A DNA stretch of 58,402 bases, counting the filler, from Jimgerdemannia flammicorona (lineage: Eukaryota), in the NCBI GenBank assembly GCA_003990765.1. It is 3 parts of 3 records of this genome, joined end to end, with 100 filler letters (N's around TTAATTAATTAA, not from the genome) between each part and the next. Parts side by side here need not be neighbours in the genome. Positions count along the whole stretch, not along the records: positions 1 to 19,404 come from RBNJ01001948.1; 2 more parts are not named here. One strand, written 5' to 3'. The notes beneath the pieces were generated by a model, which did not search any database, was not told the origin of the DNA, and saw only the letters and a program-made list of their open reading frames with translations. The first letter of the stretch is position 1, and each line of letters opens with the position of its first letter. The position numbers and the translations under genes are program-made. Positions 1 to 58,402 of this stretch are shown here, in pieces.

Positions 1-358
1 AAATTTCCAAAATCGGCAAATCAAAGAATTTCCAAAATCGGCGATTCAGACGGTTTCCTTCATAACTCAGCAACGCATGATCCGATTTCAATGTTCTTGG
101 TATCATTAGATAGGCCTTATTAAGGGCTTTCAAATGACACCAAGATCATCAAATTTGGATGATAATTCATCAAGTTATTGATGTAAACATTTAATTGTCT
201 AATTTGGAAATCAAAACAATGGTTGATTCGAATCCGATTCGAATCTGATTTGAATCCATCTGGATGGGATTCGAATCCCATCCGAGTTGATCCAGATGGG
301 ATTCAATCCGAATCAATCTGAATCCAATCCGGATTAAATTGACTCGTTAGGAGCACTA
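1..358. mobile_element. Terminus of a hAT-like DNA transposon (partial; other end outside window)
   Basis: Ends in ...TTAGGAGCACTA (351-358 GAGCACTA), the same terminus as the TSD-flanked MITE at 45969-46119; subterminal GATTCGAATC-type repeats at ~225-340; CpG intact, then abrupt switch to decayed integrase sequence. Confidence 0.6.
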
Positions 359-1366
359 CTACTGATGAACTCTTCACAGTCAAAGCTGTTGAAGAATTCC
401 TGCTCTGAATGTACAATCTAAGTCAGATCACAATTGAGAATTTATCGTGAGCTCAAGAACAATAGTCACAGTATATTAATAAATACTGCTGAGAAGAAAC
501 TTTTGACATTGGAGAAAAAGTTTTACTGAATATCTGAGGATACTGAGTTGACAACCTCAAGCACAGACCATCTATAAAGCTGAACAGCAAGTTTATTAGA
601 CCATTCAAAGTCATTATACAAGTCTCTCCTACTTTCTATAAATTGGTACTACCAGATACTATTAGGATTCACCCAGTCTTCAATGTCCAACATCTCAAAT
701 GATATAATGAAAATGACAATAAGCTATTCCTGAACTGAATCACAGAACCACCTGCACCTGTTATTATTAATGATCAAGAAGAATATAAAGTTGAATGAAT
801 TCTCAACAAATATAGCAACAAGAACTATCCTGAGTACCTTGTCAAATGGAAAGGTTATCTGATCTATAATGTAACCTGGGAACCTAAGACTAATCTCCAG
901 AATACCACCAACTTAGTTCAGAAATATAATTCCTTGAACAACTAAAACTGAATACCCTGCACCTATCAGTATATACTATATATTACCCTCCTGAACATTA
1001 TAATTATCACAAACAAAATCAAGAACTCAGCAAGTCAAGACAAAAGAATACTGATCCTCTAGAAAAAATAGCAAAACTGAAAGCAAGCCTATTCTCCTCA
1101 TACTACTGGTAGGAAATGAGGTATAAATATTTAAGAAGATTCCTTAGAGGAAATTCTCCAGTAGTAAATGATGTCAGAATCACTTCTGGTATATGACATT
1201 GAACACATGACCCTTTAATATGTGAATTCAATATATTAGGCAACTGTACTATAAGTATGCCACTTTCTGAGAAAAATAGACTTTACTGAACTTTTGACTA
1301 TCCAAATAGTATAAAACAAAATTAGAAGGCCCTGATGAGGATGTCAAAAGCTAAGAAGGGGAGAAT

Positions 1367-3417
1367 TGTAGCACACAACCTCTAAGCCACTAAAATTACA
1401 TGTTATCCTCTGAACAAGCCACTGAAATTACATATAACCTTTGAATAAATCTGAAAATCACATATAAGATTACAAAGCTGAGTCAAACCAAAGTTATAGT
1501 GCACAAAGCTGAGCCAATATGAGGTTACAGAACACAAGATTTATACAAACAGAATCTTACCAATCAAGACCAAATACATATATACCAAGTATCAAGATAC
1601 ATTGAAACAGAGAACCAAAACAAACCAAACAAACAACCCCAACTCCTGAATATATACAAACATGACCACCAAGATCTACAACTGCATCCATGCTGACATT
1701 TGAAATGCCATTATCAACTAAGCCACACTCTCTTTGCTCCTTATGCATATCCATAGCTTAGCACCCCTCTACTTCATAGAAACCTGATGAAATGTCCTGA
1801 ACATGCTTAGCAAAGTCCACCAAATCAGACAAATCTCAAGCTACTACCAGATCAGCCACCTCCTAGAAGACATGATTGAATATCACCATAATACAGATAT
1901 TACTCAAATGTCTCAACACTAGAAACTCATTGCCCATAAATATCAAGAACTATAGTACTATTATCCCCCACCTCTGAGTTACTACTACTAAAATGGTTGC
2001 TACCCTGTCCTATGACCAAATTGACAATATGATATAAGAACTAACTATAAGTATATTGAGTATGTTCAGGCTATAGACAGAATCTTCCCACATTCTGATG
2101 ACTATATTTTGTAAATGCCTCAAGTTGGATATACTATAAAGGATATCTACAATATAATCTGATTTGATAAAGATGAAGCAGAAGACAATGATCCCTCTGA
2201 TGTCAATATGACCTCTAGCCAAGGATCTCTACTAACTCTGATCACTCCACCAACCTTGCTAATGAACTTACAACAGTTCATAACCACTTATAAGATCTAT
2301 TGGGACAATGACCACTGATATGAGTACCAATCCACATTCACTTCTGATTATTTCAACTATAATAAAGAGACTGGAGAATACAACCTATACCTCCAGACAA
2401 CCCTCAAGATTGAACCAACAACTCCACCATCTGAGTACAAGCAATATGAATCACAGCTACCAGCTTACTATAACCCAGCAACTCATAGTGCCATAACTTA
2501 TAGAAGGTATGCAGATAGTGAATCCAATGAAAGTGAAGATGATGTACTCTTCCTTCACTCACCAATGCCTTACTCAGCATATGAGACAGATGATGCTATT
2601 CTGTGGGATGGTGATGAAGTCCCAATATATTATTACCTCAGCAAATAAGAAGAATTAATCTGCAAACAACTCTTCCTAGATGACTACTTCATTAGAGATG
2701 ATGTCATTAATAGTGATATCATCAAAGACTACCCAGATAGCATCTAAATCTATAGATAGCTTAGCAGTCATAGTATAGTTAGATTAGTCTTGTACAATGT
2801 AACTGTGAACTGACTCAGCAGTCAGATGATCCCTTAATATGTCAGATCACACTTATACTACATGACTGCATTTTGATTCAGCAAAGCACTAAGTACTACA
2901 CCCATATTCAGCATAGTCCAGATAGCCCCTCACTAGTATAAATACCCCCTCTCTCAGACCTCAGAATCTCAGACTCAAATACAACATTTCTGAACACTTC
3001 CTCACAATATCCCTTCACACAACTACTCTTAGTATAGCAATATTATGAATAGTAAATAAACTTATTTAATAACTCATAAATTACTCTTAAGTAAATCTGC
3101 TCTCTGTTAGGTCCCACTCCTAACCCCATCATGAATTTTCCTAATTGGGTATTGTCTGCTGCAATATGCCAATTCAATTAAGCTGGTCTTAGTTTCTTGA
3201 ACTTTCTGAAATATAGAAAATTCTGAATATTCAGAACTAGTCCAAAAAAGGACTTTGGTTGAGACATTAACCCAATATTGAAATCATTAAACATAGAGGA
3301 TGTACTCCATATGAAATTGATCTTGACCTTAAGAAACAGTCTTTCAGAATATCCAGAACTTTAAGAAAACCCTTCCAGAACTATATAATGATTACCCTAA
3401 TAAGTAACCCTCTTACA
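1367..3417 (+). repeat. Family A LTR (3' LTR, ~2.05 kb)
   Basis: Begins TGTAGCAC right after the PPT, ends CTCTTACA; colinear with the reverse-strand copy at 22998-25047; TATAAATA box at ~2937. Confidence 0.9.
1662..2747 (+). pseudogene. Decayed ~361-aa ORF of unknown function inside the family A LTR (U3)
   Basis: ATG 1662 to TAA 2747 is one frame (362 codons) with about a dozen internal stops; several are sense codons (TGG, CGA, CAG, CAA) in the second LTR copy; Tyr/Asp/Glu/Pro-rich translation. Confidence 0.7.
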
Positions 3418-6400
3418 CAGGATCTTCAGAACTATTCAAATATGTTTGAGGTATTCTTCTTTAGTTATACTAAAGATCAGGATGTTGTCAAGATATATCA
3501 ACATAAAAATAAATAGTTAGCTTGTTCATCAGGGTCTGGAATGTAGCAGATACATTGGTGAGACCAAATGCTAAGACTAGGAATTTGTAGAGTCTAAAAG
3601 GAGTCATAAATATAGTCTTGAGAATATCTTCTAGCTTAATTCAGATCTGATGATATTCTGATATGAGGTTCAACTTGGTGAAGTACTTGGCATTCTTGAG
3701 AGCATCAAAGATTTGATCAATCAAGAGTAGCAGATAGTAGTTCTTGTCAGTGAGTTTGTTGAGTACACAATAGTCTATATATATTCACAGAGTACCATCC
3801 TTTTTCTTGACAAATAAGACTGGTGAGCCATAAGGATATTTGCTTAGCTGAATGACTCCTTGTGCAAGTAGTTCTTTTAGTTCCTTTTTAACTACTTCAA
3901 TTTTGAGTGGTGATATATAGTATATGTATTTCTTAGGTGGTATAGCTTCTGGGGTCAGTTTGATTTTGTGATCAACTTCTTATATAGGTGGTAGGCCAGG
4001 TAGCTTGTCTAGAAAGACATCCTTGAATTCTTCTAGCAGTAACTTGATGCTTTCATTGACTGATAGTCTCTTGTCTTATTTCTTAGAACAGACCATTATA
4101 ATAAAGACATACATTGCCTTCTTGAGTGCTCTTTTGTACTGTATAGCTAACAGTATTGCAATCTGGGTCTTATTTGTAGTCTTGTCTGTCTTGATAGTAA
4201 TGTTGGCTCCATCTTGAAGTAGGGTGACTTCATTCTTATATCAATCAATATCTGGGTTGTATTTCATAAGCCAGGGTTTTTCTAGGATCAGGTCATGATC
4301 TCCTAGTAGTGCAATCTTGAAGTCTACTTGTTTCCAATATTTCTAGATCTTGATGGATAGTTTGGTGGCAATTGACTCAATGGAGTGTAGAGTACCATCT
4401 GCAGTGACTATACTATTGTTCTTAGGTGCAGGCTTGATAAGAATCTTGAGACTTTCAATGAGATTCTGATTGATAAAGTTCTCTATAGCTCTACTGTCTA
4501 TGAGTACTTGAACTTCTTTTTCTTTAACAAGGCCTTTGAAAATGAGCATAGCTTGAGCTTGATTTTCACTAAGACTTACTGCTTGATTGGTGCTATCAAA
4601 ACCTTTTTGGTCTCATTTGGTTTCAGAGAGTTCTTAGACTTCTGTAATCTTGAGTTAACTGGCTTTTTCTAGGATTATTTGCATGACTCAGTCTCCTTTC
4701 TTGACTGTATAGTCTTGATCCTTCTGGTTGATAAGCAGAACTTGAACTTGTTCTTGAAAGTCTGAGTCAATGATACCAGTACCTATATCTAAATAATATT
4801 TGACACTGAGTCCTGATTATAGTGCAATTCTAGTATAATGTCCTTCAGGATATTGAACTGTAATTCTAGTAGACACTAGAGTTCAGCTCTTAGCTGGAAT
4901 AGTGACTTATTTGACTAAGTATAGGTCAAGACCAAAAGCTCTTTCTGTTTGATATGGAGAAGCCTGGGCCTTCAGGTGAAGCTTCTTGATCTTGAGCTTA
5001 GGTTGACTGGTGGTGGGGTTGACAGATGTGTCCTTGAACAATATGGTGACTTGTCTTAAGAGTTTGCTAGTCTTCTTAGGATATTTGGTTACAATATGTC
5101 CTATTTGGTGACAGAAGAAACAGACTCCAGATTTCTTCAGACAGTCCTTTTCTTCAAGAGTGAGCTTGGTATTCTTTTTGTTCATAGTGTTCAAATCCAT
5201 TGATACTGGACCAACTGTCCTTGGTTGGTTTCTGTAGCAGTTCTCAAAGTGGTTCTTCTTATAGCATTCTGGTTCAAAGCAGTTACTAAAGGTAATGATA
5301 TCAAACCTATTGGTAATTCTCATAGCTTCATCAAGATTTTTGGACTCTTCTAGTACAACCTTGACTCATGTATTTCTCATCAGACCTCAGACATAGTGAT
5401 CTATCTTTTCATCCTCAGAATTGCTAGTAGCTCAAGTAGAATTAATAAGAATTATATATTGTAGCTTTATATAGACTTGAGTTACTTGATATTTACTAGC
5501 TTATCTCTGGCTAGCTTAGTAGTATTAGCAGACTTGAACTGCTTGTGAAGGGCTCTCTTAAAAGCTTTCCAGTCTCTGATTTATATATATAAGTATATGG
5601 ATATAACTATGATATGATTGTACCACTAGATGGCTGTATTTCCTCAGAGAAGTGTGGTGGCAAATTGGACTTGCATGTCTTCTTCCATTCTTGTAAGCTC
5701 AAAGTATTAGTCCAACTAGAAGGTCTGTGCATCTGTAGATAGTTCTCCTTGATGACTATCAAAGGTATCTGACTTGAGTGATTTGAAACTAACTAGTGCT
5801 ATAGCAGAATATGATGTACTCAACAGTTCTTGTTTTCTGCTGTTCTAGTTGTACTTGAAGTTCTTGGATTTGGTGGGCCATGGTATTGATCATATCCTTT
5901 ATACTGTGCTACAGTCCTCCTGCTTCTTCTGTAATAAAGGGGTCTGGCTGGTAGGCTGACTCTTTGCAGCTCATTTCAGATTCATATGACTAGTTATGAC
6001 TGATTTCCAAATTTATGTGAAGTTTCTAATAAGATAAGATATAATAATACTATTGCTACCAAGTATAATAGTTTTAGTTTCTTTAAGAGGAAGCAGCTAA
6101 GTCTGGAAGTTCTAATTGATCTAAAGTGGCTCAAAGAGATACTTAAAGGATTTCTGGGAGAAAAATATTCTCAGCTTTATTTAGGTAGAAAACAAGGATA
6201 TTTATATATGATCTGAAAGAAAGATCCAGAAGGATCTTGGAAAGAAAGAGAAATACCAAGAATAGGTTCTCAGTAAAGATGACTAATATAGTTCTACAAT
6301 GTTTCAAAAGGTTCTATAACTAGCTAAGATAAGATGCTTAGTACTAAGAAAAGACAAGAGTATTCTAGTAGTGTCTGGACACTGAGAGAAGATTTCTAAA

Positions 6401-6509
6401 TAAGTAGAAGATGGTGGAACATAGTAGAATGTTCAAGAAATAATAAGAAAAGACTAACTAAAAGATGTAAAAATATACTAAGACTAAATATAACTGTGAA
6501 ATTGTTATA
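3418..6509 (-). mobile_element. Ty3/gypsy family B, 5' part (LTR 6064-6509, PBS, gag, dUTPase, protease, RT up to the family A insertion), decayed
   Basis: PBS TGGTAGCAA next to the LTR; zinc knuckle CFFCHQIGHIVTKY; protease VLIDSRAIENFI; RT YLDNILI near 3490; colinear with 10720-13830. Confidence 0.9.
4590..5000 (-). pseudogene. dUTPase domain of family B copy 1
   Basis: KLKIKKLH..AQ..YQT..AFGLDLY, GVIDxDFxG-like and KGFxS motifs between the zinc knuckle and protease. Confidence 0.8.
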
Positions 6510-7443
6510 TATAAAAAGATAATAATATACTACTGAGCTATCCACAATAGAGGAATTCTTTGATAGTATCCAAATTATAGTACAGACATATCTATCATAA
6601 ATTTTACACTTCAAGACCTACCAGAATCAGATAGAGCTTCAAGAATACTTCAAGTTAAGACAGTTACTGAATTCATGACCAGAAATGAGAAAAGAAGACT
6701 AGATCAGAGAGTGTCAGCTCTCTCACTCTCAGATCACAATTGCCAAATGAGTTAATAAGCTGTTCAAAGATAATGAGGCAGCCCTAGCCCATTTCCAAAA
6801 AGTAGTTCTAGGAGATTTTGGATATATCAAAAGATACTATTGAGAGAACATAATAATATAAATTATACAATATAAGAAGATACAAACTATAGAAGCTTGG
6901 GAGTTTGAGTGAATAGGATGTTTTAGGGACAAATCACTTATTCAGGAGGAAGTTGTAACAGTTGATCTAAATTAAAAATAAGAATCAGAGGAATTAGATA
7001 TTTGATCATAGTATCTGAACCCAATTTCTAATATAGTATAGCCTTACAAATAGTAGTTATTTCATAAACATTAAAGTTTTTATGAATGTTAAACTCTTCA
7101 CAAATATCAAGAATTCACAGATGTTAAAGTCTTAATAATTGTTAAAGATTTAACAGATGTCAAGGATTAATATTTATGAAAAGTAACTCATAACTTAGTT
7201 ATAACTTAGCTACCTTATAGCTAGCAAACTTATATAAATATCCCCAATATCTAGAGTAAATAAACCTCAGATTGATATAGTTCAAAGCAAGGAGAAAGTA
7301 AAGGAACTAGTAAGCCTGCAGGCAGATACACTTTGAACCCACCTACTCCTATATCTTGAGAACTCTATAAAGTCAAAGAAGATCAATTTTTCAAGATACA
7401 AAAATCTGACATACTTCCAAGGTTAAGTATCTGCTATGTTACA
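6510..7443 (+). mobile_element. 3' end of LTR family C (decayed ORF, PPT, LTR 6954-7443)
   Basis: CAGGAGGAAG purine tract then TGTAACA...TGTTACA; LTR homologous to 15093-15512 on the opposite strand. Confidence 0.7.
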
Positions 7444-7746
7444 ATATCTAAAAAGATATGCAAATAGTTTAAAAATAACTTGATCTATATATTAGACAGA
7501 CTTGTATAATATGTTTTCCAATTTAATTAACTATTTAGACTCTGATGAGTATAATAAGTATAATATAAAAAACTGAATCAGATGATCAAAACTAATTTAG
7601 TAAATTATCAGTTATTTTTCTTAAGCTCATATAATGGGTTTAGATCAGGTGATTATATTTTCAGTTAGTAATAATCTAATTCTTATATAAAGGTCTAATT
7701 TTTATATAATTGTTTATAGATTTATATTATACTTTGATAATAAGAT

Positions 7747-10700
7747 TGTAACAGTTCTAGTTTCTTTAAGAGGAAGTAGCTAAATCTGGAAGTTTGAGTT
7801 AGTTTAAAGTAGCTCAGAGAGATACTTAAAGGTTTAAGTATTCTTAAAGAATTTCTGAAAGAAAATATTCTAAGCTTTATTCAGATAGAGAATAAGAATA
7901 TTTATACATAATCTGAAAGAAAGATCTGAAAGGATCTTGGAAAGAAAGAGAAATACCAAGAAATAGGTTCTTGGCAAAGCTGACTAATATGATTCTACAA
8001 TATTCTAAAAGGTTCTATAACTAGCTAAGTAAGATGCTTAGTGCTAAGAAAAGACATGAATGTTTTAGTAGTGTCTGGGTGCTGAGAGGAGATTTTTAAG
8101 CAAGTAGAAGGTGGTGGAACATAGTAGAATATTTAAGAAATGATAAAAAAAGACTAACTAAAAGATGCAAAAATATACTAAGACTAAATATGACTGTGAA
8201 ATTATTACATTCCTCTCTCCTTAAGAACTAATATCCTCATTGAGTTCTTAGATAATATAAGACTAGATATCTTAACCAAAATTTCTCAAACTTATATTAG
8301 TGTATTGATAGAAATTGGTCATCCTTATATAGAGCAGAGGGCCTATTATTAGACTAATCAACTGGAAGGGATTCAAATTTAGCTATTAGTTTATTTTAGT
8401 AAACTTCTTATTCATTAAATATTCTGCTAATTCCAGGGTCACAAAGTAAACTTCCAATTAATAAGGCATTGGTTATTACTATAGGTTGTTGATAATCCAA
8501 GAAAGTTATTATAGAGATTAGGTAATATGTTTTACCTCAAAGTCTTAAACTAGATCTTGAGAGTTCTTGAGATTGACCAGTAGTTCCCAAGTAGTATCAT
8601 ATTCAGAGTAGTCCATCTACTTGACTAAGTATTTAGGACAGTGGTAGCAGATTTATTTTTAAGGATTTTCTTAGCTTTGTACTCAATATGGTCTTCAATA
8701 ATTACAGGAGCAGATGGCTTGGAAATTCAACCAGAGTAGAGCAATGACTGGTTCCAGGTCTTAAGGTATGATGTATGAAAGACTGGATGTACTCTTATGG
8801 TTTTAGATAGCTTGAGGTGATAGGAGAATGTGGAGACTTATTCAGTAATCTCAAAAGGTTCAATATACTTAGGTTGGAACTTGTTAAATAAGCAGTTGAC
8901 TTGAGATTATATCTTGAGATTCTTGATAGACAATAGGACTTAATCTCTAACAGTATAAGTAACATTATGGTATTTCTTATTAACATACTTGGCTTGATAC
9001 TGTTGAGCCTTCTGAAGATTCACAGTAGTAATTTTGAGTAGTTTGTCTATTTTGTCTATAAGGCTCTTGGTGGTAAGAACTTGTATTTGACTGCTTTTCT
9101 TAAAAACGACTAGACTTGCATAGGTCTTGGGATCTTGACCATAGAGTAACTGAAAAGAAGAAAGACCAGTAGATGATTGGACAGCATTATTGTATGTGAA
9201 CTTCACATAAGTCAGATAGTGGTCTCAATTATCTTATTTATAAGAAACATAGTTTCTAAGCATCTGTTTTAGAGTTCTGTTCATGTTCTTGGTTTGTCTA
9301 TTAATTTGTAGGTAGAAGGCAGTAGATATAACCAATTGGGTTCTCAGGGTCTTGAAGAGAGTTTGCTAGAAGTAACTAGTAAACTTGAGGTCATAATCAC
9401 TGATAATTACTCATAGCAGGCTATAGTGATAGAAGATAGACTTGAAGAATATCCTTACAATATCAGGTATAGTAGTATTAGTAGTGATTGGTTTAACAAC
9501 TATAGTCTTGGTCAGGCAGTCAATAAATACAACAATAGCATCAGTACCAGATTGAGTTCATAGTAGTTGAGTTATGAAGTCCATAGTGACTTGCTTGAAT
9601 TTTTTAGTAGAAATTGGCAGTAGTTATAGCAAACTAACTGGTACTTGATTGGTAGACTTGTTGTACTGACATAGATCATAGTTAGCAATATAGTTCTTGA
9701 TTTTCTTGACCATACTTGGCCAATAATAGCAACATTGGATGTTCTTGACAGTTTTCTCAATTTCAAGATAACTGGCAAGAGAGAAGTCATGGTGTTCTTG
9801 CAAAACCTTACAGTATAGATTTATGTTTTCAGATAAATAGACTTGGTCCTAGTGATAGATCAGATTGTTCTTGACAATATATATATCCTTGAGCTTGTTC
9901 AAGAAAACTCTAGTGATAACTGTATCTTCTTTGTAAGCTTGCCTGATTTGGTCTAGAAATTCTAATACCAAGGTGACTTGTAAGGTCTGGGCATCTTGAT
10001 AAAGCAACTGGTACTATAAGTATCTTGTCAGACTTATAGATAATTATTGGGTTGAAGGTTTGAAGCTTAAGGCTCCACTTGGCTTATAAGTATGATAGAG
10101 TAGGTTGGGTGTTGATGTATTTGAGAGATTGATAATCAGTAATGACATCAAACTCAATACCTTCTAGATAGCATTGCTAATGATCTAGTATATATATTAT
10201 TGCTAGTAGTTTCTTCTTATAGGTGGCTAGCTTTTATTCAGCTGGGGTCAACTTATAGGACTTGAAAGCAATAAGATAATGTTTTTTGCTATCATCTTGT
10301 AACAGGACTGCTTTAATAGCAAAATTTGATACATTAGTGGTAACTATAAATTTTAGACTTTGATCTGCATTATGTAGGACTGGGGCATAGGTCAGATAGT
10401 TCTTGAGTTCTTAAAAGGCTTGTTGATAGAAGAGGTCTCAGATATAGGGTATATAGTGGTCTGAGTATAGGGCCTTTTTCATAAGGTTAGTCAGTGACTC
10501 AGCAATACCAGAGAAGTTTCTGATAAAGTAATAATAGTAGCCAGCTAGACCAAGAAAGGATCAGAGTTCTGTAAGATTCAATAAAATGGACCATTCTTTA
10601 ATTGCCTCTATATTATGTAGGTTTACTTGAATTCCTTATGTAGAGACAATATGGCCAAGATATTTGACTTGTTTCTTGAAGAATTCATACTTCTTGAGCT

Positions 10701-13700
10701 TGGCATAAAGCTTGTGTTTTTGCAGATTCTTCAGGACTATTCAAATATATTTGAGGTATTCTTCTTTAGTTATACTAAAGATCAGAATATTATCAAGATA
10801 TACCAATAGAAAAATAAATAGTTAGTCCTTGAATATCCTGTTCATTAAGGTCTGGAATGTGGTGGGTATATTAGTGAGATCAGATCAGAAATTTGTAGAG
10901 TCTAAAGGAGGTTATGAATACAGTCTTAGAAATATCTTCTGGCTTGATTCAGATCTGGTAGTATCCTAATATAAGGTCTAACTTGGTGAAGTACTTGGCA
11001 TTCTTGAGAGCATCAAAGATTTGACCAATCAAAGATAGTAGATAGCAGTTCTTGACAGTAAACTTGTTGAGTATACAGTAGTCTATACATATTCACAGAA
11101 TACTATCTTTCTTTTTGATGAATAAAACTGGTGAGCAATAAGAAGATTTGCTTGACTGAATGGCTTCTTGTGTAAGTAGTTCTTTTAGTTCCTTCTTGAC
11201 TATTTTAATTTCAAGTAGTGACATGTAGTATATATATTTCTTGAGTAGTATAACTCCTGGAATCAGTTCAATTTCATGATCAACTTCTCATATAGGTGGT
11301 AGACCAGATAGCTTGTCTGGAAAGACATCCTTGAATTCTTCTAGTAGTAACTTGATGCTTTCATTGATTGATAGTTTCTAGTCTTGTTTCTTGGAACAGA
11401 CTATTACAACAAAGGCATACATTATCTTCTTAAGTGCTTTCTTATACTGTATGGCTGACAGTATTACAATCTGAGTCTTGCTCATAGTCTTGTCTATCTT
11501 AATAGTGATATTGACTCTATCTTGAAGTAAGGTAACTTCATTCTTATACCAATCAATATCTGGATTGTATTTCATAAGCCAGAGTTTTCCTAGGATCAGA
11601 TTATGATCTCTTAGTGGTATAACCTCAAAGTCTACTCATTTCTAATATTTCTGGATCCTAGTAGGTAGTTTGGTAGTAATTAACTCAATGGGATACAGTG
11701 TACTATCTGCAGTAACTATACTATTATTCTTGAGTACTGGCTTGATAAGGATCTTGAGACTTTCAATAAGATTCTAGTTGATGAAGTTCTCTGTAGCTTC
11801 ACTGTCTATAAGTACTTGAACTTCTTTTTCTTTGACTAGATCTTTGAAAATGAGTACATATAGCTTGAGCTTGATTTTCAGTAAGACTTGCTGCTTGATC
11901 AGTGCTATCAAAATCTTTTTGGTCTCATTTAGTTTCAGGGAGTTCTTGGACTTCTGTAATCTTGAGTTGACTGGCTTTTTCTAGGATCATTTACATGACT
12001 CAGTCTCCTTTCTTGATTGTATAGTCTTGATCCTTCTGATTGATAAGCAGAACTTGAACTTATCCTCAAAAGTCTGGGTCAATAACACCAGCACTTATAT
12101 CTAAATAATATTTGATACTGAGTTCTGATTATAGTATAATTCTGATATAATGTTCTTTAGGATATTGAACTACAATTCTAGTAGGCACCAGAGTTTGGTC
12201 CTTGGCTAGAATGGTGACTTGTTTAGCAGAGTGTAGGTTAAGATCAATGGCTTCTTCTATTTGATATTGAGGGACCTGGGCCTTCATATAAAGCTTCTTA
12301 ATCTTGAGCTTGGATTAACTAGTAGTAGGGTTGACAGGTGTATCTTTGGACAATATAGTGACTGATCTCAAAGGTTTGCTAGTCTTCTTAGAACATTTGG
12401 TTGCAATGTGTCCTGTTTGGCAATAGAAGAAACAGACTCTAGATTTCTTTAGGTGGTCCTTTTCTTTAGAGGTAAGCTTGGTGCTTTTTTTGTTCATTAT
12501 GTCCAAATCTATTGGTACTAGATCAACTATTCTTGGTTAGTTTCTGTGGTAGTTCTCAAAGTAGTTCTTCTTATAGTATTCTGATTTGAAGCAGTTGCCA
12601 AAGGTGATGACATTAAACCTATCAGCAATTCTCATGGCTTCATTAAGGCTTTGTAGCTCTTTTAGCTCAATCTTAACTCATATATTTTCCTTCAGACCTT
12701 AGATATAGTGGTCTATCTTTTTGCCCTCAGCTATTTCTAATAGTTTAAGTAAGATTAATAGAAATTATATATTATAGCTTTACATAGACTTGAGTTGCTT
12801 GATGTTTACTAGCTTGTCCCTAACTAGCTTGATAGTATTAGTAAGCTTAAACTACTTATGAAGGGCTCTCTTGAAAATGTCCCAATCTTTGATTTATATA
12901 TTTGAGTATATAGATATAGTTATAATGTAATTATGCTACCAAATAGCTACATTTCCTTAAAGAAGTGTAACAGCAAATTAAACTTACATATCTTCTTCTA
13001 TTCTTGTGAGCTCAAAGTATTGGTCTAATTAGAAGGTCTATACATCTGTAGATAGTCCTTCTCAGTAACTATCAAAAGTATCTAGCTTGAGTAGCTTAAA
13101 ACTAACTAGTATTATGATAGAATGTGATGTACTCACAGTTCTTGTTTTCTGCTAGTCTAGTTGTGCTTAAAGTACTTAAATTTGGTGGGCTATAGAGGTA
13201 ATTATGTTCTCTATACTAACTTATAATTCTTCTGCTTCTCCTATAGCAGAGAGATCTGACTGGTAGGCTGACTCTTTATGGCTCATTTCAGATTTATGTG
13301 ACTAGTTGTGACTGGTTTCTGAATTTGTATAAGGTTTCTTAATAAGGCAAGATGTAATGATACTACTACTACCAAGTATAATGGTTCTAGTTTCTTTAAG
13401 AGAAAGCAGCTAAATCTGGAAGTTCAAATTGATCTAAAGTAGCTTGAAGAGATACTTAAAAGTTCAAGTATTCTCAAAGAATTTCTAGAAGAAAATATTC
13501 TGAGCTTTATTCAGATAGAGAACAAGGATATTTATATATAATCTGAAAAAAAGATCCAGAAAGATCTTGGAAAGAAAGAAAAATACCAAGAAATATATTT
13601 TTGACAAAGCTGACTAATATGATTTTACAATATTTTATAATTAGCTAAGACAAGATACTTAGTACTAAGGAAAGATAAGAATATTCTAGTAATATCTGAG

Positions 13701-13830
13701 CACCAAGAGAAGATTTCTAAGTAAGTAAAAGGTAGTAGAATATAGTAGAATATTCAAGAAATAATAAGAAAAGACTAACTAAAAGATACAAAAATGTACT
13801 AAGACTAAATATAATTGTAAAATTATTACA
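7747..13830 (-). mobile_element. Full-length Ty3/gypsy chromovirus-like element, family B (LTR-PBS-gag-dUTPase-PR-RT-RNaseH-IN-chromodomain-PPT-LTR), inactivated
   Basis: LTRs 13377-13830 and 7747-8209; 5-bp TSD AAGAT at 7742-7746 and 13831-13835; PBS TGGTAGTAG (decayed iMet type) at 13366-13374; PPT next to 8209; knuckle CFFYCQTGHIATKC; integrase YNNAVQSSTGLSSF; chromodomain YLVK..W at ~8560-8700. Confidence 0.95.
11900..12312 (-). pseudogene. dUTPase domain of the full-length family B element
   Basis: KLKIKKL...AIDLNLHS...AGVIDPDF*G...KGD*V..MILE...KDFDST; the dUTPase motifs are recognisable after reversing C>T/G>A changes. Confidence 0.85.
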
Positions 13831-14158
13831 AAGATAGCAAAAGTAGTTTTTTTTTGCTTAATATATATCTTTAGACTGAGATATATATATATATCAAATT
13901 AGAGGCTAAATAGCTGCTAAAATATATTAGTATCTTTAGTAATAAATTACTTCAAACAATTAATTATTATGTATTAATTAAAAAAAAAATTATATTTTAA
14001 CTAAATAATAATTTTAAAAAAATATCTAAAAAGTATAAAAATAGTTCAAAATAACTTAATCTTTATGAAATAATATTATTACAATACTTCTTTTTTATAT
14101 AGTTTATTATTATTACACTCATATATAATCTTATATATAAATAAATCAGATTATAGTA

Positions 14159-14602
14159 TATAACAATTTTACAGTTATATTCTAGTTTTAGTACTTTTTT
14201 ACATCTTTTCTTAAATATTCTACTATATTCTAGCATCTTCTAAATACTTAGAAATCTTCTCTTAGTATCAAGATATTTTTAGAACATTCTTATTTTTTTT
14301 TAATATTAAGTATCTTATCTTAGTTAGACATAGAACCTTTTAGAATATTGTAGAATTCTATTAGTCATCTTTGCTGAAAATCTATTTCTTGGCTTTTTTC
14401 TTCTTTTCTAAGATTCTTCTATATCTTTCTTTCAGATCTTATATAAATATCCTTATTCTCTACTTAAATAAAGCTTAGAATATTTTCTCTCAGAAATCCT
14501 TTGAGAATACTTAAATCTATAAGTATCTTTTTAAGCTATTTTAGATCTACTAGAATTATCCAAACTTAACTACTTTCTCTTAAAGAAACTAGAACTATTA
14601 TA
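14159..14602 (+). repeat. Solo LTR, family B, strongly decayed
   Basis: Reverse complement of the 7747-8209 LTR with TG..CA mutated to TA..TA; near-duplicated flanks ATAGTA/GTAGTA; no internal coding sequence adjacent. Confidence 0.8.
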
Positions 14603-15092
14603 GTAGTAAGTGAATAATATAGTTACAAATATTAATAGAAAGATTTTTTATTATTTGAAATTGAGAGCAAAAATACTATAAAGTAGTAAAAAATATCTGA
14701 AATAATACTATAGTAAAGTTTGATAATTATAGTTTAATCCAATAGTATGTTATAAATTCAAACAGATTTAGAAGATAATAAGGATCAAAACTATAATAAT
14801 AGTAATATAACTTAAAATAGTTATATTAATATCTATAATTATCTAAATAAAATAAGAAATTTATTATTCAAAAGCTTAAATACTATTATTAATAATTAAA
14901 ATTTAAATTTAATAGAATTTATATTTAAGCTATAATATAATTATATATTAAAAATAACAAAACATTATTATAGTTTTGACTATTACTGTATATCTAAATA
15001 TCTTAAATCAATTTAAGTAAATATTTAAGTAGTAATAGTTATTTATTATTTAGCTTAAAAGTGAGATATTTATCTTAAATTATTAGTTAAGT

Positions 15093-15512
15093 TATAATAT
15101 AGCAGATACTTAATCTGAAAAGTATAGCAAATTTTTTTATCTTATTCTCTTAACTCTTTTAACTCCTTAGAGTCTTCAGTAAGAGTATAGAGATAAGTTT
15201 GAAGTATATATATCTATTTATAAACTACTTAGTTATTTTCTTTTGAACTATTTCAATCTGAGGTTTATTTATATAAGTTTGCTAACTATATAGTAATTAA
15301 GTTATAACTCCTTTTTTTATAAGTTTTTTATATTACATATATAGATTTTTTATAATTACTAGATTTCTATATAAGTATAAGATTTCTTCATACTATATAG
15401 ATTGAATAACTACTAACTATATATACTATACTATATTTAGAAATTAAATTCAGATACTATAATCAAATTTCTATCTTCTGATTCTTATTTCTAATTCAGA
15501 TCAACTGTCACA
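15093..15512 (-). repeat. LTR, family C, decayed
   Basis: Reverse complement starts TGTGACAGTTGATCTGAATT, matching TGTAACAGTTGATCTAAATT at 6954, and ends with the same AAGTATCTGCTAT motif. Confidence 0.75.
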
Positions 15513-16567
15513 TTAGCTATATTTTTATTTATAAATTAAAAGATAAATAAACTTTATTTTAAAAAAAAAAAAATTATATAATATATAATATTATATTTTA
15601 GTAAATAAATTTATCTGTATTTTTAAATCTTTAACTTTATCTATATTTATCTTATAGATTATAGAATATAGACATTATATCATCTATTAGATAAGCTAGT
15701 AGAATCTTAGCAAAATATCTTTAAGAAGATACTCTAGAGCTTTCAGAAGTTTGAGATGCATTTAATATTTAAGTAGAAACATATAAGATAAACTTTGTTA
15801 GTGAGAAAATAGAGGAACATACCAAGGCATTAACAGACATCAGATTTATTAAGGCATTTTCAAAGCTGTAAAACTCCATATGAAGTGATCGGTCGATGAT
15901 GCAGCATTATGAATGCAATTTGCTTTGCATTCATGAAAGATATTTATGAACCCACTAAATTGTAAACTATTTCTTTGAATGCGCTTTCAAAGCTAGTATA
16001 CCTCTTCTGACATCGATAAAATTAGACTAAATATATAACTGAACGCATAGTGTTGCAATCGCGCAGTCGCGCGATACCTTCCCACGACCCGATCGCCTGC
16101 TTTTCCTCCCGCGTCCACTACCTGCGCCTCCACCTCAACCTAAGACATCCAGGTCGTCGAATCGCTCAAGCTCGCGCGTTCCTTGCGAAAGCGTGACCAC
16201 ATCTCCACGAAAATCTCCTCTCGGAAAACGCAGTCCATGGCTGAAGACCTTGAGGAATCGACTTGGATGAGGGATTTGTAAAGGCGGTCGAGGAACGCTG
16301 CAGTGGGATGAGTTTGGACGTCTTAACGGTTGCATCTCAACATTTCCGACGTGAAGATCAATTTGCGGATTTGAAAAATCCTCCTCTTTGTCGCGTGCTC
16401 TCCTCTTTGCATTGATACCCTGTACGCATTTGCAATCACGGCTCTACTTGTGTCGTTTCGTACATTCTGCGCATTGCCTCACTTCGACCAGGTCAATCAT
16501 AGTAAAGCAAACTATTTATATCAACATTTAATTATTAATATTAATATAATATATTATCACGTGATAT

Positions 16568-16640
16568 GCCTTCATGGCTCAGTTGGCAGAGCGTCTGCCT
16601 AGTAAGCAGAAGGTCACCAGTTCAATTCTGGTTGAAGGCA
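16568..16640 (+). tRNA. tRNA-Thr (anticodon AGT)
   Basis: 73-nt cloverleaf: acceptor GCCTTCA/TGAAGGC plus discriminator A, D-arm GCTCAGTTGGCAGAGC, anticodon arm TCTGC-CTAGTAA-GCAGA, T-arm ACCAG-TTCAATT-CTGGT, followed by TTTT. Confidence 0.96.
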
Positions 16641-17467
16641 ATCTTTTGATGATTTTTTCCCTAATTGGAGCCGAAGGATTTTATGATGGCTTTGACTTTA
16701 AAGATAACGTTCATACTCCAATCCAGGCGCACCCATTCGTTTCTTATTACCTTTTATTTATTACTTAAAAAAGAAACAAACAGTATGTACAAATAAGTGT
16801 CACGTTGTTCAGACGTGGCTGCTAGAACAAAAAACAGAAAACACCAAATAAAGGATCCAGCCGCTTTTCCTTCAATCGAACGACATAGGAGTACGAGAAT
16901 GAATGGTATGCGGAGGGAGTGAGTTTGCGTGCATGAGATATATATATATACGTGTGATAGGATCAAGGGTTGAGGGGGGGGCCGAGAGAAAGACGACCTG
17001 TCGCCCTAACGACAAAGTTCGAACGGTCCCTCGCCTATGGAGATCCTACCAAGGTCCCCCTGGCTCTGTAACGGCGAGCGTGGGATGTCCGGTGATTGGA
17101 ATGGGGGAAGGTTACGGAGTAACAGTTGGGGTGGTGATGTAGATAGAGCTGAGGAAAGACAAGAAAGTACAGAAGAGATAATGGAAAAGCAGGCAATAAG
17201 AGGAACAAAAGCAATCATGTAAAATTCTCTATGGTTCTTGCAAAACAAAAGTGAAAAAAAAAAAAAGAGGGGGGGAAGGGGTATTCCAGCCGGCCCCGCG
17301 GGGATTGGATCAAGAAGGTGAGGACAATATATAAGGAAAGGAAGAGGGGAGATGGACAGGCTGGTAACGGTTAGAGAGGGTATGCTGTTGTACAACATCA
17401 ACGGTGTTTTGCAAGAGGCAGAGGTGAAGGAAAGTCGACAGAGAAGGTACATGACGAAAAAAAGAAG

Positions 17468-17509
<42 letters not shown>

Positions 17510-17922
17510 GAAAAAAAAAAGGAAAAAAACAAACCAAAAAATGAAAAAAGAAAGAGAGAGAGGGGAGGAGGGAACACGGACACATCTAAATTGTATCTTC
17601 ATTTTTTTTTTCTTTTTCTTTTCTCTTTCTCAAGGATATTGTCATGAAAGAAACCGAAGGAGGGGTTTGGGTGCGAAAAGGTAGTGGTGACAGACATAAA
17701 GGGATTAGCTGGTTGTCCAATAAACAGAATAGCACAGCTATAAGGGATGTAAGCCGAAGTGAGCGGAGGTAACATGAGGCGGCAAGGGAGGAGGAGGAGG
17801 ATGCATACGCCCGATGCAGTCTGAGCAACGGAAGGATGAAGGATTGGAAGGGGTGCGAAGCCGCGCGGAGGTGCGCGGGGTGGGCCACACGAAGAGACCC
17901 AAGCACGAGCCGACAACCGTCA

Positions 17923-19373
17923 TTAATTGACGAACAAGTTGACGGTGTTTCCTCCGCCGCGGGCCTCGAACGCCATCTGGACGTCGTCGTCCGAGTTAAT
18001 GGTGATCATGTCCCCGTCCTCATCCTGATACTTGATGCGTAGAAGACCGGCGGTCGCACGCGGATCGCCGCACAGACGGATCTTCTTCTCGACCTTCTCC
18101 ATTAGATCCTGATACTCGACTTCCTGAGGAACGACAATCACGTAAATGCCGTCGAAGAAGTTGAGCTTCAGCTTGATAGACCCGGGCGAGTTGGGCGCCG
18201 TCGTGGAACCGGCCTTCCCATCCTGTTGCATCGCCGTCGAATTAAGTTGCGGGTTGGACCCAGAGGGGCGAACGGTAAACTGCTCGCGCATGTTGGAACC
18301 GTTGCTGTATCGCGAAGCAGAGACGCTGGCCTCCGTAGGGGCAGGCCCGCCGGTCGGGATGTATCCATTGTTACGCGGAACCTCGGGGGTCGGTTCCCAT
18401 GGCGCCATGCCGCTGTGGCCGTGGCCGTGACCGTTGTGACGATGGATGTTTGGGCTGCTCTGGGACCTAAGGCGCGTCTGGGCCGCATTGGGAAGCGGCG
18501 GCTGCTGACCGTTCTGGTACATGGGGTGGCCCATGTTCGCCTGAGAGGCCAGGGATTGCGAGTGGGTCCGTGTGGGTGCGGGTGGGTACTGTCGGTACTC
18601 TTCCGTCGGCGTCGTCGCGCCCTCGGGTGTCATCATGTATTTGAGGACCGTATCCGACAGCGGGGAAGACTGCTGCTCGTTGCGGGCCCACACTTGGTTG
18701 GAGCCGGAGCTGCTAGTGGAGGCGCGCGCGGAGGTCGTGGGCGAGGACGGGTTGGATGGCGGCGGGGAGGCTGGGTAGAAGCCATAGTCTGTCGCTGTCG
18801 AAATGGTCGTCGATGACGAGGAGTTGGTCCGCGGGAGCGGTGGGAGCGACATGCCACCGGGGAAGCCGACCGGGTGAGATCTACTGGGACCATTGGGCAT
18901 CGGCGGCGTTGCGGTCCTATGGTGCGACGATGACGAATACTCGCTGTCGCCCTGGGTGCGCGGGCGCTGCCTCACCGGTTGGCCATGCCCGTTGTTTGCC
19001 AAAGCATGCAACGAATTGCTCCGCTGCTTAGCTCCAGACCATCCTCCATCATACTCTTCTTCCTCATCGTAATTGTCCTCCTCCTCCTCCTCCTCCTCTT
19101 CTTCCCCACTCTCTATGAATGACGCTGCGTCATCGTCGTCGTGGTATACTCGAGGAGCAATGTTGAAGGAAGCGAGAGAGCCCATCGTCGTGTTCGATAC
19201 GTTGCGCCTGGGAGGCATCTGTGTGGCGTTGCCGTTCGACGACGGATTCTGCGAATCCTTGAGAAGTTTGTTTAGTGTAGACTCCCAGAGCTTAAGCTGT
19301 TCCTCATTACGGCATTTCAATGAAAACGATTCCATCTCGGAGTCGCGCCAGAACACCTTTAATGACCACACAC
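17923..19373 (-). CDS. CDC24: Cdc42 guanine-nucleotide exchange factor Cdc24/Scd1, last exon (PH-domain end, low-complexity linker, PB1 domain); upstream exons lost at the contig end
   Basis: 482-aa ORF: LKVFWR..ESFSLKCRNEEQLKLWE (PH end) and IKLK...IKYQDEDGDMITINSDDDVQMAF (PB1 OPCA motif); TTTTGTGTAG splice acceptor immediately upstream. Confidence 0.88.
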
Positions 19374-19404
19374 CTACACAAAAATTTATTATTGTTATTA
19401 AAAA

Positions 19405-19504
19405 NNNNNNNNNNNNNNNNNNNNNNNNNNNNNNNNNNNNNNNNNNNNTTAATTAATTAANNNNNNNNNNNNNNNNNNNNNNNNNNNNNNNNNNNNNNNN
19501 NNNN
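19405..19504. other. Artificial contig-join spacer
   Basis: 44 N + TTAATTAATTAA (stops in all six frames) + 44 N; identical to 38905-39004. Confidence 0.97.
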
Positions 19505-20559
19505 AAAAAAAAAAAAAAAAAAGAGATCGTGGTAGTCAATGCACATTCACAGGTCTCCTCTTTTTTTGACAACAAAGAGGACCGGTGCACCATAGGGTGA
19601 TACACTGGGTCTGATGAATCTTTGTTCTAGGAGTTTGTCAATTTCTTTCTTGAGTGCATCGATTTCTCTCAGAGACATGTGATAAATTGACTTGAAGGCT
19701 GGTTTGGTATCTGGGATAGTCTTGATAGTATGGTCTACCGCTCATTTAGGAGGTAGGCCTTTCAGGAGTTTCTTTGGGAATATGCCTCGAAATTTCTAGA
19801 GTAGTGGTCTGACACAGCTGTCAACTTTGAAAAAATCTTCTTCAGAGTTCTCAGGTTCTCCTTTGGATGGGCAGATGGAGATGATAAAGAGAGGGTATTT
19901 CTTGGCCAATTTCTTAAGTTGTAGCTTGTTGATGTGGGTGATCTTTGGTCCAGGGTTACCAGAATTAAGTGGGTCCTTTTCGTCTTGCAGTTTGAAGTTG
20001 TGGCATCCTTTCTTGATGGTCAGAGAATGGTTTATCCAATCAATCATGGGGTTCTCTTGTTTTAACCATGGAGTCCCAAGGATGATTTCATTGTCAGGAA
20101 GTGGTATGATTTGGAGAGTAACATGTACTCGGTAGTCACCAATTTAGAAGAGTAGATTGCGGACTTCTTTGCTAATAACATGTGAGGTTCCATCAGCTGT
20201 AGCAACTGCTTGAGTTTGCTGTACTGGAGAGGTGAAGACCTTGAGTCTGTTGGCTGTCTCTTCATTGATGAAGTTGCCTGAGGCACTACTATCTATTATA
20301 ATCTTGACAGATGCTCAGTTGACAAAAGCCTTAAGTGTGAGCAGTTTGTCTGATCCAATGGTGGTGATTTCAGTTGTAGGAACTTTCCTTCTATTAGTTC
20401 TTCTTTGTGCCAGTTCATTGACACAAGAGAAGCAATCATCAATTATTCGAGAAGAGTACATTCCAATGCCATGAGGGCATCAGCCACTTGGTACATATCT
20501 ATCTTCGATCTTCTTGTAGAATTGTTTTTCTTTGCTCATAGTAGGTTGGGCTGGAGCCT

Positions 20560-20975
20560 TATTTGATGAGCCAAATCCTTTAGATCCTCAGATGGTGGAC
20601 AGTAGTTCAGGGACTTCCTTGACTATCAGGATTGACTCGATTTTTTCGAATAGAATCTGAGTGATGTAGAAACCAATAGGGATCTTGAAGAGTGTCCAAC
20701 TGTGGTTTTGGATGAGGACAATAATTTCACCTGTATAATCCTCATCAATGACTCCTGCTCCTACTGAGAGTCCTTTCAATGCTAGGCTGCTGTGACAGCA
20801 TATTCTTTCAATATGTCCTTCAGGGATTTAGATACTGATTCCTGTGTAGACTTGTTTAACTTCTCGGTTGGAAACTGTAGCTTCTTCGGCTACATACAGG
20901 TCATATCCAGCTGCTTTCTGACTTCCTTTAGTTGGGGCCTTAGCAGTTTGTCTTAACTTGACAAAGTCCAGTATT
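20560..20975 (-). pseudogene. dUTPase domain of family A
   Basis: KAAGYDLY, SSLALKGLSVGAGVIDEDYTGEI, ITQILFEKI and C-terminal (R)GSKGFGSS motifs. Confidence 0.92.
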
Positions 20976-22997
20976 CTGGTAGTCAGGTTGTTGAGATGTT
21001 GCAGAGTGATAACAGTTGCTTATGTTGCTGTTCAGGGTTTTTGGTTAGAACAGGCACTGGCCATGTATCCTGTCTTTCAGCAATAGAAGTATGCTCCACT
21101 TCTTTGAAGTTCATTCCTTTCACCTTTGGTAAGTTTCTTAAAGGTACTTGGCTGGGTGGGTTCATAATTTCTAGGTGTCCAAGAGGTGGATATGGAGGGA
21201 GCTCAAGATCTTCATACTTGGGTTCTTCTTTCTTGGTCCAAGTCTTTTCCTTGTTGTTGAATTGTCTTTGGGGCAGAATTGGTCCAGCTGTTAGGATTCG
21301 CTTGACTATAGTCTTGATTCTTGCCAGGTACCATTATTGGTGATCACAACCAACTAGGCAGCCTTGTTCTTGGATTTTTCTAGTAAGCCATTCAGGCAGG
21401 GCATCAAATAAATGGTCTGCTCTTGTACCATTTCGTGCTTCATCATTGGCGATATATCCTAGGCCAACAGTATTCAGGAGTGACTCGAGTTTTGTATAGA
21501 AGGTTTCGAATTCTTCTTTGCCATGTACATCAAATTTGAGATTGCAGAGTTTTACTTGAGATTTGGCAATCATTGTTTCACTGCAGTATTGAGCAATCAT
21601 GAGTTGTTTAAGTCCAGGGGCTGCAGGATGGGCTCTATATCCTGGGGCATTGTTTGCTGCATTCTGAGCAACTACTACAGGTCGGGTATCCCATGTGAGG
21701 GGTTTTTCAGGAAGAGTTTGCCACCATTCTTCAGCAGGTCCTTGGAAGAATGTAACAACTCAGTGGATATAGGCTGTAGTGGTAGCAAAGAGTTGTTCCA
21801 GAGTGTGGTCTTGATTGTTTGTCAGAACATGATCAGCAACTTGCTTATTAGTCCATTGATTGGCTTCGAAGTTGGTGTCAACTATACTAATGAAGCTTTG
21901 GACTTCTTGTGCAGTACCATTGAAGGTAGGTAGGCTCAGATTTTTGGTAGATTGGGTCTGTTCAGCTAAGGCAGTAATGGTTGCTGCCATTATGGCTACC
22001 TGGACTGTGAGGTCTAGAATCTGTTGGTTCACCATATTGTTTACTGGAGGCAGTTGGACTGCTGGTAGTGGTGTTACTAGTACTACTTGAGGTACTGGTG
22101 CAGAGTGTGATGGGGTTCTTTGGGTCTGTGTAAGTTGCTGGAGTAGTAGTTGTGGGTCTGGAGTGAGGGCTTGATAGATAACTATTTATTGCTATGTAGG
22201 TGTATTCTGTCCTGATGGAGGTACTTCTCCTTCGGTGGTATATCTGGGATTGAATTCACTGAGATACTCCTTCTCTTCTTCAGTTTGGTCCCCGTGTAAT
22301 TGGGTTTGCTCGGCATCAAAGTAGACAGAATCAGTTGTATATCTGATTTCAGATGGACTTAATTCAAAGTCAAGTTCAGGTTTGGTATTGGTTTCAGATT
22401 CAGGTAGGGCTGTAGCAGGGCCTGCTTCAAGTTCAGAGTCAGGTAGTTGATGAAGGGTTTCTCTTGCTTCTTCTTTAAGAATATGGTGGGCCTTGCTATT
22501 CTGGAATTGGTAGTATAATGCGGTCTTGGTTCTGGTATGGTGAAAGTTGGTAGAGTTGAGCCACTTGGCTACAGAGGCTTGGGCTTTGTGAGGAACTAAG
22601 GCTAGAAAGACTGCTGCTGGTTATCCTAGGTTGCTTGGATTAGTGGAGCTGACAAAACTCTTATTGAGAAGAGTAAAGAAGGCTTCAATAAGATCTTCTT
22701 TGTCTTGACTTGCTGGGTATAGTGCAAGGAGTTTAGTGAATAGAGTTTTACCTATTTGTTGGTTTAATTGGAGTACTTCTTTCTTTGAATGAAGTTTGTC
22801 CCACTTGTTACAGGTGTGGAGGTCAAATTGTTCTTGTATGTCAGGTTCAATTCTCTCCAGATTGTCAGATGGTTCAGGATAAATTCCAGTTCAGAGGTTG
22901 GGCTTTATACCAACTTGTAGGAATTTGCAGAGGGGTTTATAGTGGGATGAGGAAGTGTCTTGAAGTAGAATTGGATTGTAAACTGCTGCTACCAAGT

Positions 22998-25047
22998 TAT
23001 AAGAGGGTTGCTATTTAAGATAACCATTATGTAGTTCTAGAAAGGTTTTCTGGAGGTTCTGGATATTCTAGAAGACTGTTTTCTTATAGTCAAGATCAAT
23101 TTCGTATGAAGTACATTCTCTATACTTATTGATTTCAAGATCGGGTTGATGTCTCAACCAAAGTCCTTTTTCAGACTAGTTCTGGATGTTCAGATTTTCC
23201 ATATTTCAGGAAGTTCAAGAAACTAAGACCAGCTTAGTTGAATTGGCGTATCGCTGCAGACAATACCCAATTAGGAAATTTCGTGATGGAGTTAGGAGCA
23301 GGACCTAACAGGGAGTGGATTTACTTAAGAGTGGTTTGTGGATTATTAAATAGGTTTATTTGCTATTCATGATATTGCTATACTAGGAGTAGTTGTGTGG
23401 AGGGATATTGTGGGAAAGTGTTCAGAAATGTTCTTGTATGTTCGAGTCTGAGATTCTGAGGTCTGAGGGAGGGGGTATTTATACTAGTGAGGGGCTATCT
23501 GGACTATGCTGAATATGGATATAGTACTAAGTACCTTACTGAGTCAGAATGTAATCATGTAGTATAAGTGTGATCTGATATGTTAAGAGATTATCTGACT
23601 GCTGAGTCAGTTCACAGTCATGTCATATAAGGCTAATCTAACTATACTATGACTGCTAGGCTATTTATAGGTTTAGGTACTGTCTGGGTAGTCTTCAATG
23701 ACATCATAATCAATTGTATCATCTCTGATAAAGTAGTCATCTAGGAAGAGTGGTTCGTGAATTACTTCTCCTTATTCACTGAGGTAATAATATATTGGAA
23801 CTTCATCGCCATCTCACAGAATAGCATTGTCTGTCTCATATACTGGATAAGGTGTTGGTGGGCAAAGGAGGGGTGCATCGTCTTCACTTTCATCAGATTT
23901 GCTGTCTGTATACCTTCTGTAGGTTATAGCACTATGAGTTGTAGAGTTGTAGTAAGCTGGTGGCTGTGGTTCATGTCACTCATACTCAGGTGGTGGAGTG
24001 GTTGGTTCAATCTCGAGGGTTGTCTGGAGGTACAGGTCATATTCTCTAGTCTCTTTATTATAGTTGAAGTAATTGGGAGTAAATACAGGTTGGTATTCGT
24101 ACCAGTGGTCATTATCCCAATAAGTCTTGTATACTGTTATAAATTATTGTAAGTTCATCAGTAAGATTGGTAGTGTGATCAGGGTTGGCAGAGATCCTTG
24201 ACTAGAGGTCATGTTGGTATCAGAGGGATCATTGTCTTCTACTTCGTCTTCATCGAAGTAGATTATATCATAGATGTCCTTCATGGTGTATCCAACTTGA
24301 GGCATTTGCAGAATATAATTATTGGGGTGTGAGAAGGTTCTGTCTGTGGTTTCAGCATACTTGAGGTACTTGTGGTTGAGTTCTTATATCATGTCGTTGA
24401 TTTAGCTATAGGACAGAGTAGCAACCATTTTGGCTGTGGTAACTCAGAGGCAGAGAATAATGGTAGAAGAGTTCTCGATATTTGTGGGTGATGAGCTTCT
24501 GGTGTTGAGACATCTGGGTGATGTCTGTATCGTGGTAGTATTTGATCATGTCTTCCAGGAGGCAGCTGATCTGGTAGTAGCTTGAGATTTGTCCAATTCG
24601 GTGGACCTCGCTAAGCATGTTCAGAGCATTTCATTGGGCTTCTATGAAGTAGAGGAGTACTAGACTATAGATATTCATGAGGGGCAGAGGGGGTGTGGCT
24701 CGGTTGACAATGGTATTCCAAATGTCAGCATGGATATGGGTTTAGATCTTGGTGGTCATGTTTGTGTGTTTGAAAGTTGTAGTTGTTATTTGTTTTGATT
24801 CTCTGATTCGACACATCTCAGTGCTTGGTATATATGTATTTGATCCTGATTGGTAAGATTCTGTTTGTGTAAATCTTGTGTTCTGTAACTTTGTATTGAC
24901 TCAGCTTTATGCACTGTGACTTCAGTTTAACTCAGCTTTGTAATCAAACAGGTAATTTCCAGATTTGTTCAGAGGTTGCATGTGATTTCAGTGGCTTGTT
25001 CAGAGGGTGACATATAATTTCGGTGGCTTGGAGGTTGTGCGCTTACA
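22998..25047 (-). repeat. Family A LTR (5' LTR, ~2.05 kb)
   Basis: Starts TGTAAGCGCAC on the minus strand, ends 3 nt before the PBS; homologous along its length to 1367-3417. Confidence 0.9.
23673..24759 (-). pseudogene. Second decayed copy of the LTR-embedded ORF
   Basis: Same ATG context (ACAAACATGACCACCAAG) and same end (..EDYPDST*); includes track fragment MLSEVHRIGQISSYYQ..; a few indels. Confidence 0.7.
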
Positions 25048-25620
25048 GACACCTACTACCTAACCATGCTGCACCAATCAAAAGGCCCCACCAAAGCAGC
25101 ACCTGCCCCAGCCCTGATGACTACCCCTAGCCTGATACCCTACTAGTTTACTATTATCACTCTTTCTCCTATCTGTGATGGCTATCTCCTCTCCCATCCT
25201 AACAATACCCGAAAAACAGTCACCTATACCAGAACCATGCTCACTGGGAAGCTCATCAAAGCCAGAGGGCCCCACCACAGGTACTGAGAACCTATAGATA
25301 ACCTACACTGAGCACTTGATGCCCAAGGTCGGCCAACTCTTTATATAGTTCAAGATATATCAAAACAGCACCTTATTGGTAATAGCAAAAGGAAGAAGGT
25401 GTCACACCAAAACAGATGCACCCCAGATGTAGCTGAAGGCACCAGAAACTGCGAAAAAGTGGAGAAGACACTGATCTGACACCAATAAAGAGGCAACTTA
25501 TCATCATTGTCTCTCTTCTACTACTCTACAATAGGTACAGTAAACCAACCTGAGGTAGAGGGGGTAATAATTGTGGAAAGTGGACTCAGAAGGTTGCCTA
25601 CCAAACCATTGTGACTGGTA
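25048..25620 (-). mobile_element. Probable 5' remnant of a Tx1/L1-like LINE, interrupted by the family A LTR
   Basis: G-rich, CpG-poor minus strand with a GAFDW motif also found near the N-terminus of LINE ORF1 at ~52737. Confidence 0.4.
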
Positions 25621-25961
25621 AGGTAGCAGAGAAAGGGGCATTGGTGATATCATCATTGTGATGTTGGAGTATAATTTATTACAGATAGTATAAGTCTGAA
25701 TATATATCTTATAGTAATAGTTTAAAACTTATAACTTTTATTAAGATATAGAATATAAATAAAACTAAAAGTAGTACTTTATTTATAATATAAGTTATAT
25801 ACTTTATACATTACGATTAATACGAATATAATGATATAGGTAATTTAAAATGTTATATAATCACGTAGAGCTCTTCTGAATTTGGACGCGTCGATTTTGG
25901 AGCACGTGCCCATACAACATTTTATCAGCCTCCCAATCGTAATTATTTGCTCCTCACCAAA

Positions 25962-28384
25962 ATGGCTCAACCTATAACAGAATTCGTGCGCGAGATAGCT
26001 CGAGCATTTGACCAGAAAAACGCCAACCGCATGATCCAGATTACTGTGTTCGATGCCTCCAGCGGCTCCGTCCAGTCTTTGAGGCAGTCATTGGAGAAGT
26101 CGGTCGGAACCAATCAGGTATGTAGTGGGACTTCAACACATGACTCATTGAATACAATACTCCTTTCGCTGATCATCAAGCCAAACCTTAACCCCTCAGC
26201 ACCCGACCACTGCCGCGTTCGCGACACCTCTCGAAGCGAAGTCAAACGCCCTCGCCGCGTTCGTGGCATCGTACCTGACGTTCCTGACGCTTTACAATGA
26301 CAACTTGAAGAGGATTTGCAAAGCCTTCCAAGAAATGTTCACGTATGTGCATCGATATGTTATGGTTGTGGAAGGACACCTAATTGGTGGTCTTCATGTA
26401 AAATATATTTGAAACCCCTGTATAATTGTGTCGTTAGACAATATTAATGCCGACAATGGTCAAGCCTCTTTCGTCCTGACGGAAATCTTAGTCTCATCAC
26501 TCCACCATTTCTGTATACATCAATATCACTAATAGCCTTTTTGCCACCGTCTTTGGTAACACCGAAGGCCCGTGGATGATCCCCTATTTGAAATATATGG
26601 TGTCGCAGTTCACACAAGTGAACCTTCGGGTTGGTTATGAAACGTCTGTTCTCTTGTTGTGGACTTGAATTGCTACTCCGTGACCATCTGATTTTTCCGC
26701 CCTCCTTCCCTATTCTATGATTCAACGCACTATTATCATCCTTTTCTTGAAAGCTTGAGGCAATGTTACCGCGTGGGACCAAAATGGTTGAGTGGGATGA
26801 AATGACGCGCGGCCTGGGCCGTGTTTTCAACATGATGATCAGCGATCGGAACCCCATGCCGAATTCCAAGAGGCAGGGCGTACTTTATATCACAAACCTC
26901 ACGTTAAAGATCTATTTCAAGGTAATTGGCAAATGTAATCTGCACATTAGGTTTATGAATTCCAAGGACTACCTAGCCTAGATCTTCAAACCCTTTTTGA
27001 TACGTTGGTTGTGATCTTCTCGTGTAACTCTGTTTCGTGGTTATCTACTTCTCGACCCCAACCCTGCGGCTGTTGATTCTCTGTTTTCCTAGATACAACA
27101 AGTGCGCCTGTGCAACACCTTGATCAACGGAATCGACCAGGGCAGAGTTGATATGAACGATTACCCTGTAGGGCAGCAGGTCACATACCGGTACTACGTC
27201 GGCCGATATTACCTGTACCAACATCAGCTGAGGAAGGTCTGTATTATCTTCAAAGTGTTCTTCCCAATGTGATGTGGTTACTTAGAAGTAATTCTACGAG
27301 TTGTGATTTGTCAACATTCTCGAGAAGGATTTCCCCCCGTCCTATAGCTGACTCCCATGTTTTTATTTCGACTTCTTTCGTCATTGGACGCAATCATTAC
27401 ATGCGATAACATCTCTTTCAGGCCGAGAAGGAGCTCGAATTTGCATTTCGGCGTTGTACAAGACATCACTACAAGAACAAAAGGTGAGTCGTCTTTTCTT
27501 TCGTACCCCTCGTTTAGTATTTCATTATCCACTACTCTCTTTTCTTGGTTCCACCACTCGCTCAAAATTTGCTCATCCTTCTTCCCAGACACATCCTTAT
27601 CCACCTTCTCACCGCTAAGCTTATTCTCGGTTACCGCCCCACATCCCAACTACTGGAACGATATAAGCTTGTGGACCTGTTCGGGCCACTCATCCAGGCC
27701 ATGCTGAGCGGTAATGTGGCGCAGTACGTTACCGCGCTGGACGCCCACATGGAGTGGTTTCTGCGCATGAAGAGCTACTTGCTGCTCAAAGAGCGCGGGA
27801 AAGTTATCGTCTGGCGAAATTTATTCCGCAAGGTGTAAGTCGCCATTTTTTTTTTTTTTTTTCTCCCGACGTGGTGAGTGTGGTGGAGTTGGATGCCGTG
27901 ATGTGCGATCAATGTGTGTACTAGTTTGGGTTTGAAAAGTATGAACATCGAAAATGGTGTCCTAGCCAGATATAACTTCGACAAGTAACCCAGGACTCGC
28001 GATCCATTTAACACAGGTACCTCATCACACGTGAGCCAAACCGAAACAAAATACGCATGGAAAACTGCCTTATAGCGTTGCGTATATCCACCCAAGATCC
28101 ATCGTATGATGAAATGGATACGGAGGCGTTGCTGGTAACCCTATTGGATCAAGTTAGTTTGGCATTCGACAAATTTGCTACTGGTTCTTACAGTTTTCTT
28201 TTCATGAAAACACGAACTTAAGCGATCGTCGTTGCTTGTTTTTCAGGGATACATGAAGGGCTACCTTCACCATTATCAAAGTATCGCCGTGATGAGTAAC
28301 CAGAGGCCCTTTCCGCCCGTTGCATCAGTGCATGTCACCACGGAAGTGTACGATGAAAGTCAGAACCAACGTGACGGCACTTGA
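25962..28384 (+). CDS. PCI-domain protein of the PCID2/Thp1/Csn12 family (multi-exon)
   Basis: Spliced translation gives SDRNPMPNSKRQGVLYITNLTLKIYFK, QVTYRYYVGRY, AF..C..HHYKNKR, VWRNLFRKV and L.DQGYMKGYLHH...PFP; GT-AG introns; ATG 25962, TGA 28382-28384. Confidence 0.9.
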
Positions 28385-28750
28385 GGTGGTCGTGAATTTG
28401 ACGGAAGATTTTTATGAGGTGAGAACATGGCCAACACCGACCGCGGTGAAATCCTTCGCGCTGATGGCGCTAACGGAATCTTCAGATGAATGGACGCTAA
28501 GCAAATTACACTTGTCATACCAATTCAAAGTTTACGGTGCGAGAATTTTTGGGCTCAGATCTGCATGTAAATAGCGCTACTTTCAATGTTTCCATGTCAT
28601 AATGTTTCAGCAATCGCGAATCCGGAGGAAATTCACTGAGAGCGTATATACGCGGCTTTTATTGGTACATACGCGTTGGAGATGTGGACGTATCAATTAT
28701 ATGCACAATGCTCTGAGGTGCGCTGGCGCTGGTCGAAAATTATGAATGTT

Positions 28751-30031
28751 CTACTTGCGATCCTCCTGCAAAATAAACATGCACGAGTATGAAGAGGGAA
28801 GAAAACAATGCGAAAACAATATTGCAGTAACCATTACTTCCGAAAATGGTATAAATGTGAACTTACCACCATGATGATGTGATAACCGTGAGTTGTTTTC
28901 ACCTATCCCCATATCAAATATATGCGATGTAATATATGAGATGTATGTGAACACAAAAGCATGTATTTAAAACTAAGGGGCCTTCGAAAAAAAAAAAAAA
29001 AAAAAAAATTCCCGCCTTAAGCGTTTCAATCAGACTTACCGGCGGATTCGTATATATCGGTTTATCTAAAAGGTTCGTTGTCGTTTTAAACTGAATAACA
29101 ATAGTAGCATCTAGATGGTATCACTAATACAAGCCCCGTTGATAGGAAGTACTCACCCGTCGAGCTTGGCGTTAGCGCAAACGCTGCCTCTTGGAATGGT
29201 CCCACCATCGAGCCACGAACCATCCAACCCAAAGAACCTGTCGGGTAGAACACGAGAGTCAATCAATGGATTCCGCAAATTGGGAGCTTCAATTACTGTT
29301 GGCAGATGGATTACCCCCGGTTTTCGCCTTGTCTTCACTATATGTCTCCGCAACCTGTCGATGGAGAAAATTGGAGTATGAATCAATAATTGGCGTTTGA
29401 CATATGTGCAATAATCAACGACAGCTGTTGCGAGAGAAAATCTTAGGGAATAATAGCACATACCTGGTTAAACTTCGTGCCCTCCTGTAACTTTCCCATG
29501 GCCTCCAATACCTACAGCGTCACGAAATCACATTTAAATGAGCCGAGTTACACTTTATGGCCTCATCGCTCACGGAATATGGGATGTGCGTGAGAAAACT
29601 TTTGATGTGAATACCTTGGTATAACTCTCGCATAGAATATGGCGAACCTTTAAATAGAATGGAAAAACGGAAAAACAGTTAAAGCCACCATTACGAGTTG
29701 GATCGGCATCTGGCGAAATGGAATGCCTGTACCTTGACACTGTTGGCGGCTTTTAGTTTGCCCTTCCCACTAGGCTCATCTGCAATAAAAAAAGAAAAAA
29801 TGGTCATTGTATGAGCATAAAATTTTGTCATCTAAATCAATAGCTCGTACTCGGACACATACCGTCGTCGCTGTCGCCACCCCCACCCTTCTTGGCCGGA
29901 GGTTTGCCACCGGCAGCAGGTTTTCCCGGCTGCTTGCCACTAGGCTTTCCACTAGGCTTGGCACCACCTTTGCTCTTCCCGGTGTCGCCTCCTTTATTTT
30001 TCGCGGTTGTGGTTGGTTTCTTGGGTGGCAT
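28751..30031 (-). CDS. PIN4: Parvulin-type peptidyl-prolyl isomerase Par14/Pin4 (multi-exon)
   Basis: Lys/Gly-rich N-terminus, then exons [59 protein letters not shown]. Confidence 0.95.
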
Positions 30032-30254
30032 GTGGGTTTTGGGGTTTTTGTGCCAGCTTCGCCGGTATGTTTCAATGTGACTTGTTCACGTGATGGAGAT
30101 GGTGGCTTGGACGGGCGAGCGAGACAACCATCGATTGTCATACTCCATGCTATATACTAGAACTATTGTAACTCGTCCAAGTGTCACCATCCACTCGCCA
30201 TCACCCACTCCACGAAGCCAACAGAGCATTCGGCCAGGTGCGGCACAGTATCCA

Positions 30255-30312
30255 CCTTGAATAATAGCTTTGAATAATAGCCTTGAATAATAGCCTTGAA
30301 TAATAGCCTTGG
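30255..30312. repeat. 13-bp tandem repeat (CCTTGAATAATAG) x4 plus a partial copy
   Basis: Directly visible; lies in the ~600-bp divergent intergenic region between PIN4 and the BEACH gene. Confidence 0.9.
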
Positions 30313-30635
30313 ATAGTCCAAATGCGGGTGGTTGTGACGTTGCAGTTTCGGACTTACCTAATTTCAAACTGTCAGGTTGTTTGAAGCCCAACCCAACACC
30401 GACCACGCGTGTCTTGCCCCCCCCCCCCAAACACTCTCGCCACTCCACAAGATTAAAACCACGACGCGTGACAACCGAAAAGGCACACAAGCCACACACA
30501 ACAACTACACTTTTGTCGCTTAGCTACCTCGCCACCCGCGTTAGCTCATCCCCACTCCACACGTACAACCACACCACCGCAACCAAGCAAACATACCGCA
30601 TCGCCCTCGAGTGAAAACGACCCCATCAGCAGACC

Positions 30636-33600
30636 ATGTGGAAATCCTGGGTCGGTCGGCTGAAAACCCAGCAAGATGACGAGGATCTCGCGGGGATCCA
30701 GTCTATGCATGAGGCGTCCGAGCCGTCCTCGCCCGTTATGAGCGTTGAGGCGATTGCAAGGTAAGGGCATTACAACCAGGGCTTCGTTGGTACAAATTGG
30801 GCTTTTTTTTTATATTTATTTTTGCGACGGCCTTACGTCACGCGCGGGGTACGCTGGGCGGGGGGTCAGTCCCCTGGACGTCACTCGGGTACTACTGCTG
30901 GACTCTCTCTCTCACAATCGGATTTCTCGTTTCGGTTTCGCTCTCTCACTCTCGCTTTCGTTTATGGCGGACTTGGAGGACAGGCGGCAACAAGAGCAGG
31001 CCGCGTTAAAGCAGCTGTTCAAACAATCGATAGATCCGCTGCGGGATGAGAAGGTAGGTATCAGGTTGGACGCACCATCTTTGATATACATGCATTCATT
31101 TCGTCTTATCCTTCCCACCCCGAAAATATAATCTCGGGTACCCAGGAACGAACGCAAATCTTCCTCGTGCAAGTTCTACCAAAATTCTGCGACCTGTACG
31201 GCAACACGCTGGTTCTTAGCGCCAAGGAGGTGTCGGAAAGGTTCGTCTTTGATCGCTTAGTCTTGTCGCACTTGATTTCCATTGAGAAAGATTGTCGATG
31301 ATCTAAGCGCGGAAATTCTTTCTGAACCTCAATCCCGTCATTCATCAGCGTCGCCGACTTTCGCGCCTTGACAATTATGGTGACCAAGCAATTCATCTAT
31401 GGCATACGGAAGGTACCTGAAACGCAGAATAAGGCGCAGGCCAGCAAGGGTATGTTTTTTTTTTTTTTTTTTTGTTTTTTGCTAGCGAGAGGATGACATT
31501 TCGTTGATGTGTTGCCAACAATCCATAACTATCTTAGAAATCATGCGGATGCTCCGCTCAAAATCACAAATGTATTATACCCTGAGAATGATCGATATGA
31601 TATGCCGCGGACCGGTAAATACCCATCATTGTCACTACACATTCTCGCTTATCGCGCGCAATCATTCCTCAAATAGTATAGTTTGATTCGTTCATCCCCC
31701 CCTCCCCCCTCCTGCCAGGAATCCGTCCTAAACCTCATAATTCACCAGAAAGTCCCCTCGGTCCTCGTCAAACTCTTCCGCTCTTTCATTGATCTACCCC
31801 CCTCCGAGTACGACCCCGCGATCCCGCAGCTCGTTGACGTGTCCGTCCCCGATGAGAACGCCCCACCGCCGGAGGAGCTTGTCTCCGTCAAGGAGGTCGG
31901 CGATGTTGTCGCGGGAATCCTCAAGAAGTTTGTGCAGAAGCAGCTCATACTAAGAAGGCTCGTCGTTGAAGACACATTTTTCATGATTATCAGGATTATG
32001 CTCGCTAGACCCACTAGCGTTGAGGGGGAAGGGGAGAAAGAAGGCGAGTTGAGGTATTTGGTTTGGAAGCAGAGGTGAGAACGGATGTTTGTTTTCTCGT
32101 ATCATGTTGGTTCCCGAATTGGAGAATTAGCGGTTTTTTTTTTTTCAACAAAGACGTCGCTTACATCGCTTTCCCCACACACACCACTTCCTCGCAGAAC
32201 CTACGAGGTCCTCACCGCCCTAGAGATGGATGCCGAGGTCGTCAATTATTTACATTCAAAGAATGCGATGAATATCCTCGTGCAGCCATGGAAGGAAGCC
32301 CTCGGTAGAGCGCCGCTCAACAAGCGCGATTATCAGGAGGCCCTACTCACTGCGCAACTCGTGCTGCATTTGTTGAAGGTTGTTTTTTTTTTCTTTCCTA
32401 GAAGGGTATAGAGGGTGGCGAAGAGAGGTGATGGATGTTTTGCTTTTGTGGACGATATTCGGAAGTAGGATTGGAAGAAAATCTGCGTAGATGGTTTGTG
32501 TTACAACTGTTATTTCCGCGTAACGGTAGGGCTCAGCACGGGACTCTCTCTACGCGCTCTTTTACGACTTCAAGGAGGCGAACGGGTATGAATCGCTATC
32601 GTACTTGCTCACCTCGCAGCCTTTCGATGAGGATGCGATCAAGGTGAAGGTACGTGCCGTCGAGTTGTCGTCGCCTTTTTGCGTACGGGGTGGATTCGTC
32701 GTTTGAACCTTGGATTTTGAGGAGGAGGAGTTGCTATGATGTTGATACTTTGCGATTGAGGTTGACTTTCCTCTTACGCTCGGTTCCGCAGGAGGAGCTC
32801 CTGGCCCTCGTGGAGGAGTTGGTGTATTATGGAAAGGACGATCCAAAGCCGGTGGCGTCGGAGGGGACACCATATCAGCATGACGGTATGAGATTTCGGA
32901 GGATTTGGCGAACTTGTGGTGTAGGGGATGGTGGATGATGGAAACGTGCTGACTGTGATTTGGTTTTGATTCGCCATGTAGATTTTCAATTGCCGTCGAT
33001 GAACGGAGAGAAGACGAGTGAGTCCTCGCATTTTTTTTTTTTTTTTTTTTTTTCGACCTGTACAGCCCTTCGAATTCTCCTCTCCCTTCTGCTTTGGATG
33101 CCCCATTCATTCCACCAACCTCCCTCCCAGACACGACGGTCCGCAATCTGGATGCCTTCCAATGCCTCATGGCTTCCTTCCTCTACCCAACCTCGAGCGT
33201 CTATCCACCGCCGCCGGGGTTCTCGCTGTACAACGTCAAGCAGACCCCGCTGGCTTTCCGCACCCGTATCCTCGCTACCGTTGAAGCTGTCATACAGAAA
33301 CATCCCATAAACTACTTCTTGATCGAGAGGGTCAACTCCGTGCCCATGCTAATCGAGAAGCTAGATAGCTATGATGCCGAGATTCAGGTAGGGACGCGTG
33401 TGTGTGATGGGTTGGTTAAGGTTGAACTTGTAAGAGGAAGGAAGGTAGCTGATAGTTCCATGGGGTTGTGGTTTGTAGAAACAAGTCATGATATTGTTGG
33501 TGTACGTCATGACGACGCTGAACTATGTGCCGTTCCGAGAACTGGCGGTGCTTTCATTACATTTCCAAGGTAAGTTCTTGCTCACCTCCTCTCGATGCCA

Positions 33601-36600
33601 TTCCATTTTCCCACGGCCTAACGTTCGATTCTTACACTCTCTCCCCCTGTCGCCCCTCTTTCCCCCTAGGTACGTCGTCCGGCCACACAACAGCCCTGGT
33701 TTGCGAGACAATTACAGTTCTACTGCGGCGCTCGCCCAAATTCAAGGACGTTTTCCGTGAGGTCGGCCTCCTCAACGTCTTCTCCACACTTTTGTGCGAG
33801 CTCGCTGAAACGCTACAGGACGGCGTTGGGAACGTACAGTTTGTAAGGCGCATCTCTGTGTCCAACCTTGATCGCGCGAAGATGGAGAAGAAGAGGTTCG
33901 CGCAGGAAGTGCTCAAAAACTATGATATTATCATTGAATGCCTCGTCGAGCTGATGACGGGGAGTAGGATGAACGCCAATATGTTTAGGAAGTCGTGAGT
34001 GTCGAGGTGGCGGGGCTGGTTTTGTCGGGGATAAGGAATAAGGAAAAAGGACGTTCGTTTATGTTGTGGTTATTTATTATTTATGACTATTGAGAAAACC
34101 AAATTGACCTCATCTCCTTTGACTGTGACAGCTACCGCGGCAACCTCTTCGATTTAATGCATTACGACGAGACGCGCTATGGTGCCCTCAACCTCTTTGA
34201 AACGCTCGTGATTGAGGGCAGCTCGCTCAACGGGCTTCCACGCACCTCAACGAGCAGCATCTCCCCTTCCCGCAATAGCAGTGTCTCGAACCGCTCTTCG
34301 TCACCCGTAGAGAGCGGGTTTCAATTCGGCCGGCTCATTGAAATCGTTCAATCTCTGTCCCGCCAGGATCTGACCATGAAGATACAAATCCTCCGCTCCA
34401 TGAAGCGTATCTTCGTCGCCTGTCCGGAGCTCAAGGACGTGTTTAGGCATACGGGCGGATACGTTTGCCTCGTGTCTATGCTCGTCGGGCTTGAGGGTGT
34501 GTATGAGTCCATCGTGGCCGAGGAGAAGCAGAGGAGGAATAGCCAGAGTACGGAAAAAGAGAGGAAGGAGGAGGTGGAAGCAGAGGAGAAGGAAAAGGTA
34601 GAAATGGAGAAGGGGAAGGAAGCCGAGAAGGCCAAGATGGCAGAGCTGGAGGACGAGCTGTCCAAGGACCAGACGATCGAGTTGCTACGCGCCGTATTTT
34701 CGGTGCTGGCCGAATCTATGAGCAATCACGAATTCAACCGCCGATTCTTCACGGACCACATCGGGTTCCAATCCGTCGAGGACGCGTTAAGGCTCACGGA
34801 CGTGCTGGGCGTGCACGGGTCGCGCGAGTACATCTTTGGCATCCTGTTTGGGTTCGCGATTGGGAATGATGGGATATATGATCTCTTCGTTGAGGGACCT
34901 GAGGATGCTACACAGGAACCGAAGAGCGAAAAGGCGCCCGTCATTGTTACGAACGGGGCGAGGTCGACGGCGGCGTCGAAGGTTATTAAGAGGATTGAGG
35001 TTGTTTTGAAGGATCCGTCAGTCATATTGCATAATCCACAAGCTGTGCTAGCGATATTGAAGCTGCAGGATGTCGTGCGGCATGATCATAATCTGTCGTT
35101 GAACATTTATACAGCTCTCTTGTCGATCGCGTGGGCGAATCGAAGGAATCAGGTGTATCTGAATCAGAACGGTGTATTGATGGCGATCTTGGAGAGATTG
35201 TATCCGAAACGGCTTACGGAAATCGGTTATGAGGTCGATGGGACGGAGGCGGACCGGCCGAACGCAGCAGAGCTAGAGGTGCTGAACAAAATTTCAAAGA
35301 GGATCATGATGATGGGCGTCTCGTCGTGCGAGCTACGGTACCTGTTCGAGTGCTTCCAGGGCGACCACGCGGAGCTGGCGCCCATTGACGACCGGAAAGC
35401 GACAACGCTGATGGACATGCTGTTGTATGGCATCTCGCACAGCCGGTGGCCCAACTTCGTCCAGTTCGACATGGGCCCATACGGGCACTCGTCGCTCGAA
35501 ATGACCACCTTCGGTGCACGCCCGTTTCCGCCCTCAAATAATGGGTACACATTCATGACCTGGTTCCAGGTTGAGAGGTTCGACGAGAACCACAACCTCG
35601 GCCTGCTCGGCGTCCACGACGAAGAGAAGAAGTGCCAACTTAGCGTATTTATTGATGCGCAGACTCGAAGGCTCAATGTACAGACAAACCCAAAGTATCC
35701 TGCCAAGTTCGACGCGTTCGAGTTCCAGTCTGGGTATTGGTACCACCTCGCACTCGTCCATCATAAATCTCGCCTGTCCATCACTGCAAGCACCATCAGC
35801 ATGTACGTTAATGGTTCGTTTGTCGAGCAAGTTCGCTGCGCGTATCTGTCGCAGCCGGCACCCAACAACCGTGTCAAGGCCTTCTTAGGCACGCCACCGG
35901 AGCCGGAGGCCATGGCATCCACACAACCTAGCAACAACCTTGCCTGGGATCTGGGTCCTTGTTACCTGATGGAGGATGTGGTCGATCCCGACGTCATCAA
36001 CCTCCTGTTCAACTTGGGCGCACGCTATAGGTCCCTGTTCCAGGACTCGCTCCGCCAGTTCCAGACGTATGAGACGTCCACCATCCTCTACATGAGCCTC
36101 CGTGCCATCACCAAGGGTTTCGACAAGTCACAGGACGATCACACCACCTTTGTCAACGCCATGCGCGGCACTGGCGGCGCATCGCTACCAGAGGAGAAGA
36201 TCCTGTTCGCCTTCTTTGCCGGAAGCACTCTCACCGAGGGTACCAACTCGGGAATAGCGGCTACAGGTCTGTCGGATTCAGCACTGCACATGCTCGGCCT
36301 CGCTGCGCTCCACGGGAAGATGATCCTTAACGCCGCCGTGCCGAAGATTGAGGCTGCATTGTCGGCACCCGAAGGGACCGCCACGTTGATGGGTGATCCG
36401 GTTGTCGCGTATCCGAGCGGGCTGGATGATTCGATTTGGAAGATTGGAGGGTGCGCCGTCGCGTTGAAGCTGGTGGAGCGGGCCGAGGTGGGCGCGGTGG
36501 GGTGTTGGTTGGACGATGGTGGCGTCTGCGTGGTTTGATTGCTGCGTTGGTTGTTGTATTGTCGTGCTGACGTTTTGTTGTTTCGAATGTCGTTTGCAGA

Positions 36601-38851
36601 CCCCTTTGAGTCTGCACAAGGCTGTGGCCATCTTATTCGAGTTGGTCCGTTACAGCTGGCGGAACTCGGAGGACATGGAGCGGAATCACGGCTATGAGCT
36701 TCTCGCGTACCTCCTGAAACAGAAGCGGAATATGATCACCATCGACTTGCTTAACCTGATGCTCGTTTTCATCGGAAAGGATCCAGAGTTCCCCGAGTTA
36801 GTGCCCCTTCCTCGGTTTCTTTCTTTCTCTCCATGTCTCTCTTTACTTTCATGTTTAGCAATTAATGTATGTCCCGCAGGCAAGGACCATCTAAGCATCT
36901 ATACAAAACGCCTTTCTTCTTCTTCTAGAGAGTCTGTCATCAACAACCCCTTTGCCTATCGCTACTTGCTCATGAACTTTGACATCTGGAAGCGGACCGA
37001 CATCGAGGTGCAGCGCGCGCACTTGGAACAGTTTCTTGTCTTCATTCAATTGAGTAAGAAAAAGGCTTTTAACGTAAAGCGGTTGCTTAAAATGCGTACG
37101 TATATCAGATCTTACCCTATTTTTTTTTTTTTGGCACGTCTGGTTGGTTGGCGATTCGGCTCTAACCACAAGACGGATGTGGTTAAATAGATCTTGTCAA
37201 GAAGATGCTCCTTGCTTTGCGCGTGAATGTACCCCCAAAGGAGTTGATCCCTTCCTTCATCGCCGCTCTCAGGGCTGCGACGCTTGCAAATTGGAGTGTG
37301 GAGACGATCCGAGCGATAGCTACGTTTCTGGCCTCGACCATGGCGAAGCGTAAGTGAATCGGAGATATATTTGAGTTAAATTTTCTACATGGTACAACTC
37401 CGATCAAGTGAGATGCTCAATTTAATTGTTTTATAGCATCGGCCTATCGGAAACATGAATCTAGCCATAGTCGACCTCCCTTGTTTCGCAAGCGAAGTTC
37501 TACTGCAATTCCTCTTCAGACGGAAGACTCCGCCCCAGAAGCCAAGCCAAACGCTGCCGACGTCGTACCCGTCATCGTCACGGATGCAAAGACCACACAG
37601 ACCGAGAATGCTCCTAAGCATGTCGTTTTATGCAACATGGTGATGGAGATGCTCCATGACATACTCTGCGATAAGGCTAACAGCAGCCTCGTGTCCAAAT
37701 TTGCCAACACCATCACCAACAAATGGCCGCTACTTTTCTTTAGCGAAGATTCGAACCCTTACGCCGTTGTGCTCGCCTCCCGCATCCTTGCTCACCTGAT
37801 CGCTTCGCAAGGATCGATGTACATCTCCAAATTCCGCGTCGCATCAGAAGGGTTCATGGTCATGAGGCGGCTCCTGCCGCGCTATTGGTACCTCACGCAG
37901 CTCTACGGGACCTTGCTTGCCATTATGCTCGGGGTCGATATTGTCAATATTCCGCTCGATGCAAATTTCGACCTATTCACGTTGCTGACCATCTACAAGA
38001 AAGAAAATAATAAAAAAGAAAACACATCACAGCAGGGCCTAATCCTACCGGAAATTATGCCGATCATTTTGGCGCTGGTTAAGGAAGCGATCAACGTCGT
38101 GGTTCAACAGAGCGAGATATCCAAGAAACTCGGCGGCGGCGGCGGCGGCGGCGTAACCAATGGGCCACCAGCTCCACGGGAGTCGTTGTCATCGGTCGTG
38201 TCGGTCCCGGTGACGGATATCGACGAACAAAAGAAGCAAAGGAGAAGGTCGAAATCAATGGGTGATGTTGATACTCCTGAGGAGGTTCGAAAGCTCTCGG
38301 CGGAGAATATCGTCGTGGGTAAGCTTTCGGCGGTTGCTTCATCTCGCAAGTTCTAGTATTAATGACCCCTGGATGAGTAATCTAACGCAGACTCGATAAC
38401 GTACGACATTTTACTCTCTCTCCCTTGTAGAGAACATTAAGCAGCGCATCGCCAAAATCGCCCATGTGGAGCAGACTCTGATTCACTTCTTCTCCGACAT
38501 GTACACCCATTCGAGCGATTTCAAAGATATCTGCTGCAAACCCGAGGTGATCGATGTTATCGTCGAAATTCTCTTCCCGATCGTATGCGGTGCCGAAGAG
38601 TTGGCCATCGAGGCCGAGCTTTATTCCAAAGACAGCGTTCTTACTTTTGAATCGGACCTTGTCGATTCTAACGGCACGGAAACCAGCTCGGTGATAGCTG
38701 CAACTATATCCGACGAGCCAGGAAGCTTGGATGAAGGAGAATCGCCCCTTCCGCCGCGGTCGGATAGCCCACTCAGGCGCGGGAATACATTCGTTCTTGT
38801 AACAAAGACTTCTCCGCATTCAATCAAAAAGTTACCGGCTATGGTGAAGAG
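30636..38851 (+). CDS. BEACH-family protein (Bph1/LvsA/ALFY-like), N-terminal portion; multi-exon, truncated by the contig end
   Basis: Helical N-terminus, ConA-like lectin region (GYTFMTWF...WYHLALVH...MYVNG), DUF4704-type LDDSIWKIGG...RNSEDMERNHGYELL...LLMNFDIWK; many GT-AG introns. PH/BEACH/WD40 domains are not in the window. Confidence 0.85.
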
Positions 38852-38904
38852 GTAACATAGTCAAATACTACAATCATGACCTTTTTTTTTTTTTTTTTTT
38901 TTTT

Positions 38905-39004
38905 NNNNNNNNNNNNNNNNNNNNNNNNNNNNNNNNNNNNNNNNNNNNTTAATTAATTAANNNNNNNNNNNNNNNNNNNNNNNNNNNNNNNNNNNNNNNN
39001 NNNN
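38905..39004. other. Artificial contig-join spacer
   Basis: 44 N + TTAATTAATTAA + 44 N. Confidence 0.97.
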
Positions 39005-39210
39005 GGGTTAAAGACGGGTGACGTACGTTTCCAGGTCGGGTTAAAGATGGGTGACGTATAATTCCGGGTCGGGTTAAAGACGGGTGACGTATTATTCCGG
39101 GTCGGGTTAAAGACGGGTGACGTATTATTCCGGGTCGGGTTAAAGACGGGTGACGTATAATTCCGGGTCGGGTTAAAGACGGGTGACGTATAATTCCGGG
39201 TCGGGTTAAA
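39005..39210. repeat. 33-bp tandem array (GGGTTAAAGACGGGTGACGTATAATTCCGGGTC) x6 plus a partial copy
   Basis: Directly visible near-identical units with no unique spacers; truncated by the contig start. Confidence 0.95.
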
Positions 39211-39245
39211 TATGTACACGGGTCGGCTCGGGTTGCGATGCACTA
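39005..39245. mobile_element. Terminus of a young hAT-like DNA transposon with subterminal CGGGT repeats
   Basis: Ends ...GGGTTGCGATGCACTA (TAGTGC- on the other strand, like the other two hAT-type ends) and abuts gypsy integrase mid-domain; CpG intact. Confidence 0.6.
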
Positions 39246-40642
39246 CCTACAATAACGCCAACCAATCATCAACTGGCCTTTCCCCATTCCAGCTACTTCA
39301 CAGTCAAAATCCCAAGACCCCTGCAAGCCTAGTCCAATTCCAGCAATCCCGTCACACTCAAGTCCCCACAGCCCAGAACCTTATTGACAAAATGGATTCT
39401 CTTCTCAAGATTGCCACTATGAACCTACAAAAGGCTCAGCAACATCAAGCTAAGTATGCAGATAAGAAGTGGCAAGATATTATATACAATATTGGTGATA
39501 TGGTCCTACTCAAAGCTGACAACATCAAGGCTCAATCTCAAGTCAACTGCCAGTCAGCCAAATTCCAGCCCAAGTACCTTGGACCCTTTGAGATCACCGA
39601 GCAAGTCTCCACCTGGTCTTACCATCTCAACTTGCCAACAACCATGCATATACACCCAGTATTCTATATATCACAACTCAAGGCCTGGAACCAGTCACCC
39701 CTATACCCTGGCCAAATTCTGACACCATCAGCATCAGTCATAGTTGAAGACCACATCAAGTATGAAGTCAAGAATATCTTAGACAAATGAGTTTGATACC
39801 ATCACACAGAATACCTAGTCAAGTGGATGGGTTATCCTGAATATGATGCCACCTGGGAACCTGCCACCAATCTCAAGAACTCCCAAGACCTCATCCAAGA
39901 GTTTGAGCAAAAAGGAACTCATTGACTGCCCGTGAGGTTCTCCCCTTGGATAGTAGATAACCTACTGTACTGATCAGGCACATTATGCATCAGGGCTCTC
40001 TAAGAGATACAGTATCAGAAATAAGAGATATAGGAAAACCCTATAAATCCTACAACCAACAAGGTTTGAACCAGTTCTCATTCAATCAAGATGATACTTT
40101 GGCCCTCGCCTTATACAAGGATAGCCCTTCCTTGCTAATGAGTTGATACATTTAATTTGAAGTTTCTTTTAGTCTTTTTGTTTATTATGTATAACTTTGA
40201 GAATTCAATGAGGATGTTGATTCTTAAGAAGAGAGAGATGTAACATTTTAGCATAGTTTATTTCTTTTCTTTGTCTTTCTTCAATATTCTATGATCTTCC
40301 AGTACTTTCTGAATGCTTAGAAATCCTTTCTTGGTATCAAGCAACCTCTAGTACTTATTTAGCTAGTCACTGAATGTCCTGGAAACTTGTAGAACTTTAT
40401 TTGTCATCATTTGTCATCTTTGCTGAGAACTTTCCTCTTGGCATTTTCCTTTGATTTCTCAGATCCTTCCAGATCCTTCTTTCAGATCTTGTATAAATAT
40501 CCCCTTTATTCTCATGAATAAAGTCTCAGAATATTTTCTTCCAGAAATTCTTTGAGAATACTTGAACCCTTAAGTATCTCTTTGAGTTACTTAGAACCAC
40601 TAGAACTAGTCACTTCCTTATTTAGAAACTAGAACTGTTACA
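39246..40642 (+). mobile_element. Ty3/gypsy family B-related element, 3' part (integrase C-terminus, chromodomain, PPT, LTR 40239-40642)
   Basis: YNNANQSSTGLSPF...YLGPFEI...HPVF...YEVKNIL...YLVKWMGYPEYDATWEP..NL; PPT AAGAAGAGAGAGA; LTR TGTAACA...TGTTACA similar to family B LTRs. Confidence 0.92.
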
Positions 40643-40857
40643 CTTTCCTTATAAGTCACTAGATCAGAGTATAAGAAGATCATATGACATAACTCACCCA
40701 GGTTATAAGATGAATAATGATAAAAATCATAAGTCATAATGACCACAAGATAGACATCTCAAAGAATATAAAAGAAGGACTAAGAAACCACAGTAGTAGT
40801 AACTCAAACAAGTCTCACAAAATCCTAAAATAGTTCAAAAGACTCACTATAAACAAA

Positions 40858-41710
40858 ATGTCTGCTGCTCACCAAACTTCAAGGTCCAGGAACTACTATG
40901 GCTTCTCAGTCTAAAAAAGGATATTCTAAGACATCAGGAGAGCTATGAGAAACCACACCAGAAGAATTCTTAGCCTCAATCTGAGTATTGGTGATCCTTA
41001 CTACTTTACTCTCTACTGCTGTAAAATGGAGACAAGGATCACTACCACTATCAAATACTTCTATATGTGGTAGGAATACAAAATAAAAAACCTCCTCTAC
41101 TGGGAATTCTCTCAGGCCAGTCTCTAAGAGATACAAGATACCATCTCTGTAGATATATATAAATTGAGAGTAGCCAAAAAGATTCATCAGATCTTCAGAC
41201 ATACATCTTGGTCAATTCTCAACTTAGAGTATACCAGAGTCTCAGACTTTAAGAAATTGTCAGCCTGCTACACAGATGTACTAGAGGCCATAGTAGCTAA
41301 TCTACTATCACTCTCAAAAGTGATAAGGTAGAAGAGTTCTGGAATTCCATCCTCCAGGACAATCCAGATCAATTCTTACAAGAATTGGTCACAGTATTCC
41401 AAGGCCCCAGTATCCAGGTCAGACCCTCTCAAGATCCCACCTTTGTCCCCTACTTTATAGAGAAAAATATTATAGATTAGAGAGCCCCTGATCTTCTTAC
41501 CACTGTCACTGAATATAATAATATTACCAGTGATGATGTCATCCTACTAATCAACCTGTGTAAAATATGTGAAACAAATACAATACTTGCAGAAATATTT
41601 GCTAACCTTATTTCCTTTGAAGACATCCTGTTCCTAATCTCTAGCCTTAATGATAGTAATGAAGATGAAGCCAAACATTCTACTCTAATTTATTTATGTA
41701 ACTATTTGTT
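40858..41710 (+). pseudogene. Decayed ORF of unknown function in TE-derived DNA
   Basis: AAACAAAATG start; long protein-like stretches (e.g. KNLLYWEFSQASL*EIQD, VEEFWNSILQDNPDQFLQELV) broken by stops and frameshifts; no recognisable family. Confidence 0.4.
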
Positions 41711-44700
41711 TGAATACTCAAATATTCTGGCATTCTGATCTTATATAACTGTCAGAAATTATTCTAGCATTCTGATTTTATACAATTAATTATATGGGTA
41801 CTTGAATTTGTACTTACAATCTAAAGTTTCCTGTATTCAAATATCTTATTTGGTTATTGGATTTTATATTTAGCTTTATATTTTAGCAACTATTGAATTA
41901 CATTCTGTGTAAATACTCCTCTCATTTTTTTGGAAATAAAGTCAGTATTAAAACACTCAAGTATTCATATACTCAACTACTTAAGAGTATAAAAGTTTCA
42001 GTCCTCTACTCAATTCTATATAAGTAAATCCAAGAGATAACAGAACAGTTTAAAGGTAAGAAGTTTGAGGACTATAAGATCTTAGAAAGGCACTCTAATA
42101 GAACTTGTTTATAAGAAATTTATACATAGTTGATCTAAGAGATATACCTTGAAGAGAATCTGATGTACTTGGAGAACTTAGTGCCTACTATATAATAATA
42201 TAAAGACTTTCATTCTTTTTGTGAATAAAAAGAATTGATATACTATATAGTAATTTTGATAGTTATATGAGGCCTTTATTTAATAGGTCTGCTAGTTGTT
42301 CTTTGAGAGTTTCTAGCTCAGACTAAGCTATTAGTAAATTCTGTAGTAGGGGGGATCTGTTTCAGGAGTAGTCTCAATATTATATTCTATTGCTTAAGTA
42401 GGTAGTAGTTCTTGGGGTTTTTAAAATTTATACTTCAGTAGTTTAGAAAGATCATTATCATCATCTTCTTTTACTGATGATTCCTTGATAGTATATATAT
42501 ATATAAATATGTTGATCTGGTTTTCAATTAGCTTTTTTATTTGAATAGTAGAAATAATGTCACACTTAAGTTTTACTTCCTTCTTAGTACATATGTTCTA
42601 ACTATAACTTAATGTTTTCTAGAGAGATTATATTGGTTTATTAGTTAATGTAGAGATTCTCCTATATGAGTAAGAATATTCTGAGAATAAGATTATGTCC
42701 TGAGAGATATATGATATAGAAGATTTACCTTATAGTATATTCTCCAAGTTATAAGAGTATATTTTTGTATATTTTGAAGAGTTTCTGAGTTAAATATAGC
42801 AATATTGCTCTCTGGGTTTCTTTGTATTTTGAGGTTAAATTTGTTAGCTATTTTCTTATCAAGATAGCACTTGCTTACTCTACTATTAATAGAGACTTCA
42901 ACAGGGGTTCATTTAATTTTTCTTATCAATAGATGTATTTAGAGTTATCTTTCTACTATATAGCAATTGTTTCTAGGGTAGCTTCTTTTTCCAATCTTAA
43001 ACTTCTCTATCTTTATCATTGATGCTCTTGATTTCTTCATCTTATTATTCAGAAGTAGTTGGCTTATACTTTTTGAATTTAAGAACATATATAGTATACT
43101 TGCTTATATTCTCAAAATAATATATCTTAATTTTGTAGAGACATCATCCAGTTGAGATATATATATCTATCAGTGATATACTAGTATTATTTCTGATCTC
43201 AGTCTTGAGATTCTTTAATATGAATAATTTTCTGTATTTTAATCTTCTTTTTAGTTTTTATAGAGTTCTTTTTGGTAGATTCAAAAGCTTTTTTCCTCTA
43301 CAGGAGAGTAATAGTTTATTTATTTCTTCAACTTCAAGGTTATTATATATTACTTCAATAATTACTTGGGTGATCTATTTTCTATATATAATTTTAATTA
43401 TTTTATATCTAGTATTGTGTAGCAGAACATTGATTTTGTCTTTGAATTCTTAGTCTATAACTCTTCTAGATATATAGAGTTATTCTTCTTTAGCCAGACT
43501 ACTTCTTTCTATAAGACAGATATATATAGGTTCCTTTAGAAACTTCTATACTAACACTAGTGCTGATAGTTACTTACTTATAAGGTTTGATGGTTATTTC
43601 TATATTTCAGTAGAGATTATAGCCAACATCAGATTTATGTACTTTATCTAGAATTTTAGCAGTAAGGTGAAATATCTTAATCTTTATCTTCTCAGAAGTT
43701 CATCTTTTATCATAATGATAGTATGTGAGGAGAATAACTCTTTACTTATATTACTCTTGTTTTTTTTATTAGAGCAGTTGTAAGACGTATGTCCAGTTTT
43801 CTTATAGTAGAAATCTGCTTGTTTCTTCTTAAGTTCTTCAACTTCTTTGTTAAACAGCCTCTTGTATTCTTCTTGTAATTTCTGAAAAGCATTTTAGAGT
43901 TCATAATTCTTTTCAAATTTGTCATCATTTGTCTCTCTTATTGTTATTTTTATTTTCTCTTAGTCTTTAGACTATTAGAATAGTATACTCTAGTAATAGT
44001 CTGTCCTAATTATAGAGTCATTCTTACTTATAGATATTTTCTGATAGCCAGTCTGATATAGTATTAAAGAAATACAATACTCTTGTTCTATTCACTGTCT
44101 ATTCTCATTAGCTATATTTTACTCTTATGATATTCAGAAGAGTCTCCAGTCTTATTACAAAGGCTTCTAGGTCTTTTTTGCTATCATTATAGAATTAGAG
44201 ACCCTTGAGCTTGGTTCTAGCTTTAACAATTTAGCAGAACTATAGAACTATTAAATAAGCTACTTCTTTAGACCCATGATAGCTGGATAGGCTTTATAGT
44301 TAGAATAGTAATTACTTCCATCACTTATATCAATTTCAGCACAGGTTTCTCAGATGATAGAGTGTACTAGAAGATTATAATATCACTAAGTAGCTATGTC
44401 TATAATAGATGATAACTTTTCTACTTATGAGTCTGCAGTTATATAGAGATCTTCAATCTTATAGTACTTATTATACATATATTAGTGAGAATATTATCTA
44501 GATTCTAGTAGTCATTCTATCTATTAGTATAATAATTAATATTTACTTATTTAATAAATATTATTACTTAGTCTACTTTATCTTCAAATAGTATAAGTTG
44601 AAGGCCTTTTATGAGTTTATTTGTTTCAATACTAATATGAAGGACTTGGGTAAATATGGCTACTTAGTCAGCCAGGGCTACTATCTTATTACATATCTAT

Positions 44701-45309
44701 AGAGATTATTTCATTATCTTCATTATCTAAATAATAAAGTTATAGAGATTCTTCTTTAGATACTATTACTATAGAAGTAGAATAATATACAGTTGTTTTT
44801 TCTACAATATCACTGAGATGAGTAAATTTAGTAATCAGTCTATAGGTTGGTAGTTTTGATAAAGTTATTACTGGGTCTTCTGCAATAATTCTTAGTAGGC
44901 TTGATGTTCTTAATAGGAGAATTATAGTAATACTGAGACCACCAGTATCAGGTTTGGGTGTTTTTTCAATTATTATTCTAGGTTGAGATAATGTAGTTTA
45001 GACTTCTCTGAGTCTAGTAGACTGCAATCCTTATTATTAGATTATCTTTACTTATATGTAGAGAACCTAATAGTAGAGATGTGATTTTCTTTAATTAATA
45101 TAATATCTCTTGTAGTTCAAGGAAGATCTTAGCTTTAAAGTAGTAATTATCATAGAGAAATATTTAAAAAATATTCACTTATAGCTTCAATGAATTCTTG
45201 TATATATTTTCCATAGAAATGACTGTTAATTAATCTTTCAAAGTCTTCTTTAATATCTTTAGTATGGGTGACTTCTTTATTAAGTATTTTTTTTTTCATA
45301 ACTACTAGG

Positions 45310-46600
45310 CCTCTTTATTAACTAATATATAATAAATATATAGTCCTTATACCACACTGATAGTCTCAACCCAATCTCACTCTACTCTACTCTCTCTCTC
45401 CAACCCCTACTTTCTTTAAAACTACCTACCTCAACCTATCTACTACTCCTCTTATATATCTCTTCTACTAAATATCTATAGCAACTTCCTTGAGGGTCCC
45501 ACCACCTCTACTAGTCTGACAGAACATCTATCATCAACTTCTCCTATCTTACTATTCATTTTTTCAAAACTACCCATCTTCTATCCTTAAATACATACTG
45601 TCAGTATCTAGCCAACTCTACCCATACTATTAATGCCCACTCAACAGTAAGTCACTTATTACCAATATACTCTACCAACTATTCTCTCAAGTTATTTCAT
45701 CTCTCTCCCTCCCCACTATCTCACTACCTTACCTTCAGATAATCTCCAACTATTGCTCAGAAGTTACCAAGTATCTTGCACTCACCTAACCAATATTCAG
45801 GTATCTGTATAATTCTTCTCTTCTGCTCTATATTATAATAATCCTTATACTCAAAAACCCCTCCTTTTATCAAGTATCTCAATCTAAAGTTCAACATAAC
45901 ATTTCTCCTCAAGATATACTATTACATCACTCAGAACTTTAGAGGAAGCCACTACTATACCTCAGCACAAGTGCTCCCAATGAATAAAATTAATTCAAAT
46001 TGAATTGAATTAAGGGTCATTTGAATTAAATTGAGGTTTTTTCAATTTAAATCAAGTTTGAATCAAATTGAGGGTTCAAATTAAATCTTGAATCAAATTT
46101 CGATTCATTGAGAGCACTACTCAGTACTCTAAGACCAGACTCTGGCCCAGTCCTATATCTTACCAACACCTGCTAACTCCTAGCCTATTGGCCACAGATC
46201 CTATCCTATCTCCCACTGATACTCCATACTAATACTAATATCAAAGTCCATCAGCAGTAAACCACTCAATAGAAACCTATCTTACCTCTATATAGCAGGT
46301 TCTCATTATATCTCCTCCTTATTACCATACCATTATAGACCAATACAGTATGCTCCCTCTATCACCCTCTATTAGAATTCTCTATACTATAAGTACCTAC
46401 TACTTCTCAGTCTAACTATTAATAATAAATTATCCAAAAACCTCCAGAGAAGAACCTTATCTCCCAGATCTTCTATATCAATAACACTCACTCTCTGTCC
46501 CATAACTTGACAGCTCTCTTTAACTATCAAGCCCTAAGGTAATATAATCTCTTCAGAAAGTCTACCAGATCTAAACCTCCTCTGTCCACCAGAGTTGTTA
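45310..46600 (-). mobile_element. 3' fragment of a Tx1/L1-like LINE
   Basis: Reverse complement aligns by eye to the C-terminal ORF2 region at ~57350-58400 (e.g. GTGCTGAGGT..AGTGGCTTCCTC); boundaries approximate. Confidence 0.75.
45969..46119. mobile_element. 151-bp hAT-type MITE
   Basis: TIRs AAGTGCTCCCAATGAAT / ATTCATTGAGAGCACTA (15 of 17 match); 8-bp TSD CTCAGCAC (45961-45968) / CTCAGTAC (46120-46127); the homologous LINE site at ~57803 has a single copy of the target. Confidence 0.88.
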
Positions 46601-46956
46601 AGACTTTCCAACTTATCTGGCTCGCCTCTTAGTTCAAATTCAGTTTTTAGCTAACTTCAACAATCTCTATACTACTTACTTCTTTATTGAGTATTATGAA
46701 TATGTTGAATATTTCTTATATAGTCTCATTCAAATTTCTATTAACTTATATAAGTCTCAGTCTACTTGATGATAATTCTATTGGCTTCTTTGACTTAGTT
46801 CTGAGAAGTAGCCAGGGTGGACATATTTCTTAATTATCATTGTTGTATTAGTGATGAATTTTGTAAGGGTTTCTATATTTATAGTAGATTCTTAAGAAAG
46901 ATTACTTATGGATAGAAGAAACTTTCACTACTATCAAATTGTAATAAAACTATATA

Positions 46957-48350
46957 TATAATGAATCATTATATATATCTATAAGCTACTAGAAATTCTA
47001 ATAGAAATTCTGACAGAAATTCTTATAGAAATTCCTATAGAATTTCTAACTAACAGTTATAATTACCTAGAATAGTATATATATATATAAATATAACTAG
47101 TATACTATATTTAGTTATAGTCTCAAATATGTATAAATATCCTCTATACTGAGTATATTGTAATCTCAGATCTAACTTATTAATAATTCTAAGCCTAATC
47201 AACTTGAGATATAAGTACAGCACTTCTATCAGTATAAGAATCTGAAAAAGATACCTGGACTCTACTACAATAGATAATACTTTCTTGCAAGAACTCAGAA
47301 CTTAGGACCAATAGTCAGTTTAATTATCTATAATATATTAATTTTGTCAGTATATAGTTTTATTATAATTTGATAGTAATAGAAGTTATTTCCCACCTAT
47401 AAGTAATCTTCTTTTAAGAATCTATCAGATAATCAGAACTAGTCAATATTGCCAATATTGTCAGCAATATGTAGTCAAGAAATATCTTTACCAAATACTC
47501 TTCAGACTCAAGCTGAAGAATCTAATAAAATTATTACTGAGTAGACCAAAACCCATACCAGTCAAGAAGAATTTGATAAACTCAACAAAAAAACCATCCA
47601 AGAGGTATTCAATACCTTTCTTATACTCAACAAAGAAGTCTCCTATACTATTGAACTTAAGAAGAAATTCCACAAGCTAGTTGGTAAGTACTTTTACAAA
47701 GAATATATATGAGAATTTATTGAGACTGTAAGTGAATATTTTTTGAACCTTCTCTCTAATAATTGTTACTACAAAGCTAAGATCTTTCAGAACTATAAGA
47801 GATACTATATCTATTAAAAGAAATCTCACTTCTGTTATTAAATTCTCTATATATAAGTAAGAATAATTTAGTAATAAGAATAATAAGTTACTAGATCTAG
47901 TGAAATCTCTACCACATCATCCAGATATAGAAGGATAATTGAAGAGATACCTGAACCTGATATTAGTGGTCTCAACACTATTACAGAACTACTATTAAGA
48001 ACATCAAGTTTATCAAAAATTATAGCAGATCTGACAGTTACCTTATTAAGATCACTAGTTTATAAGCTCATCTATCTCAGTAATATCATAGAAGAGTCAA
48101 CTTTAAATTGTGATTGATATACCACAATAACAGAAAAATAACCCCAACTATCTTACCAAATAGATAACAGAGATAGTAGAATGATATTAGTAGATAATAA
48201 GATAGTGGTACTAGTTGACCAAGTAGCTATATTTACTCAAGCTCTTCATCTTAGCATTGAAACAAATAAATAAACTCACAAAAGATCTCCACCTCATACT
48301 ATTCAAAGGCAAAGCAGACTAAGTAATAATATTTATAGAACAAGTTAATA
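46957..48350 (+). mobile_element. Ty3/gypsy family D-related element, 5' LTR (~46957-47367), PBS and gag 5' region
   Basis: LTR with 12-bp tandem repeats (AGAAATTCTNAT x5, 46991-47050) and TATAAATA; decayed PBS TGATAGTA; downstream sequence is the inverted homologue of 46620-46940 and 44560-45300. Confidence 0.65.
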
Positions 48351-48359
48351 TCAATTATC

Positions 48360-51300
48360 ATGCCAGGCTGAAGTAATACCTTTCACTGGTAACATTCAGG
48401 TGATACAAGACTCAGACAATACTTTTTAAATGTTTTTAGTGAAAGGAGACTATCAATATAGATAGCAATGAATGTACTGGTAGGTATGTCAGCTAGGGGG
48501 GCAGCAGTGCCTTCAACTGACAGCATGTTGGGAGGAGATAGAGAGATGGTTTGGGGATACCAGGGCCTTCTATGGTTGGCCAAGGCATTAGTAGTGGAGG
48601 GAGGGGTGGAGTGAGGCAGTAAGGAGGGGGGAGGATGACCTTTGCTGATAAGGTCAAGATGGGGAGAATGAAATCTGGTCTGGATAGTTGGTTGGGACTG
48701 GGGAAGGTTTCAATGGCTTCAATTGAGAGATAGGGAGGGGCCCCTATGGGAGGGTTGGGCAGTAGGGAGGGGGGGGGAGGAGTAGGGGCTGGAGATGTGA
48801 CTACTGATGGAGCTGTAACTAGAGATCTGGAAAAAAAATCCAGATGTGATAGTTGTTGGTAGATCAGGACAGAGGGTGGGCATGAGGCCTGGGGATGTAG
48901 CAGATGGTATAACTGGCATAGTGTCAGCACCATTACTCAAAAAGTCAAGGTTGGAATTTGCCATCACATTGTACTTCTGAGGCTTAGTGGTAACTGCAAG
49001 GATAATTTTAGAGCTAGTGGCACAGGAGATAAAGGGGGCAGCTTTGGTGAAGTTCTTGAAGGGGAAAGAAGGGATCAAGGTTAGATTTGAGGAGAAGGCA
49101 TCAATGTTGGAGACTATGAAGAGGGGGGTAGTAGTGGGCAGAGTGGTGGTTCCTATGATCAGGTGCATGCACTGGGACCCCCAAGTGGTGCAGTTGATGG
49201 TGTTGGACCTTCTTACAGTGTCGAGGGAGAGAGCCAGAGAGTTGATTGTAGAGGTGATCAAGGAGTATAGAGAGATCATAGACATAGAGTTCAGAGTCTG
49301 GGAGAGTACTGAACTCTGGACAGGAGATGTTGATGTCAGAGTGAGGCTGGCTAGAAGAGAGAATACAGAGAAGGTGAGAGACTGGCTGGTAACTCTTAAG
49401 TGGAAACTAGTGGAATATAAGGTCTCATGGGTGAAAGGGACACCAGAGGAAGAGAAGGACTTATTGGAGGCTCTTGAGGATCTGGCAGGAGCAGTGGAGA
49501 GGAGGAGATTGGCTTAAAAAAAGTATGATGCTAAGATAGTTGTGGAGATTGTGGATGAAAAGAAGATCAGGATGGACCAGGAGGCCTGGGAGAAGGTGCA
49601 GGGAGGCAAATCCAGAAGAAGCTATTGGAGAAGTTGAGAGGGGGTGTAGCAGGTGGTGGTACAGGAGAAGGGGATGCCAGACTGATGGAGAGTGCTTGGG
49701 CAGGGGAGTGTGGGATAGCTCAGGATGTGGCCCAGGGTGGATTGAGTGAGAAGAGACTGGGCAGTATAGTGGAGGATGCCAAAATGGATGAGAAAGTCCA
49801 CCCTCAGTATAGCATCCCAAGTAGGATAGGTGGGGAGGAGAAACTACTAGATATATTGGAGAAGGAGTGGGAGGAGTTAGGGAGGAGGAGCACTTTAGTG
49901 GACTCTGTGGTAGAGGTTGAAGGAGTTGCCCAGGGTGTTGTGGAAGCAGTGAATGAAGAGAAGTAGCTGTGGAAGACTCTGGAGGGGGTGATAGCTGAGA
50001 AGCTAGGGGGAGAGAACTTCTGGGTCCTAAGTGATAGAAATTGGGAGGAAATTCTCCATAGGGAGAAGATATTGAGAAAGATTAGAAATGAGATCCTAGC
50101 AGTGCTCTTAGAGTTGGAGGAATACCAAGTGGATGATCAGAGAGAGGAGGCCCTTTGAGGGATTGCAAATAACTGGATAGAATACTTGTGAAATTTGAAA
50201 AAGGGGTTGGAGAAGTGGAGAGTGGTATGCATAGATTATCAGGCAGAAATAGAGATTGTGGATGGGGTGGAGTATCAGGAAATCTTAGAAGCACTAGATG
50301 CTCAGGCTGTAGTAGAGGGTGAGCTAGAGGCAGAGCAGTGCTAGATCTTGCTGGTGATGGAATAAGCATGGAATTCTAGACTGGGCCCCCAATATCAAAT
50401 ATTATTCAATATGAATAGTATAACTAGAATCTTTTCTTTGAATATGAATGGGTTGAGGGGAGCAGTACAGTATAGAAATATATTTGGCTAGTTAAAGGGA
50501 CTGGATGTGGATCTCTTCTTACTATAGAATGTGTGGTATGAGGTTGATATTGATTTGCAGGACTGGACTAGAGAAAGGGGTGAGGCAGTGGTATAACTGG
50601 GTGGGTGGGCATTCTGGTTTGAAAAGGGATGGGGGACATTGGGGATATTGAGCATTGGGGGAGTAGGTTGGTGTGAGGAGTATAGAGAGGCCTTGGTGGA
50701 ACCCTTTGACTGTTGGGTCATATTATTGCCCAGCTGAGAGGGAGGAGTGCATAGATTGGTTCAGAGACTTAAGAGAGGCTGGTGTTATGAGTGGGGCAGG
50801 AATTGACTGCCTGGGAGGAGATTTCAACATAGTATATAATAATGGGGTAAATAGGACAGATAGTGGGAGAGAAATGAGAGGTAGAAGTAGTGGATTGGAT
50901 GATTGGATGGAGATTGAGAGATTGAGCTCCTTGGTTGACTCAGGGCAACAGTTTTGGGTGGATTACCAAATTTATACTCATTGGGTAGTAGGGCTGGGCT
51001 TCAGGATTGACTGGGTGTTGATAGTGGAGTGCTGGGGAGAGAATGTCTGAGACACACTAGAGGTGGTTTGGTGCCTGTGGTCGGATCACTGGGGTCTGAT
51101 AGGAAGTGGGAGATTTTGGGGAAGTGGGGATGGGCCTGGACATTGGTGACTGAATTCTTCTTTGTTGGAGGATAGTTCTTTGTAGATAGACTGGGAGGTG
51201 GAAATTATTGAGAAGATTAGTAGGTGGCAGGAGCAGGTATTGGTGATTAGGGCTTACTGATGGCAGCTGAAATCAAGTGCTCAGAGGTACTGGAGGGAGG

Positions 51301-52588
51301 CAGGGAAAGAGAGGAGTACTCAGAGGCAGTAGCAAGTACAATAGGCTTCACAGAGATTGGCGGTGCTTCTGGAGAGGTGGGCAGGATCACTGGAGGATGG
51401 GGGGGCAACTAACTGACAAATTCTGTAGATACAAAAAGAGGTAGATAAGCTAAAGGAGGTGTTATGGATAGAGGAAGAGGTTCAGCTAAAGGGGATGGTG
51501 GCGAGGCTGCAGTGGCAGGGGTTGGAGGAGAGGGAGAGGCCCACTAGATTTCTTTTACAGTTGCTCCAAGCTTGGAGGACCAGACAGCAGTGGGATGGTA
51601 TTTTGGAAGAGGATGGGGAGATGGTGGCAGGGACTCCTAAGATTTTAGGATTGCTGAGAACTTGCTGGGGGAATTTATGGAGTGATGAAGAAGGGGGTGA
51701 GGATGCCCTAAACATTGAATGACAGTTGGAGGATTGGTATCTGGACTCAGCACTGGGCCTGGGGATACTGGGAGACCCAATGCAGGAGGAGAAAGTATGC
51801 AAGATCTTGGCTTTGACAAGTAAGAGGACAGCCCCAAGAGAGGATGGGCTTTCTTGGGATTTTTGGAAGAAGATAGCTAAGGTAGTAGTGGTATTGGAGG
51901 AGATGACAGTGATGAGTAATGAGGTCCTTTGATCTAGAACTTAGATTGGGGGCCAGTGCCTAGGGCTGGTCTCCTTACTCTATAAGGATAAGAAGAGAGA
52001 AGAGAATTGGAAGAACTAGTAACTGATCATGCTCCTTAATATGGACTGCAAGCTGGTGACAAAGATCTTGGTGACTAAGTTATAGGAGATTGCTCAGCAG
52101 GTACTAGATGTGGAGCAGAGGGGATTTGTTAGAGGTTGGTTGATCTGAGATAGAACTGCCTGGGTCTATGGAGTGATTGAAGGGGCTCAGGCAGCTAGGG
52201 TTAATGGTCAGTTAGTTTTTCTGGATCAGGAGAAGGCATATGACAGGGTGAGGAGGGTCTGGCTGAAGAGAGTGCTGAAATATGTGGAAGTTCCCCCAGA
52301 GTTCAGATGGTCATTAATCAGTCTATTGGAGGACAGTCAAGCTGCACTGGTGGTGAATGGGTACAGGAGTGTGACCTTTCTGCTAGGTTGTAGGGTGCCA
52401 CAAGGGGATCCTTTGTCATCCATTCTATATACCCTTTCCTTGGAGCCCCTATTGGACAGAATCTGACATTGAATTGGAGGTTTGGACATTCTGGGAATTA
52501 ACTGGAAGGTTGGGACTTTTGTAGATAATATGGAGTTCATTAGAGAATGTGGAGGAATTAAGGAGGACTGTAGAATGGTATGAGAGAG
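48360..52588 (+). mobile_element. Tx1/L1-clade non-LTR retrotransposon copy 1 (ORF1, APE endonuclease, RT), decayed, 3'-interrupted
   Basis: SLNMNGL, GGDFN, RIDWVL, SDHWGL (APE); EDGL, FLDQEKAYDRV, VPQGDPLS (RT); ORF1 homologous to 52712-54112. Confidence 0.9.
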
Positions 52589-52589
52589 A

Positions 52590-55500
52590 CTCCAGTCAAG
52601 AGCAATACCTTTCTCCACTACAATTCACATTACACACACTTTTACAACACACTTTTGTGTCATTTATTAGAGAAAGGTACTAAGATAATATCAATCAACA
52701 AGTGAACTGACATGCGTACTAGGTCAGGCAGACCTGGGGCCTTCGACTGGCAACATGTCAGGAGAGGGTATGGGCTTGGAATGGGGTCCTTCAGTGGCTC
52801 AAGTAGGCAGGGCAGCTTGGGCAGTGGAGGCAGTACTGGTGGGGGGGCTGGAGGGCAGCAGGAGAGGAGCTTTGTGGACATGCTGAGGACTGGAGGTTGG
52901 CTGATGGGAGCTCGCAGTGGACAGGCAGGAGGGAAGGGGAAGCAGAAGGTTGGGGATACTGGGGGTGCTGGGCCTTTGCTGATGGGAGGTGGGGGAAGTG
53001 GAGTAGCTACTGGGGGTAGTGGTGGGACTGCTGATGGTAACATGACTGGGAATCTAGCAAAAAATCCAGATGTGACAGTTGATGTGGGGGCTGGGCAGAT
53101 GGGCCCGAAAAGGAAGGGGGACCTGGCCAATGGTGTGACAGGACTGGCAGTGGCACCATTACTCAAGAAATCGATCTTGGAGTTTGTGGCCACCTTGTGC
53201 TTCTGGGGCTTGGCAGTGACGGTGAGAATGGTTCTGGGGTTTATTTCGAAGCAGGTGGCTAGAGCAGTCTCAGTGAAGTTTCTGAAGAGTCTGGAAGGGG
53301 TTGAGGTGGGCTTTGAGAAGGCGGGCCCACTGGACAAGACCCTGAAGACTGGAGTAGTGGTTGGGAAAGTGGTGGTCCCCATGGTGCAGTACTTGAGGTG
53401 GGACCCCAGAGTGGTACAGCTTCTGGTGAGGGGGGTGCCTATGGTGACAAAGGAGGAGACCAGGAGGAGGGTGGAGGAGGTGATGGTGGAGTATGGGGAT
53501 GTGGTGGACATTGGCTTCCAGTTGTGGAAGGGGACTATGTTCAGAATGAGTGATGTCGATGTCAGGATTCGGCTGGCAGAGAAGGAGGCCATGGGGAAGA
53601 TGAGCAACTGGCCCTTGGTGCTGATGTGGGGGGCTTTTATCTGTAAGATGTCAAGGGTGAAAGGGAGTGAAGAGGAGGAGAAGGACTTGTTAGAGGCTCT
53701 GGAGGAGCTGAGTAGCGCTGTGGAGAGGAGGGCGAAAGCCTGGAAGCTGTTTGAAGAGTTGATGCATCTGGAGGTGGTGGATGGGAAACATATCCATACT
53801 GACAGGAGGCAGTGGGAGCAGGCCCAGGGGTGCAAGAGGCAGAGGGAGCTGTTGGCAAGTATGAAAGGAGGGGCAAAGAGGAAGGTGGATGGAGCTGAGG
53901 AGGCTGGAGGCATCAAAGCCAGCATATGGGCTAGCAAAGGAGGAGAGGAGGTGGTGGTGACCGAAGAAGGGGCTGGGAAGGTGCTGGGCAAGAATCTCTA
54001 TGCTGATGGTACTTTCGAAATTTGGGAGGAGAATTTGGATGGCACCCCCCCCCCACTTGTCAGGAGGGGCCTAGTTGGGAAGAGAGGGGTGGTGGAGGAT
54101 GTACTGATGTAGGGGGGCCCAGCAAGTTCACTTTGGGGTCCCTGATGTGGCGAAAGGGGGCCAAGTAGTGGCAGTTGGTAAGGACAAGCTGGTGGATGTC
54201 CCAGAGGAGGAGTGGGATGAGACTGCCAGTGTAGGAGCTGATACTACAATGCTGGATACAGGGTGGCCTGGGACTCCTGGAGGGAAGGAGGTGGGGAACC
54301 TGCTGTGGATGAGCAAGGTGATGGATAACCTCGTGGCTGAGGCATTGGGAGAAGTGGACCTATGTGTAATGCCTGAGGAGCATTGGGCATGAATTCTGCG
54401 AGGAGATGGGGTGGTGGAGGCACTGAAGGTGGAGATTCTTGTGATCTTCCTGGAAGAGGAGGGATATGAGGTGGATGAGGTGAGGAAGGTGGAGCTGGTG
54501 GTTGTCACTGGTGAGTGGGCTGTCTACTGTTGGGCAGAGTGTCATGGTTTGCAGCTCTGGCAGGAGGCCTGTCTGGAGTATTATGAGGACTTTGAGGAGA
54601 AAGAGGATGGGGCAATGGTTGAACTTCTGGAGGGGTTGGAGGCACAGGAAGCTGAGAAGAGGGAACTAGCTGCAGAACATGTCTTGGACTTAGTGCAGGA
54701 GGACTTGAATGTGGATTTGTAGAGGATGAGTTTGATATATAACAGTATTTCTTATAAACAGTACAACTAACATTTTCTCTCTGAATGTGAATGGGCTACA
54801 GGGATCTGGGTAGTGTAAGAACATTTTTACTTGGCTCAAGAGATTGGAGGCTGATCTTTTTTTACTGCAGGATATACTGTATGAGGATGAGGATGATTGG
54901 GTGGAGTGGACTAAGGAATGGGGCAGGGCTACTGCTTGGTTTGGAAAGGTGGCAATTCTGGTGAAGAAGGGTAGAGGAGATTTGGGGGAAATCAGGAGCT
55001 GGGGTGATCGCTTGGTCTGGGGAGAATGGCATTGGCCAGAGTGGGAATCAGTGAGGGTGAGCTCTTGCTATTGTCTGGCAGTTAGGGGCAAGAGGATTGT
55101 ATGGATTAAGGAGCTGCTGGAGGAGGGTATTCTCTTGGAGGAAGGAGTCGATGTTCTTGGTGGTGATTTTAATATGGTTCAAGATCCACAACTGGATAGA
55201 ACTGATGGAGGGAGGAATGCAGGTGGGAGGAGTGGCAGTCTGGATGCATGGGAGGAGGTGGAAAATCTTAGCTCCTTAGGGGATATGGGCCAAAAATGGT
55301 GGAGTGACACCAGGGTCTACACCCATTGGGTGAATGGGTTAGGCACAAGGATTGACTGGATTTTGACAGCTGAATATTGGGGTACTGATGTCTGAAAGAC
55401 TTTGGAGATAGTGTAGTGCCCATGGTCTGATCACTGGGGACTGTTAGGGCAGGAGCAGTTTGGGGGGAATGGAGATGGACCTGGACATTGGTGCCTTAAC

Positions 55501-58402
55501 TCCTCCCTGCTGGCTGAGAAGGGGTTGTGGGACTCATAAGTAGAGGACATCCAGGTGAAGGTTCTTATTTGGAGACATGAGGGTCTGTCTGTGGGTGTCC
55601 GTTGGATGAGGTTGAAAGAGGCTGCAAAGGCCTATTGGGGAAGAGCCGGTAGAGAGGCTGGGAAACAGAGGAGGAAGCACATATGGTGTACTTTCAATAG
55701 ACTGATGAGATTGCAGATGGAATGGGCTGATTTGCTTGACTCTGATGAGGTGGAGGATTGGAGGTTTGAGTGGGCAAGATTGGAGGTAGTGGAACTACAG
55801 CAGGTGTTGAGAGAGGAGGAGGAGACTCATATGCGAGGAATGGCTGCCAGGCTACAGTGGCAGGGGCTTGAGGAGAGAGAGAGGCCTACTAGGTACTTGT
55901 CTAGGCTCCTCAAAGCTAGGAGGGTGCGACATTGGTAAGATGGGGTCTTTAATATCGAGGGAGATTTGGTGCATAGTACACAACAGATCTTGGGGGTGTT
56001 GAAGGAGTGATGGCGGGATCTGTGGAGTGAGGAAGAAGGGGGTGCTGATGTAGAGGCGATTGGAGATACACTGGAGGAGTAGGAACTGCCACAGATAGAG
56101 GGCCTGGGTGACTTGATCTTACCAGTCCAAGAGGAGGAGATCCAGAGGATCCTTGTGGCTACTAAGCTTGGGACAGTGCCTGGGGAGGATGGGTTACCTT
56201 GGGACTTCTGGAAGAAGATGGCAAAGGTCCCTGGAATGCTAGGAGAGATGGCTGCCCTCTGTGACCATGTTCTTCTGTATGGCAAGTGGGTTGGAGAGCA
56301 GGACTTGGGGTTGGTGGCCTTATTGTACAAAGATAAGGGCAGGTGAGAGGACTGGAAGAATTGGAGGCCAATCATGCTTTTGAATATGGACTGGAAGTTG
56401 GTGACAAAAGTAATTGTTGCAAAACTGCAGAAGGTTGCTCAACAGGTGCTGGGTGAGGAGTAGCAGGGTTTTGTGGGAGGTAGGCTTATCAGAGATGGAA
56501 CTGCCTGGGTGCATGGCATCATTGAAGGGGCTCGGGCCTGTGGGCTGGATGGTAGACTGGTCTTTTTGGACTAGGAGAAGGCCTATGACCATGTTTGGCG
56601 AGTATGGCTGGGTAAGGTACTGGACAGAATTGGTGTCCCACCACAGTTTTGGGCCTCTATGTTGAGTTTGTTGGAGGGCAGTAGGGCAGCACTGATTGCA
56701 ATAGTTACAGGGGTTTGGCATTTTCCTTGGAGAGAGGAGTGCCTCAAGGAGATCCACTGTTCCCTATTCTTTATGCCCTTTCACTAGAGCCTTTGATGGA
56801 TAGGATCTGTTGGAAGGTGGCCAGGCTCTCTGTATATAGTGTGGTGTGGAAGGTGGGGGCCTTTGCAGATAATATGGCAGTTGGTCTTGGATCAGTGGTG
56901 GATGTTGAGGCACTTACAGATGCAGTGGAATGGTATGAGGCACACTCTGGGATGAAACTCAACTGGCATAAGTGTGAGACATTGGTGTTGGAGAATGAGT
57001 TGGTGGGAGGGGATATCATTGGAACAATTGTCCTCACAGGAGAGGTGGTGCAGTATCTCGGTATCTTTCTTTCTATATATGGATCAGTCTTGCCACAGGT
57101 GTGGTGGGAGAGGAAGGTGGTCATTTGGGGGGAGACTCTGAGAGGTTGGGGGGGTTGTCACATCTCCCTGGCGGGTCGGGTGTCGATCCTAAATGTGTAC
57201 TGGTTCCCCAAGCTGTGGTATGTGGCATATCATCTGGACTTTCCCACCTGGGTGGTGAAGAGACTGATGAAGCTGGCTCAGGATTGGATTTGGGCAGGGA
57301 GAAGGTCGCAGATTAGTTGGGATACCCTTGTGGAGTCGGTGGTTAGGGGAGGCCTAGGTCTTGTGGATTTCTCTAGGAGGCTGCACTGTCTGTGAGCTTG
57401 GTGGTTGAGAAGGGCAGTTGAACTACGAGGAGGAGGTTGGGTTCCACTGATGCAGAAGATGTGGGAGATGAGATTCTCACCCCAGGGGTCCTCAGAAGAC
57501 TTGCTCTCTCTGGTGGGGCTGAGTGGAAGCCGACAGCTATGGTATAAGGGCTTCTGGTGGGGGGTGGTAGATGGAGTACACCAGATAGGCCTGTGCTGGC
57601 GAGGTAATGAGGGGGAGGAGGTGTGGGGCCCTGCGATGTGGCAATGGGACAGACTGTTGCTAGGGGGGGTTCCACTGGCTGAGTTTGATATTGGTGATAG
57701 AGTGGAGTGTCAGTGGGGACTTGGCCAGGATCTTTGGCTGAGCAGTTGACAGGCAGTGGGGATTGGTGAGGAGTGGGACTGGGCAGGAATCTGGGCCTGG
57801 AGTGCTGAGGTGTGGCAGTGGCTTCCTCCCAAGTTCTGGGTGGTATGGTGGTGAATGCTGTGAAGTAATGATATGTTGAATTTCCATGCTGGGCATCTGG
57901 TGGATGGTGGCTGATTGGATTGTGAGGAGTGTTATAATGTAGAGCAAGCTGGGGGTTTTGTGCAGACACCAGAACATTGGCTGGGAGAGTGTGAGGTATT
58001 GGGGGACTTTTGGGTAGCTATAGGGAACAGGCTGGGTGTAGTGAGGAGGCTGGATGGTGAGCGAGGTTGCTGGGAGGATTTGAAATCTAGACTAGTGAGA
58101 GGTGTTGGCAATGGGTGGCTTACTGTAGGGTGGGTGATTGCAGTGTGGGTAGGGTTGGCTGGACATTGGATATTTGTTTTTGAGAAAGGGTGACAGACAG
58201 GGATGCAGGAGAAGTTGGCAAGGTAGGAGGAGTTGATGGGTGATCTTCTTACTGGGTGGTGGGTTGGTTAGAGTCCACAGGATAGGTGATATTGCCATCT
58301 GGTGGAAGGGATCTGTAGCCAGAGTGGTGGGAGGGTGGAGATGGTGGTTGACAAAGTGGTCTTCTATCGAGAGGGAGTGGGAGGGGGAGGGGGCCCTAGG
58401 GG
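52590..58402 (+). mobile_element. Tx1/L1-clade non-LTR retrotransposon copy 2, near full length, decayed
   Basis: C/A-rich 5' UTR, ORF1 from 52712, ORF2 from ~54726 with APE motifs, PGEDGL, NWRPIMLLNMDWKL, GVPQGDPL, FADNM, GGLGL and a C-terminal CxxC...H...C zinc motif (~57920-57995). Confidence 0.93.
52712..54722 (+). pseudogene. LINE ORF1 (Gly-rich N-terminus, RRM-like core, acidic C-terminus)
   Basis: 466-codon open stretch plus downstream fragments; VQLLVRGVP...YGDVVDI...DVRIRL resembles LINE ORF1 RRM regions. Confidence 0.7.

Follow-up and report, generated by a model that had tools for sequence, protein, structure and literature searches.

Extra genes of LTR retrotransposons are known between the LTRs, and to our knowledge a gene lying wholly inside an LTR is textbook material only for retroviruses such as MMTV. 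A limited search of the literature on LTR retrotransposons returned no description of a gene inside an LTR, which leaves its absence unproven. An LTR-borne gene is doubled in every copy, stays behind in solo LTRs and can be expressed without the element's main promoter, and for these reasons it alters how a family may interact with its host. The window analysed here, a stretch of 58,402 nucleotides of DNA from Jimgerdemannia flammicorona, filler included, raises the question of whether the U3 of a 2-kb LTR holds such a gene, since an earlier note had proposed an open ancestral ORF of about 360 codons there that ORF lists miss. We consider it likely that the U3 of this element, a chromovirus, holds a real, family-specific gene of about 361–365 codons that is accessory in trans; both copies in the window are dead. 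Being part of the LTR, the gene would sit at both ends of every copy and be copied at each transposition.

The 2.05-kb repeat is a genuine LTR. As the earlier note had it, one copy is preceded by a polypurine tract and the other is followed by a primer-binding site. The features of the LTRs and of the elements that carry them are as follows.

1353-1365, + strand: polypurine tract directly 5' of LTR A, AAGAAGGGGAGAA, read in the sequence
1367-3417, + strand: LTR copy A (3' LTR), with TGT at 1367, ACA at 3415-3417 and alignment to copy B
22998-25047, - strand: LTR copy B, the 5' LTR of a second, incomplete element copy that lies on a separate contig piece, from alignment to copy A and the adjoining primer-binding site
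22983-22994, - strand: primer-binding site after LTR B, TGGTAGCAGCAG, two bases past the LTR end
511-930, + strand: pol 3' end of the element owning LTR A, as a whole, from Pfam on the frame 1 read-through translation
~511-705, + strand: integrase SH3 domain of Tf2-1 type in that pol 3' end (PF24626, 1.1e-13)
~784-930, + strand: chromodomain in that pol 3' end (PF00385, 9e-12)
19506-22982, - strand: internal region of copy B with gag, dUTPase, aspartic protease and the start of RT (PF00692 9.5e-26, PF13975, PF08284)
~20564-20944, - strand: dUTPase of copy B, from Pfam

LTR A (1367-3417, +) and LTR B (25043-23000, -) are 82.9% identical over 2053 alignment columns, with 307 transitions, 33 transversions and few indels; among the window's remaining repeat families, the possible LTRs measure 206–279 nt. 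The owner of the 2-kb LTR is a Ty3/gypsy chromovirus with a dUTPase: its LTRs have TG...CA ends, a polypurine tract stands before the 3' LTR and a primer-binding site after the 5' LTR, and the integrase carries a C-terminal chromodomain, with integrase SH3 and then Chromo upstream of LTR A. Within the window, the pol of this family is represented by the integrase end in copy A, and copy B contributes gag, dUTPase, protease and the RT start, its internal region ending at a run of N after the first RT residues. Of the order PR-RT-RNase H-IN expected in pol, the window thus lacks the family's RT beyond those residues, its RNase H and its IN core. That region has no nucleotide similarity at E 1e-8 to the other dUTPase elements in the window (3.4–16 kb). 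We rejected the pairing of A and B as LTRs of one element, as their 5-nt flanks are unlike and the copies lie on pieces separated by runs of N, and provisionally treat them as separate insertions.

The proposed reading frame is present where it was claimed, from the ATG at 1662 to the TAA at 2745-2747, and it lies upstream of the TATA box as described, with TATAAATA at 2937-2944, 3' of the TAA at 2747. With the U3/R border placed from motifs, U3 would enclose the whole ORF at 1662-2747, which begins downstream of the LTR start (1367) and ends before TATAAATA (2937). Read as a single frame, 1662-2747 of copy A has 13 internal stops in addition to the terminal one. Comparison with database relatives (below) divides the coding sequence into these parts.

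1662-1958, + strand: N-part, copy A; 99 codons, 6 in-frame stops, ATG common with P0002
1960-2042, + strand: middle part, copy A, in the +1 frame; 27 codons, 2 stops, containing ATG 1993
2043-2747, + strand: C-part, copy A; 234 codons, 4 in-frame stops, terminal TAA at 2745-2747
24463-24759, - strand: N-part, copy B; 99 codons, 2 stops
23673-24461, - strand: middle and C-part, copy B; one continuous frame of 262 codons, 7 stops and the stop codon

Across these parts there are 12 in-frame stops in copy A and 9 in copy B, and both window copies are pseudogenes. The earlier note had said that several stops are sense codons in the other copy. This holds more broadly: each of the 17 distinct stop positions of A or B is a sense codon in one or more of the remaining three sequences, and opposite the 4 stops that A has in common with B stand W, R, Q and N. 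Stops found in both copies are rare in the claimed frame up to the end of the ORF (4 in 459 codons over 1368-2744) versus 18 in 224 codons from 2745 on, and the other five frames of the LTR have 24–44 shared stops per 683 codons. The longest run free of shared stops is 210 codons in the claimed frame versus 58–135 in the other five. Such a comparison of shared with private stops recovers genes that ORF lists miss in repeat families decayed by C>T, a practical warning for the use of such lists.

Within the parts of the ORF, base composition varies with codon phase (p 1e-3 to 6e-9), whereas the LTR parts on either side show no significant variation of this kind (p 0.09 to 0.98), so that three-base periodicity is confined to 1662-2744. 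Between copies A and B, 82–84% of CpG sites differ, and copy A has no CpG against 60 expected; most of the in-frame stops go back to C>T/G>A decay, which centres on CpG. The earlier note had also suggested a check for codon bias among the substitutions. Per C/G site, the A–B rates at the three codon positions are 0.34, 0.30 and 0.40, and no bias is significant once composition is allowed for (p = 0.13). Since the rates do not differ significantly, the A–B comparison gives no direct sign of purifying selection. The U3 segment is ancestrally coding and has since decayed.

A profile of the two read-through translations, searched against 5.8 billion clusters, matched two predicted proteins, P0001 (247 aa, no stops; E 8e-86) and P0002 (128 aa; E 9e-46). 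A second search, of 1.84 billion representatives, gave three matches, of which these two are the only real ones; the third, P0003, a bacterial inverse autotransporter whose match falls on a repeat, was discarded as spurious. P0002 corresponds to the N-terminus of the coding sequence, its start coinciding exactly with ATG 1662, and P0001 to the C-terminal two thirds, its C-terminal end coinciding with the end of the window ORF. By tblastn, P0001 aligns over aa 18-247 with copy A at 2043-2744 (57% identity, E 2e-81) and over aa 1-246 with copy B at 24428-23679 in a single frame (E 7e-83). P0002 aligns over aa 1-96 with copy A at 1662-1949 (68% identity), over aa 100-128 with copy A at 1948-2034 in a different frame from aa 1-96, and over aa 1-102 with copy B at 24759-24454 (76% identity). 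At 73 of 230 columns P0001 is unlike either window copy, and at 57 of these 73 the two copies are alike. The frame of P0001 nevertheless stays open against the window copies, with two gaps of two codons each; an open frame with in-frame indels only is what is expected of a gene under purifying selection, and it is present in this diverged protein. Database proteins, shared-stop contrast and phase periodicity thus agree on an open ancestral ORF of about 360 codons. The profile searches gave no full-length protein of about 360 aa and no intact full-length copy, P0001 and P0002 each being partial, and an improved profile found no further homologues.

We also considered an extension of the ORF upstream towards the polypurine tract, where in-frame ATGs lie at 1336 and 1342. 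It was rejected on four grounds: 1367-1661 lacks periodicity, a 2-nt indel at 1650-1651 separates A from B, X1 has several indels upstream of ATG 1662, and P0002 begins at the 1662 ATG. X1 is a DNA-type sequencing run with a soil metagenome label, containing 10% of the searched words; among the runs listed as containing them there is no RNA run. At copy A's stops at 1701, 1920 and 2112 the X1 contigs covering them all read sense, among the 40 of 366 differences listed.

The claim that the frame runs without a frameshift did not survive, since tblastn with P0001 and P0002 puts the N- and C-parts in different frames in both copies. In copy A the protein frame shifts by +1 near 1959, with a +1 stretch from about 1948 to 2042, and a 1-nt deletion at about 2042, private to copy A, returns it to the frame of the N-part. 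The deleted base is seen as an extra base at 24378 in B, and 10 X1 contigs continue at this point as B does and not as A. The single frame of copy A is thus a coincidence of the N/C offset with a private 1-nt deletion. Relative to P0002, the offset between N- and C-parts in both window copies is an 11-nt difference, and in the C-part frame the stops common to both copies are dense upstream of 1873; given both, P0002 is the sole source of the single-ORF picture. ATG 1993 of copy A corresponds to the start of P0001. The stop at codon 2035 is common to A and B, and P0002 ends there too, which reflects either three parallel mutations or a real stop in this sublineage. These alignments would fit an ancestral architecture of either one ORF or two overlapping ORFs.

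There is an appreciable possibility, which we put somewhat below even, that the ancestor had two overlapping ORFs, or one gene with a programmed +1 frameshift, and that the single frame of P0002 came from a secondary 11-nt duplication. On this reading an N-protein of at least ~117 codons would start at ATG 1662 and a 251-codon C-protein at ATG 1993 in the +1 frame. The same offset occurs in both copies despite their different contig pieces and unlike flanks, and P0001, diverged and intact, starts at the methionine that matches the earliest C-frame ATG of A and B, although this start may be a gene caller's choice on a 998-nt contig. Bases 24467-24454 of B are matched twice in P0002, as expected for a tandem duplication, but an ancestor of A and B that had lost one of a pair of direct repeats would account for the data just as well. 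Among the X1 differences listed (12 of 16 indel rows and 6 of 185 loose-end rows) there is no 11-nt insertion near 1959, and the 1-nt difference at 2042 is there; the insertion could nevertheless be among the rows beyond those listed. A precedent for +1 frameshifting is the gag–pol junction of Ty1 and Ty3; no slippery site was identified here.

We think it unlikely that the segment is a passenger, that is, a piece of a host or foreign gene captured into U3 and decaying neutrally with no role in the life cycle of the element. The codon-position rates between A and B, which do not differ significantly, are in keeping with this, as is the frame break common to both copies, since the source may have transposed with a broken ORF. 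The summed X1 contig depth is 1708 after the ORF versus 475 in the ORF part (~3.6x), which could mean that ORF-less LTR variants exist, although depth is not copy number and the LTR part after the ORF is also less diverged than the ORF part (11–13% versus 18–20%). The depth of 475 in the ORF part versus 249 at the pol 3' end (~1.9x), however, is as two ORF-bearing LTRs per element would give. Moreover, P0001 keeps all 247 codons open at ~30% protein divergence with in-frame gaps only, and no donor gene is known, as the 1.84 billion representatives hold no homologue outside two LTR-like relatives. It is very improbable that there never was a gene and that the open look comes from an A/C-rich, G-poor sense strand, together with the fact that C>T or G>A can account for any stop. 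The sense strand is indeed G-poor (264 G in the 2051 nt of A), which lowers the frequency of TAG and TGA, and in copy A alone one reverse frame of 1662-2747 has 16 stops versus 14 in the claimed frame. Shared stops, however, become frequent in the same frame just downstream of the ORF, and the idea is already contradicted by the phase periodicity inside 1662-2744 only and by the matches to two independent predicted proteins with the same start and the same end.

In the family-specific gene that we favour, the product would act in trans as an accessory protein of the element. The two window copies are dead, with stops mostly from CpG-focused C>T/G>A decay, the N/C frame offset and, in A, the extra 1-nt deletion. 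P0001 is rich in acidic residues (46 D+E versus 10 K+R), with 23 Y and 24 P in 247 aa. The maximum 19-residue Kyte-Doolittle hydropathy is 0.97 and 0.57, and hence no membrane segment is present. The AlphaFold models reach pLDDT 50 for the N-part, which is all-helical, and pLDDT 30 for the C-part; the N-terminal ~125 aa are, at low confidence, predicted to be helical, and the ~235-aa tail is probably disordered as well as strongly acidic and Tyr/Pro-rich. An adaptor or an acidic activation domain would at least be in keeping with the composition of the tail. Pfam has no family for P0001 or P0002 at E up to 1, a PDB sequence search gave no chain below E 0.4, and an Atlas search returned only unrelated hypothetical, phage and plant-virus clusters at a recognition of 2273, below the 2300 mark. 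DNA of relatives was confirmed neither in metagenome_contigs (none of 295 and 462 pattern matches in two scans) nor in viral_contigs (none of 466). As judged from the searched databases, the protein is an orphan with no relatives beyond the element family, and the earlier label of an uncharacterised accessory gene is reasonable. The roles proposed with that label, silencing antagonist or host-interaction factor, are candidates that the results neither favour nor disfavour.

Because it lies upstream of the LTR's TATA box, the ORF occurs in the genomic RNA at the 3' end alone. To be expressed, it would need either a 3'-coterminal mRNA from a second promoter or a subgenomic spliced RNA. The following motifs, read as promoter elements after sight of the sequence (post hoc), bear on this.

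1477-1584, + strand: putative promoter-like module 5' of the ORF, with two GCTGAGTCA-like motifs, CCAAT motifs and TATATA
1477 and 1508, + strand: GCTGAGTCA-like motifs of this U3 5' module, by motif reading
1579-1584, + strand: TATATA, ~80 nt before ATG 1662, by motif reading
2811 and 2874, inverted: GCTGAGTCA-like motifs upstream of the main TATA, by motif reading
2937-3060, + strand: putative main LTR promoter and R region, placed from motifs, with TATAAATA at 2937-2944 and AATAAA at 3055-3060

Copy B retains all four GCTGAGTCA-like sites at corresponding positions; over the whole window the motif is not significantly enriched (19 found versus 12.4 expected). We weakly favour a 3'-coterminal mRNA from the ORF's own promoter over a spliced RNA; the second promoter would lie in the first 300 nt of U3 and the mRNA would end at the AATAAA of the R region. 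A tentative and rather improbable extension is that each LTR is a self-contained gene, with promoter, ~365-codon ORF and poly(A) signal, from which full elements and solo LTRs express a trans-acting, acidic and largely disordered accessory protein that serves the family. Taken jointly with this, and just as tentatively, the protein might, for example, activate the LTR promoter or engage host chromatin or silencing factors, possibly with a +1 frame change. If true, a Ty3/gypsy retrotransposon would here carry an accessory gene in its U3 in the manner of retroviruses.

One close parallel is MMTV sag, the superantigen ORF, in its size and its position in the U3 of the LTR. In both cases a coding ORF of ~320–360 codons lies wholly inside U3 and is duplicated with the LTR. 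Sag is a type II membrane glycoprotein, whereas the window protein is strongly acidic and has no hydrophobic segment or membrane anchor; the two are unrelated in sequence, with no match to any Pfam family at E up to 1. The carrier differs too, being a Ty3/gypsy chromovirus of a fungal-type host in place of a retrovirus. Lentiviral nef and spumavirus bel/bet are accessory genes that lie 3' of pol/env, extend into U3 and are expressed from subgenomic RNAs or an internal promoter. They resemble the window ORF in being accessory-type genes placed 3' and reaching U3, but they start upstream of the polypurine tract and only overlap U3, whereas the window ORF, by its periodicity and shared ATG, lies wholly in U3, starting 295 nt past the LTR start. 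P0001 and P0002 have no Sag or Nef homology in Pfam (E up to 1) or in PDB (none below E 0.4), and no homology to nef or bel/bet was found in the 1.84 billion representatives, Pfam or PDB. Of the papers listed in full text for ORFs of LTRs, almost all are on MMTV.

Among LTR retrotransposons, lineage-restricted extra ORFs of unknown or regulatory function, which like the window ORF lack relatives beyond their element family, are described for plants (the aORFs, with ORF0 of rice Retrosat2, RIRE3 and RIRE8) and for Cer1 of C. elegans (CERV). The LTRs of Retrosat2 are described in part of PMC3485330 as unusually long, at >3.2 kb, and its ORF0, unlike the window ORF, is outside the LTR, in the stretch that separates the 5' LTR from gag-pol (PMC3485330). 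In the plant aORF review, none of the phrases looked for that would denote an ORF inside an LTR is present (PMC7264820). The excerpted text of PMC2864245 on fungal chromoviruses with a dUTPase describes no 2-kb LTR or LTR-internal ORF; a figure legend there mentions an 'additional ORF with unknown function', its location not given in that text. As far as the excerpts go, Ty3/gypsy elements of Postia placenta (PosPlaTy3), Phanerochaete chrysosporium and Tuber melanosporum (Tmt1) share with the element in the window an integrase chromodomain and a dUTPase, and in PosPlaTy3-3 the dUTPase precedes the protease at the N-terminus of pol, as it does in copy B (PMC2864245).

The 2-kb LTR described in the earlier note is real, with a length of 2.05 kb: its copies, A and B, are 82.9% identical when aligned over their full length, A has TGT..ACA ends and a purine run before it, and TGGTAGCAGCAG follows two bases past the end of B. 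The features of the pair and its element are as follows.

1353-1365, + strand: purine run directly before LTR copy A
1367-3417, + strand: LTR copy A (TGT start at 1367, ACA end at 3417)
22998-25047, - strand: LTR copy B, in end-to-end alignment with copy A
Upstream of copy A: integrase SH3 domain (PF24626, 1.1e-13), in the same frame as the chromodomain
Upstream of copy A: chromodomain (PF00385, 9e-12), in the same frame as the integrase SH3 domain
20564-20944, - strand: dUTPase domain (PF00692, 9.5e-26) between gag and protease, in the element owning LTR B

Copy A is a 3' LTR and copy B a 5' LTR, and the element they belong to is a Ty3/gypsy type with both a chromodomain and a dUTPase, since the purine run and pol-end domains precede A and TGGTAGCAGCAG is followed after B by gag, dUTPase, aspartic protease and the very start of RT, in that order. 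Chromodomain Ty3/gypsy elements with a dUTPase have already been described in fungi (PMC2864245). The minus strand of 3.4-16 kb holds two more gypsy copies with a dUTPase; they are unrelated to the element of LTR B and share no nucleotide similarity with its internal region at E 1e-8. We treated A and B as separate insertions because the bases directly next to them do not form a matching target-site duplication. They lie on different pieces of the window, separated by N runs, and the element of copy B is truncated at an N-run junction, not by biology. The N runs lie at ~19.4-19.5 kb and 38.9-39.0 kb; a short AT palindrome interrupts each of them, and one side of each adjoins a homopolymer A/T run. 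Their appearance is that of artificial contig joins, so that the window probably comprises at least three pieces, and no distance or orientation across a join, such as that from LTR A to LTR B, has any meaning. The 98% 'inverted repeats' I11-I17 are the N runs themselves.

Both copies of the U3 coding sequence in the window are pseudogenes. Between LTR copies A and B there are 307 transitions against 33 transversions, and 82-84% of the inferred former CpG sites differ; copy A retains no CpG (60 expected) and copy B 22 (73 expected). C before A or C also often differs (0.39 and 0.31). The pattern is that of methylation- or RIP-type decay, which turns CAA, CAG, CGA and TGG into stops.

Taken by itself, copy A is unremarkable, with 14 stops in the claimed frame (1662-2747) versus 16 in one reverse frame, and the weight for an ORF rests on comparison of the two copies. 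Of the 459 codons at 1368-2744, just 4 in the claimed frame are stops common to both, versus 18 of 224 from 2745 on; the other five LTR frames hold 24-44 common stops per 683 codons. The longest run free of common stops is 210 codons in the claimed frame, versus 58-135 in the other five. Codon-phase base composition is strongly non-uniform in both segments of the ORF, the N-terminal one or N-part (p = 1e-3 in A, 3e-5 in B) and the C-terminal one or C-part (3e-8 and 6e-9), and shows no significant non-uniformity in the stretches of LTR to either side of the ORF (p = 0.74, 0.98, 0.43 and 0.09).

A profile of read-through translations matched two proteins among 5.8 billion clusters, and HMMER without an index recovered the same two, with no other credible match, among 1.84 billion representatives; a third HMMER match, a bacterial autotransporter repeat, was discounted. 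P0001 (247 aa, source contig of 998 nt) contains no stops, aligns with the C-terminal two thirds and has the same ..YPDSI end as the window ORF. P0002 (128 aa, source contig of 1180 nt), named only 'hypothetical protein', begins with MTT.. exactly at ATG 1662. P0001 is unlike both A and B at 73 of 230 aligned columns, at 57 of which A and B agree, and its length differs by only two gaps of two codons each; it is truly diverged from both copies.

The earlier note had pointed out that several stops of one copy are sense codons in the other. When A, B, P0001 and P0002 are compared, each of the 17 stop positions in A or B has a sense codon in one or more of the remaining three, and the four stops common to A and B align with W, R, Q and N. 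In X1, a DNA-type sequencing run labeled soil metagenome, 2572 short contigs match the element region at ≥80%, and A's stops at 1701, 1920 and 2112 are a sense codon in every covering contig, among the differences listed (40 of 366). On the strength of the relatives and of the sense codons opposite all 17 stops and in X1, the coding nature of an ancestral sequence at 1662-2747 is well supported. The observation in the earlier note is partly confirmed, and its interpretation as an accessory gene partly supported, through shared stops, periodicity and P0001/P0002.

What did not stand is the uninterrupted single frame from ATG 1662 to TAA 2747, which tblastn of the two proteins reveals to be the chance product of two offsets. 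Residues 1-96 of P0002 match A at 1662-1949, and residues 100-128 match 1948-2034 in another frame; in copy B the switch falls at 24454/24467, where the match covers 14 bases twice. The match of P0001 to B stays in one frame (24428-23679), whereas that to A begins only at 2043. From ~1959 to 2042 the protein frame in copy A is thus +1 relative to the claimed frame, to which A returns through a private 1-nt deletion at ~2042; B has an extra base at 24378, and 10 X1 contigs read on like B. The shared stop at 2013 was rejected as support for the claimed frame, because it lies in the wrong frame. Along the true frames A has 6 + 2 + 4 = 12 in-frame stops and B 2 + 7 = 9.

Compared with P0002's copy, A and B are each short by 11 nt at the N/C junction, which puts their two parts out of frame. 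The native gene may be one ORF of ~365 codons, as the P0002 form suggests, or two overlapping ORFs, the A/B form, which a +1 shift may join. Two ORFs are favored by the start of P0001, which coincides exactly with the first C-frame ATG, and by the density of shared stops in the C-frame upstream of 1873. The picture is complicated by a stop at codon 2035 that A and B share and at which P0002 also ends.

A-B substitutions at codon positions 1, 2 and 3 number 72, 41 and 92 (chi-square p = 6e-5), but these counts track the C/G sites (195, 128 and 201), and the rates per mutable site do not differ significantly (0.34, 0.30 and 0.40; p = 0.13). Most of the A-B divergence is therefore decay that followed insertion, and it tells little about selection. 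It is the open frame of P0001 that argues for constraint.

The U3 protein has no family in Pfam, no relative in the PDB and no useful neighbor in the Atlas. P0001 is rich in acidic residues (46 D+E versus 10 K+R), with 23 Y, 24 P and no Cys. AlphaFold gave an all-helical but weak model for the N-part (pLDDT 50) and an unstructured C-part (pLDDT 30). Neither part contains a hydrophobic stretch of membrane-spanning strength, so the protein resembles neither Env nor Sag in this respect. The classic case of an ORF inside U3 is MMTV sag, and lentiviral nef and foamy-virus bel/bet overlap U3. The window protein shares this position with them, but has no homology to them and no membrane anchor. In the literature examined, the known extra ORFs of LTR retrotransposons lie between the LTRs, as does Retrosat2 ORF0 upstream of gag-pol (PMC3485330), whereas the window ORF lies inside the LTR. 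A phrase search of a plant aORF review (PMC7264820) found no wording for an LTR-internal ORF, and literature searches on such ORFs led to papers on MMTV or to other uses of the terms. What we see here is an LTR retrotransposon that has an accessory ORF; unusual are the ORF's position inside the LTR and the orphan protein it encodes.

The motifs of the LTR are as follows:

1477 and 1508: two GCTGAGTCA-like motifs, within the first 295 nt of U3, ahead of the ATG
1579: TATATA, in U3 before the ATG, with CCAAT motifs in the same 295 nt
2937, + strand: TATAAATA, TATA box motif
3055, + strand: AATAAA motif, R poly(A) signal

By these landmarks the whole ORF would lie within U3, with 190 nt between it and the TATA box downstream, and hence be absent from the 5' end and present at the 3' end of genomic RNA. 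The motifs before the ATG suggest a putative second promoter, with which each LTR would be a full transcription unit of its own, running to the R poly(A) signal; expression via a spliced subgenomic RNA is the alternative. The GCTGAGTCA-like nonamer recurs, inverted, at 2811 and 2874, ahead of the main TATA, and all four sites are conserved in copy B; over the whole window 19 were found versus 12.4 expected, an enrichment that is not significant.

Elsewhere in the window we noted the following.

17926-19371, - strand: Cdc24-like C-terminus (PH_10 + PB1), host-type gene piece, ends at N run
34157-38353, + strand: BEACH/neurobeachin-like N-terminal region (Arm_4, Laminin_G_3, DUF4704), host-type, ends at N run
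39212-39787, + strand: integrase SH3 (Tf2-1 type) ORF of a further gypsy element, just past the second N run
54844-55392: Exo_endo_phos, non-LTR retrotransposon domain
56715-57392: RVT_1, non-LTR retrotransposon domain

The closest Atlas clusters of the two host genes are mostly ascomycete, and these genes point to a fungus. The region 49000-58402 has a very strong + strand excess of G over C (GC skew 0.37-0.55 at ~50% GC). X1 contigs over window 1-3600 reach summed depths of hundreds to thousands, and their number and depth indicate that some organism in the sample carries the element family in many copies. Summed depth over the final 650 nt of the LTR is ~3.6 times that over the ORF part.
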